Assembly (NCBI GenBank): GCA_964414875.1
Contig: CAYPXU010000002.1
Span: 1-39,730 of the forward strand
Direction of reading: 5' to 3'
Source of the DNA: an uncultured Zetaproteobacteria bacterium
Lineage (GTDB): Bacteria > Pseudomonadota > Zetaproteobacteria > Mariprofundales > Mariprofundaceae
DNA length: 39,730 nucleotides
Shown here in pieces: positions 1 through 39,730 of the stretch. The stretch's first letter is position 1. The number at the start of each line of letters is the position of its first letter. A model generated the notes under the pieces. The model had not been told where the DNA came from. It was given only the letters and a program-made list of their open reading frames with translations, and made no database searches. The translations under genes and the position numbers were made by a program.

Positions 1-165
1 ACCGATTTTTGACAGAAAATCATGTCAAGAACTATTATGCTGAATAGTTACAAATGTTTTTCATATGTACTCCTCCATATTTTACACAAGTAGAATATCT
101 ACTGCATTAGGACTTAGGTCGATGCTATCTACACATCATTACAGATTTATTTTAATCTAATAACT

Positions 166-999
166 TTAGCAACAAGAAGAAGTGCTACATCCGCCTGGTT
201 TTACCGCTTCAATGCGTGCTGAAACAACATAATCTTCAACACCGCGTCCTGGTGCCCAATCACGAATAAATTCACGTGTTTCATCTTTAGGTTCTACTAC
301 AATCTGCTCAAAGCCTGCATCTCTCATCATAACAATCAAATCATCGACCATGGATGCACCTGCCATACAACCCGCATGCAACACAGGATCATTTTTCATA
401 TCATCAGGCATTTCACACGTTGCGACCACATCCGAAATAGCCAAACGACCACCTGGTTTCAAGGCTCGAAAAGCATCACAAAACACCTGCGCTTTATTGG
501 GAGATAAATTAATCACACAGTTCGACATAATCACATCAGCAGTATGATCAGGTACAGGTAAATGTTCAATTTCACCCAAACGAAATTCAACGTTGGAAAA
601 CTTTCCTTTTTCGGCATTTTTACGAGCTTTAGAGATCATGGTTGGTGTCATATCAATACCAATCACACGCCCTGCTTCGCCCACTTCATGCGCAGCTAGA
701 AAGGCATCAAAACCACCTCCACTACCCAAATCCATCACCACTTCACCAGACTTTAAGCTAGCAATAGCACGAGGGTTACCACAACCCAAACCCATATCAG
801 CACCTGAAGGTACATTCTTTAAATCTTCTTCTGAATATCCCATACGTGTAGAGACCAGTGTGTTAATCGCCGTATCATCGGAAACACCACAGCAGCTTGC
901 TACTTCACCACAACAAGAGCCATTATTGCTTGCCTCTGCCACTTCCGCATAAGAATCTCGCACATTCTGACGAACATCATCTGCAATTACTTCACTCAT
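166..999 (-). CDS. arsM: Arsenite S-adenosylmethionine methyltransferase (ArsM-type)
   Basis: 277-aa ORF. Class I SAM-binding motif VMDLGSGGGFD. Paired N-terminal cysteines (SCCGEVASCCG) plus the SNCVINL and HAGCMAGA cysteines typical of ArsM As(III) sites. Cys-rich C-terminus. AGAGG-type RBS before the ATG. Confidence 0.85.
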   Translation of the reverse strand: MSEVIADDVRQNVRDSYAEVAEASNNGSCCGEVASCCGVSDDTAINTLVSTRMGYSEEDLKNVPSGADMGLGCGNPRAIASLKSGEVVMDLGSGGGFDAFLAAHEVGEAGRVIGIDMTPTMISKARKNAEKGKFSNVEFRLGEIEHLPVPDHTADVIMSNCVINLSPNKAQVFCDAFRALKPGGRLAISDVVATCEMPDDMKNDPVLHAGCMAGASMVDDLIVMMRDAGFEQIVVEPKDETREFIRDWAPGRGVEDYVVSARIEAVKPGGCSTSSCC

Positions 1000-1115
1000 T
1001 TCTTTACCTCTTTATAACTCAAAATATTTACCTTAAAAAGGTTTGCAATATATCATAACAGGGAAATCGCATTAAAATAAGCAGTGTTTCATTACATTCT
1101 TCCAGAAAATCCCAT

Positions 1116-1191
1116 CGCGTCATCCCCGAATACCCCTATCGGGGATCCACTTAGCCTATGGATTCCCGATAACAACCACGGGAATGACGCG
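1116..1191. repeat. 76-nt compound palindromic element (two inverted copies of a ~34-nt hairpin-containing unit)
   Basis: Outer arms are cgcgtcat (1116-1123) and atgacgcg (1184-1191). The left unit carries the hairpin atccccga/tcggggat. The right unit carries attcccg/cgggaat when read on the other strand. The two units align to each other in inverted orientation. The element lies in the 414-nt arsS-arsM spacer. Confidence 0.6.
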
Positions 1192-1413
1192 TTTTCTTTC
1201 ATACTTTGGAATAAATATTCCTTAGCCTGCTCCAAAATAACAACTTACATTCATGCTAAGTAATGATTTCTATTTTAATCCGATTGCCCTTGTATATCAT
1301 AATGCTTATGCTTACTGCTCATTGCTTCGAGGGCAAGGCAAATACGCGCAATGTGCTTCTGCACATGAGCATATGAAACGCAGCTATCGGATAAAGAAGT
1401 GGTAAGATTAGTA

Positions 1414-2367
1414 TTACAGCGCGCCGCCACAACTTGAGCCTTGCCCTGCCGTACAGCCATAACAATGATCCATAATGGCAATGGGCATACCTTCCACTTC
1501 AACCTCTAACAACTCAGATAAATGCGTTTTCTCTTTGTTCGGCAACGGCAAATCAAGCATTTGATTAAAATCGCAATCATAGACATAACCCTGCCAATCA
1601 ATACTTAATAGCGAACGGCACATCACGCCATCCACATTAGAAGACTGATAATTATCTTTCAATTGCTGCATATAGTTCTCAAACTCACCCTTAGAAATCA
1701 ACCAGCTACCAAAACGTTTAATCGGCATATTGGTAATGGTAAATAATTGGTTAAAAACAATATCAAAACGCTCTTTTAATTCTTTTTTATAAGCTACTTC
1801 TAACTCAACCTGCGATGGCGGCAACGATGTGCCAGTTGGATTATAAACAAGGTTCAATGTCAAAGCACTGCCTTTCACACCATAACCCAAAGCATTAAGT
1901 TTCTTAAGCCCTGCAATACTATCAGCAAACACGCCTTTACCGCGTTGCGCATCTACATTTTCACCCAAATAACATGGCAATGAAGCCGAAACCTCTACCT
2001 TATGCTCGGCTAAAAACTCAGCCAAGCCTTCATAGCCTGCTTCACTTAAAATGGTTAAATTGCAACGATCAATCACCTGTACACCTAATTTACACGCTGC
2101 ATCCACCAAATAACGAAAATGCGGGTTCATTTCTGGTGCTCCGCCCGTTAAATCGAGTATTTTGACATCAGATATTCTCAAAAACTCAAGGATGGTATCA
2201 ATTGTTTCTCGTTGCATAATTTCAGTGCGCCGTGGCCCTGCATCAACATGGCAATGCACACATGTTTGATTGCATAAATAACCTAAATTCACTTGTAAGG
2301 TCGTCAATTGACCACGCTTTATGGCAGGGAAATCCGTTTTTTCTAATAAAGGACGGCAGTCATGCAT
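1414..2367 (-). CDS. arsS: Radical SAM / Cys-rich domain protein, arsenosugar-biosynthesis ArsS family
   Basis: 317-aa ORF. Radical SAM cluster motif CNQTCVHC (CxxxCxxC). C-terminal Cys-rich tail DHCYGCTAGQGSSCGGAL. Same strand as, and adjacent to, arsM, which is the usual partner of this family. Confidence 0.8.
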   Translation of the reverse strand: MHDCRPLLEKTDFPAIKRGQLTTLQVNLGYLCNQTCVHCHVDAGPRRTEIMQRETIDTILEFLRISDVKILDLTGGAPEMNPHFRYLVDAACKLGVQVIDRCNLTILSEAGYEGLAEFLAEHKVEVSASLPCYLGENVDAQRGKGVFADSIAGLKKLNALGYGVKGSALTLNLVYNPTGTSLPPSQVELEVAYKKELKERFDIVFNQLFTITNMPIKRFGSWLISKGEFENYMQQLKDNYQSSNVDGVMCRSLLSIDWQGYVYDCDFNQMLDLPLPNKEKTHLSELLEVEVEGMPIAIMDHCYGCTAGQGSSCGGAL

Positions 2368-2435
2368 GTATTACAACTCCAAATCAATCTTGTCTAATGT
2401 TTCAAAAAATATCAGTCGCCCAGCTTATAAATACC

Positions 2436-3659
2436 TTACACTTTTGTCATGCTTGCCCAGAAAAAACCATCATGGCCATCACAAGGGTATAAACGCTGTT
2501 GCTGCGATACCTTATAACCTTCCAAAACATATTCATTTTCCTGTGGATGTATCGAACACACTGCATAAACCAATGTCCCATTATATTTTAATACACGCAT
2601 CGCTTCTTTTAGCATCTTTTTCTGAACAGCCTGCAATCCATCTATCGCATCTTTATCATGTAAAAATTTTGCATCAGGATGACGGCGTAAAATTCCAGAG
2701 GCAGAACATGGTGCATCCAAGACAATGCCATCCACACAGTTGTCCGCAATTGGCAAGCTTAACGCATCAGCTTGTAACACGGATACACGCTCAACATGCA
2801 GGCGTTTTAAGTTTTCCTTCAATCTTGGGATACGCTTGGCATTTAACTCCACTGCCAATAGCGTCACATTTGGAAAACTATGTTGAAGCAATGATGTTTT
2901 GCCACCAGGGGCAGCACACAAATCCAGAATAATGCCTTGATTAGGCACTTCCAATGCCAATACCGCCATTTGCGCAGCCTGATCCATCACCGTAAATGCA
3001 CCTTCATCAAAGTCAGGTAATAAGGGTACATGTGTCCCTACTGGTAATAACACGGCATACGGTGAAAACTCGCCTTTCTCCGCTTCAATCCCCATCGCAT
3101 GCACCTGCTGCATCCAAACATCACGATTCACAAATACTGCGACACATAAACGTGGTGGCTGTTGTAATGACAAACAAAAATCCTGCACCTTCTCAGCACC
3201 CCAAGCATCACGCCACAAGCTATACATCCATTTGGGAAGTTCTGCACGCTGATACGGTTTCAACTTACTCGGAGGCTCACTATTCGCCACTTTACGCAAC
3301 ACCGCATTCATCATACCCGATGCTTTGGGCTGCAACACTTTCATCACTTCCACGCATTCTGATACTGCAGCGTGGCTAGGTACACGCATATGGCGTAATT
3401 GATATGCACCCACAAGCAGTGTCATGCGTGCTTCAGCATCAGGTTTTTGTTTTAAAAAACGAGACACATCCGCTTCCAAGGAAAAAAAACGGCGCAGCAC
3501 TCCCAATACCAATTCATGCAACAGACCTCGATCACGGACATCCAAGTTCGCGCCCAACTGATCCAACATCACATCTGCTTTATATTTCTTTTCCAATACG
3601 CGCACCAATGCCTGTACAGCCAACATGCGCACCGAACCTGATTGTTTATGCAACCCCAT
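2436..3659 (-). CDS. rsmB: 16S rRNA (cytosine967-C5)-methyltransferase RsmB/Sun
   Basis: NusB-like N-terminal part, then the LDLCAAPGGKT SAM motif and DAPCSASG / VYAVCS catalytic Cys motifs. I prefer the ATG at 3659 (AAGGTGG RBS) over the TTG at 3677 used in the ORF track. Confidence 0.9.
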   Translation of the reverse strand: MGLHKQSGSVRMLAVQALVRVLEKKYKADVMLDQLGANLDVRDRGLLHELVLGVLRRFFSLEADVSRFLKQKPDAEARMTLLVGAYQLRHMRVPSHAAVSECVEVMKVLQPKASGMMNAVLRKVANSEPPSKLKPYQRAELPKWMYSLWRDAWGAEKVQDFCLSLQQPPRLCVAVFVNRDVWMQQVHAMGIEAEKGEFSPYAVLLPVGTHVPLLPDFDEGAFTVMDQAAQMAVLALEVPNQGIILDLCAAPGGKTSLLQHSFPNVTLLAVELNAKRIPRLKENLKRLHVERVSVLQADALSLPIADNCVDGIVLDAPCSASGILRRHPDAKFLHDKDAIDGLQAVQKKMLKEAMRVLKYNGTLVYAVCSIHPQENEYVLEGYKVSQQQRLYPCDGHDGFFWASMTKV

Positions 3660-3711
3660 CACCACCTTTATAAGCAAATAGTTTTATGGGACACCGTAAC
3701 AGTTGCATCAT

Positions 3712-6441
3712 TTAAGTCAGCAACTGGTGAAAATAAACATGTACTTGCTGCATCGTTTGTTGCAACGCTTGCGGGCTTTTTATGCTTGTGTGTCGACGCA
3801 TCGTTTCCCACTCTGGGGCTTGGCTATCCAGACTTAACTTACCAATGGATTGCCAAAGCTCAACACGCAAAGCATTTTCCATCTGTCTATACGAGGTATA
3901 CGTTTCAGCCAACATCTCAAAGGCATCTCGCCAAACTTTCGGTACATTATCAGGCAAGCTTAATAAGCTCTGTACTGTCGAATAATGCCCAGTCTGCTGG
4001 GATCTAAATGCCAAACAGGCATATTGAGCCAAAAACTCAATATCTACCAAACCTCCCGCATCATGTTTCAGGTTTATGATTATTTTACTTTTACTTGCCA
4101 AGTGTTCCAACATCTTTTGGCGCATTTCCAATACATCCGTAGCAAGCAGTTTTGTATCACGAGGCATAACTAACACTTCTTGCACAACATCCATGACCTT
4201 CGCTCTCACATCTTCCGAGCCTGTTACCGCACGGGCGCGGCATAAAGCCTGATGTTCCCATGTATGCGCTTCATACAACTGATAATCATGAAAGCCATCT
4301 AACGTTGTTACCAGCACGCCACTATTACCTGATGGACGCAAGCGAGCATCAAACTCATAACCTGCACCAAATGGTGGACTATCTGTTAACTGGCGTATCA
4401 TTCTACGACCCAATCGTTGCGCCCACTCCCTTGATGATCGCCCATGAATTTCAACATTTGGATCGCCAGCCAATACAAAAACCATATCCAAATCCGATAC
4501 TAAACCCATTTCACGACTGCCATGTTTGCCCAATGCCAACGCCACCATGGGAAAATCATCTGGCAACTTTAATTGAAATAAACTGGCGCGTAGACAAGTT
4601 TGAACTGCTGCATCCGCCACATTTGCCAACCAAGCTCCAATCATGCTTGAGTCAGCCTCATGGGCATCGACTGTCAATGCACACTGCACCCTCGCTTGGT
4701 CAACCAAGTGTCCCAAAGAAGCTAGTAGATCGCCTTCATCTTCATGGCACTGCAACGCATCAAGCTTCTCGCATAAAAACTCAATCTCCGTACCCCCACG
4801 CTCACTTGCCAGCGGCCATTCAAGCCAAGATGGGTTCTTTACAATATGTTCAGCCAAATAGCGACTTGCCGATAACACACCGATCAACCACATCAAAGCA
4901 CCGCGATGTGTCGCCAACAAATCTATCCACGTTGCTCGACCAGCAATAGAATGCAGTAGGTTTGAAAATGCATTCGCAGCCTGTGCCCCATTCACATCAT
5001 CCAACCAATACGGCATTGCCACACTTAAAATCGTTTCCACTTGTTTACGGCTTCGCTCAGGTAACAAACCGCGCAGCAACTGTTCATCCATTTGCGTGAG
5101 AGCCTTTTGCATCATATCACACTTACTTTCATTCAAGGCTGGGTAGTCATCCAAACAAGAGCCTACAAGCCAACTTTGAGAAGCTGCATGAATATCGGTT
5201 ACAGGTAATATACGTTCAGTAAAAATTTCTTTCACATAAGCACTATGTTTTAACATTGCCTGCTTGATATGACGAATACCCAACGCTTCAGAAAGGTAGG
5301 CTTCATAATCATTTGGTAAAACATGCGTTTGCTCACCTTTTCGTGCCTGAACTGCATGCTCAACACGCCGCCAAAAACAATAAGACTCAAATAACCCCTC
5401 AGCTTCTTCAGCAGAAAGAAAATCTTTTTGCTGCAATAAATCCAACGCCGATTTTCCTTCTTGCACACGCAGAGAAGTATCACGTCCAGCATGCAGTAAC
5501 TGCATTGATTGAATAATAAATTCAATTTCACGAATGCCGCCACCACCACGCTTAACATCAAACCCTTCCGCAATTTCTGCATGGCCAGCCTGCATATCAA
5601 TACGCCGCTTCATATCCGCTAAAGCAGCTACACTGGTGTAATCAAGATAACGTTTAAAAACAAACGCTGAAATACCCTCAATAAAGGCCTTCCCCAAAGC
5701 TAGGTTTCCCGCCACAGGTCGCGCTTTGATAAGCATTGCACGCTCCCATGTCTGCCCGTAATCTAGATAATGGGAGAGTGTGGCATCTAAATTTAAGCAA
5801 ATCGCAGCACCATCACCACCAGGTCGAAGGCGCATATCCACAGGCCAGACAATGCCACATTCGCTTGGTTCAGACATAAGTTTGATAAGCATCCGAGATA
5901 AATGATTATAATATTCTTTGGCAGATACACTATTGCGCCCGCCTTGCGTATTACCTTCACCTTGCCAAACAAATAAGGGGTCAACATCCGAGCCTAGGTT
6001 CAACTCCTTACCACCCAGTTTACCCAAGCCAATGATACAAAATACACCGCCATTTAACATCCCAAAACGTGGTGCTATTAAGCGCTCTGCCATCTCAACA
6101 GCTTGTTGTAAAAGAGCTTCAGCTACATGGGTAATCGATTGATATGAAGCCTCAATATCACCATAAACACCCAACTCCCACCAAATAATATGACGCATGC
6201 TTTTTTGTTTAAGAAGACGTAAATGCCGCATGCATTCCGCCAAATCACTACTCGCTAAGGCAGGAAACCAGACTTCACTTTTATCAGGCAAAACTGCATG
6301 TACTTCATCTTGAAAAATTGACTGATACTCATTTTCATCTGCCGTGCGCATTAAGCTTTCAAATAAGGGTGAGCAACCCAATAAGCGTTTCGCATTAGCT
6401 TGTTGAGAGCTTGGAATCATTGCAGAAAAATCTAACTTCAT
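3712..6441 (-). CDS. glnE: Bifunctional glutamine synthetase adenylyltransferase / adenylyl-removing enzyme
   Basis: 909-aa ORF with two nucleotidyltransferase repeats (GKLGGKELNLGSDVDPLFV and GKHGSREMGLVSDLDMVFV). Located next to glnA. Confidence 0.9.
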   Translation of the reverse strand: MKLDFSAMIPSSQQANAKRLLGCSPLFESLMRTADENEYQSIFQDEVHAVLPDKSEVWFPALASSDLAECMRHLRLLKQKSMRHIIWWELGVYGDIEASYQSITHVAEALLQQAVEMAERLIAPRFGMLNGGVFCIIGLGKLGGKELNLGSDVDPLFVWQGEGNTQGGRNSVSAKEYYNHLSRMLIKLMSEPSECGIVWPVDMRLRPGGDGAAICLNLDATLSHYLDYGQTWERAMLIKARPVAGNLALGKAFIEGISAFVFKRYLDYTSVAALADMKRRIDMQAGHAEIAEGFDVKRGGGGIREIEFIIQSMQLLHAGRDTSLRVQEGKSALDLLQQKDFLSAEEAEGLFESYCFWRRVEHAVQARKGEQTHVLPNDYEAYLSEALGIRHIKQAMLKHSAYVKEIFTERILPVTDIHAASQSWLVGSCLDDYPALNESKCDMMQKALTQMDEQLLRGLLPERSRKQVETILSVAMPYWLDDVNGAQAANAFSNLLHSIAGRATWIDLLATHRGALMWLIGVLSASRYLAEHIVKNPSWLEWPLASERGGTEIEFLCEKLDALQCHEDEGDLLASLGHLVDQARVQCALTVDAHEADSSMIGAWLANVADAAVQTCLRASLFQLKLPDDFPMVALALGKHGSREMGLVSDLDMVFVLAGDPNVEIHGRSSREWAQRLGRRMIRQLTDSPPFGAGYEFDARLRPSGNSGVLVTTLDGFHDYQLYEAHTWEHQALCRARAVTGSEDVRAKVMDVVQEVLVMPRDTKLLATDVLEMRQKMLEHLASKSKIIINLKHDAGGLVDIEFLAQYACLAFRSQQTGHYSTVQSLLSLPDNVPKVWRDAFEMLAETYTSYRQMENALRVELWQSIGKLSLDSQAPEWETMRRHTSIKSPQALQQTMQQVHVYFHQLLT

Positions 6442-6533
6442 TCAGCTAGTCTAATAGCACTTTAAAAAAATGCACTGTCATACGTAGATACTATTGCCAT
6501 ATTGTTACAGTAAAAAAAGTACACCACAGCAAG

Positions 6534-6671
6534 CTATCTCACCAAAAATCTTGGTAAAAAAATATCGAAAAATGCGTAAAAAGTTAGCACTAATATAGAA
6601 ACAGCAAGTACACGATATAGAAATTTCTCTCTTGTTTTCATCAGAGATATTCGGGTCTTATCAAATGCCAT
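6534..6671 (-). CDS. Possible small single-pass membrane protein (45 aa), hypothetical
   Basis: ATG at 6671 follows GGGGG by 4 nt and lies just after the glnA terminator. It encodes MAFDKTRISLMKTREKFLYRVLAVSILVLTFYAFFDIFLPRFLVR, which has one hydrophobic helix. No recognisable family. The longer 62-aa ORF-track version runs through the terminator hairpin. Confidence 0.25.
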   Translation of the reverse strand: MAFDKTRISLMKTREKFLYRVLAVSILVLTFYAFFDIFLPRFLVR

Positions 6672-6681
6672 AATGCCCCCT

Positions 6682-6713
6682 AAATAAAAAAAGCCGCCAC
6701 CTATGTGACGGCT
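6682..6713 (-). terminator. Rho-independent terminator downstream of glnA
   Basis: Minus-strand RNA reads agccgucac-auag-guggcggcu: a 9-bp stem with one G.U pair and a 4-nt loop, followed by UUUUUUUAUUU. It starts 24 nt after the glnA stop. Confidence 0.8.
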
Positions 6714-6736
6714 TTTCAACAAGCATTCTTACTTTT

Positions 6737-8152
6737 TTAAACGGAGTAATACATTTCCATTTCAATTGGATGTGGACGCATACGAAGCTCTGTTACATCT
6801 TCCATTTTCATGGCGATATAAGCATCAATCATATCATCATCCATCACACCACCGACTTTCAAGAAATCACGATCTGCATCCAAAGCTTCTAAAGCTTGAT
6901 CCAAACTAGAACATACAGTTGGAATCTTCGCAGCTTCTTCTGCTGGCAAGTCATACAAGTTCTTATCAGCAGCTTCGCCTGGATCAATCTTGTTGGCAAT
7001 ACCATCAAGACCAGCCATCAACAATGCCGTAAACGCCAAATATGGGTTTGATGAGCAATCTGGGAAACGCACTTCAATACGACGTGCTGGATCAGAATTG
7101 ACCACAGGAATACGAATAGAAGCAGAACGATTACGGTTTGAATAAGCCAACATCACTGGCGCTTCAAAACCTGGAACCAAACGTTTGTATGAGTTGGTAG
7201 AAGCGTTGGTAAATGCATTCAATGCACGGGCATGTTTGATGATACCACCGATATACCACAAAGCTTCTTGAGAAAGGTTGGCATACTTATCACCTGCGAA
7301 TAAGTTCACACCATCTTTCCAGATTGATTGATGCACATGCATCGCAGTACCGTTATCACCATAAATAGGCTTCGGCATAAATGTTGCAGTTTTGCCATAA
7401 GCATCAGCAACATTATGCACCACATATTTGTACCACTGTGATTTATCAGCCTGCTCAATTAACTCACCAAATTTCATTGCCAATTCGCATTGACCTGCAG
7501 TCGCAACTTCATGATGATGGCATTCCATTTCCATGCCCAAGTCTGTCATGACCAATGACATATCATTACGCATTTCATGCAATGTATCTACTGGCGGAAC
7601 TGGGAAATAACCACCTTTCACTTTAGGACGATGACCAGTGTTGCCACCTTCATATTTGGTATTGGAATTCCATGCAGCTTCTTCAGAATCAATGGTATAA
7701 CCACAAGAACCCATTTCGTTGCTATAACGCATACCGTCAAAAACAAAGAACTCTAATTCTGGGCCAAAATATACTGTATCCGCAATGCCAGCAGACTTGA
7801 TATATTTCAAAGCACGTTGTGCTACTTGGCGTGGACAACGGTTGTAATCTTGACCCGTAATCGGATCGATCACTTGAGAAACAAGTACCAATGTCGATGC
7901 TTCAAAGAAAGGATCAATGCGCGCACTTGCGGGATCAGGAATCAACGCCATATCTGAGTTGTTGATCTCACACCAACCCTCAATTGAAGAGCCATCAAAA
8001 GCAAAACCATCTTCAAAACAATCTTCATTAAATGTATTAATTGGAAATGTTACATGCTGCCATTTGCCTTTGGTATCCGTAAAACGAACATCCACAAATT
8101 CGCATTCATTCTCTTCGACTAATTCGAAGACCTTTTTAATCGCGTCGCTCAC
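6737..8152 (-). CDS. glnA: Glutamine synthetase type I
   Basis: Classic GSI sequence, including the adenylylation-site region NLYDLP. I prefer the GTG at 8152 (AGGAGA RBS 6 nt upstream, giving [12 protein letters not shown]...) over the ORF-track start at 8191. Confidence 0.93.
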
Positions 8153-8269
8153 AACTATTCTCCTATGGGGGGGTAAGTTTTGCCCATGCAAATAAGCAGG
8201 TGGAACGATACACGCCTCTCATAAATTCACAATGTTTGAATCTAAGAAAGTCATGCCTAACCGTAAAGC

Positions 8270-9652
8270 TTATGCTTTGGGGTGTAGCATGGATGTTGGG
8301 TCAAGCAACGCATCTAACTCTACTTCAGAAAACACGCCCTGCTCCAAACAAAGCTGACGTACTGTTTTGCCATCTTTCACTGCCTGCTTAGCAAGTGCGG
8401 AAGCCTTATCATAACCCATCATCGGGGCGAGCGATGTCACCATGCTCATGCTCCATTCAATCTGCTGCTCACATTTCTCACGATTCGCCTCTAAACCTGC
8501 AATACATTTATCTGCAAACATCATCACCGCGTTGGCTAAAATAGATTCTGACTCCAAAAGGTTATGTGCCATCACAGGCAACATGACATTCAAATCCAGC
8601 AAACCCGAGGCACCACCAAAAACAATCGCAGCATCATTGCCAATCACTTGCGCACAAACTTGTGCCATAGATTCGGCAATCACGGGATTCACCTTGCCTG
8701 GCATAATGGATGAACCAGGCTGCACAGCAGGAACACTAATTTCACCCAAGCCGCAACGTGGCCCCATATTCAAAACACGCACATCATTGGCAATTTTCAC
8801 CAACGACACCGCCAGCGTCCGCAATGCGCCAGAGAGTTCTACCGCTGCATCTTGCGCAGCCTGCGCTTCAAAGTGATTTTCAGCTTCAGAGAATGGAATA
8901 TCATAAAGACTTGATAACTCCGCAGCCATGTGTGCGCCAAATTCAGGGTGCGTATTCAAGCCCGTGCCAACAGCCGTTCCACCTTGCGCCAGCTCTGTAA
9001 GGCGCGGTAAACAAGCCTCCAAGCGAGCCATACCAAGCTCAACTTGGCGTGCCCAAGAAGATATTTCTTGCCCCAATGTAATCGGTGTTGCATCCATCAA
9101 ATGTGTACGCCCAATTTTCACCACATCCATGGTCGCATCAGATTTTTGCTGCAAAACAGCATGCAAATATTTCAACGCTGGCATGAGTTGATGTATTAAT
9201 ACATCCGCTGCCGCCACATGTATGGCTGTCGGAATCACATCATTGGATGATTGCCCCATATTCACATGATCATTGGGGTGAACTTTCGTCAAAGGCTCCA
9301 ATTGTGCAGAGCGGTGTGCTACCACTTCATTGGCATTCATATTGGTCGATGTACCTGAACCCGTCTGGAAAATATCCAATACAAAATGATTATCCCAATC
9401 ACCATTCGCTACTTCAGATGCTGCTTTTTGAATCACCTTGCTAAGCGATACATCCAACTTACCCAAACCTGTATTAACCTTGGCCGCCGATTGTTTAATA
9501 TTCCCCAAAGCTTTGATAAACATGCGTGAAAAACGTAGATCTGAAACGGGGAAATTTTCAACTGCTCGTGCTGTTGATGCACCATACATTGCATCCATTG
9601 GCACCTGCATTTCACCCATCGAATCACATTCAGTCCGTGTTTGTTTAGCCAT
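8270..9652 (-). CDS. fumC: Class II fumarate hydratase
   Basis: Lyase-1 signature GSSIMPGKVNP. FQTGSGTSTNMNANEV and KIGRTHLMDATPITLGQE match FumC rather than aspartase. The ATG at 9652 follows GGTAGGAA; the ORF-track GTG at 9667 is less likely. Confidence 0.85.
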   Translation of the reverse strand: MAKQTRTECDSMGEMQVPMDAMYGASTARAVENFPVSDLRFSRMFIKALGNIKQSAAKVNTGLGKLDVSLSKVIQKAASEVANGDWDNHFVLDIFQTGSGTSTNMNANEVVAHRSAQLEPLTKVHPNDHVNMGQSSNDVIPTAIHVAAADVLIHQLMPALKYLHAVLQQKSDATMDVVKIGRTHLMDATPITLGQEISSWARQVELGMARLEACLPRLTELAQGGTAVGTGLNTHPEFGAHMAAELSSLYDIPFSEAENHFEAQAAQDAAVELSGALRTLAVSLVKIANDVRVLNMGPRCGLGEISVPAVQPGSSIMPGKVNPVIAESMAQVCAQVIGNDAAIVFGGASGLLDLNVMLPVMAHNLLESESILANAVMMFADKCIAGLEANREKCEQQIEWSMSMVTSLAPMMGYDKASALAKQAVKDGKTVRQLCLEQGVFSEVELDALLDPTSMLHPKA

Positions 9653-9690
9653 TATTCCTACCCTCACTCACCCTATTCTTCGCAACCATT

Positions 9691-11316
9691 CTAAGCACGT
9701 TTTAACCATAACATCGTAACATCATCATCCGCTGCCAGCCTGCCAAAATCATTAAGTTCTTCCTGCAAGCCTTTTGATAGAAGCGCAACATCTGAGTTGC
9801 CATGTTCTGCAAACCACTGTTTCACCCTCGCTTCACCAAACATTTCATCTGAATCGTAATCACGTGCCTCTGTAATGCCATCACTATACACCAACAAGGT
9901 ATCACCCTTTTCAAACATATACTCAGATACTTCAAACTTTAAATCCGTCTGTAAACCCAAGGGTGGTGATGATGCTTCAAATGCCTCAATCTTTCCATTC
10001 CTACACAACAATGCAGGAACATGCCCTGCATTCAACCACAACAAAGAATTCGATTCAGGCTGAAGTTTCGCTAAAAACAGTGTCACAAAACGCCCGCCAG
10101 TCAGCGTTTCACAGAGTGTATTATTAACATACTCCACGGCCTTTTCAAAAGGCAGCTCTAAATGTGCCAGTGCATGCAACATAGCCCGTAAATTTGCCAC
10201 TGTCAGCGCGGCGGGATAACCCTTGCCTGCAACATCCGCAACGACCAACCATACACGACCATCAGGCAATACAATATGATCATAATAATCACCACCCACA
10301 GCCTCGCAGCTTTGTTCAAAACCTAATATCTGATAATTTTTAATTTCAGGAACACCTACAGGCAGCATAGCATGGTGGATTTCTTCAGCAATTTCCAGCC
10401 CGTGTTTTAACTCTTCACGCTCTCTCAAACCTGCAAAAGCGGTATTCATTCCTTTCGCCAACGTGCCAAACTCATCATCACTCAATACTGCCACACGACC
10501 ATCATACTGACCTTGCCGCATGCGCTCTAAACCAATAGAAAAACTTGCCATCACCTGCTTTAAAATCTTACCTACCGTAAAAACAAGCCATGCTCCTGCC
10601 AATATCAATAAAACAAATAACACACCCGCTTGTAATAAAATAAATTGTTGTTCAGATGCAGTATCTGTGCCCAAAATAAGATAAACAAAGAACGCCAAAA
10701 TACTGGCTGGCAAAGCACTGGTAATTAAAAAGATAACCCATGGCCGACGTGATATTTTATTCCAGTCTAATATACTACCATAGCCATCATCCAAGGTATG
10801 TAGAAATAATCCTTTTCCAGCCAGTTCCGCACGCAAACGAACGCTATATGCCAAGGTTATAGACAATGCCATGCTCGGTGCAAGCACTCCTGCGCCATAC
10901 AATAATGACAACGCCAAAGCAATAGACATGCGTGGTGTTAAAAGCGTTCCACTTACCGCTGCTCCAACATTCAACACCACAATAAGGTAAATAGCACAGC
11001 AGAAACCAGCCATAAAAAAGCCTTTGAAAGCCCGCTTGGGAAGCAATGATATTCCTTGCTCTAAATATTTATGCGATCTTCGCGTTGATTTATCCAACCA
11101 TGACTGCGCTTCTTTAAGCGGATCATAAATCCAAACTGCTGCACCTACAAACACCACTGAAAATACAGCCAAATCAGTCAATGACAACCACCATGGTATG
11201 GCAATAGATGCACTATCACCAAACATCCGCATCACCCATTGGACAGCAATAAAAACCACCAAAAGTGGCCATAAAACAACAATAAAACGCCATATAGAGA
11301 GTTTATATTCTAACAT
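9691..11316 (-). CDS. Membrane-bound HAMP domain / PP2C-type (SpoIIE family) serine phosphatase
   Basis: 541 aa. Polytopic hydrophobic N-terminal half, a HAMP-like linker (DDEFGTLAKGMNTAFAGLRE), then a SpoIIE/PP2C core (GGDYYD, VADVAGKGYPAAL, YSDGITEA, DDVTML). Confidence 0.8.
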   Translation of the reverse strand: MLEYKLSIWRFIVVLWPLLVVFIAVQWVMRMFGDSASIAIPWWLSLTDLAVFSVVFVGAAVWIYDPLKEAQSWLDKSTRRSHKYLEQGISLLPKRAFKGFFMAGFCCAIYLIVVLNVGAAVSGTLLTPRMSIALALSLLYGAGVLAPSMALSITLAYSVRLRAELAGKGLFLHTLDDGYGSILDWNKISRRPWVIFLITSALPASILAFFVYLILGTDTASEQQFILLQAGVLFVLLILAGAWLVFTVGKILKQVMASFSIGLERMRQGQYDGRVAVLSDDEFGTLAKGMNTAFAGLREREELKHGLEIAEEIHHAMLPVGVPEIKNYQILGFEQSCEAVGGDYYDHIVLPDGRVWLVVADVAGKGYPAALTVANLRAMLHALAHLELPFEKAVEYVNNTLCETLTGGRFVTLFLAKLQPESNSLLWLNAGHVPALLCRNGKIEAFEASSPPLGLQTDLKFEVSEYMFEKGDTLLVYSDGITEARDYDSDEMFGEARVKQWFAEHGNSDVALLSKGLQEELNDFGRLAADDDVTMLWLKRA

Positions 11317-11332
11317 GCAGCCACTTTAGCAT

Positions 11333-11364
11333 AAAAAAAGGCGGATGAAATAACTTCACCCACC
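11333..11364 (-). terminator. Rho-independent terminator closing the 18.6-11.4 kb gene string
   Basis: Minus-strand RNA reads ggugggugaaguuauuucauccgcc. The arms gguggguga and ucauccgcc form a 9-bp stem with two G.U pairs around the loop aguuauu, followed by UUUUUUUA. It lies 82 nt past the TPR gene stop. Confidence 0.7.
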
Positions 11365-11445
11365 CTCATAAAAAACATCTAACGCAAGCCGCTATATATA
11401 TCTGCATCATAACAGTCGTTATTACCTGCTATGTAAAAGTCTAAA

Positions 11446-12057
11446 CTATGGGTTATTTTTGACATATTGCAGTGCTTCCAAATGCGAAGGAATACGAATC
11501 AACACCTTATTATAAACACTTTTAGCCAACAGTACTTTACCTTGCCATGCATAAGAGCGCGCCAAATAAACCAAAGCATTGGCATCAGTTGGGTAAAACG
11601 CTGAAACGGTGCGGGCATGCTTCTCCAGATCCTGCCACTTCTTTAACCCTTCTTCACACACCAACAGCCGCGAGTGCGCGGTGTAGTTTAACGGTGCTTG
11701 TGCCAATACCTGATTAATATATCCCATAGCTTCACGCCATCGTTGTTGTGCTATCAATGGTAATGTGATGCCAAGCTTTGCATCAATGGAACGTGGATTT
11801 TGCTGCATGGCTTTTTTATAGCTTCTAGCCGCATCATTAAAATTACCCTGCAAATAATTCAGCCATGCATAACGTAATGTTGCAAACTCACTGCGCTCGC
11901 CTACACCCATATATGGAAGCAACAATGCCGCAGCTTTTTCATACTCACCACTGGCTTCCATTGTGTATGAGCCCAGCCAATCATTTTTAATTTCTTTACT
12001 AAAAGCAATACCTGTTGAGCTGAGTATTAAAAAAACACCTGCTATATACTTAAACAT
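11446..12057 (-). CDS. Secreted tetratricopeptide-repeat (TPR) protein
   Basis: 203 aa. N-terminal signal-like segment MFKYIAGVFLILSSTGIAFS. Repeated TPR-like A/Y/L patterns (e.g. YAWLNYLQGNFNDAARSYKKAMQQNP, YLARSYAWQGKVLLAKSVYNKVL). Confidence 0.7.
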   Translation of the reverse strand: MFKYIAGVFLILSSTGIAFSKEIKNDWLGSYTMEASGEYEKAAALLLPYMGVGERSEFATLRYAWLNYLQGNFNDAARSYKKAMQQNPRSIDAKLGITLPLIAQQRWREAMGYINQVLAQAPLNYTAHSRLLVCEEGLKKWQDLEKHARTVSAFYPTDANALVYLARSYAWQGKVLLAKSVYNKVLIRIPSHLEALQYVKNNP

Positions 12058-12072
12058 ATCTAATATATCCCC

Positions 12073-12972
12073 TTACCACTGTGTTGAAAGATCAATGTAT
12101 GCATAACGATTATTGTAGCTATCGTTAATCGTCTTATCCAAATATTGCTCATTACCACCTGCCAACATCAAGTGCAGTGATTGTGATAATCTCCATTGCA
12201 AGGCTAGCGATAGCGAACCTTTTTGAACATCAGCAAGGTTATACACTGCTGCAGCATCACCATCGACAGCATAAATACGATCACCAAACAAACCAGCAAG
12301 CTGCACTTTTTCTAATCCTAACCATGCATCAGGAGCAAGCCAATGCATCCACTTTACATCCGCTGCCGATGTACGGCTTACATTTTGAGCCCGTAACTTA
12401 TTCGATGGCTTGATAAAATAACCACGAACCTGCAACCAATCAGCACCATCATTAAAGCCCATACCCAATGTTGGTGTCCATTGATCTACTGTAAGGTTGT
12501 TTTTATAGCTTGAACGCGCATAACCCAAGTCAATATAAAAAGTTTTGCTATAATTTAAAAATGAGATTTGAGGAGCAATAACATTCACATTATCCGTATT
12601 TCCCGTCGCATCATTATTATTAATACCATGACCATCCACACGTAATGTTAGTGGTCCAGAAAGTGCATCCAAATATACGTTATAATGGATACTTCCATAA
12701 ACCGACTGCTGATTTAACGTGCTACCAGCATTAAATGTCAGTTTGGTGTAATTACCACCCAATGAGAAACCACCTTGCTCAAGATAATCCGCACTTACAA
12801 TAGCCCCTACGCTAAGCAGGGATTTTCGTTTGATTGACCCACTATACTTACCATAGGAGCCTTGAGTGTCAGCTTTTACTTGCCAATCACCACTTTCTGC
12901 CAAGGCATTGCCTTGCACCCCCATCATGCCAATACAAAACGCGGCAGTCGCTATCAATGCTTTGATATTCAT
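12073..12972 (-). CDS. Outer-membrane beta-barrel protein (uncharacterised, YaiO-like in architecture)
   Basis: ATG at 12972 is preceded by AGGAG. Signal peptide MNIKALIATAAFCIGMMGVQGNALA. Alternating amphipathic beta-strand pattern. C-terminal aromatic residue (..DLSTQW), as in OMPs. Confidence 0.7.
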   Translation of the reverse strand: MNIKALIATAAFCIGMMGVQGNALAESGDWQVKADTQGSYGKYSGSIKRKSLLSVGAIVSADYLEQGGFSLGGNYTKLTFNAGSTLNQQSVYGSIHYNVYLDALSGPLTLRVDGHGINNNDATGNTDNVNVIAPQISFLNYSKTFYIDLGYARSSYKNNLTVDQWTPTLGMGFNDGADWLQVRGYFIKPSNKLRAQNVSRTSAADVKWMHWLAPDAWLGLEKVQLAGLFGDRIYAVDGDAAAVYNLADVQKGSLSLALQWRLSQSLHLMLAGGNEQYLDKTINDSYNNRYAYIDLSTQW

Positions 12973-13062
12973 ATATTCTCCTTTATTCAATATCTAACTA
13001 TTCAGCATAGTTATAAATGCACCTGTCGCTGTTCAGCTTGATGCCTTTATTCTGTCATGCAT

Positions 13063-15222
13063 TCATGTTTCAATTTTCCACGCAGGAATACCTGCATCTG
13101 ATTTCTGTCCGACTTCCAACAAACGTGCTTCAAGCGTGAAATCAGCACTCTGAAGTAAAATTTCTTTGCATCCGAGGTGAGGCTCTATATGCGCCTGTGT
13201 TTGCAGTGCAATACCCTGTTTCCAAGCCAGATTTAATGTATGCTTGCCAGACTGCAACCACTGATGACCATGCCATATACGATCATAATCACTTTGCACT
13301 CCAGCCCCCATAGGATAAAATAAACGACTCAATATATATTGTTTCCATGTCACAGGTAAATATTGCATAGAAGGTCTATCTTGCCATGCCATATCGCCTT
13401 CATTGAGAGGGGTCAATCCGACAGCCAATAACCAAGCATCAAGAAAAGCATCTTTAGGGCCTTCACGATTATAAAAGCTCAATAACGAATCCTGCTGGGT
13501 AAATGCAACACTTGCACCAGAATCTGAACACAGACGTAATTGCCCCGTAAGATTCAAGCTAACATAAAGCTTACACGTGTGATGAACCCCTTGGCTTGTC
13601 ACTTCATAACGCATTTCCCTTCCAACATTAAGTTGCAAACTGCTTGCTAAAGTTTTATCTACTTTAGGCATGCATACCTTTTCCCCTTCTTTAGGGCGGG
13701 CAAAAAGCTTGAATTGATTGCCCTCTTGCCCTTGAACCTGATGCAATACCGTTGTTAAATGAAAAGGATGTGTTGCGCCACCCAAGACATCCCCATATTG
13801 CACATGCAGATGTAAATGAGGTTGCGGAGAACGCCCAGAACTACCACACAAAGCAAGACTTTGTCCTGGGTGAACATACGCACCAATTTCAATATCAATG
13901 CTTGCTTGTTTAAGATGCGCCAGTAGCACATACAAACCATTATTCAAACGAATGAGAATATGGTTTCCCCAGTTGTTTTCGCTATCAACTTCACCAGGTT
14001 TATTATCTGGTAGAGAATCGAGTTTCTTAACCACAAAGCCTGCGACTGGTGAAAGCACGGGTAAAGCAAAACAAAAGTAATCTTCCAGCGTAGCACCATC
14101 GGTACGAAAGCTTTTTCCTTCATCAACAATATAAAAGTCCAAAGCATGCTGCCAAGGTTCTTGGTGCGTATGTACGCCATTAAAACCTTGGTATATCTCC
14201 CACTCACCATAAAATGGTGGTAATACTGGAACACTAGAAAACTCACCATTTCTGGCAATGGCAAGACGTGAGTTCTCAAAACTTTTTTCAGGTAACTCTG
14301 GTGATTCAAGGGTGAGCTGTAACTGACTTGATAAAGGACGCTGCGTGAGTGCCAATAACACAATCAACGATGTTGCCAAAAATGGCAAAGCCATCACAGG
14401 CAGACCATATACCAGCATAAAAGTTTCTGATGCAGCGGTAATCAGAGCGGCAATGACTGCCCCGACCATCGCTAATATAAAACTGTGTTTGCTGGGTATA
14501 GTAAAAACACCACCCAAAGCCATCGCCACCAAGATAAAGTTAAAACCATTCCATGCGACCAAATCAGGGTGCGGACTACCTGAAAGAAAACTATAAACAC
14601 TAAAGCCACAAATAAAACCACTAATCGCCAGCCAAGCCAAATAGCGTGAGGTTATCAATATACCTAAAAAAAGTAATAAGCCTGCAACAGGATGCGGGGT
14701 AAAAAATGCCGATCCCAGAGCCGTTAAAAATTGATCAATCCATGCATTGATCAATGTTGAACTGGGTACTAATGGCAATAAATAACGCTCTAATGTGCCA
14801 TAACTATGCGCTGCTAAAGTCACCGTTAGTGCAACAATCACAAAAGGCAAACTCAAGACAGGCACATGCCCCAAACGCCACATCACATCACGCATTGCCA
14901 CGGTTGCAAACACTGCCAAAACAGCCCCTAGCGTAATCAATACCGCAAGGTGCATATTCAGTTGATAATATGCACCCAACGAAAGACCTACCAACAAGCT
15001 GTTATACACATGTAAACCACTTTCAAGATGATTAAACTTGAGTAATTTAGCCGTTACGATACCAACCACTGCCGCCAATATGCCCGCAAGACCTGTATTG
15101 GGAAACCATAACGTTGCCAGTAAAAACAATCCGCCAATCCAAGGTTTTTCAGCGAACAAAATGGAGCCATAAGCTCGCAGCAAACCTTGGATTGGGTTTT
15201 GTAATAATTTATTGCTAAACAA
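13063..15222 (-). CDS. Fusion protein: urea-transporter (UT) family membrane domain + M23/LytM metallopeptidase domain + C-terminal domain of unknown function
   Basis: 719 aa with an apparent TTG start. Residues ~1-300 are polytopic and UT-like (LRAYGSILFAEKPWIGGLFLLATL...). The middle part carries M23 hallmarks (NHILIRLNNGLYVLLAHL, GQSLALCGSSGRSPQPHLHLHV). About 200 C-terminal residues are unassigned. Confidence 0.7.
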   Translation of the reverse strand: MFSNKLLQNPIQGLLRAYGSILFAEKPWIGGLFLLATLWFPNTGLAGILAAVVGIVTAKLLKFNHLESGLHVYNSLLVGLSLGAYYQLNMHLAVLITLGAVLAVFATVAMRDVMWRLGHVPVLSLPFVIVALTVTLAAHSYGTLERYLLPLVPSSTLINAWIDQFLTALGSAFFTPHPVAGLLLFLGILITSRYLAWLAISGFICGFSVYSFLSGSPHPDLVAWNGFNFILVAMALGGVFTIPSKHSFILAMVGAVIAALITAASETFMLVYGLPVMALPFLATSLIVLLALTQRPLSSQLQLTLESPELPEKSFENSRLAIARNGEFSSVPVLPPFYGEWEIYQGFNGVHTHQEPWQHALDFYIVDEGKSFRTDGATLEDYFCFALPVLSPVAGFVVKKLDSLPDNKPGEVDSENNWGNHILIRLNNGLYVLLAHLKQASIDIEIGAYVHPGQSLALCGSSGRSPQPHLHLHVQYGDVLGGATHPFHLTTVLHQVQGQEGNQFKLFARPKEGEKVCMPKVDKTLASSLQLNVGREMRYEVTSQGVHHTCKLYVSLNLTGQLRLCSDSGASVAFTQQDSLLSFYNREGPKDAFLDAWLLAVGLTPLNEGDMAWQDRPSMQYLPVTWKQYILSRLFYPMGAGVQSDYDRIWHGHQWLQSGKHTLNLAWKQGIALQTQAHIEPHLGCKEILLQSADFTLEARLLEVGQKSDAGIPAWKIET

Positions 15223-15230
15223 ACTTACGC

Positions 15231-16610
15231 CTATCGTTTCGTTACGCTGGATAAGTGCTCAGGAATGACTTCTTGAGCTGTCATTACCTGCAAATCTTCA
15301 GCATGACGCACAACAGACACCGAACTATCCTCATGAACCATGATAATATTTGGACGATACTCAATAAATTGCATCCATTGGGTATTATTATACGCACCAA
15401 CATGTCCAAAAATAAGTGAATCACCTACATTCATGGGCGGTAACATCGCTGATTGACGCATAATATCGATATTCATACACAACGGACCATAAAGCACCGT
15501 ATCTTCTGCCACACCATCCAAAGGACGCGTTGGTGTAATCGGGTGATTATACCAAAAGCCTGTAAATAATAAATTCACGCCCGCATCAATCACCACAGAA
15601 CGCCGACCATCAGGCATACGTTTATTGGCAATCACCGATGTAACAAGAATTTCAGCATCATCCACCATCGCACGACCACTTTCCAAAATAAGTCGAGGTC
15701 TGCCTTTGCCCTGCATATCACGCTCACGTGTGGCATCATTTAAGGCAGTGCAAATAGCTTCAGCATATTGATCAATACTCGGTACCACTTGTTCAGGCGG
15801 TAAATAGCTGCCTTGCAATGAATTCATCGATGCAAAACCACCACCAATATCAATACTTTCAATATGGCAGCCTGTTTGTGATTCAACATCATTCATAAAT
15901 GCACACATAATATGAATTTGTGCCGAATAAGCCCTTGGATCAAGTACAAATGTGCCTAAATGACTGTGTAAACCTGCCAAATTCAGATGCTTGCTCTCAC
16001 CCAAAATACGCGCTGCATCCATGGCTTGACCCGATTCAATATTAAAGCCAAAGCGGCTCCATGGCTCGGTGTAACCTGTATCAAAATTAAGTCGCATCGT
16101 CACATCAACTTGTTTACCCGCTTCTTTGGCAATATCTTCTAACACATACAACTCATCAAGATTATCCAGATGAATGCGCGCACCTTCAGCAACCACACGT
16201 TCAAGAATGAATCGCTGTTTATGGGGGCCATTGAATAAAATATGTTTGGCTGGAACACCCAATGAGCGAGCCTTTTCATATTCAAATGCAGAGACTACCT
16301 CAGCCCAAGCACCTTCTTGATGAAAGGTTGTGCAAACAGCGCCCAAATAGTTGGTTTTATAAGACCAGCTATAGGTCACAGAAGGATAGCGTGTTTCAAA
16401 TGCACGCAATAATTTACGCACATTGTTTCGCAAGCGTTTTTCAGAAAGAATAAACAATGGTGAACCGTATTTCTCTAATAATGGCGCAATCGCAACACCT
16501 TCAAAACTATCTTGATGGTGGCTATGGCTGACACTACCAAATTTATTCATGGAGCCCATTTGATGCGGTGTCAGCGTTGGTTTACTCCAAACTTGTTTTG
16601 TTTGCGTCAT
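15231..16610 (-). CDS. Type III-fold PLP-dependent decarboxylase (ornithine/diaminopimelate/arginine decarboxylase family)
   Basis: 459 aa. PLP-lysine context SWSYKTNY. GGGF phosphate-binding motif (IDIGGGFAS). Conserved C-terminal GPLCMNID and GAY motifs. The start overlaps the upstream stop (ATGA). Confidence 0.8.
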   Translation of the reverse strand: MTQTKQVWSKPTLTPHQMGSMNKFGSVSHSHHQDSFEGVAIAPLLEKYGSPLFILSEKRLRNNVRKLLRAFETRYPSVTYSWSYKTNYLGAVCTTFHQEGAWAEVVSAFEYEKARSLGVPAKHILFNGPHKQRFILERVVAEGARIHLDNLDELYVLEDIAKEAGKQVDVTMRLNFDTGYTEPWSRFGFNIESGQAMDAARILGESKHLNLAGLHSHLGTFVLDPRAYSAQIHIMCAFMNDVESQTGCHIESIDIGGGFASMNSLQGSYLPPEQVVPSIDQYAEAICTALNDATRERDMQGKGRPRLILESGRAMVDDAEILVTSVIANKRMPDGRRSVVIDAGVNLLFTGFWYNHPITPTRPLDGVAEDTVLYGPLCMNIDIMRQSAMLPPMNVGDSLIFGHVGAYNNTQWMQFIEYRPNIIMVHEDSSVSVVRHAEDLQVMTAQEVIPEHLSSVTKR

Positions 16611-17752
16611 GATTTCTCTCCATGTGATGAATTGTCGCTTGCGACAAGATGCCTACCCCTTGCGGGTATACTTTTTTTCACTATTGCCTTCGGCGCATAG
16701 CTGCCATACATCGACATGGACTCAAAAGTTCCCAAATCAATGACCGTTTCTTGGGCATAACGAATCATCATCATACCCGTTTTTGCAGGCGTAAATTCCG
16801 GCTTTTTATCCAGTATTAAATCCACCAATCCAGCAGGCAGATTACATCCCGACTCAGCTGCCAAATAAATCCAAGCAGGAAAACGAGGGTTTATTTCAAT
16901 AAGCAGATAATTACCATCAGGCTCTTTAAGCATCTCCACTTCTAAAGGGCCTGCCCATTGTAATTCCTTGGCTAATTTCTCCGCATCTTCACGCAGTTGT
17001 TTGTTTTCAACAGTTACACAAGACCAAGCTTTACCTTTATCAGTAACCGCTTGTTTACGCATCATCACGGAGCCTAAAAGCTTGCCTTTGCCATCACCGA
17101 TGGCTGTTAAATTAACCTCATGCCCTTCCACATAACGTTGCACCAATACTGGGTAACCCCAACTGGCGGCAATCTGACGAAAAGCCTGCGCACCTTCATC
17201 CGCACTGTGTACGACAGTAGCATCATAGAAAATACCTTTTACAACCATCGGATATTTCCAGCCATCATCATGGCATTGATAAAAGAAATTCGCGCTGGTG
17301 ATGGTTTTAGTTTCAGGGTAACGGATACCTGCTTTTTTGGACAACTCACCCAGTCGATCCTTATTGCGGTCGCGTAATTGCGCCATATCAGGAATCAACA
17401 TGCGAATACCCAAACTTTCAAACTCATGGTGCAAGCGACTAAAACTTAATAATTCAGCATCCAAGCATGGAATCAATACATCAACCTGCTCTTGCTCTTG
17501 AATATATTGCATGCGCTCCATCAATTGTTGTTCGCCTGCAGATGGGTAGGGCAGTAAATAGGAAACATCGCAAATTTCTTCTAAATAGAGCCCTGCATCC
17601 AACACATCGTAACCCAAGCCAATAATGCGAATATTATCGCCATGTGCCAATCGCAGACAACGCGCCACAGCCAAACCAGGGCCTGGATTATCAGGTTTCG
17701 CATTCATGCCTGTAACAGCAATGGTTAACATTCTTTTATCTGACTTACTCAT
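16607..17752 (-). CDS. ATP-grasp family ligase
   Basis: 381 aa. ATP-grasp pattern: YPMVVKG, VLVQRYVEGHEVNL, LLIEINPRFPAW. The start overlaps the upstream stop (ATGA). Confidence 0.8.
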   Translation of the reverse strand: MSKSDKRMLTIAVTGMNAKPDNPGPGLAVARCLRLAHGDNIRIIGLGYDVLDAGLYLEEICDVSYLLPYPSAGEQQLMERMQYIQEQEQVDVLIPCLDAELLSFSRLHHEFESLGIRMLIPDMAQLRDRNKDRLGELSKKAGIRYPETKTITSANFFYQCHDDGWKYPMVVKGIFYDATVVHSADEGAQAFRQIAASWGYPVLVQRYVEGHEVNLTAIGDGKGKLLGSVMMRKQAVTDKGKAWSCVTVENKQLREDAEKLAKELQWAGPLEVEMLKEPDGNYLLIEINPRFPAWIYLAAESGCNLPAGLVDLILDKKPEFTPAKTGMMMIRYAQETVIDLGTFESMSMYGSYAPKAIVKKSIPARGRHLVASDNSSHGEKS

Positions 17753-18579
17753 ACAAGAAATTTGCGCAACTGCGCTGAGAACTCAGTGATATCACGCTCT
17801 GCATCACTGCGATTCACATCAAAATCGGATTCAATGCCTGCAAGCAAATCAGCAGCACTGCTATGATTTTGTAAAAAACGAAGCACATACAACCCTACAG
17901 TATTAGCGGTAAAACTTCGCCCACTTTCAGGGTCAAATACAAAACCACTATCATTTAATGCCAAGCGTTGAAGAATCTCTTGTGAAGGAAAGGTCTCCAT
18001 TTTATTTTGGTCTTTTTCCCAAGGTAATTTGGTCATAAGTAGCTCCTTGTGTTGATTGCGTTGCGGGTTTTCAGGGTTCCAAGCGCGATAAATAGATTGT
18101 AATAAATGATCGGTAAGGGCATCAACTGTTAAAAGTGATGAATCCATTTTTACAAGTTCAATATGCGTATGTAAAAAACGCCTGAATTGCTCACGATAAT
18201 ATTCGAGTTGTTGGCGTAAATAGGGTGTATCCATAGGGTTACAACATAAAAAACTTAAGGACACACGATCATTTAATAGTTTTTGTATTAGTTGATGTAA
18301 ACCACGCTCGCCAATAGCCGTTATCTTGAGAGTTATGCGCAGTTGTTCACCACGGCTATCCAACCAAGCCGCCATCATACTTTCTTTCGAAGAAAATAGA
18401 CGAAACAATACACCATCAGAAATCCCCGATTCTCGGGATACTTTTTTCGTTGTTAAAAAGGCTAACTGATCTTTATGAGCAATGTCATCAATCGCCTGTA
18501 GCACTTGTTGATGACGTTTTTTAGCCGTTTCACTTTTGAATGATATGTCAGACATGTGGCGTATCAAAAATGAAAGCAT
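17749..18579 (-). CDS. TetR-family HTH regulator fused to a C-terminal PqqD-like (RRE-type peptide-binding) domain
   Basis: 276 aa. The N-terminus has the TetR HTH (TTKKVSRESGISDGVLFRLFSSKESMM). The C-terminal ~85 aa (LNDSGFVFDPESGRSFTANTVGLYVLRFL...DFDVNRSDAERDITEFSAQL) looks PqqD-like. An alternative start is the ATG at 18555 (MSDISFK). Confidence 0.65.
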   Translation of the reverse strand: MLSFLIRHMSDISFKSETAKKRHQQVLQAIDDIAHKDQLAFLTTKKVSRESGISDGVLFRLFSSKESMMAAWLDSRGEQLRITLKITAIGERGLHQLIQKLLNDRVSLSFLCCNPMDTPYLRQQLEYYREQFRRFLHTHIELVKMDSSLLTVDALTDHLLQSIYRAWNPENPQRNQHKELLMTKLPWEKDQNKMETFPSQEILQRLALNDSGFVFDPESGRSFTANTVGLYVLRFLQNHSSAADLLAGIESDFDVNRSDAERDITEFSAQLRKFLV

Positions 18580-18588
18580 TCACTTTCA
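18571..18588. promoter_or_regulatory. Candidate operator palindrome TGAAAG-N6-CTTTCA at the 5' end of the TetR::PqqD gene
   Basis: Perfect 6-bp inverted arms, tgaaag (18571-18576) and ctttca (18583-18588). It sits 16-33 nt upstream of the ATG at 18555. TetR regulators typically autoregulate through such palindromes. Confidence 0.3.
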
Positions 18589-18665
18589 CAAGCTTTAAGT
18601 TTGTTAACCGATGTCAACTAAGATGATATAAGCTAGCCTATCGCCTCTCCTAGCTAACAAATAAA

Positions 18666-19463
18666 TTATAGACTCAATACATCCTGCATATCATACCAAC
18701 CAGCGGGCTGCTCTAAAAGCCAGCTTGCAGCACGTACCGCACCTTTAGCAAAGACAATGCGATCTTGCGCAAAATGATTAATTTCAATACGCTCTTCATC
18801 GGCAATAAATGTAGCTTTATGATCACCAATAATGTTGCCCCCACGCACCACTGAAAAGCCAATACTTCCAGCTTCACGCCCCCCAGTAATCCCTGCACGG
18901 GCATACACCGCAACATCATCTAACTTCACATCACGACCATCGGCTAAAGCACGACCCATTGCTAAAGCGGTGCCCGATGGAGCATCCACTTTATGTTTGT
19001 GGTGCGCTTCATAGATTTCAGCATCATAATCACTACCCAACACCTGTGCAGCCTGCTGAATCAAGCTTAAAACCAAATTCACACCCACTGAATAGTTCGC
19101 TGCCATCACCACCCGCGAGGCAGAAAGTGTTGCTTTTAATACATCCATTTGTGCAGGTTCAAAACCCGTTGTGCCAATGACCATTGCCATATTCTTCTCT
19201 GCAACAAATTTAGCATGTTCCAAGCAGCCTTGCGGAGCTGTAAAATCAATCAACACATCTGCTGGCTCACATTGACTTAAGTCATCTACTAAGCTCACAC
19301 CCAATGCGCCAATAGCCGCTAAATTTCCTGCATCCGTACCAAGCAGCGCTGAATTTTCACGCTCTGTTGCGCCCACCAACTCTGCACTTTCATAAGCATC
19401 AATCGCTTTAACCAACATCCGCCCCATACGCCCTGAAGCACCTGTTACAATGACCTTCATCAT
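18666..19463 (-). CDS. dapB: 4-hydroxy-tetrahydrodipicolinate reductase
   Basis: 265 aa. N-terminal Rossmann motif [24 protein letters not shown] signature. The start overlaps the dnaJ stop. Confidence 0.93.
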
Positions 19464-20605
19464 TTCACCTCACTTGCCAAATCATCTATAAAGCTTTTAA
19501 CTTTACCCAAAAAAGAAGAGCGATCTGGATATACTTCATCACCGGTCGCCTCAGCAAACTTTTCTAGGGCTTCTCTTTGTACTTTTGATAACTTTTTAGG
19601 CACAGCAATATTCACGCGCACATACAAATCACCCGTTTGGTTGGTTCGCACATCTGGCACACCATGACCACGCAAACGAAACACGCGACCAGCCTCAGTT
19701 CCTGCTGGAATACGAATTTTCACATTTCCTGTCAACGTAGGTGCATCAATTTCTGTGCCCAATACGGCTTGTGGAAAGGTAATCGGCATATCACAATGCA
19801 AATCAGCGCCATCGCGCTCGAAAATTGCATGCTCTTTCAGGCTAACCACCACATACAAATCACCTGCTGGGCCGCCATGTTCACCCACTTCACCTTCACC
19901 AGATACACGAACCTGTGCACCATGATAAACACCCGCAGGCACTTTAATTTTTAGATTCTTGGTAACACGTTTACGACCTGTACCACCACAACTTACACAC
20001 GGTGATTCAATCTTTTTGCCCTGACCATGACAAGTAGGACATGTACGACGAACAGCAAAGAAACCTTGCTGCATTTGCACTTGCCCGTGACCACCACAGG
20101 TCGTACATGGCACAGGATGTGTGCCAGGGCGCGCACCTGAACCATCACAGGTATCGCAATGGGCATGCTTGGGAATATCCAATGCAACTTCTTTGCCCGC
20201 AGCAGCTTCTTCAAGCGTTAACTCCAAATCATAACGCAAATCCGAACCACGATTGACTTGCTGTCCACCGCCCTGACCCCCACCGAACATGTTACCAAAC
20301 ACATCACCAAACAAATCACCAAAATCACGATAAGCATGTGAATCTTGGAATCCACCTGCACCAAAACCACCCATTTGAGCATCTACACCCGCATGACCAT
20401 ATTGATCATAACGACTACGCTTATCATCATCGGATAGCACCTCATAGGCTTCCGTTACTTCACGAAAGTTTGCAGCCGCAGCCTCATCATCAGGATTCTT
20501 ATCTGGATGATATTTCATGGCTAACTTTCGATAGGCACGCTTAATACCATTGGCATCCGCACTTTTTTCTACACCCAAAACTTCATAATAATCGCGTTGT
20601 GACAC
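19460..20605 (-). CDS. dnaJ: Molecular chaperone DnaJ
   Basis: J domain with HPD (KYHPDKNP), a G/F-rich linker, and four CxxCxGxG zinc-finger repeats. Confidence 0.97.
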
Positions 20606-20654
20606 AGGCTATCTCCAAGCTTATATTCTTATTCTATCATACTCTTAAACAACA

Positions 20655-20688
20655 AGAGGGAGCAAGGTACACCGTACCCGCTCCCTCT
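20655..20688 (-). terminator. Strong intergenic hairpin between dnaK and dnaJ (attenuator/partial terminator)
   Basis: Arms agagggagc / gctccctct give a perfect 9-bp stem, with an inner ggtac/gtacc extension. On the minus strand a U-rich tract (uuguuguuu) follows. Confidence 0.55.
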
Positions 20689-20706
20689 CTATCAAGCTAT
20701 CAACAC

Positions 20707-22653
20707 TTACTTTTTATCATCAACCACTTCTGCATCAACCACTTCTGCATCCATCACGTCTGCACCTTTTGCTCTAGAAGCAGTATCAGCACCCGTTTCT
20801 GGTGCTGCACCTGCTGCATCACCAGCTTCTGAAGCAGCTTGTTCAGCTTGCATCTTTTGATACACAGCCTCACCCAACTTCTGTGATTTCTCACCCAAGT
20901 TTTCTTCAGCCTTCTTAATCGCCTCAATATCAGAGCCTTCCAAGGCAGTTTTTAATTCTGCCATCGCAGTTTCAATCGCCGCTTTGGTTTCATCATCGAC
21001 AGCCTCAGCATTTTCTTTCAATGATTTTTCAGTAGCATAATACATCTGATCCGCACGGTTACGGGTCTCAATATTTTCTTTTGCTTTCGCATCTTCATCA
21101 GCATGGGCTTCAGCATCTTGTTTCATACGTTCGATTTCTTCTTCGGACAAACCAGAACCTGATTCAATACGAATCGATGTTTCCTTGCCTGTACCCTTAT
21201 CTTTCGCATGCACATGGATAATACCATTAGCATCAATATCAAAGGTCACTTCAATTTGCGGCATACCACGTGCTGCTGGAGCAATACCTTCAAGGTTAAA
21301 CAAACCCATTTCTTTATTGGCAGAGAAGATTTCACGCTCACCCTGGGCAATTTTAATGGTTACCGCTGTTTGGTTATCCGCAGCAGTCGTATAAGTTTGG
21401 CTCTTTTTGGTTGGGATGGTGGTGTTTTTCTCAATAATCTTATTGAATAAACCACCTTCCACTTCAATGCCCAAAGACAATGGCGTAACATCAAGCAATA
21501 ACACATCTGTCACATCACCCGTCAAGATTGCGCCCTGAATACCCGCACCAATCGCCACAACTTCATCAGGATTCACACCTTTATGAGGCTCTTTGCCAAA
21601 AAATGCTTCCACTTTGCTTTGTACCAATGGCATACGTGTTTGACCACCCACCAATACAACATCATGAATTTCAGATGCTTTCACACCTGCATCTTTCAAG
21701 GCTTGTTTACATGGAGCCAATGAATGCTCAACCAAATCTCCTACCAAGGATTCAAACTTGGCACGTGTTACTTTTACCAACAAATGTTTAGGACCTGATG
21801 CATCCGCAGTAATAAATGGTAGGTTTACTTCTGTCTGTTGTGCCGAAGACAATTCAATCTTAGCTTTTTCCGCAGCTTCTTTTAAGCGTTGTAATGCCAA
21901 CTTATCTTGTAATAAATCTACACCATTTTCTTTCTTAAATTCTTCTGCGAGGTATTTAATAAGCACTTGATCAAAATCTTCACCCCCCAAGAAAGTATCA
22001 CCATTGGTGGCTTTTACTTCAAATACGCCATCACCGATTTCCAAGATAGACACATCAAATGTACCACCACCCAAATCGTAAACAGCAATCAAATGATTCT
22101 CTTCAGTTTTATCCAAACCATATGCCAATGCCGCAGCCGTTGGCTCGTTTACAATACGCAATACGTTCAAGCCAGCAATCGCACCAGCATCTTTGGTTGC
22201 TTGGCGTTGAGAGTCATTAAAATATGCAGGAACTGTAATCACAGCATCCGTCACAGTTTCGCCCAAATAATCTTCTGCTGTTGTTTTCATCTTCTGCAAA
22301 GTGATTGCAGAGATTTCCTGAGGGCTCATCTTCTTGCCATCAACTTCAAGCCAAGCATCACCATTATCAGCAGCTACAATAGGATAGGAAACCAACTCAT
22401 GGTGATGTTTGGTTTCTTTTGAATCAAATTTACGACCAATCAAACGTTTAACCGCATAAAAAGTGTTATCCGGATTGGTTACCATCTGACGCTTCGCAGC
22501 AGCACCTACCAAACGCTCATCCCCAGTAAATGCCACAACCGACGGGGTTGTATTATCACCTTCTGCATTTGGGATTACTTTATGCGTATCACCTTCCATC
22601 ACAGATACACATGAATTGGTTGTTCCTAAATCAATACCAATAACTTTTGCCAT
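20707..22653 (-). CDS. dnaK: Molecular chaperone DnaK (Hsp70)
   Basis: 648 aa. Canonical Hsp70 signatures ([26 protein letters not shown]). Confidence 0.98.
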
Positions 22654-22703
22654 GTTCTTACACTCCTGTACTTCCTAAAACTTTAAATATCTTCTTACTG
22701 CAT

Positions 22704-22733
22704 GTATGGGGGTGCTGATTTCTCGATTCAACC
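22704..22733 (-). promoter_or_regulatory. Sigma-32 (RpoH) type heat-shock promoter for dnaK
   Basis: The minus strand reads GTTGAAT-N14-CCCCATAC, matching the CTTGAA-N13-15-CCCCATnT heat-shock consensus. It lies ~50 nt upstream of the dnaK ATG, which has an AGGAG RBS. Confidence 0.6.
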
Positions 22734-22760
22734 CCTGTATTTTCCATTCTCTTTTCTGAA

Positions 22761-23327
22761 CTATTTACCGCTGGATACCAAAACTTGCGCTGGGCGAATC
22801 AAACGACCATTTAAGGTATAACCAGCACAATGTTGATTGATCACCGTTCCTTCTGGCTCATCCGATGGCATTTTTGATAAAGCTTCGTGTTTATGCGGGT
22901 CAAACTGTTCACCCACAGCATCAATGCGTTCCACATCGAATTTGCCCATCATGCCATGCCATGAATCCAATGTGCGTTGCACACCATCACGCAAGGCTTC
23001 TTCCTTACCTTCTTCAACTTCCAAGGCACGTTCAAGATTATCCACCACATCAAGCAAGGCGACTGCAAACTTCTCGACTGCAAACTTGCGTGCATCCACT
23101 ACTTCACGAGCAGTGCGTTTACGTAAATTATCCATTTCTGCATGCTGGCGAAGCAGTTTATCATTGAGCTCGCTCACTTCATTTTCTAGTGCCTGTATCG
23201 GATCAATAGGATCACCTTCTTCATCCACAGTGAGCACATCATCTTCCAATGACACCTCTTCACTCACTTCATCTTTCATGTTTTCTATCTCTTGTTCTTC
23301 GATGTCTTGTTTCTTCTTGTTGCTCAC
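22761..23327 (-). CDS. grpE: Nucleotide exchange factor GrpE
   Basis: 188 aa. Acidic N-terminus, a coiled-coil region and a GrpE C-terminal beta domain (GYTLNGRLIRPAQV). GTG start with a GGAGG RBS. Confidence 0.93.
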   Translation of the reverse strand: MSNKKKQDIEEQEIENMKDEVSEEVSLEDDVLTVDEEGDPIDPIQALENEVSELNDKLLRQHAEMDNLRKRTAREVVDARKFAVEKFAVALLDVVDNLERALEVEEGKEEALRDGVQRTLDSWHGMMGKFDVERIDAVGEQFDPHKHEALSKMPSDEPEGTVINQHCAGYTLNGRLIRPAQVLVSSGK

Positions 23328-23356
23328 AACAATCCTCCATCAATTGGCTACTCGGT

Positions 23357-23386
23357 TATATAGGTATTGCAAAAATAACTTTCAAC
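23357..23386 (-). promoter_or_regulatory. Candidate grpE promoter (TTGAAA-N17-TATATA; also partly sigma-32-like)
   Basis: The minus strand reads GGGGGGTTGAAAgttatttttgcaataCCTATATA. It can be read as sigma-70 (TTGAAA/17 nt/TATATA) or as an imperfect sigma-32 -10 element (CCTATATA). Confidence 0.4.
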
Positions 23387-23493
23387 CCCCCTACATATAT
23401 AAATCTCGCACCAACTTCACAGAACTTGCAACTCACATCCTCCACAGCAATATGTGGCAGAATCAAAAACCCAAAAGTAGAGAGCCCACAAGC

Positions 23494-24315
23494 ATGCAAA
23501 AGTTAGCCCAGAAAATCGTCCAACATAGTATTTTCGAGCAGTTTATCATTACTATTATCCTTATAAGTGCCGTGCTTATTGGTCTCGAAACATCTACAGA
23601 TATTATGGGTTCATATGGCGATTGGATACACATCGGAAACCAAGTGGTTCTGGCTATTTTTATCATTGAAGCAGCACTTAAAATATATGCCGTAGCACCT
23701 AAACTCAGTGGTTATTTCGGCAAGGGCTGGAATGTCTTTGATTTCACCATTATTGTATTGGCACTACTTCCAAGCACAGGTGAATTTGCCATGATTGCAC
23801 GTTTGGCACGCTTACTTCGTGTGCTGCGTCTAATTTCAGCTATTCCTGAATTACGTCTGATTGTTTCCACGCTTATACGCTCTATTCCTAGCATGGCGAA
23901 TGTTATGTTATTGATGAGTGTTATCTTTTATATTTACGCAGTCGCTGGGCAACAGCTATTCCACGAACATGACCCAGAACATTGGCGCAATATTGGCATT
24001 TCATTGCTTACATTGTTTCGCATTGTCACCTTGGAAGATTGGACAGATCTGATGTATACTGCCATGGCAATGAATCCATACAGTTGGATTTATTTTGTTT
24101 CATTTGTCATTCTAGGAACGTTTGTGATTATCAATTTATTTATTGCCGTAGTCATCAATAATTTGGACGAGGCCAAGCAGGAACAACTCAACTCAATGCG
24201 CACACCACCCAGCCGCGATGAGCTATTAAAAGAGCTAGCGCAAACACAAAAGGCATTGGCATCACTGAGTCAACAGCTCAATAATAAAGACATTGATACA
24301 CTTACCAAGCAATAA
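23494..24315 (+). CDS. Prokaryotic voltage-gated cation channel, NaChBac/NavAb (BacNav) family
   Basis: 273 aa. Six TM segments. S4 has Arg at every third position (ARLARLLRVLRL). Pore motif FRIVTLEDWTD. C-terminal coiled coil. Alignable by eye along its whole length to NavAb. The ORF-track frame extends upstream to 22837, but that part is antisense to grpE and is rejected. Confidence 0.85.
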   Translation: MQKLAQKIVQHSIFEQFIITIILISAVLIGLETSTDIMGSYGDWIHIGNQVVLAIFIIEAALKIYAVAPKLSGYFGKGWNVFDFTIIVLALLPSTGEFAMIARLARLLRVLRLISAIPELRLIVSTLIRSIPSMANVMLLMSVIFYIYAVAGQQLFHEHDPEHWRNIGISLLTLFRIVTLEDWTDLMYTAMAMNPYSWIYFVSFVILGTFVIINLFIAVVINNLDEAKQEQLNSMRTPPSRDELLKELAQTQKALASLSQQLNNKDIDTLTKQ

Positions 24316-24411
24316 CCATCAATAACTTATGCCTTAGTTCGGCCTAGACTATAAACCGTGATACCACCTTTTGGATTATGGGTAATATGGTTTTTTCCGT
24401 CACCCATACAA

Positions 24412-25305
24412 TTAATTAAACACTTTCAAACGCATAACAAACTGGCGCTTGCCAATGCTAGAGTATCTACCAAGCAACACCTTAGCCAACATCTCTGCCT
24501 CTTGATCTACCGCTGCAATCGTCACTTCTTCCCCTAGAGGAATCGTAAGCTCCGTTGCCGCACCTGCTATGATTATATCTTGCTTCTGCTTAAACTTTGG
24601 ATTTGCATTGTATTGCAAATAAGCATTGGGAGTCACAGGCGTTCCATTCTTACCAAGGATCAATACATTCTGATTATTATCCAAGCCTGATTGATTCACA
24701 CGTTTCATCCAAGGAATAATATGCACATGTACCAAACCATGACCTGCTAATCTGGCTCGAACATAAAAACCCGTAGTAATCGGAACCAATGCAATACTGC
24801 GCTCTTCAATCACACCATAAGCACTTAACCAACGACGTGTTTCACTATTAAACTGCTGAATACTCCCCGTTTCAATGCGTCCAGATTTATTAGCACTCAC
24901 GCGCAACTGATAACGACTACGACTCGATACATGCTGTAACTGTTGACCCACAGCTAATCGAGCCCATCCCCCAGACAGTGGCGACATCGAAACAGAGCCT
25001 GCAATAGAAGCCTCTTCTAGACTCGAAATATCTTCAATTTTTAATTCGATGGTTAATTGCTTAACTGGTTTATCAAGCTTCTTTAACAGTGTTTTGGCTT
25101 TTTTAATGTATGCAGTTTTATCATCAATCAATAACACACGCGATGTGTTGATTTCCACAACTTTGCCTTCATTGGAAAGTTGTGTTCTTACAACTTCAGC
25201 AGCTTCATGCAATGGTAAAAAATAAACTTCTATCGTTTCCGTTGCAGCATAAGAAGCAGGCATCCAGCTACAAAAAATAAATAAAGGAACAAGTAGTTTT
25301 CTCAT
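24412..25305 (-). CDS. Secreted protein with a secretin-N (NolW-like) type N-terminal domain, hypothetical
   Basis: ATG at 25305 has a GAGG RBS. Signal peptide MRKLLVPLFIFCSWMPASYA. The segment IEVYFLPLHEAAEVVRTQL...VLLIDDKTAYIKKAKTLLKKLDKPVKQLTIELKI resembles the secretin N-domain pattern. The rest is unassigned. Confidence 0.5.
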   Translation of the reverse strand: MRKLLVPLFIFCSWMPASYAATETIEVYFLPLHEAAEVVRTQLSNEGKVVEINTSRVLLIDDKTAYIKKAKTLLKKLDKPVKQLTIELKIEDISSLEEASIAGSVSMSPLSGGWARLAVGQQLQHVSSRSRYQLRVSANKSGRIETGSIQQFNSETRRWLSAYGVIEERSIALVPITTGFYVRARLAGHGLVHVHIIPWMKRVNQSGLDNNQNVLILGKNGTPVTPNAYLQYNANPKFKQKQDIIIAGAATELTIPLGEEVTIAAVDQEAEMLAKVLLGRYSSIGKRQFVMRLKVFN

Positions 25306-25342
25306 GGCATACCTCAACAGCTAGGAGTCTTAGTTTCTACGT

Positions 25343-26017
25343 TTATTTAACAGAGCTACGCCATAATTTTGATCGTGATGCAGCCTGCTCTTTGCGCCAC
25401 GCTTCTATTTTTGCATGGTCGCCACTCAGCAACACATCGGGCACTCGCTTACCTTCAAATATTTCTGGACGTGTATAATGCGGCCAGTCCAAGATTCCAT
25501 CTTCTGTAAAGGAATCAAGCACAGCTGATTCAGCAGAACCCAATACATCAGGAAGCAGTCGTATCACCGCATCTAAAACAGACAATGCCGCAGGTTCACC
25601 ACCCGACAACACATAGTCACCTAGTGATAGTTGCTCATCAACTTCATCACAAATACGCTCATCAAAGCCTTCATAACGACCACAAAGCAGCGTTAAGTGC
25701 TTCTTCTCAACATATTCAAGAGCTTTTTTTTGGCTAAAACGCACACCAGATGGCGTAAGCATGACCACATGGGTTTGTGGATCACGTTTGCGTGCTTCAC
25801 GAATAGCCGCAACCACTGGCTCTGCTTTCATCAGCATACCAGGACCACCACCATAGGGTTTATCATCGATAGTTCGATGTTTATCCGTAGTGAAATCACG
25901 CATTTGAATGCAATCGACTTTGGCAAGCTTCGCCTCAATGGCGCGTTTGGGAATCGAACAACTTAAGGGGGAATCAAAGAACTCTGGAAATAAGGTTAGG
26001 ATTTGGGCGCGAAACAT
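25343..26017 (-). CDS. trmD: tRNA (guanine37-N1)-methyltransferase
   Basis: Conserved MFRAQILTLFPEFF N-terminus, YGGGPGM motif and GRYEGFDERI motif. I prefer the ATG at 26017 (22-nt overlap with rimM) over the ORF-track start at 26107. Confidence 0.92.
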   Translation of the reverse strand: MFRAQILTLFPEFFDSPLSCSIPKRAIEAKLAKVDCIQMRDFTTDKHRTIDDKPYGGGPGMLMKAEPVVAAIREARKRDPQTHVVMLTPSGVRFSQKKALEYVEKKHLTLLCGRYEGFDERICDEVDEQLSLGDYVLSGGEPAALSVLDAVIRLLPDVLGSAESAVLDSFTEDGILDWPHYTRPEIFEGKRVPDVLLSGDHAKIEAWRKEQAASRSKLWRSSVK

Positions 26018-26538
26018 GCATCCATCCCATCCAGAAAACAGACATCCACACGGCGATTTTCCATATCTACCAGTTGTATCACATCTTCTGTGAACGGTAG
26101 CATCCACTCACCTTGCACATCTGCATGTTCAGGGGCTTTCACGACCAAAATATCCTGTGCGCCATATTCTTCGAGGGCTTTCACAGAACCGATAAGTTTA
26201 TCATCCACATAGACAGCGCAGCCCAGCAACTCTTCCCATAAATATTCATCATCATCCACTTCGATTTCATCAGCAGAGACCCAAATTTTTATTTTCTTAA
26301 GTTGTTCGGCTTGTGTGCGGGTAGTAACGCCTTCAAGTTCAGCCAACATGCCTTTGTTGCCATGCTGCCAGCAACGATTTACTGGGTGAGCCTTGGCACT
26401 CTCGGCAGTCATGCCCAAGTACCAACAAGAATACCCAGCGATGCCAGAGGCAGGCCGGGTATCCGAATAAACAGTAAGAGTGCCCTTTAGACCATGAACG
26501 CCTAAAATGGTACCCACACAAATCAATGTATCAGTCAT
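25996..26538 (-). CDS. rimM: Ribosome maturation factor RimM
   Basis: 180 aa. N-terminal GTILGVHGLKG motif and a PRC-barrel C-terminus. Canonical position between rpsP and trmD. Confidence 0.9.
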   Translation of the reverse strand: MTDTLICVGTILGVHGLKGTLTVYSDTRPASGIAGYSCWYLGMTAESAKAHPVNRCWQHGNKGMLAELEGVTTRTQAEQLKKIKIWVSADEIEVDDDEYLWEELLGCAVYVDDKLIGSVKALEEYGAQDILVVKAPEHADVQGEWMLPFTEDVIQLVDMENRRVDVCFLDGMDACFAPKS

Positions 26539-26594
26539 ACTATAAAGAAAGGCATGGTTTCACGAGAAAATAACACGCCCTTATTCAAGAATAG

Positions 26595-26846
26595 TTACGC
26601 AGATGCCTTAGCAGAAGTCTTGGCAATCAAGCTTGCAACACGATCTGAAGGCTGTGCACCCAAATCAGTCCATGCTTTTACACGCTCAAGATCCAACTCA
26701 ATTACTTCTGGCTCCTTGCAAGGATCATAGTAGCCCAATTTTTCAATAAACGCGCCATCACGACGTTTACGTTCATCCATTACTACTACTGCATAAAACG
26801 GGCGTTTCTTACGTCCACCACGTTGCAAGCGAATCACTGTTGCCAT
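26595..26846 (-). CDS. rpsP: 30S ribosomal protein S16
   Basis: 83 aa; [22 protein letters not shown] is the canonical S16 N-terminus. Confidence 0.97.
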
Positions 26847-26941
26847 AGTTCAAAACCTCCAAAATCAGGCGCGCACTATAACTGGCAAGCCTTAAAAGTC
26901 ATCATTTTAATTTTATTTAACGTCAAAAAAGCAACACTAGC

Positions 26942-28306
26942 TTACATCTTTGGCATACCGCCCATGCCGCCACCCATACCACCAAACTGCCCCATCATTT
27001 GCGACATCATACGTTTTCCTTTGCCACCTTTCATTTTTCTCATCATTTTTTGCATTTGCGCAAACTGCTTAAGCATCTTATTTAACTCAGGTACAGATGT
27101 CCCCGAACCAGCTGCAATACGTTTTTTCCTGCTACCATTGATAAGCCGAGGGTATTGACGCTCTTTGCCCGTCATTGAATAAACCATCGCCTGCATACGT
27201 TTCATGGGCTTATCATCGACTTGTGACAATGCTTCTTTTGGTAAGTTCACACCAGGCAGCATCTTCAACATGCTCGCCATACCACCCATATTCTGCATTT
27301 GCCCCAATTGCTCGGCAAAATCCATCAAATCAAATGAGCCTTTCTTAACCTTCTTCGCCAATTTCTCAGCACTTGCCTGATCCACATTTGCCTGAATCTT
27401 CTCAACCAGACCAACCACATCACCCTGCCCTAAAATCCGACCAGCCATACGTTGCGGATCAAACAATTCAAAGGCATCAATCTTTTCACCCGTACCAACA
27501 TAACGTACTGGCACACCTGTGCTATGCGCCACAGAAAGTGCTGCGCCACCACGCACATCAGCGTCAGTTTTGGTTAATACACAACCTGATAATGTTACCG
27601 TTGCATGAAACTGCTCGGCAATTTGCAAAGCTGTTTGCCCAGTCATTGAATCCAATACCAAAAGTCGCTCTGTTGCCTGCACGGCATCCGCAACAGATTT
27701 TATTTCAGTCATCAAATCATCATCAACAACCTGCCGACCTGCCGTATCCAAAATAAGAATATGATGCCCACCAGTTCTTGCCAACTGCAAAGCTGATTTT
27801 GCCATCTTCGCAGCCGAAGAACCTTCACCTACAAGATAGGGAACATCCACTTGCCCCGCCAGAATCTGCAACTGTTCGCGTGCTGCAGGACGTGTGGCAT
27901 CAACACTGGTCAAAGCTACTTTTTTGCCCTGTGAGGTTAATAAACGCGCCAATTTACCTGCTGTGGTCGTTTTACCCGCACCTTGCAAACCGCACAATAA
28001 AATAACTGATGGAATCTTTGATAAATCCAAATCGCGACGCTGGCCACCCAGCACATCTGCCAACACATCATTAAGAATTTTAACAATGACCTGACCCGGA
28101 TTCAGACTTTTAGCAACATCCGCACCCAAAGCTCGTTCCCGAGCCTCTGCCATCAAATGTCTCACCACGGGTAATGCCACATCCGCTTCCAACAGAGCCA
28201 TGCGCATTTCACGCAATGTCGCATCAAGATCTGCTTCGCTAATACGCGCAACACCACGTAATTTATTGGCTATACCACCTATTTTTTCACTTAAACGATC
28301 AAACAT
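26942..28306 (-). CDS. ffh: Signal recognition particle protein Ffh
   Basis: 454 aa. NG domain with GLQGAGKTTT, DTAGR and TKTD motifs. Met-rich M domain and Gly/Met tail. Confidence 0.97.
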   Translation of the reverse strand: MFDRLSEKIGGIANKLRGVARISEADLDATLREMRMALLEADVALPVVRHLMAEARERALGADVAKSLNPGQVIVKILNDVLADVLGGQRRDLDLSKIPSVILLCGLQGAGKTTTAGKLARLLTSQGKKVALTSVDATRPAAREQLQILAGQVDVPYLVGEGSSAAKMAKSALQLARTGGHHILILDTAGRQVVDDDLMTEIKSVADAVQATERLLVLDSMTGQTALQIAEQFHATVTLSGCVLTKTDADVRGGAALSVAHSTGVPVRYVGTGEKIDAFELFDPQRMAGRILGQGDVVGLVEKIQANVDQASAEKLAKKVKKGSFDLMDFAEQLGQMQNMGGMASMLKMLPGVNLPKEALSQVDDKPMKRMQAMVYSMTGKERQYPRLINGSRKKRIAAGSGTSVPELNKMLKQFAQMQKMMRKMKGGKGKRMMSQMMGQFGGMGGGMGGMPKM

Positions 28307-28347
28307 GATTCACTCCAACACCTAAAACTATTCATCATTCATAACGC

Positions 28348-28373
28348 AAAAAGGGAAGGCAAGCAGCCCTCCC
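28348..28373 (-). terminator. Rho-independent terminator downstream of the FKBP gene
   Basis: Minus-strand RNA reads gggagggc-ugcuu-gccuuccc: an 8-bp G/C-rich stem with one G.U pair, followed by UUUUU. Confidence 0.75.
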
Positions 28374-28397
28374 TCTTTATTTATTATCGTTACACTG

Positions 28398-29132
28398 TTA
28401 TTTCGCAGGGCTCTCGACAGGCTTTTCAGCTTCAATTGCCAATAATTCCACTTCAAAAATTAACGTCGAGTTTGGCGCAATCGTTGCCCCTGCACCACGC
28501 TCACCGTAAGCCAAATCAGATGGGACATAGAACTTAAACTTTGAGCCTACAGGCATCAGTTGCACACCTTCTGTCCAGCCTTTAATCACGCCATTTAATG
28601 GAAAAGAAATCGGCTGACCGCGTTTGTATGACGAATCAAACTCTGTGCCATCAAGCGTTGTACCACGGTAATGAACTTTCACCTTATCTGTAGCTTTAGG
28701 CTTTGCACCATCACCCATTTTTAATACTTCATATTGTAATCCACTCGCTGTCGTAGTTACACCGTCTTTTTTAGCATTTTCTGCTAAAAACTTCTCACCT
28801 TCTGCTTTATTTTTGACACCCGAAGCTTTGCGTTCTTCCGCCTTCTTTGCAGCACGTTTTTGAAAGAACGCCTGTTTTGCCTTACCAGCTTCTGCTACTG
28901 TCAAACGTGTATCCACATTATCTAATTGGGCATTCAAAGCTTCTGTAAATGCAGCGCGATCAATATCTGTAGCCAAACCCTTTAATGATTTACCTACATC
29001 CATACCAATCGCATAACTTACTTTTGATACTTCACTATCCAACACTGCTTGCTTGGGAGCTTCAGCTTTTTGCTGTTGAGAACAGGCTGCCAACATGGCA
29101 ACTACTGCGACTACAATATACTTTTTCATCAT
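28398..29132 (-). CDS. FKBP-type peptidyl-prolyl cis-trans isomerase, Mip/FkpA-like lipoprotein
   Basis: Signal peptide with lipobox LAAC. Long helical N-terminal dimerisation region. C-terminal FKBP domain (VHYRGTTLDGTEFDSS, GVIKGWTEG, LIFEVELL). Start at ATG 29132 or 29129, after AAGGGGA. Confidence 0.88.
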   Translation of the reverse strand: MMKKYIVVAVVAMLAACSQQQKAEAPKQAVLDSEVSKVSYAIGMDVGKSLKGLATDIDRAAFTEALNAQLDNVDTRLTVAEAGKAKQAFFQKRAAKKAEERKASGVKNKAEGEKFLAENAKKDGVTTTASGLQYEVLKMGDGAKPKATDKVKVHYRGTTLDGTEFDSSYKRGQPISFPLNGVIKGWTEGVQLMPVGSKFKFYVPSDLAYGERGAGATIAPNSTLIFEVELLAIEAEKPVESPAK

Positions 29133-29177
29133 ATCCCCTTTACTTTTCTTAAATAAAAAATTATTCACGCTTTACAA

Positions 29178-30725
29178 CTATTCCCACTCAATCGTTGCTG
29201 GTGGCTTGCCTGATACATCATAAACAACACGGTTAATACCACGCACTTCATTGATAATGCGATTAGAGACCTTACCCAACAAAGCATGCGGCAATTCTGC
29301 CCAGTGTGCAGTCATAAAATCCTGTGTTTCCACAGCGCGAAGTGCTACAACCCATTCATAGGTTCGTCCATCCCCCATCACACCCACCGATTTGACAGGT
29401 AAAAACACCACAAATGCCTGCGATGTTTTTTCATACCAACCTGATGCACGCAACTCTTCAATAAAAATCGCATCGGCACGGCGTAATAAATCGGCATATT
29501 CTTTTTTCACTTCACCCAAAATACGTACACCCAAACCAGGACCTGGGAACGGATGACGGTATACCATTTCAGGTGCCAAGCCCAAAGCCACACCCAACTC
29601 TCGCACTTCATCTTTGAATAACTCACGCAAAGGCTCTAATAATTTCAAATGCAATGTTTCAGGCAAACCACCTACATTATGATGGCTCTTAATAGTTTTG
29701 GCTTTGCCATTTTTCCCACCCGCCGATTCAATCACATCGGGATAAATCGTACCCTGTGCCAACCATTTGGCTTGTGGCAATTTGGCAGATTCTTGCTGAA
29801 ACACTTCCACAAATTCACGCCCAATGATTTTACGTTTCGCCTCTGGGTCTTCCACACCCTTCAAATGCCCAAGAAATACATCCGATGCATCCACATGAAT
29901 CACTTTTACACCCAAGTGGTCAGAAAAAGTCTTCATCACTTCTGCGCCTTCATTAAGACGCAGCAAACCATTATCCACAAACACACAGGTCAACTGCGCA
30001 CCTATCGCCTTATGCAACAATGCCGCCGCAACGGATGAATCCACACCACCAGACAAACCGAGGATTACATCATCCTCACCCACTTGTTCACGAATATGCG
30101 CAACAGCTTCATCAATATAGTTCGGCATGGTCCACAATTCACCACAACCACAAATCTCATGCAAAAAACGGCTTAATATCGCTTTACCTTGCTTGGTATG
30201 AGTGACTTCTGGATGAAATTGTAATGCATAAAAATGTCGCGTTTCATCTGCCATACCTGCAATCGGCGTCGAATCATTGCTACACAATACACGAAATCCG
30301 TCTGGCAATGCTGTAACCTTATCACCATGCGACATCCACACATCAAGTACGCCGTTTTCTTTATCTTCAATGCCTCGCAGTAATGGAGAATCGCCACTGC
30401 TTAAAATCTCAGCATAACCGAACTCACGCACATGCCCCGTTTCAACACTGCCACCAAGCTGTTCTGCCATGGTCTGCATACCATAACAAATACCCAACAC
30501 AGGCACGCCCAGCTCAAACACCACTTGCGGTGCTTTCGGTGTTTCATCGTCATACACAGAATTAGGTCCACCCGAAAGGATGATACCTGATGGAGCAAAC
30601 GCACGAATGGCATCTGCACCCATATCCCAAGGATGAAGTTCACTAAACACCTTGGCCTCACGCACACGCCTTGCAATCAATTGCGTATATTGCGATCCAA
30701 AATCAAGAATCAGTATTTTATCCAT
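29178..30725 (-). CDS. guaA: Glutamine-hydrolysing GMP synthase
   Basis: N-terminal class I amidotransferase domain (GICYGMQ), ATP-PPase motif SGGVDSS, and a conserved C-terminus ending in the [10 protein letters not shown] motif. I prefer the start at [13 protein letters not shown] (30725). Confidence 0.96.
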
Positions 30726-30821
30726 TATCTTTTCCCACCACTCAATTTTTTCAGCCAACAAATGCCGCGTAGCATAACCACCTTACACAACACTCGCCAC
30801 CACACAAAACCCTTGACAAAG

Positions 30822-31717
30822 GGGTCAGGTCTTGCAATCAAGCATTTCCATTCTTTTGACAGCTCGACTCACAGTAGAATAATGCACACCAAAGTGCGCT
30901 GCAATTTCATTCATACGAAATTCGCCCTCTAAAAAAGCACGCGCCATAGCATCATTTCGATGTTCCCCTTCACTCGCATAGTCATCCAAACTTTTTCCTA
31001 ATGACTTCCACTGCACCCTTGGTATCTCAGATAAATCATTTGATATATTTACCAAAGATTTAACCCTCTCAACAAAAGCATCACCGCCAAGATAAACCTG
31101 TTGGTTCAACCCGCCCCACACACAACCCGCTTTCATTCCATTCGCAACAAACTGGACATATACCTCTTGGTTGTTCGAATATGAAAATTGCGCTAACAAC
31201 CACCGAACACTTAACCAGCTCGGGCACACTACTACCCCTGCCGTTGCCGCATAACTACTCCATAACCACTGTCCCGCCTCATCTACCATCTTGGCACGCA
31301 CAGGATTCAACACAACATAACGACATAATTCCAGTAAATACACATCACGCTCGACCAAAATAGACTTATAACGCCCCTGAAACACATGACCCACACGCTG
31401 ATGAACACGGTTAAATCGCTGCGTATACACACCATTAAGTTGCCGCATACCACTACAAAGGTTTGACTGCGGCGTTTCTATCATCAAATGGTAGTGATTA
31501 TCCATCAAGCAATAAGCATGACACAACCAACCAAAACGCTTAATGACATCTTCAAGTGTCTTGAGAAATAATTCCCGATCTACATCATCTAGAAAAATAT
31601 TAGCCTGAGCATTACCTCGCGAGGTAATATGATAAATTGCATTCGGATATTCTATTCGTAATGGGCGTGACATTCCCCCACACTAGAGAAAGAATACTTG
31701 ATTGCAAGACCTGACCC
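30822..31717. mobile_element. Y1-transposase unit bounded by perfect 21-bp inverted repeats
   Basis: gggtcaggtcttgcaatcaag (30822-30842) is the exact reverse complement of cttgattgcaagacctgaccc (31697-31717). The left repeat covers the last codons and the stop of the transposase ORF. Short extra hairpins sit just outside each repeat (ccctt-gaca-aaggg at 30811-30824; cttg-g-caag at 31724-31732). Confidence 0.7.
30825..31673 (-). CDS. IS200-like Y1 (HUH) tyrosine transposase / RAYT-like protein with C-terminal DnaA-C-like HTH
   Basis: 282 aa. The N-terminus YHITSRGN, the HUH motif (DNHYHLMIE) and the catalytic Tyr context (VFQGRYKSILV) are intact. C-terminal HTH reads EIAAHFGVHYSTVSRAVKRME. 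Confidence 0.8.
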   Translation of the reverse strand: MSRPLRIEYPNAIYHITSRGNAQANIFLDDVDRELFLKTLEDVIKRFGWLCHAYCLMDNHYHLMIETPQSNLCSGMRQLNGVYTQRFNRVHQRVGHVFQGRYKSILVERDVYLLELCRYVVLNPVRAKMVDEAGQWLWSSYAATAGVVVCPSWLSVRWLLAQFSYSNNQEVYVQFVANGMKAGCVWGGLNQQVYLGGDAFVERVKSLVNISNDLSEIPRVQWKSLGKSLDDYASEGEHRNDAMARAFLEGEFRMNEIAAHFGVHYSTVSRAVKRMEMLDCKT

Positions 31718-31794
31718 TAAACACTTGGCAAGGGCTTTGCGCTTGATGAACTTCAAGATGCTGCAAACAATGTTGTATATGATTTATTCCTTTC

Positions 31795-32211
31795 TTAAGA
31801 ACTTTTTTTAGCAAAGGGTTTGTTTATCTCGGCCCAGTATACACAGAGAATATCTAGACAGTTTTGATGATTGATATCCTTGACCACATAACTGTTTGCT
31901 CCCAGTTCATAGCTATTGGCAATATCCTGCTTGTCATCGGAAGTGGAAAACATCACGACAGGCACATGCTTGGTTTTTTCATTACTTCGTATCCATTGCA
32001 ATACCTGCAAGCCATCTACCTGGGGCATTTTTAAGTCCAACAAAATCATGCTTGGCAATGCATTCTTATCCATAGCATTCAACTGTTCAATGGCATTCGC
32101 TCCACCGCTGGATTCAATCATGCGAAGCCCAATAGCACTCTTGCTTGCTCGCCGTTTGATCAAAATACGCTCATCTATATTATCATCGACGAACATTATA
32201 GTTTTAGTCAT
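31795..32211 (-). CDS. Single-domain response regulator (receiver only)
   Basis: 138 aa. Has the DD pair (FVDDN), phospho-acceptor Asp context ILLDLKMP, conserved S/T (MFSTS) and Lys (YVVK). No output domain. Confidence 0.85.
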   Translation of the reverse strand: MTKTIMFVDDNIDERILIKRRASKSAIGLRMIESSGGANAIEQLNAMDKNALPSMILLDLKMPQVDGLQVLQWIRSNEKTKHVPVVMFSTSDDKQDIANSYELGANSYVVKDINHQNCLDILCVYWAEINKPFAKKSS

Positions 32212-33313
32212 AACTAACCCCTCCGTGGGTTGTAAAGAAAAAACATGCGCCTTGGTCTATGGCAGATTCCACCCAAATTTTTCCGCCATGCTTGCTGATA
32301 ATGCGTTCCACCGTAGCTAAGCCAACGCCATTGCCTTCAAACTCATCCTCACTATGCAAGCGGCTGAATGGCTTGAATAGTTTGTCCGCCAGTTTCATAT
32401 CAAAGCCTACGCCATTATCACGCACATAAAAAAATGATTCATCAGCCTGCTTACCTGACCCAATGGTGATTTCAGGTTGTTCTACATTATGACTATATTT
32501 CCATGCATTATCAATCAGGTTATCCAAAACTACGCGCATCAATGACTCATCAGCCGCCTGTGCCAGCAGTTCTTCTTCAAGATTGAAGATTACGCTGTGC
32601 TGCGGATTATGTTCGCATAATTCATCAACAATGCTTTGTGCAATGGACGATAAATTTACTTCATGAAGCTTTAACTCAGCCCTGCTTGAGCGGGCGAAAT
32701 CGAGCAAGTCCTTAATTATATCACCCATACGGGCGGCGGAACGCCTAATTCTTGAGAGCATGAACTGTGCATCTTTAGGTAAATCGGCTTCATAATCTTC
32801 TCCCAAGGCTTCACAATAATTACAAATATGGCGCAATGGTGCGCGCAAATCATGTGAGGCGGAATAGGAAAAACTCTCCAGCGTCTCATTGCTCAAACGC
32901 AATGCTCGAGCTTGTTCACGCACTTCATCTTCTGCTTTTTTAATGCGCAAGCCCACCCGAACTTTGGTCAATAGTAATTCATCATCAATTGGTTTGGTGA
33001 GATAGTCCAGTGCTCCGGTTTCCAGACCGCGAATGACCCGATCTTGGTCACGGTAGCGAGCGGATAGAAAAATGACTGGTATATCTTTCACCCGATCAAT
33101 TTTCAACAGCTTCTCCAGCGTTTCATAACCATCAATGCCTGGCATCTGAACATCCAGAAGAATCAGATCAGGCAGCTTGGCTGCGGCTATACTCAGACAC
33201 TCTTCACCCGTTTCAGCAGTAATCATATCGTAATCATCTTCCAGAATTTGCTCCACCAAATCCATATTGTCCGGATTATCATCGACAATCAGAATCAAGG
33301 CACGTTCACGCAT
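32204..33313 (-). CDS. Receiver-histidine kinase hybrid (REC-HisKA-HATPase)
   Basis: 369 aa. N-terminal REC (LIVDDNPDN, LILLDVQMPGIDG, KP). H-box SASHDLRAPL. N/G boxes (DNLIDNAWKY, DNGVGF, GNGVGLA). 8-nt overlaps with both neighbouring genes. Confidence 0.85.
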   Translation of the reverse strand: MRERALILIVDDNPDNMDLVEQILEDDYDMITAETGEECLSIAAAKLPDLILLDVQMPGIDGYETLEKLLKIDRVKDIPVIFLSARYRDQDRVIRGLETGALDYLTKPIDDELLLTKVRVGLRIKKAEDEVREQARALRLSNETLESFSYSASHDLRAPLRHICNYCEALGEDYEADLPKDAQFMLSRIRRSAARMGDIIKDLLDFARSSRAELKLHEVNLSSIAQSIVDELCEHNPQHSVIFNLEEELLAQAADESLMRVVLDNLIDNAWKYSHNVEQPEITIGSGKQADESFFYVRDNGVGFDMKLADKLFKPFSRLHSEDEFEGNGVGLATVERIISKHGGKIWVESAIDQGACFFFTTHGGVSYD

Positions 33314-33692
33314 GGTTTACCTCCAGATAATAGCTAATGCGCTGCAACAATAAATCATCATCAATAGGCTTGGTTAGGTAAGCATCGCAACCCGCTTCAA
33401 GGCAGGTGCGTTCATCATTGGCCATAGCATGGGCAGTCAGCGCTAATACCGGAATATCTTTTAAGGCATCGTTCTGTTTGATGAGGCGGGTAGCATCCAA
33501 CCCATTCATGTCGGGCAGGGATACATCCATCAAAATAAGATCAATCCCACCAGCCTGCAAACGTTCAAGCCCCGATTTTGCACGATCAAAACCTTCAACG
33601 ACATAATCTTCATCTTCGAGAATCTCCGTCACCAGATCCATATTGTCCGGATTATCCTCGATGACCATAATCACATGCTTCACTACACTCAT
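33306..33692 (-). CDS. Single-domain response regulator (receiver only)
   Basis: 128 aa. Motifs VIEDNPDN, LILMDVSLPDMNG, LTAH and YLTKP. No output domain. Confidence 0.85.
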   Translation of the reverse strand: MSVVKHVIMVIEDNPDNMDLVTEILEDEDYVVEGFDRAKSGLERLQAGGIDLILMDVSLPDMNGLDATRLIKQNDALKDIPVLALTAHAMANDERTCLEAGCDAYLTKPIDDDLLLQRISYYLEVNHA

Positions 33693-35644
33693 AGTTTCAA
33701 CTTACCAATAGTTTTTGCCACCATTTTATTCAAATCCATACCGCCCTTGACCATCACCTGCGAGGCATGCGATTCCAGCCAGTCGATTTCATCACGACTC
33801 AATATTTTGGCCGTACTGACGATCAATGGAATATTTTTCAGACTTTCATCTTCGCGCATCAAGCGAATCACTTCAAAGCCATTCATATTAGGCATCATCA
33901 AGTCCAGTACAATCATATCCGGTTGCTTTACACGCATTTGCGCCATCGCATCAACACCATCCACAGCCAGACGCACATCAATATGTGCATCTTCAAACAC
34001 CTGCTGCATAAGCTCGCGCACACCAGCATCATCATCCACCACCAGCACTTCACGCGTTTCATTGAGCAGACGGGCATACTTGATCGATTGCAATAAATTC
34101 TCCGGCACGATGGGCTTCTCCAAATAGTCTACTGCACCGAGTTTCATACCCAATGCCTTATTATCCATCATCGTAGCCATCAACACTGGGATTTCTTTGG
34201 TGGCTGGGTCGGCTTTTAATTCCTGCAAGACAGACCACCCATCTTTATGCGGCATTTGCACATCCAGTGTGATAGCTGTGGGTTGCTGCTCTTTAGCGAT
34301 TTTCAGTCCATCATCACCATTATTCGCACACAACACCTGATAACCGTCATCGGATAAACATTGCTGAAACAGCTCCAACACATCAGGATTATCATCAATG
34401 CAAAGGATCACTGCCTTGCCAGCTACCGCGTTGTCCAACTCAGGCAAGGGGAGTTCAACCGCATCCTCAATGACATCTGCCCCCGGCTGCTGTTTCGGCA
34501 GGCAGACGGTAAATGTCGAGCCCTCGCCATAGACACTGCTGACTTCGACACGTCCGCCCATCAATTCGACAAAGTTCTTGGTGATATTCAATCCCAAACC
34601 AGTACCGCCATAAGCGCGGGTATTGCTGCCATCCGCCTGTCGGAAGGCTTCAAAGATAAACTGCAAATTCTCCGCCTGCATGCCAATACCGCTATCTTCC
34701 ACAGCAATCATGACCCCATCACCATCCATGCTTGCATCATCCAGCAATGCAGCGCGGATGGTTACACTACCTTCAGCCGTAAATTTCACAGCATTACTGA
34801 CTAAATTGATCAACACCTGTTTTAGCCGTACCCGATCCACATAGAGTGAGAGAGGCTGTTGCGGCAATTCCATATTGAAGGCAATACCTTTTTCATGCCA
34901 CAAGGAGTTGGTTAAATCACGCACCTCGTTGATCAGATCATGCATTGCTACATGTTCTGGATATAGCTCCATGCGACCCGCTTCAACTTTACTAATATCG
35001 AGAAGGTCATTGATCAGACCGAGCAGGTGGTGGGCATTGCGTTCCACGGTATGTAGGTTCTTCAATTGTCGTGCATCGAGTTTATCGCTGGCTTTCTTGA
35101 TGACGCGGCCCGTAAAGCCGATAATCGAATTCATCGGCGTGCGCAATTCATGCGACATATTAGCCAGAAACTCCGATTTTAGGCGGGTGGATTCTTCCAA
35201 TTCCCTGTTTTTTAAGTTTAAATTATCAGCCTGCTGTTGCAAATCAAGCATCATGGCTGCTTTTGATGGTGCTTCAAGCTGCTCTCGCTCAACCTGCCAG
35301 TTTAATGCGGGTAGTGCTGGCAATCGCCATGAATAGAGTCGCTGCCCATAACTGTCGGTTCCTGCCTTGTCACACAAGTAGCTTAGATTTGCTTCATGAT
35401 TCACGGTGGATGGATCGCCTTGCTGTTGCATTTCGACATAGAGGGTCAGACAAGGTGCGCGATGCAGCTTGCCGATACGAAGCAAAAGCTCATGACCCTG
35501 CTGTGCCAGTTCACAGCCCAGAATAGCCACACGATCTGCGACGATGGATGATAAACCTACAGCTCGGGCAAACAGCGGCAAACGCTGACGCAAATTCAGG
35601 CGTGCTTCTTCGTCATGGGTTTGAATGCGTGCGACTTCTCTCAT
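33689..35644 (-). CDS. Soluble hybrid histidine kinase: novel N-terminal domain - coiled coil - HisKA - HATPase - REC - REC
   Basis: Start at ATG 35644 (GGAGA RBS; ATGA overlap with the upstream stop). H-box NMSHELRTPMNSIIGF. N/G boxes (NLVSNAVKFT, DSGIGM, GTGLGL). Two C-terminal receivers (ILCIDDNPD...ITLDVQMPHKDG and VLVVDDDAG...IVLDLMMPNMNG). No TM segments. Confidence 0.85.
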   Translation of the reverse strand: MREVARIQTHDEEARLNLRQRLPLFARAVGLSSIVADRVAILGCELAQQGHELLLRIGKLHRAPCLTLYVEMQQQGDPSTVNHEANLSYLCDKAGTDSYGQRLYSWRLPALPALNWQVEREQLEAPSKAAMMLDLQQQADNLNLKNRELEESTRLKSEFLANMSHELRTPMNSIIGFTGRVIKKASDKLDARQLKNLHTVERNAHHLLGLINDLLDISKVEAGRMELYPEHVAMHDLINEVRDLTNSLWHEKGIAFNMELPQQPLSLYVDRVRLKQVLINLVSNAVKFTAEGSVTIRAALLDDASMDGDGVMIAVEDSGIGMQAENLQFIFEAFRQADGSNTRAYGGTGLGLNITKNFVELMGGRVEVSSVYGEGSTFTVCLPKQQPGADVIEDAVELPLPELDNAVAGKAVILCIDDNPDVLELFQQCLSDDGYQVLCANNGDDGLKIAKEQQPTAITLDVQMPHKDGWSVLQELKADPATKEIPVLMATMMDNKALGMKLGAVDYLEKPIVPENLLQSIKYARLLNETREVLVVDDDAGVRELMQQVFEDAHIDVRLAVDGVDAMAQMRVKQPDMIVLDLMMPNMNGFEVIRLMREDESLKNIPLIVSTAKILSRDEIDWLESHASQVMVKGGMDLNKMVAKTIGKLKL

Positions 35645-36303
35645 GGTTTCTCCTGGCTTGATAATAATGTTAATGCTTGCCGCTTGCCCCAATAGCGTAG
35701 CACAATACAACTGGCATCATCACGCCCATCCGCCAATTCACGCATGATGTTCAATGATACCGTAGTCATAGAGTGGTCATGTAGCAACAGCCGTTGCCAG
35801 GCTTGTGATGGCGTGCTGCGACGAATACCATCACTGTGCGCGACTAGCCATTGACCCGGCTCGCATTGCCTGTGTTGCAATCGCGGGGTGGGCATGTGAT
35901 AACCGATAATACCCTGTTGTTCGTTACTGCGATTGACTTGCGCCAGCCCGCTGTGAAAACAACACAGCGATACATCACCGATATGAATAAAATCCACACC
36001 ACCATCAGCATGCAATACAAATGCCACCGCCACCATACCGCGTGAGCCTTTCAAGCGTGCATGCAAGGCATGAAACAACGCCACCAGATCAATTTCATCC
36101 GATGTTTCGATCATGCCACGGGCAACGCCAATGGCCTGTTGCTGAATGCGCTCTGCTTCCACCCCATGTCCCGCACCATCACACAACAAGCCAAACAACC
36201 CCTGCGTATGCCAACACGTCCAGACACCATCGCCGCAATGCGGTGCATGACCAAGCATTGGCTGGCGCTGACTGGCTAGTTGTGCGAAGTTTTTAACTTG
36301 CAT
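35641..36303 (-). CDS. rsbX: RsbX-like PP2C-type feedback phosphatase
   Basis: 220 aa. CGDG...LLCDGAGHG, VAVAFVL, IGDVS, HSDGI and DDASCIVL motifs follow the RsbX/SpoIIE pattern. Positioned directly after the RsbT homologue. An alternative start is M16 at 36258. Confidence 0.7.
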   Translation of the reverse strand: MQVKNFAQLASQRQPMLGHAPHCGDGVWTCWHTQGLFGLLCDGAGHGVEAERIQQQAIGVARGMIETSDEIDLVALFHALHARLKGSRGMVAVAFVLHADGGVDFIHIGDVSLCCFHSGLAQVNRSNEQQGIIGYHMPTPRLQHRQCEPGQWLVAHSDGIRRSTPSQAWQRLLLHDHSMTTVSLNIMRELADGRDDASCIVLRYWGKRQALTLLSSQEKP

Positions 36304-36677
36304 TGCGCCTGCACCCTCAAACCGCCTTGCGACATATTTTCAATTTTCATTGCATCCATAATGCGTTGCACCGCAGGTAAGCCCACGCCCAGCCCTTTGC
36401 CGCCAGAATAGCCCTCTTGCATGGCTAACTCGATATCTACAATGCCTGGCCCTTGATCACTGCTCTCGATACTTATTTTCCGGACGACCGGATCGAATTT
36501 CAGGTGAATAAAACCGCCTCGCGCATAACGCACCAGATTGGTGCCCAATTCCGATGTCACTGTGCTAATCAACATATATTCCGATTCCCTGCAATGGGCT
36601 TCCAGCATCTGACGTGTCAACAGAGTCACCCGCATCACATCAGCTTCATTATTGATCTGAATACGCCGCTCAACCAC
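36276..36677 (-). CDS. rsbT: RsbT-like serine/threonine switch kinase (GHKL, anti-sigma-factor-type)
   Basis: 133 aa with a GTG start. The pattern I.I..EADV..V....R...E......L.STVTSELGTNLVRYA, then DQGPGI and GLGVGLPAVQR, matches RsbT/SpoIIAB-type kinases. Confidence 0.8.
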   Translation of the reverse strand: MVERRIQINNEADVMRVTLLTRQMLEAHCRESEYMLISTVTSELGTNLVRYARGGFIHLKFDPVVRKISIESSDQGPGIVDIELAMQEGYSGGKGLGVGLPAVQRIMDAMKIENMSQGGLRVQAQCKLKTSHN

Positions 36678-36737
36678 GCATGAACCGATACAGAATGAAA
36701 TACGCTATAGTTTTCATGTTAATACATTCACCCAGAT

Positions 36738-37097
36738 TCATACGCATTTCAGCATCCGAATGGCGCGCGGCACAGCTTTGGCAAAACAGAGTCTGTCGGT
36801 GTTGATATCCAGATGCACCAGTGCCGTAATCAGACCCGCCTGCATACCAGTGACAGCCGTTGGCACGCCCATGATTTGAATCATGCTCAGCATCTTATCC
36901 AACGCCTGTAGCAAGGCAGTTTCGGTGACACGCAATTGCTGCAAATTGATTACCACCGCAACCACATCATCAGATTCCAGTCGTTGCAACACAGTGGCCG
37001 ATAGCGCCATCAAATCATCGCTGCTGATACGGGCTGGAATATCGACCACCAGAGCGCCCTGCAAGCGGCTTAACAGCCCTTCGTGATGCATACTCAC
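36738..37097 (-). CDS. rsbS: RsbS-like single STAS-domain stressosome scaffold protein
   Basis: 119 aa. Alignable by eye to B. subtilis RsbS. Thr in VTETALLQAL occupies the position of phosphorylatable Ser59 (MIDSFIAKVL). GTG at 37097 or ATG at 37091; only 2 nt after the RsbR stop. Confidence 0.8.
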   Translation of the reverse strand: MSMHHEGLLSRLQGALVVDIPARISSDDLMALSATVLQRLESDDVVAVVINLQQLRVTETALLQALDKMLSMIQIMGVPTAVTGMQAGLITALVHLDINTDRLCFAKAVPRAIRMLKCV

Positions 37098-37099
37098 AA

Positions 37100-37987
37100 T
37101 TATATATCCATATTCTGCGCGTTAATTTCTTTAAGTGTTGCCAGTGCCATGCGCAGCCCTTTGCGCAAGGTCGGGGCACTGTTCACGCCGCCAAGATCCA
37201 GCCCCAGATTTGCCATAGCTTGCGCTACATGCGAGGTAACACCAGAGACAATGCAGTGGCAGCCCATCATGCTTACCGCCTTGGTGATTTTCAGCAAATG
37301 ATTGGCGACGGCGCTATCGATGCTAGCCACGCCCTGAATATCGAGCAAAATAATCTCCGAATCGGTGCGATCCAGTGCTTCCAGCATGGCATCCATGATT
37401 TCCTGCGAGCGCGCCGAATCGACTGTGCCGACAATCGGAATCATCAGGATATCCTGCCATATCTGCATCACCGGCGTGGACATCGCACTCATCGCACTCA
37501 TCTGCTCGGCAAGCAGCGATTTTTGCATCTCGGTAAAACATTCAAAGGTGTACAGACCGAGCGAATCCACCAGCTTGTTGGTCAACATCAGGCTGGAAAA
37601 CAGCGCATCGTTATCATTCTCATATTTCTGTTGCAGAGCATCCATCACAGCCTCTTTCAGCGAGAAAATAAAAGTGGCTGTTTCCGACGGGCTAAAGCCC
37701 AGCATGACATACCGTTCAGAGACCTTTTTAAGATTGGCTTTTACCGCATCAAATGCTTCGGCTTCAATATCATTCATATTACCGGCAGATACCGCCAGGT
37801 TGATGCTGACCAGCGTATCAGACGACATTTGTTGCATTTCTTCCTTAGAAATTAAATCGCTGCGCAAGTTGCTTGCTGTTGCCTGCTGTTTGATCCATAA
37901 TTTAAGGATTAGATCACTGTCTTTATTGAATAAGTCAGCTATAATTTGCATTTTCGCCTCTTGTACCTCCTGTTTTTTCTGGCTCAT
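37100..37987 (-). CDS. rsbR: RsbR-like stressosome sensor protein (N-terminal helical sensor domain + C-terminal STAS)
   Basis: 295 aa. The C-terminal half aligns by eye to B. subtilis RsbRA (IPIVGTVDSARSQEIM.. vs MPLVGTIDTERAKRIM..; LLDIQGVASIDSAVANHLL vs LIDITGVPVVDTMVAHHII). Ser residues sit at both RsbRA phospho-Thr positions. The N-terminal ~160 aa contain no His. Confidence 0.85.
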   Translation of the reverse strand: MSQKKQEVQEAKMQIIADLFNKDSDLILKLWIKQQATASNLRSDLISKEEMQQMSSDTLVSINLAVSAGNMNDIEAEAFDAVKANLKKVSERYVMLGFSPSETATFIFSLKEAVMDALQQKYENDNDALFSSLMLTNKLVDSLGLYTFECFTEMQKSLLAEQMSAMSAMSTPVMQIWQDILMIPIVGTVDSARSQEIMDAMLEALDRTDSEIILLDIQGVASIDSAVANHLLKITKAVSMMGCHCIVSGVTSHVAQAMANLGLDLGGVNSAPTLRKGLRMALATLKEINAQNMDI

Positions 37988-39576
37988 GATGGCTCTCCTG
38001 TTAATTTTTTAATTTCGTTGAAAATCGTATTTGGAGAAAAGGGTTTGACCTGCACATGGATATTCTCCATACCATCCACAAGTTCCAGCGTGTGATGTAC
38101 ATCGTAGCCAGAGATTAAAACGATCGGGATCGTGGATATGGCGCGGATTTTCCTCGCTGCTTCCGGGCCGCCCATATTTGGCATTGATACATCCAGTACC
38201 ACCACATCATAATACTCAGGCAACTTTTGAAACTGCTCCCATGCCAATAAACCATCTTCAAAAGCATCTACATTACTGCCTTCATCCTCAAAAATAGAGC
38301 AAAAGACTTCGCGGATCATCTCTTCATCATCTGCAAACAACACATGCATGGGTTGCAGACCGGTGCCTGCCTTTGGCTCAAGTTGCGTGGAATCAGACTG
38401 TATTGCATCGCTCATGTTGATTTTGGGGAATAACATTCTGAAACTGGTTAATGTTTTTGAACAACTCCCACATAGCATCGGGCATGGTTCACGCGTGCAT
38501 TCAATAAACCCGTGATGGGTTATCATCGAACCATAGACCATAGGCAACCCCAATCCTGTTCCAGCGTTAACGCTCTTGGTGGTATAAAATGGCTCAAATA
38601 TATGCCCTTTGATTTCCTCACTGACGCCAGAGCCGTTATCCATTATATACAGAGCAACCCAGTTATCGCTTTGTGCGACCGTATCTGGCAATCCGGTCGG
38701 GTCAGGTTGGATTAGCAATGAAATACATGGACACGCTACATCGGCAACTGCATCGCGAGCATTGTTGATTAAGTTCAATAACATTTGCTGCAATTGAACA
38801 ATATCGGCAGAAATATAAATTAACTGTTCTGGCGGATGCCAATTCAGCCTGATAGTTTCAGGTACGGACATGCGCAATAATGAGATATTTTCTGTAATAA
38901 AAGCCCCCAGTTCAATGGGCTCCATTTTGACAATGCCTTTGCGGGCAAAGGCTAGTAACTGCTTTACCAGTTGACTAGCTCGATCACATAGTACATCCAT
39001 TTGATCAACACTCTCAATCAATTTGGCATGGTTAGGATATTCAGATTTCAACTTCCACTGCATACCCATGAGTGCGGTAAGAATATTATTGAAATTATGC
39101 GCAACGCCACCGGCCAGTGTACCAACTGCTTCCATCTTTTGCGCTTCGATAAAGCGTTCGTGTTCCGATTCCTGTTCGCGTCGGGCTTCGACATAACCCA
39201 TTTCCCGACGCAATACATCGCCTAGCTTGGAGAGCTCATCCTTGCGAATAAAGTCACGCACCCCACCACGAATAAAGCGGGATATTTCATCAAGTTCCAC
39301 CATGCCCGATATAATCACCACCGACACTGGTGTGGGACTGAATTTATCAATTGTTTTAATCGCATCATGCACCGATAGTTCCGGCATGCGCACATCACAA
39401 AGAACAATATCCCAGACATGATGCTCTAGCGCAGACTGCAGCTGCGCTATCGATTCAACACGCTGACTATGAATCTGAAACCCTTCTTTTTTGATAACCC
39501 GTTGTAACGCAAAGGCATCATCATTGGAATCATCAATGATTAAAACATTTAGAGCCTGTTTCGATAGTTTGTTCAT
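37984..39576 (-). CDS. Hybrid histidine kinase REC-HisKA-HATPase-REC
   Basis: I prefer the ATG at 39576 (GGGAGAG RBS) over 39594. N-terminal REC (LIIDDSNDD, IVLCDVRMP). H-box GVAHNFNNILTAL. N/G boxes (NLINNARDA, DNGSGV, GTGLGL). C-terminal REC (VLFADDEE, VVLDVSMPNMGG, KPF). The stop overlaps the rsbR start (ATGA). Confidence 0.85.
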   Translation of the reverse strand: MNKLSKQALNVLIIDDSNDDAFALQRVIKKEGFQIHSQRVESIAQLQSALEHHVWDIVLCDVRMPELSVHDAIKTIDKFSPTPVSVVIISGMVELDEISRFIRGGVRDFIRKDELSKLGDVLRREMGYVEARREQESEHERFIEAQKMEAVGTLAGGVAHNFNNILTALMGMQWKLKSEYPNHAKLIESVDQMDVLCDRASQLVKQLLAFARKGIVKMEPIELGAFITENISLLRMSVPETIRLNWHPPEQLIYISADIVQLQQMLLNLINNARDAVADVACPCISLLIQPDPTGLPDTVAQSDNWVALYIMDNGSGVSEEIKGHIFEPFYTTKSVNAGTGLGLPMVYGSMITHHGFIECTREPCPMLCGSCSKTLTSFRMLFPKINMSDAIQSDSTQLEPKAGTGLQPMHVLFADDEEMIREVFCSIFEDEGSNVDAFEDGLLAWEQFQKLPEYYDVVVLDVSMPNMGGPEAARKIRAISTIPIVLISGYDVHHTLELVDGMENIHVQVKPFSPNTIFNEIKKLTGEPS

Positions 39577-39730
39577 ACCTACTCTCCCAAACATTTAAGT
39601 TACTTTAGCATCAGTATTGCAATTGCGCCATTAGTTTTAAAAGGTATTGCTCGGTCGATAAGTGTACGGAACCTACATTGCCTCGGTGTTTCCGGCCTTG
39701 TCCGTGGACCAGTACTCCAACGTGTGGTTC

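Follow-up and report, generated by a model that had tools for sequence, protein, structure and literature searches.

The cassette described here is conserved across a wide range of unrelated aquatic bacteria and has no known pathway equivalent; it is probably an envelope-spanning biosynthetic set that makes a small modified amino-acid product and moves it through both membranes. Four of its genes, encoding a PqqD module, an ATP-grasp ligase, a PLP decarboxylase and a UT::M23 membrane protein, form an invariant core, and the linkage is far above chance.

No description of the six-gene set turned up among curated families, defence models or papers, and the cassette proteins had neither an equivalog-level NCBIfam match nor a PADLOC match. 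A previous sequence-only reading had claimed that no characterised pathway fits this domain set, which holds against NCBIfam equivalogs, PADLOC and the literature. Its domain assignments proved correct by Pfam and NCBIfam and, for the barrel, by predicted structure.

A tightly linked and mobile cassette

The window, the whole 39,730-nucleotide stretch of DNA that was analysed, belongs to an iron-oxidising bacterium. The six genes are co-directional on its minus strand (18579..11446), and all six ORFs are present where the sequence-only reading had placed them:

17749..18579, minus strand: gene 1, TetR::PqqD
16607..17752, minus strand: gene 2, ATP-grasp ligase, start overlapping the gene 1 stop (ATGA)
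15231..16610, minus strand: gene 3, PLP decarboxylase
13063..15222, minus strand: gene 4, UT::M23
12073..12990, minus strand: gene 5, outer-membrane beta-barrel
11446..12057, minus strand: gene 6, TPR protein
11327..11367, minus strand: intrinsic-terminator-like hairpin and T-run closing the operon (14-pair stem, loop of 3, then TTTTTATGCT)

ATGA overlaps join genes 1 and 2 (17749-17752) and genes 2 and 3 (16607-16610). Gaps of 8 nt and 15 nt separate the decarboxylase from the UT gene and the barrel from the TPR gene, respectively; the gap between UT and barrel genes is about 90 nt when counted from the barrel ATG at 12972, its likely start, or 72 nt from the TTG at 12990. The terminator scan returned the hairpin at 11367..11337, with a 14-bp stem and a T-run after it. 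The overlaps, short gaps and closing terminator that had been claimed were thus all found on inspection of the window, and the tight operon linkage is borne out by these junctions and by adjacency across the family.

We took a census across widely differing lineages, which gave 70 scorable loci; the window flanks were scored over 81 loci. PqqD, ATP-grasp, decarboxylase and UT::M23 genes were adjacent and in identical order in 70/70 loci, so co-conservation in other genomes, a check proposed with the sequence-only reading, was confirmed. The barrel was present in 57 of the 70, the TPR protein in 62 and the TetR fusion in 29, with barrel and TPR proteins absent or substituted in about 10-20% of loci. 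Across the family, the median distances between neighbouring genes were, in gene order, -4, -4, +3, -4 and +8.5 nt. The genes flanking the cassette in the window recurred in only 0-1 of 81, and no seventh co-conserved gene family was found among the cassette loci. A reverse check seeded with ATP-grasp homologs also recovered the whole cassette. At least 10 lineages carry it, including Zetaproteobacteria, Methylococcales, Halieaceae, Gallionella, Rhodocyclales, Magnetococcales, Rhodospirillales and Nitrospirota, and some genomes hold two copies (L039/L042, L051/L052, L074/L078). We conclude that the cassette is a self-contained, horizontally mobile module that moves between phyla as a unit of four to six genes.

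The ligase and the decarboxylase

The gene 2 product matched ATPgrasp_Ter (45.6 bits, 7e-12) and also ATP-grasp_3 in Pfam. Its Mg/phosphate motif E286-I-N288-P-R290 and K172 are invariant across the family, which answers the question of whether the catalytic E-x-N-P-R residues are retained. The family profile lies closest to 2pn1, to the large subunit of CPS and to biotin carboxylases, with weak scores throughout; among characterised proteins, CPS and biotin carboxylases come nearer than amide ligases.

Gene 3 matched Orn_Arg_deC_N (111.6 bits) together with the C-terminal domain, and K85 within SYKTNY is the PLP lysine. The encoded PLP decarboxylase has the alanine-racemase fold, belongs to the FslC/SbnH/BtrK/DAPDC clade and is the best-conserved protein of the cassette (median identity 65% in the census). 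K85, T350, W353, Y354, C378, M379, Y407 and Q411 were invariant among 78 orthologs; the PLP lysine and the catalytic Cys loop are thus retained throughout, and K85, C378-M379, T350, Y354 and Y407 correspond to FigC residues. The sequence-only reading had drawn an analogy with BtrJ/BtrK, which ligate and then decarboxylate. The analogy is sound as to that order of reactions, but the closest solved relative is FslC/FigC, an N-citrylornithine decarboxylase (7kh2, 181 bits), rather than LysA or BtrK (80 bits); DAPDC scored 136 bits. Against the LysA equivalog the protein reached 208 bits, below the cut-off of 297.9, and the cassette holds no ACP-like carrier gene. The specificity helix is neutral and aromatic; the Asp that ODC/ADC carry, the Arg of DAPDC and the Arg with which FslC binds citrate are all missing from the enzyme. 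FslC has been grouped with SbnH, AcsE, MccE and BtrK, whose substrates are conjugated amino acids and whose pathways lead to secreted products, and the clade's characterised decarboxylases are biosynthetic save for DAPDC and D-ornithine/lysine decarboxylase (PMC7857480). By analogy with FslC, SbnH, AcsE, BtrK and MccE, we infer that the substrate is a conjugate and not a free basic amino acid or DAP.

A PqqD module and its candidate ligand

Two features describe the gene 1 protein, and a third lies at the N-terminus of the decarboxylase:

17749..18579, minus strand: fusion of a TetR-like HTH and helical domain (about residues 1-190) with a PqqD/RRE-like one (about residues 195-276)
17752..17997, minus strand: PqqD/RRE-like module, the family-universal part of gene 1 (70/70 scorable loci)
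16536..16598, minus strand: leader-like decarboxylase N-terminal tail (residues 5-25), proposed PqqD/RRE ligand

Pfam matches were PqqD (37 bits, 3.2e-9) and TetR_N (21.6 bits, 1.9e-4, slightly below the Pfam cut-off), and NCBIfam matches were lasso_PqqD (1.8e-6) and SlmA (6e-7). The best PDB match was TfuB1 (5e-5), followed by the regulators TetR, SlmA and RamR. The TetR part is limited to the 29 fused loci; in the other 41/70, PqqD stands alone as a protein of about 90 aa (e.g. L002, L086, L087).

The module is nearest to TfuB1, a lasso B1 protein, in agreement with the proposal that it is a peptide-binding RRE. Its ligand, however, is likely the decarboxylase tail and not a separate precursor peptide. 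The tail reads KK-x-W8-x-K10-P11-T-L13-T-P-H-R-x-G19-x-L-N22-K23-F24-G25; W, P and K23 are kept in 74/74 full-length orthologs and the Gly positions in 71-73/74. FslC and DAPDC have no such tail, since their alignments start at residues 37-40. The spacing of WxKPxL...NKFG resembles that of the lasso leader motif YxxPxL, which PqqD-type domains recognise by a rule that has been confirmed (PMC10368454). WxxPxL is a short motif, with a background rate of 2.5% for the simple pattern. In about 80 loci, with 1.5 kb of flank and the internal gaps covered, no conserved small ORF was found, which extends to relatives the previous statement that no precursor-peptide ORF lies near the operon. Docking of the tail on PqqD is suggested because of the motif spacing and because no other peptide is present.

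A channel fused to a peptidase

Gene 4 encodes a three-module inner-membrane protein, an architecture common to more than 1000 homologs:

14347..15189, minus strand: UT membrane domain (residues 12-292), aligning to dvUT, UT-A and UT-B, predicted N-in/C-in
13783..14220, minus strand: M23 (LytM-type) zinc-peptidase domain (about residues 335-480), predicted cytoplasmic
13066..13782, minus strand: orphan C-terminal beta-rich domain (residues 481-719), pLDDT about 90

Pfam identified UT (185.7 bits, 1.4e-54) and Peptidase_M23 (41 bits, 1.7e-10). Foldseek comparison of the Alphafold2 model (pLDDT 82) gave TMt 0.75-0.86 for UT proteins and 0.6-0.74 for LytM, lysostaphin and EnpA. In the pore slot the aromatic Y73, aligned with dvUT F80, is retained, as are the LPxxS/AxPF motifs, whereas the urea-coordinating polar GQ/GE...FQ positions are swapped for small residues. 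K+R counts were 3.5 at the N-terminus, 0.6 in the central loop and 6.0 in the linker after TM10. The peptidase had been placed implicitly in the periplasm, which the N-in/C-in topology prediction opposes; M23 and the orphan domain are predicted to lie on the cytoplasmic side of the UT fold.

H353, D362, H436, H469 and H471 of M23 are invariant. Its second half is canonical (GN..I...aHL...GssGrS.qPHLHlhv) in comparison with 6jmx, 3slu and lysostaphin, while the first motif, H353...Q-H359-A-L-D362, is atypical (H353-x8-D362 or H359-x2-D362, not HxxxD). Because the ATP-grasp motifs and the M23 His/Asp residues are invariant, both enzymes look active. The orphan domain had no Pfam match and no PDB fold match among the top 50; phmmer against 1.84 billion representatives returned 135 clusters, nearly all of them UT::M23-length proteins of 700-790 aa or fragments.

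The barrel and the TPR protein

The gene 5 protein is predicted to be a 14-strand outer-membrane beta-barrel of a new, OmpG-like family (Alphafold2 pLDDT 90.6), behind a signal peptide and ending in ...LSTQW. It had no Pfam or NCBIfam match, and 27 members of the family matched no Pfam family even at E<=1. Foldseek gave TM 0.61-0.65 for OmpG, 0.58 for CymA and about 0.49 for the BcsC barrel; its closest resemblance is thus to OmpG and CymA, which are monomeric porins, and not to 16-18-strand exporters. Gene 6 encodes a small secreted TPR protein of 203 aa that carries a signal peptide at its N-terminus and lacks a lipobox cysteine. It matched several TPR families in Pfam (1e-8 to 7e-12), and its NCBIfam similarity to PrsT, MamA, LapB, PgaA and BcsC is generic to TPRs.

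Proposed function and alternatives

We tentatively propose that the cassette works by ligation, decarboxylation and release of a small metabolite of amine or amide type, which would be made in the cytoplasm and then moved out through both membranes. The ATP-grasp enzyme, given its family and motifs, may join an amino acid by its side chain to an acceptor through an amide bond, and the decarboxylase, whose active site is conserved, would strip the alpha-carboxylate from this side-chain-linked amino acid. Ligase and decarboxylase would be tethered by docking of the decarboxylase tail (W-x-K-P-x-L...N-K-F-G) on the PqqD/RRE module. M23 and the orphan domain, directly beneath the UT channel, may cut an amide bond and so release or deprotect the product, which could leave through the modified UT pore and then the 14-strand barrel with assistance of the TPR protein. 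The modelled OmpG/CymA-like barrel fits solute passage. Counting against outward passage, OmpG, CymA and bacterial UT channels all serve uptake where their role is known, and a pore of the urea type is too narrow for solutes much larger than a small amide and would not be expected to pass charged amines without altered selectivity. Further points against the proposal as a whole are the weak CPS/biotin-carboxylase kinship of the ATP-grasp, the atypical M23 first motif, the WxxPxL background, and the loss or replacement of barrel and TPR.

One alternative is an uptake and trapping module, which we regard as unlikely. Barrel, TPR protein and UT would import a scarce small amide-, urea- or tiny peptide-like nitrogen compound, which the channel-fused cytoplasmic M23 and the ATP-consuming ligase would trap and convert before the decarboxylase processes the conjugate. 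OmpG and CymA serve as uptake porins in substrate-specific operons, characterised bacterial UT channels import urea, and a passive channel requires a metabolic sink, to which an enzyme fused at its cytoplasmic mouth is suited; urease with UreI or Yut and GlpK with GlpF are trapping precedents. The ATP-grasp profile, nearest to carbamate- and bicarbonate-activating enzymes, and the two copies in some genomes, as often seen for transport and catabolic modules, also agree with import. However, urease, amidase and other nitrogen-assimilation genes are not co-conserved, the urea-coordinating residues are not kept, the characterised decarboxylases of the clade are biosynthetic with the two exceptions named above, and we know of no precedent for a catabolic role of a ligase with an FslC-like decarboxylase and an RRE. 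Another reading is cell-wall peptide editing or recycling, to which we assign little probability. There, M23 would cut muropeptide stems, the ATP-grasp would re-ligate an amino acid like Ddl, Aslfm or pseudomurein ligases, and a DAPDC-like enzyme would decarboxylate the free D-centre of peptide-bound meso-DAP. In its favour, M23 enzymes of known function are peptidoglycan endopeptidases, the ATP-grasp weakly matches Ddl and archaeal pseudomurein ligases, and the decarboxylase is kin to DAPDC. Against this stand the predicted location of M23, the missing DAPDC specificity Arg, the score below the LysA cut-off, and the lack of co-conserved Mur, Mpl, AmpG and flippase genes; UT channel, porin and PqqD module would be left without a role.

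A RiPP pathway with its precursor encoded elsewhere seems similarly improbable, although the PqqD module resembles an RRE and has lasso B1 proteins as its nearest relatives, ATP-grasp enzymes are established RiPP modifiers (e.g. of graspetides) and a membrane-fused peptidase resembles peptidase-containing exporters. PqqD would bind the leader, ATP-grasp and decarboxylase would modify the core, and M23 would remove the leader at a Gly-containing site, like the C39 domain of PCAT transporters, before export. The absence of a conserved small ORF around the loci speaks against it, and transfer of a 4-6-gene unit between phyla, amid unrelated flanks, would lose a precursor encoded elsewhere. A peptide cannot traverse the UT pore, and PLP alpha-decarboxylation requires a free alpha-amino acid, which is not available in a ribosomal peptide. 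Least credible, with only a very slight chance, is secretion of an exopolysaccharide or polyamide, with TPR protein and barrel acting as AlgK/AlgE, BcsC or PgaA. The TPR gene does adjoin the barrel gene, the TPR protein is weakly similar to TPR regions of PgaA, BcsC and PrsT, and many of the host organisms make extracellular matrices. The analogy with these secretion pairs, made in the sequence-only reading, is nevertheless not supported: the 14-strand barrel is closer to OmpG and CymA than to BcsC and is no 16-18-strand exporter, and no glycosyltransferase, synthase or polymerase is co-conserved. We do not read the gene 5 protein as a polysaccharide exporter. The small size of the TPR protein and the dispensability of barrel and TPR in some lineages also oppose this reading.

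A conserved operator-like motif

For the proposed pathway of synthesis and outward passage, regulation in the TetR-fused lineages may act at a palindrome upstream of gene 1:

18566..18592, minus strand: operator-like motif CTTGTGAAAGTnAAnnCTyTCATTTT, with the palindrome TGAAAG (18588-18583) / CTTTCA (18576-18571)

The motif is kept in 25/26 TetR-fused loci, gammaproteobacterial ones included, about 15 nt 5' of a conserved ATG. It is a putative autoregulatory site at which the TetR::PqqD protein would bind and repress the operon. Because position 18579 falls within the conserved palindrome, and judging by the alignment of upstream regions, gene 1 probably starts at the ATG at 18555.

Gene content and organization of the cassette

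All six open reading frames that a sequence-only reading had combined into one operon were found on the minus strand between positions 18579 and 11446, and its domain assignments were all upheld by profile searches:

Gene 1, minus strand: PqqD domain, plus a weak TetR HTH
Gene 2, minus strand: ATP-grasp (ATPgrasp_Ter)
Gene 3, minus strand: N- and C-terminal domains of Orn/DAP/Arg decarboxylases
Gene 4, minus strand: UT and Peptidase_M23 domains (UT::M23)
Gene 5, minus strand: barrel protein, matchless in profile searches
Gene 6, minus strand: TPR repeats
18592..18566, minus strand: operator-like palindrome, overlapping the start ATG that the ORF finder placed at 18579

The tight gene linkage was likewise borne out. 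Both ATGA start/stop overlaps are present in the sequence; the decarboxylase and UT::M23 genes are separated by 8 nt, the UT::M23 and barrel genes by about 90 nt (given a barrel ATG at 12972) and the barrel and TPR genes by 15 nt, and the string closes with a terminator-like hairpin (11367..11327) that has 14 bp in its stem and a T-run behind it. None of the six proteins reached the curated cut-off of an equivalog-level NCBIfam model. By base composition, the cassette could not be distinguished from its flanks. Rfam yielded zero matches at the gathering score over the whole window and only sub-threshold noise for the operon at E <= 1, and the window contains no tRNA genes.

Directly upstream of the cassette lie dnaK, dnaJ and dapB (18666-22653, minus strand), and downstream, beyond the terminator, comes a membrane HAMP-SpoIIE (PP2C) phosphatase (9691-11316, minus strand). 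All 1-kb bins of the window (1-39730) show negative GC skew and the minus strand carries nearly all long ORFs, as would fit a single replichore whose genes are co-oriented with replication.

Conservation across phyla

The closest homologs of the cassette proteins belong to Mariprofundaceae (Zetaproteobacteria); one MAG contig (locus L080) encodes proteins 94-100% identical to those of the window and also has the upstream dapB in common. For a wider census, one genome per species was scanned with an alignment of UT::M23 proteins as the seed, resulting in 80 loci. This set was seeded with two UT::M23 peptide patterns and consists mostly of MAGs, and presence was counted in loci with sufficient flanking sequence. 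It covers Zetaproteobacteria (among them the isolates Ghiorsea bivora and Mariprofundus sp. EBB-1), Halieaceae (with Congregibacter variabilis IMCC43200 as a complete genome), Methylococcales, Thiohalomonadaceae, Thiotrichaceae, Gallionella, Rhodocyclales (Sulfuritalea among them), Magnetococcales, Rhodospirillales and Nitrospirota.

Table. Occurrence of cassette features and of the window's neighboring genes in the census
PqqD: 70/70 scorable loci
ATP-grasp: 70/70 scorable loci
Decarboxylase: 70/70 scorable loci
Identical gene order: 70/70 scorable loci
Barrel: 57/70 scorable loci
TPR protein: 62/70 scorable loci
TetR N-terminal fusion: 29/70 scorable loci
dapB neighbor of the window: 1/81 loci
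SpoIIE-phosphatase neighbor of the window: 0/81 loci

The co-conservation on which the operon proposal depended was thereby confirmed, with the core (PqqD, ATP-grasp, decarboxylase, UT::M23) in identical order in every scorable locus. Median intergenic distances in the family are -4, -4, +3, -4 and +8.5 nt. The reverse route via ATP-grasp homologs led to two loci, both with the whole cassette. When all ORFs of 70 aa or more from about 80 loci were clustered against one another, only the six families and shadow ORFs emerged, and no seventh co-conserved family. We conclude with high confidence that the cassette is real and conserved, and the census counts lead us to regard it as a self-contained, horizontally mobile unit with an invariant four-gene core and two common envelope accessories. 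The position of dapB beside a DAPDC-like gene looks meaningful in terms of the lysine/DAP pathway; since it is kept in a single locus, we consider it coincidental.

The decarboxylase points to a side-chain-conjugated substrate

The best solved relative of the decarboxylase is FslC/FigC (181 bits), the N-citrylornithine decarboxylase of rhizoferrin synthesis (PMC7857480), followed by the best DAP decarboxylase (136 bits) and BtrK (80 bits). The FslC clade comprises SbnH, AcsE, MccE, BtrK and the DAP decarboxylases and acts on side-chain-conjugated amino acids; its characterised members, except DAPDC and D-ornithine/lysine decarboxylase, serve pathways for secreted products (PMC7857480).

Residue mapping against FslC/FigC identified the expected PLP lysine of the SYKTNY motif as K85 and the catalytic Cys-Met loop as C378-M379. 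T327, Y331 and Y383 of FigC correspond to T350, Y354 and Y407, T330 is replaced by W353 and the citrate-binding R387 by Q411, and the mapped positions are invariant across 78 orthologs. The specificity helix (LLFTGFWYNHP) lacks both the Asp of ornithine/arginine decarboxylases and the Arg of DAP decarboxylase. No other cassette protein is as well conserved as the decarboxylase, whose median identity across phyla is 65%. Residue pattern and conservation together argue for a defined small side-chain conjugate as the substrate, and against a citryl conjugate. The cut-offs of the FslC family model NF041039 (202.7 bits, cut-off 500) and of the LysA model TIGR01048 (208.4 bits, cut-off 297.9) were not reached. 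A role as LysA in lysine biosynthesis was ruled out by this sub-cut-off score, the missing DAPDC Arg and the unconserved dapB adjacency.

In the ATP-grasp protein, the catalytic residues are in place: neither the E-I-N-P-R Mg/phosphate motif nor the lysine that binds the nucleotide varies. Searches of the PDB with the single sequence and with a 21-member profile gave weak matches only, led by 2pn1, an uncharacterised structural-genomics protein, and continuing with the carbamate-phosphorylating domain of CPS and biotin carboxylases, then Ddl, PurD and PylC. We therefore rejected an assignment of the substrate class by homology, as the matches (CPS, biotin carboxylases, Ddl, PylC) are weak and non-discriminating.

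A putative leader built into the decarboxylase

The PqqD domain scored 37.4 bits in Pfam (cut-off 23.4). Its proposed RRE-like nature agrees with its best matches, which are lasso-peptide B1 proteins and PqqD chaperones (NF033530; PDB TfuB1, 6jx3). A precursor peptide is absent, as had been noted for the window: when the ORFs in the 1.5 kb on either side (12 aa or longer) and in the internal gaps (10 aa or longer) were clustered over about 80 loci, no small ORF was conserved across lineages in either place, and the sole recurrent small "ORF" was an operator DNA motif.

The decarboxylase itself, unlike FslC and DAP decarboxylases, is extended at its N-terminus by about 25 residues. This tail follows a near-invariant consensus, (K/R)K-x-W-x-K-P-T-L/I-T-P-H-R-x-G-x-L-N-K-F-G, in which W, P and the second K are present in 74/74 sequences and the Gly positions in 71-73 of 74. 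The RREs of lasso B1 proteins recognise YxxPxL (Tyr-17, Pro-14, Leu-12; PMC10368454), and the aromatic-x-x-P-x-L of the tail has the identical spacing. Setting W8 at -17 places the invariant K-F-G at -2, -1 and +1, with Gly in the position of core residue 1. Among the N-termini of background ORFs the simple pattern occurs by chance in 2.5% and the extended version in 0.2%, a rate because of which we consider the match suggestive and not proof. We propose that the tail is a ligand of the RRE. Compared to a lasso leader, the putative leader forms the beginning of a 459-aa enzyme and has Trp for Tyr, Lys for Thr(-2) and the intermediate Gly moved by two residues; the cassette also differs from lasso systems by having no separate precursor gene, B2 cysteine protease or Asn-synthetase-like cyclase.

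The TetR HTH is weak (21.6 bits, GA 24), with PDB matches to TetR, SlmA and RamR. In 25 of 26 TetR-fused loci, a conserved ATG is preceded at about 15 nt by the palindrome CTTGTGAAAGTnAAnnCTyTCA, likely an autoregulatory TetR operator. Because its copy in the window overlaps the ORF-finder start, gene 1 probably begins at ATG 18555.

A urea-transporter fold fused to a putatively cytoplasmic M23 domain

More than 1000 homologs share the UT::M23 architecture (E <= 0.001), which a 2026 survey lists with no function assigned (PMC12998343). In the AlphaFold model (pLDDT 82), the UT part forms a 10-helix fold that superposes on dvUT, UT-A and UT-B (TMt 0.75-0.86), and for the middle domain the structural matches are LytM, lysostaphin and EnpA (TMt 0.6-0.74; both Foldseek). 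The UT domain scored 185.7 bits with PF03253 and 120 bits with the Yut equivalog TIGR03441, below the cut-off of 274.6. In its pore, the LPxxxxPF signature and the hydrophobic residues of the slot are kept. The Gln/Glu pore positions of dvUT are urea-coordinating, and small residues take their place in the cassette UT; the segments GQvmFQ and GEvmFQ of dvUT align to GSiLFA and GSaFFT, and the two signature Thr are Ser and Ala. The channel is probably intact, though urea selectivity is not a given. Urease genes never adjoined the cassette in the loci examined.

Residues H353, D362, H436, H469 and H471 of the M23 domain are invariant, and its second half aligns canonically to active M23 enzymes (6jmx, 3slu, lysostaphin). 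The first zinc motif, H353-x5-H359-A-L-D362, is atypical compared to HxxxD; H359 is Tyr in 2 of 14 sequences, in contrast to H353 and D362. The protein has no signal peptide. The UT fold has an established N-in/C-in topology, and the distribution of K+R (N-terminus 3.5, central loop 0.6, post-TM10 linker 6.0) agrees with it, which is why M23 and the following 240-residue domain are predicted to be cytoplasmic. This would be unusual among M23 peptidases and would preclude access to periplasmic murein. From the urea transporters dvUT, Yut, UT-A and UT-B, the cassette UT differs by its fusion to this predicted cytoplasmic M23 and an orphan domain.

The C-terminal orphan domain is almost confined to proteins of UT::M23 length (1.84 billion representatives searched); it has no Pfam match and no PDB fold match among the best 50, which were mostly UT and M23 matches. 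One family member, P0375 (1112 aa), is about 390 residues longer than the others and has its orphan domain at 480-712, and thus an extra C-terminal region. At locus L085 on an Ensifer adhaerens megaplasmid (NZ_CP084487.1, 8554-9456), a 300-aa membrane-anchored M23 protein without a UT domain shares the unusual H...Q-R-H-A-L-D motif and the canonical PHLHIH with the cassette M23, which suggests a distinct membrane-associated M23 subfamily.

Barrel and TPR protein

The model of gene 5 (pLDDT 90.6) shows a 14-strand barrel behind a signal peptide, with the monomeric porins OmpG (TM 0.61-0.65) and CymA (0.58) as its closest structures and the BcsC barrel at about 0.49. A Pfam family was not found even at E <= 1 when 27 members were searched. 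Gene 6 encodes a 203-aa secreted TPR protein with generic similarities only. The sequence-only reading had compared this pair to AlgK/AlgE, BcsC and PgaA. This analogy did not hold, as the barrel is OmpG/CymA-like with 14 strands, not 16-18, and neither a synthase nor a glycosyltransferase is co-conserved. A polysaccharide exporter was rejected given the barrel size and the absent synthase.

Barrel and TPR genes are missing or replaced in several Rhodocyclales and in some gammaproteobacterial and Nitrospirota loci. Four Rhodocyclales loci (L068, L073, L075, L082) are variants without the 14-strand barrel gene: in L068 UT::M23 and the TPR gene are separated by an unrelated 234-aa secreted ORF (12090-12794), and L073 has its TPR gene directly after UT::M23.

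Comparison with known ligate-and-decarboxylate systems

The Francisella rhizoferrin pathway (FslA/FigA and FslC/FigC) follows the same logic, with a side-chain amide made first and the alpha-carboxylate removed afterward, and its product is secreted. FslC and the cassette enzyme have the PLP Lys, the Cys-Met loop, the specificity-helix Thr/Tyr and Tyr383 in common, whereas Arg387 and Thr330 of FslC have become Gln411 and Trp353, both invariant in the cassette family. The ligase is an ATP-grasp protein in the cassette and an IucA/IucC NIS synthetase in Francisella; no NIS synthetase occurs in the cassette or its co-conserved families. The cassette also has no MFS exporter, and PqqD, UT::M23, barrel and TPR protein are added.

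The butirosin analogy suggested for the window stands in part. An ATP-grasp protein is indeed paired with an AR-fold PLP decarboxylase bearing the catalytic Lys, as in butirosin synthesis, where BtrJ acts before BtrK decarboxylates the tethered amino acid and a protecting group is hydrolysed later, but BtrK is a more distant relative than FslC (80 bits). The carrier ACP (BtrI), phosphopantetheinyl chemistry and a BtrG-type cyclotransferase are missing from the cassette, with no ACP-like or BtrG-like family among the six co-conserved ones. If a carrier exists, it would be the decarboxylase's own N-terminal tail.

In the LysW/LysX/LysK pathway, an ATP-grasp enzyme amide-tethers an amino acid to a carrier, the amino acid is modified while tethered, and a metallopeptidase releases it. 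The likeness is functional only; no LysX structure is among the ATP-grasp profile matches. A LysW-like carrier with a C-terminal acidic tail is absent from the cassette, the C-terminus of PqqD is unconserved, and the release enzyme would be an M23 instead of an M20 peptidase. Vibrioferrin synthesis involves PvsA, an ATP-grasp-type enzyme. The PvsA-E cluster combines bond-forming ligases with the DAPDC-like decarboxylase PvsE (PMC6836290) to make a small secreted carboxylate compound; it requires a pair of NIS synthetases as well as an MFS exporter and a TonB-dependent receptor, none of which the cassette has.

By analogy, the cassette would work like the pairs FslA/FslC, BtrJ/BtrK and PvsA/PvsE, yet it belongs to none of these systems, with no NIS synthetase, no ACP, family scores below cut-off and altered specificity residues. 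UT, M23 and barrel also depart from their families, in pore residues and fusion, in cellular location and in the absent family assignment, respectively. PADLOC defence models had zero matches in all six proteins, and a known anti-phage defence system was rejected. The initial impression that no characterised pathway has this composition was substantiated: we found no curated model, defence catalogue entry or publication for the cassette, and we therefore consider it a new kind of system made from known folds.

Proposed mechanism and alternative explanations

We tentatively favor a module for biosynthesis and passage as the best-supported reading, at somewhat less than an even chance, with low confidence in any specific product. 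It builds on the observed gene co-conservation, catalytic-residue conservation, folds, predicted topology, tail and operator; we infer what the substrates are, in which order the steps run, which way transport goes and that the RRE contacts the tail. The ATP-grasp enzyme would form an amide, after which the side-chain-linked amino acid would be alpha-decarboxylated. The channel-fused cytoplasmic M23 domain would then release the product by hydrolysis, and the product would exit via the modified UT pore and the 14-strand barrel. The RRE would grip the decarboxylase by its tail and, where fused to TetR, link the system to transcription.

The prior for biosynthesis rests chiefly on the decarboxylase clade. 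OmpG, CymA and bacterial UT channels are uptake devices, and this main counter-argument makes a module that takes up and traps a compound the strongest rival, which we nevertheless consider unlikely. A RiPP pathway with its precursor encoded elsewhere would make use of the RRE-like PqqD domain, and editing of cell-wall peptides would employ the M23 domain, for which the predicted topology leaves no murein within reach; we judge both improbable and to the same degree. Polymer export, to which barrel and TPR protein had seemed to point, is very improbable given the barrel size and the absent synthase. All three are at odds with at least one tested feature.

A further reading, somewhat more doubtful than uptake and trapping, is that the "missing" RiPP-style peptide is built into the enzyme, the decarboxylase tail serving as both leader and carrier. 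WxKPxL would be bound by the PqqD RRE, and the ATP-grasp enzyme would tether an amino acid by an isopeptide bond near N-K-F-G, e.g., at Lys23. The decarboxylase would handle the tethered residue in its own active site, and the cytoplasmic M23, fused to the channel, would release the product to a urea-type pore of altered tuning. Where TetR is fused, the repressor would gauge how much of the pathway enzyme is engaged. If true, three things would be without precedent: RiPP recognition logic serving protein-templated small-molecule synthesis, a UT-fold channel for a cargo other than urea, and a cytoplasmic M23 peptidase with a biosynthetic role.

The hosts are iron oxidisers, methanotrophs, magnetotactic bacteria, sulfur oxidisers, aerobic anoxygenic phototrophs and Nitrospirota, and the perfect synteny and evident mobility of the cassette indicate a general function in organisms of aquatic redox gradients. 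The cassette is widespread, yet has no name, curated family model or literature, and it combines parts not known to cooperate: a urea-channel fold, a cytoplasmic M23, a precursor-less RRE, an FslC-like decarboxylase and a new porin family. Its solution would probably yield a new secreted (or scavenged) metabolite for communities cycling iron, methane and sulfur, and would define a new class of UT cargo and a new use of RiPP recognition domains. The cultured hosts G. bivora, Mariprofundus sp. EBB-1 and C. variabilis IMCC43200 make the cassette testable.

Neighboring genes and copy number

Signal-transduction genes recur as neighbors of the cassette yet are non-orthologous, and the histidine-kinase neighbors are lineage-specific. 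Six Mariprofundus loci (L008, L010, L012, L013, L014, L066) have a large HAMP histidine-kinase-like ORF 38-98 nt after the TPR gene on the same strand, and in another locus (L087) a two-component system lies divergently upstream of PqqD. With respect to plasmid or phage carriage, the full UT::M23 fusion was found on no plasmid; Ensifer megaplasmids carry only the small membrane-anchored M23 protein with the HALD motif, which is uninformative on this point. Three MAGs each contain two cassette copies on separate contigs (L039/L042, L051/L052, L074/L078). Of the L051/L052 copies, only one is accompanied by barrel and TPR genes; in their place, the other carries a different lipoprotein-like ORF.

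Follow-up and report, generated by a model that had tools for sequence, protein, structure and literature searches.

This locus raises the question of how a stressosome passes its signal to histidine kinases, and where that signal goes in an operon whose proteins carry neither an Hpt nor an effector domain. The window, the whole stretch of DNA analysed here (39,730 nucleotides), is an entire MAG contig of 39.7 kb from a marine, iron-oxidising member of the Mariprofundaceae. All nine ORFs listed in an earlier note on this DNA are present at 31795-39576 on the minus strand. Their domain order is REC-HK-REC, RsbR, RsbS, RsbT, RsbX, X-HK-REC-REC, REC, REC-HK and REC. The features are as follows.

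39577..39672, minus strand: presumed promoter region, 96 nt of intergenic leader that separate g1 from the stop of an unrelated ORF upstream
37984..39576, minus strand: g1, hybrid kinase REC-HisKA-HATPase_c-REC, 530 aa (Pfam Response_reg twice, HisKA, HATPase_c)
37100..37987, minus strand: g2, RsbR, 295 aa, sensor of the non-haem globin-type RsbRD_N family and C-terminal STAS (Pfam RsbRD_N 1.4e-17, STAS 1.6e-13)
36738..37097, minus strand: g3, RsbS, 119 aa, divergent single STAS (phmmer PDB matches, profile A6)
36276..36677, minus strand: g4, RsbT, 133 aa, GHKL Ser/Thr switch kinase (Pfam HATPase_c_2 5.5e-8)
35641..36303, minus strand: g5, RsbX, 220 aa, single-domain PP2C feedback phosphatase (Pfam SpoIIE 1.4e-9)
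35260..35644, minus strand: g6, N-terminal domain, residues 1-~128, about 125 aa (AF2/Foldseek and profile links)
33689..35259, minus strand: g6, remainder, helical linker, HisKA, HATPase_c, REC, REC (Pfam)
33306..33692, minus strand: g7, single-domain receiver, 128 aa (Pfam Response_reg 3.7e-30)
32204..33313, minus strand: g8, REC-HisKA-HATPase_c kinase, 369 aa (Pfam Response_reg, HisKA, HATPase_c)
31795..32211, minus strand: g9, terminal single-domain receiver of the Rcp1/bacteriophytochrome-response-regulator type, 138 aa (Pfam Response_reg 9.6e-19)

Recomputation of the junctions by script revealed a 4-nt overlap at g1/g2 (ATGA, the g1 stop overlapping the rsbR start), gaps of 2 nt at g2/g3 and 60 nt at g3/g4, and overlaps of 28 nt at g4/g5 (rsbX overlapping rsbT), 4 nt at both g5/g6 and g6/g7, and 8 nt at both g7/g8 and g8/g9. 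These values match exactly the overlaps and gaps of the nine-gene minus-strand operon described earlier, and the sequence supports the conclusion that the nine genes form one co-oriented, overlapping unit. The g1 start at 39576 is favoured because a Shine-Dalgarno-like motif (GGGAGAG) lies 5' of it. The unrelated ORF upstream ends in ...NHTLEYWSTDKAGNTEAM and a stop, at 39673. Analysis of the 96-nt leader (39577..39672) found no consensus sigma-70 site and no Rfam match.

Independent contigs from metagenomes and MAGs repeat the nine-gene order, their RsbR proteins being 64-87% identical, and the named carriers of this order are all Zetaproteobacteria (Mariprofundus). Since gene order and junction pattern are kept in loci L001-L006 and L010-L012, the arrangement is not due to chance, and this conserved synteny among zetaproteobacterial relatives is evidence for a single functional unit. 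Past the terminal REC, L001 carries unrelated genes (AAA_14, HNH, glyS/glyQ), which places the end of the operon at g9.

Analysis of g2 to g5 identified the complete RsbR-S-T-X set that had been claimed, through the RsbRD_N plus STAS, RsbS, HATPase_c_2 and SpoIIE assignments. RsbR is free of histidine up to residue ~231, as read from the sequence; together with the RsbRD_N match this agrees with the earlier reading of a sensor without histidine that is not a haem globin of the V. vulnificus type, and a non-haem sensor of the RsbRD_N type is supported. The g3 protein scores under the Pfam STAS cut-off (15.4 bits, E 0.016). Its best PDB matches by phmmer are RsbS proteins (6jhk at 1.3e-4, 6qcm, 7o0i_a), and profile A6, which includes g3, matches RsbS at 1.5e-24. 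Alignment A6 pairs Ser59 of B. subtilis RsbS (the D-S-F site) with a threonine in g3 and a serine in L005. Membership of g4 in the RsbT kinase family rests on the HATPase_c_2 match and on the conserved N-box (E43/N47), G1 (DQGPG) and G2 (GLGVGL) in alignment A5. The only PDB match of RsbX is 3ZT9 (7.7e-9), with the CGD, DGxGHG, HSDG and RDD metal motifs aligned.

The occurrence of two-component genes after rsbRSTX is of a kind already known (Pané-Farré 2005; Heinz 2022), and among the eleven types of downstream module distinguished by Heinz 2022 (PMC9237108) is rsbRSTX with a HisKA/REC phosphorelay. Hence the locus is a variant within a recognised kind and not a new system, and it is less singular than the earlier note implied. 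Two further points hold for the operon on this 39.7-kb MAG contig: it contains no RsbU/V/W and no sigma factor, and a hybrid kinase is encoded upstream of RsbR (g1, REC-HisKA-HATPase_c-REC) as well as downstream of RsbX (g6). A Vibrio-type locus (rsbRSTX, the hybrid kinase D1 and the receiver c-di-GMP phosphodiesterase D2) is known from work on V. vulnificus, and V. aquimaris carries a homologue (L032). Like the Vibrio type, the operon here has R-S-T-X and, directly after it, a two-receiver hybrid kinase, without RsbU/V/W/SigB, and the best PDB match of its RsbR is V. vulnificus RsbR (7O0I_B, 2.6e-38), covering linker and STAS. Unlike the Vibrio type, it has the additional upstream REC-HK-REC kinase, and a REC-kinase and an Rcp-like REC occur where REC-HD-GYP stands. 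The RsbR sensor also differs: where the operon here has a non-haem RsbRD_N domain, V. vulnificus has a haem globin and V. aquimaris has three PAS domains.

The feature of the operon most informative for mechanism was overlooked in the earlier reading of g6 as HK-REC-REC. The kinase core and both RECs are present (Pfam HisKA 4.3e-18, HATPase_c 3e-29, two Response_reg 3e-44), but the full protein of 651 aa, starting at ATG 35644, has an extra N-terminal domain of ~125 aa. This domain has no match among Pfam models, RsbU_N included, or NCBIfam models, and only three matches among 1.84e9 representative proteins. Its AF2 model (pLDDT 81) has the topology b-a-a-b-b-a-b-b-a, and the top 15 Foldseek matches are all RsbW/UsfX/SpoIIAB, at a modest E of 3.6e-3 and TM of ~0.5-0.6. 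An independent AF2 model of the wider N-domain family (pLDDT 88.5) likewise gave RsbW/UsfX/SpoIIAB as all of its top 13 matches (E 7.8e-5, TM up to 0.78, rmsd 2.9 A). With hhalign the wider family (A8) aligned to RsbT over 108 columns (Prob 89.8, E 1.8e-6), apart from a deletion that removes the G1 box and lid, and to the zeta N-domain (A3) at E 4.6e-5; HMM cross-matches between RsbT and N-domain ORFs were reciprocal. A direct comparison of the zeta N-domain with RsbT found no sequence-profile link, and the relationship, as judged from profiles and models, is transitive (via the wider family) and structural. The g6 N-domain is thus predicted to be an RsbT/RsbW-like GHKL fold without ATP-binding motifs. 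It shares fold and secondary-structure order with RsbW, SpoIIAB, UsfX and RsbT, and the profile similarity to RsbT is full-length. Because the N-box Asn is not conserved, both G1 box and ATP lid have been lost by deletion and the G2 glycine motif is absent, the domain is predicted to be non-catalytic; unlike those free-standing proteins, it forms part of a histidine kinase.

Of the 19 metagenome loci, 18 have an N-domain ORF as the next gene after rsbT or rsbX. In cultured Vibrio aquimaris it is likewise encoded immediately after rsbT/rsbX, on a kinase bearing the same RsbT-like domain at its N-terminus (78 bits). Its fusion partners are HK, PAS-HK, PP2C phosphatase and HD-GYP domains. We propose that the N-domain is a stressosome-to-effector coupling domain, which probably couples stressosome and kinases. 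Its modularity parallels that of RsbU_N, an established coupling domain (PMC12143880) found in B. subtilis RsbU, Moorella thermoacetica MtG and some proteobacterial histidine kinases: both are N-terminal domains encoded just after the stressosome genes, followed by a helical linker and interchangeable PP2C, HK or c-di-GMP effectors. RsbU_N is an all-helical four-helix bundle, unlike the alpha/beta GHKL fold of the g6 domain with its relationship to RsbT/RsbW. The proposal addresses the step between stressosome and downstream proteins left open by Heinz 2022 (PMC9237108), where most downstream proteins, VvD1 included, are without RsbU_N and the link is called unknown. Co-transcription by itself is no proof of coupling, and the stressosome and two-component genes could be neighbours without a direct biochemical link. 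This is very improbable given that the N-domain protein directly follows rsbT/rsbX in those 18 loci and in Vibrio whatever effector it carries, and that deletions of RSTX or of D1 in V. vulnificus have similar phenotypes (PMC10014275).

We hold with moderate confidence that g6 reads the stressosome (non-haem RsbR, RsbS, RsbT and RsbX) through its N-terminal RsbT-like pseudokinase, and that a cascade leads from there to g9. The individual steps are inferred; what the analysis shows is the domain content, the intact catalytic residues, the conserved synteny of the nine genes, the N-domain fold with its RsbT homology, and the strict linkage of this domain to rsbT/rsbX. A cue on the RsbR N-domain would lead RsbT to phosphorylate the threonine of RsbS and Ser/Thr of RsbR, and RsbX would undo this. 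The g6 domain, lacking an ATP site, would dock, in the manner of RsbT, on the STAS core while this is unphosphorylated, and phosphorylation would free it; alternatively, it may pair with released RsbT. The change would pass through the short helical linker to the g6 DHp helix (His165) and shift the kinase/phosphatase balance.

Coupling could instead be catalytic, with released RsbT phosphorylating Ser/Thr of g6 or binding its linker and the N-domain serving as a dimerisation or scaffold module. Such coupling has been demonstrated with MtG, a GGDEF protein of Moorella, and proposed for D1 of V. vulnificus, and the RsbT active site is intact here. The anti-sigma GHKL kinases are dimers, as in the SpoIIAB and RsbW structures, and an RsbT-like domain could accordingly pair with RsbT. 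This account gives no reason why a degenerate copy of RsbT, of all dimerisation domains, is kept here across phyla, and a VvRsbT-VvD1 interaction was not detected (Heinz 2022, PMC9237108), a result that, for the docking proposal, counts against the variant with RsbT pairing and not against that with STAS binding. We regard catalytic coupling as unlikely.

Beyond g6, the counts of three kinase cores and seven receivers were confirmed, with every catalytic and phospho-acceptor residue preserved. The g6-REC1, g7 and g8-REC domains group together with mutual identities of 33-40%; g7 shares 39% identity with the g8 REC, 33% with g6 REC1 and ~20% with the remaining RECs. The g8 H, N and G boxes are intact, and the protein resembles the C-terminal REC-HK part of Leptospira LvrA (273 bits, far under the NCBIfam cut-off). 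The best PDB matches of g9 are 5ic5 (9e-22), 5brj, 6xvu, RcpA 1k68 and Rcp1 1i3c, so that it is closest to bacteriophytochrome response regulators. Single-domain Rcp-type receivers generally give their output via protein contact. Unlike bacteriophytochrome operons and Leptospira LvrA/LvrB, which exemplify two-component cascades of several kinases with REC-HK proteins and Rcp-type receivers, the operon has no phytochrome or other photosensor, its input being the stressosome. With g6 reading the stressosome, and without an Hpt, g6 would phosphorylate in trans the two receivers closest to its REC1, namely g7, as sink or modulator, and the g8 receiver; its own two RECs would be internal sinks or regulators. 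We propose that g8 is a kinase gated by its own receiver: phosphorylated g8 would turn on its kinase core, which would phosphorylate the Rcp1-like g9 and possibly the g1 receivers, and phosphorylated g9 would act through protein-protein contact on an unlinked target. These phosphotransfer routes are guessed from receiver similarity.

Pfam and NCBIfam searches found no Hpt, DNA-binding, GGDEF or EAL domain at E<=0.01 in the operon proteins, in agreement with the earlier claim that output domains are lacking, which applies to this operon on its 39.7-kb MAG contig. The domain spans leave no space for a hidden domain of ~100 aa except at the g6 N-terminus, and g6 lacks the C-terminal Hpt that its V. 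aquimaris counterpart has. Hybrid kinases that carry two receivers without an Hpt are unusual, and an Hpt or regulator may be encoded at an unlinked site. The locus could be an ordinary stressosome-controlled multistep phosphorelay that draws on an Hpt and an effector regulator from another part of the genome, the absence being an artefact of a single contig. The window is indeed one entire contig, and such domains adjoin the homologous kinase in other loci: Hpt and REC-GGDEF in L008, REC-GAF-HD-GYP in L015 and L017, and in V. aquimaris an Hpt fused to the kinase plus REC-HD-GYP. Yet several independent contigs retain the nine genes, with neither Hpt nor effector and with g9 as the last gene. 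In this operon a REC-kinase fills the effector slot (REC-X), which points to replacement and not to loss. This explanation is rather unlikely.

The signal might also run in reverse or in parallel, with g1, through its translational coupling to rsbR, as the entry point and the two-component proteins setting the expression or activity of the stressosome. The g1 gene is first in the operon, overlaps rsbR and encodes an N-terminal input receiver, and it is seen only in the zeta clade. However, the operon holds no means for a receiver to act on RsbR, RsbS, RsbT or RsbX, and the broadly conserved order (RST(X), then N-domain kinase, then receivers) has no g1 equivalent, so that this reading is improbable. 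Within the clade, g1 is kept upstream of rsbR in L004, L005 and L006. Its Pfam HisKA match is weak (19.9 bits) and its best NCBIfam match is a CckA-like core (221 bits, under the cut-off). It contains an H-box (AHNFNN), N-box (NNARD) and G-boxes (DNGSG/GTGLGL), and both of its RECs retain DD, D57, S87 and K109.

The window is an entire MAG contig of 39,730 bp, and its Ffh protein shares a 90%-identity cluster with Mariprofundaceae proteins. A total of nine minus-strand ORFs (g1 to g9) fill positions 31795-39576 of the window. Recomputation of their junctions by script matched those claimed in the earlier note exactly: two are gaps, of 2 nt and 60 nt, and the others overlap by 4, 28, 4, 4, 8 and 8 nt. 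The domains assigned to each protein are listed below; domain spans cover essentially every residue of the nine proteins, the N-terminus of g6 excepted.

Domain content of the nine operon proteins (Pfam and NCBIfam)
g1, minus strand: REC-HisKA-HATPase-REC
g2 (RsbR), minus strand: RsbRD_N-STAS
g3 (RsbS), minus strand: divergent STAS domain
g4 (RsbT), minus strand: HATPase_c_2
g5 (RsbX), minus strand: SpoIIE/PP2C
g6, minus strand: N-terminus without assignment, then HisKA-HATPase-REC-REC
g7, minus strand: REC
g8, minus strand: REC-HisKA-HATPase
g9, minus strand: REC

The gene order and overlap pattern are shared with independent contigs at RsbR identities of 87% (L001-L003 and L010), 76% (L004/L012) and 64% (L005/L006), and the named contigs with the nine-gene order are Mariprofundus or Zetaproteobacteria MAGs. 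Genes for AAA_14, HNH and glyS/glyQ, unrelated to the operon, lie past the terminal REC in L001; a glycosyltransferase gene precedes g1 in L005; and in the window an unrelated ORF ends 96 nt before g1. Conserved order in relatives and unrelated flanking genes therefore mark the nine genes as a conserved block. It is hardly credible that the stressosome and two-component genes within it are co-transcribed neighbours without a direct biochemical link. At 39673-39730 (minus strand) the contig begins within an ORF, unrelated to the operon, that ends in NHTLEYWSTDKAGNTEAM before its stop; this ending resembles a repeat at the C-terminus of chitobiase/Ig-like surface proteins.

The 60-nt rsbS-rsbT gap (36678-36737) is not conserved, being 147 nt long in L001 and replaced by an 8-nt overlap in L004. 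No Rfam element, riboswitches included, was found in this gap or in the g1 leader. Scans for consensus promoters and terminators gave nothing exceeding shuffled expectation, with no site in the g1 leader and no consensus promoter in the gap. Downstream of g9 by 121 nt, on the same strand (30825-31673, minus), lies a gene for a REP-associated tyrosine-transposase-like protein (Y1_Tnp) that ends in an HTH. L001, the closest relative, lacks this gene, which was therefore rejected as the operon output and is probably outside the system. A similar Y1_Tnp and Bac_DnaA_C gene occurs directly upstream of rsbR in a distant locus (L008, 261-1232).

Analysis of g2 to g5 by domain scores, PDB or profile matches and motifs confirmed the complete RsbR-S-T-X module for all four proteins. 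RsbR scored 64.7 bits for RsbRD_N and 50.7 bits for STAS, both exceeding the Pfam cut-offs, and matched 7O0I_B (2.6e-38) and Listeria RsbR (2e-25) in the PDB. In the alignment, its motifs IVGTVDS and GVASIDSAV fall on the phospho-sites of RsbR proteins with solved structures, which in B. subtilis are T171/T205. The RsbR sensor had been described as free of histidine, and this was borne out, with zero His in residues 1-230. A haem-globin RsbR was rejected on this ground and on the Pfam match to the non-haem RsbRD_N family, whereas the O2-sensing stressosome of V. vulnificus has a haem globin-coupled RsbR with a proximal His. RsbT scored 33.3 bits for HATPase_c_2 against a cut-off of 27.4; E43/N47, DQGPG and GLGVGL are conserved, and the N, G1 and G2 boxes are kept. 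The profile placement proposed for these proteins thus stood for RsbR in RsbR/STAS and for RsbT in HATPase_c_2. As a single sequence, RsbS did not reach the gathering score of Pfam STAS (15.4 vs 22.6 bits), but its best PDB matches are RsbS proteins and a profile including its orthologues (A6) matches B. subtilis RsbS at 1.5e-24. RsbS carries Thr, with Ser in L005, at the equivalent of Ser59, where the alignment shows D-S-F. RsbX, whose gene overlaps rsbT by 28 nt, is a single-domain PP2C protein (SpoIIE, 38.7 bits against a cut-off of 25) with metal motifs aligning with 3ZT9. Stressosomes at large are pseudo-icosahedral RsbR/RsbS cores of ~1.5-1.8 MDa sequestering RsbT, an assembly that the module in the window may form.

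The acidic pair, phospho-Asp, Thr/Ser and Lys are intact in each of the seven receivers, and the three kinases keep the H, N and G boxes in sequence. As the earlier note had claimed, Pfam and NCBIfam revealed no Hpt, DNA-binding or c-di-GMP domain among the nine proteins; GGDEF, EAL and HD-GYP are absent from all nine, and none matched Hpt (PF01627). Nor are RsbU, RsbV, RsbW or SigB encoded within the operon, in contrast to the SigB cascade, where all four are encoded with rsbRST. The operon differs likewise from a canonical multistep phosphorelay, in which an Hpt stands between receivers, and from V. vulnificus, where the downstream protein D2 is a receiver fused to a c-di-GMP enzyme. An Hpt is present at the homologous loci L008 and L032. 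That the zeta system relies on an Hpt and an effector encoded at an unlinked site appears unlikely.

Comparison of the receivers revealed 33-40% identity among g6-REC1, g7 and g8-REC, against ~20% for the others. On this similarity, g6 would pass phosphate to g7 and g8, and g8 would in turn serve g9 and perhaps g1; these transfers, like the final output, are inferences. The terminal receiver g9 is of the sequence type of Rcp1/bacteriophytochrome response regulators (5ic5 at 9e-22, 1k68, 1i3c); no phytochrome was found within the window.

Heinz et al. 2022 (PMC9237108) catalogue eleven types of modules downstream of rsbRSTX, one being "phosphorelays of HisKA and REC domain proteins". Since such phosphorelays are already catalogued, the operon belongs to a known kind, the stressosome with two-component output, and its architecture is a clade-specific variant of this class. 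Overall, the earlier observation and its interpretation are supported by the junctions, domains, intact residues and conserved order. The description of g6 as HK-REC-REC holds for its HisKA-HATPase-REC-REC portion and had overlooked an RsbT-like domain at the N-terminus.

This N-domain (residues 1-~128) gave no Pfam or NCBIfam match and is conserved within the clade. It was found in one protein by word-indexed search and in three by exhaustive HMMER search of 1.84e9 representatives; therefore, the zeta form is clade-restricted in sequence. Only three of 185,579 species-representative genomes contain it, all three Zetaproteobacteria. For structure prediction and the representative search, a two-sequence alignment was used in place of locus-derived sequences. 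The AlphaFold2 model of the g6 N-domain (pLDDT 81, pTM 0.75) has the order b-a-a-b-b-a-b-b-a, and its best 15 matches in the PDB belong without exception to the anti-sigma GHKL kinases (RsbW, UsfX, SpoIIAB; probability ~1, TM 0.5-0.64). An RsbU_N four-helix bundle as coupling domain was rejected: the g6 N-terminus has no match to RsbU_N (PF08673) even at E<=10, and five beta-strands are predicted for it, where RsbU_N effectors have a four-helix-bundle N-terminus.

In the distant loci L008 and L009, the kinases after rsbX open with a colinear domain starting MIELGKI...VEARNKI. A search with a profile of the mixed alignment (A7) gave nine matches, all but one being short fragments of a wider family. 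The independent model of this wider family (pLDDT 88.5, pTM 0.83) is more confident than the g6 model, and its top 13 matches are RsbW, SpoIIAB and UsfX (E 7.8e-5, TM up to 0.78, rmsd 2.9 A). Profile-profile comparison aligned the wider family with the zeta N-domain colinearly from residue 1 (E 4.6e-5) and with RsbT over 108 columns (Prob 89.8, E 1.8e-6), the G1 box and lid segment of RsbT facing a gap. Direct hhalign comparison of the zeta N-domain (A3) with RsbT (A5) gave no match (Prob 0.2), so the link between the two is made through the wider family and structure. The N-domain has lost the glycine boxes and does not conserve the N-box Asn; hence, going by these motifs, it should not bind ATP. 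The family is defined as an N-terminal RsbT homologue of ~130-145 aa without ATP motifs, of the order b-a-a-b-b-a-b-b-a, encoded directly after rsbT/rsbX; fold, profiles and synteny place g6 in it.

Metagenomes were scanned with a profile of the domain (A10), ORF neighbours being assigned with local HMMs, and 19 loci were obtained. The N-domain ORF directly follows rsbT (eight loci, without rsbX) or rsbX (ten loci) in 18 of them, with rsbR-rsbS upstream wherever the contig extends that far; the 19th is a partial linker match only. RsbT ORFs and N-domain ORFs match each other's HMMs reciprocally. Fusion partners of the N-domain are HisKA-HATPase, PAS-HK, PAS-PAS-HK-REC-REC, a PP2C phosphatase (L028) and an HD-GYP-like domain (protein P0146). 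In the cultured Vibrio aquimaris (L032), tblastn of plasmid and chromid records revealed a PAS3-STAS RsbR, RsbS, RsbT, RsbX, an N-domain-HisKA-HATPase-REC-REC-Hpt protein and REC-HD-GYP. In L028 (857-2101) the N-domain is fused to SpoIIE/PP2C directly after rsbX, and this protein is an RsbU analogue with the N-domain in place of RsbU_N. Loci L013-L020 encode a short RsbR (~147-aa ORF), RsbS, RsbT and then directly the N-domain kinase. Since rsbX is missing from them, this lineage either can do without the feedback phosphatase or encodes it at another site. At the distant RSTX locus L009 (13862-15209), a KaiB-family protein and a PAS-HisKA_2 kinase come after the N-domain kinase and a REC, and this stressosome module too has no obvious effector domain.

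The common order is RST(X), an N-domain effector (usually a kinase), a small REC and REC-X, X most often being a c-di-GMP enzyme. The zeta operon keeps to this order save for four changes: X is a histidine kinase (g8), the Rcp1-type receiver g9 follows it, Hpt is missing and the REC-HK-REC kinase g1 is added upstream. That g1 is the entry point of the signal is very improbable.

The evidence best supports a reading in which the RsbT-like pseudokinase N-domain couples g6 to the stressosome. It would bind the STAS core in the manner of RsbT, or else pair with RsbT, and the signal would travel through a short helical linker into the g6 DHp. RsbT itself could couple to g6 catalytically, its ATP-site boxes being intact, but we consider this doubtful. 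In V. vulnificus, an interaction between RsbT and the hybrid kinase D1 was not detected and the transmission step is unknown; most downstream proteins, D1 included, are without the RsbT-binding RsbU_N (Heinz et al. 2022, PMC9237108). Deletions of RSTX and D1 gave similar phenotypes (Cutugno et al. 2023, PMC10014275). On RsbU, MtG and some kinases, RsbU_N with its linker is established as the RsbT-responsive module (eLife 2025, PMC12143880). More tentatively, and at somewhat short of an even chance, the N-domain may be an unrecognised, widespread RsbT-derived pseudokinase family, a general adaptor of stressosomes without RsbU/RsbU_N to histidine kinases, PP2C and c-di-GMP enzymes, Vibrio D1-type kinases included, which would act as "reader" of RsbS/RsbR phosphorylation with RsbT as "writer".

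Stressosomes are widespread, and the Bacillus/Listeria SigB route and the RsbU_N-type effectors are the only outputs that are understood; for most Gram-negative loci, including V. vulnificus with its genetics and cryo-EM, the signal route to the adjacent two-component proteins is explicitly unresolved. The operon and its relatives suggest a concrete candidate adaptor, an RsbT paralogue lacking the ATP site and fused to the effector. If this is true, stressosome-to-kinase coupling reduces to a simple binding experiment; if the N-domain is a general adaptor, it answers how Gram-negative stressosomes pass on their signal. Reuse of partner-switching logic (STAS domain with GHKL domain) in the gating of histidine kinases is predicted. 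The literature searched, whose coverage did not extend to Pané-Farré 2005 and 2017, holds no description of the N-domain and nothing relevant on pseudokinases of stressosomes, RsbT-like kinase domains or stressosomes in Zetaproteobacteria. As far as this literature goes, this is the first stressosome locus described in iron-oxidising Zetaproteobacteria, and what is new is the unannotated RsbT-like N-domain as a testable answer to stressosome-two-component communication. The operon is also a compact natural network of three kinases and seven receivers without Hpt or effector, useful for the study of branched phosphotransfer and phosphate sinks.

Some other genes in the window were recorded. At 9691-11316 (minus strand), 20 kb from the operon, lies a gene for a 541-aa membrane protein that resembles partner-switching phosphatases of the RsbU/RsbP type. 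Its N-terminal segments are hydrophobic, its HAMP match is weak and its C-terminal SpoIIE/PP2C domain is strong (161.7 bits); the genes near it include neither RsbV nor RsbW. The 719-aa ORF at 13063-15222 (minus strand) is an unusual fusion of a urea-transporter (UT) domain (12-292) and Peptidase_M23 (408-476). Three overlapping genes at 15231-18579 (minus strand) resemble a small cluster for the modification of peptides or amines; they encode an Orn/DAP/Arg decarboxylase-like protein, an ATP-grasp protein (ATPgrasp_Ter) and a protein that ends in a PqqD-like domain.
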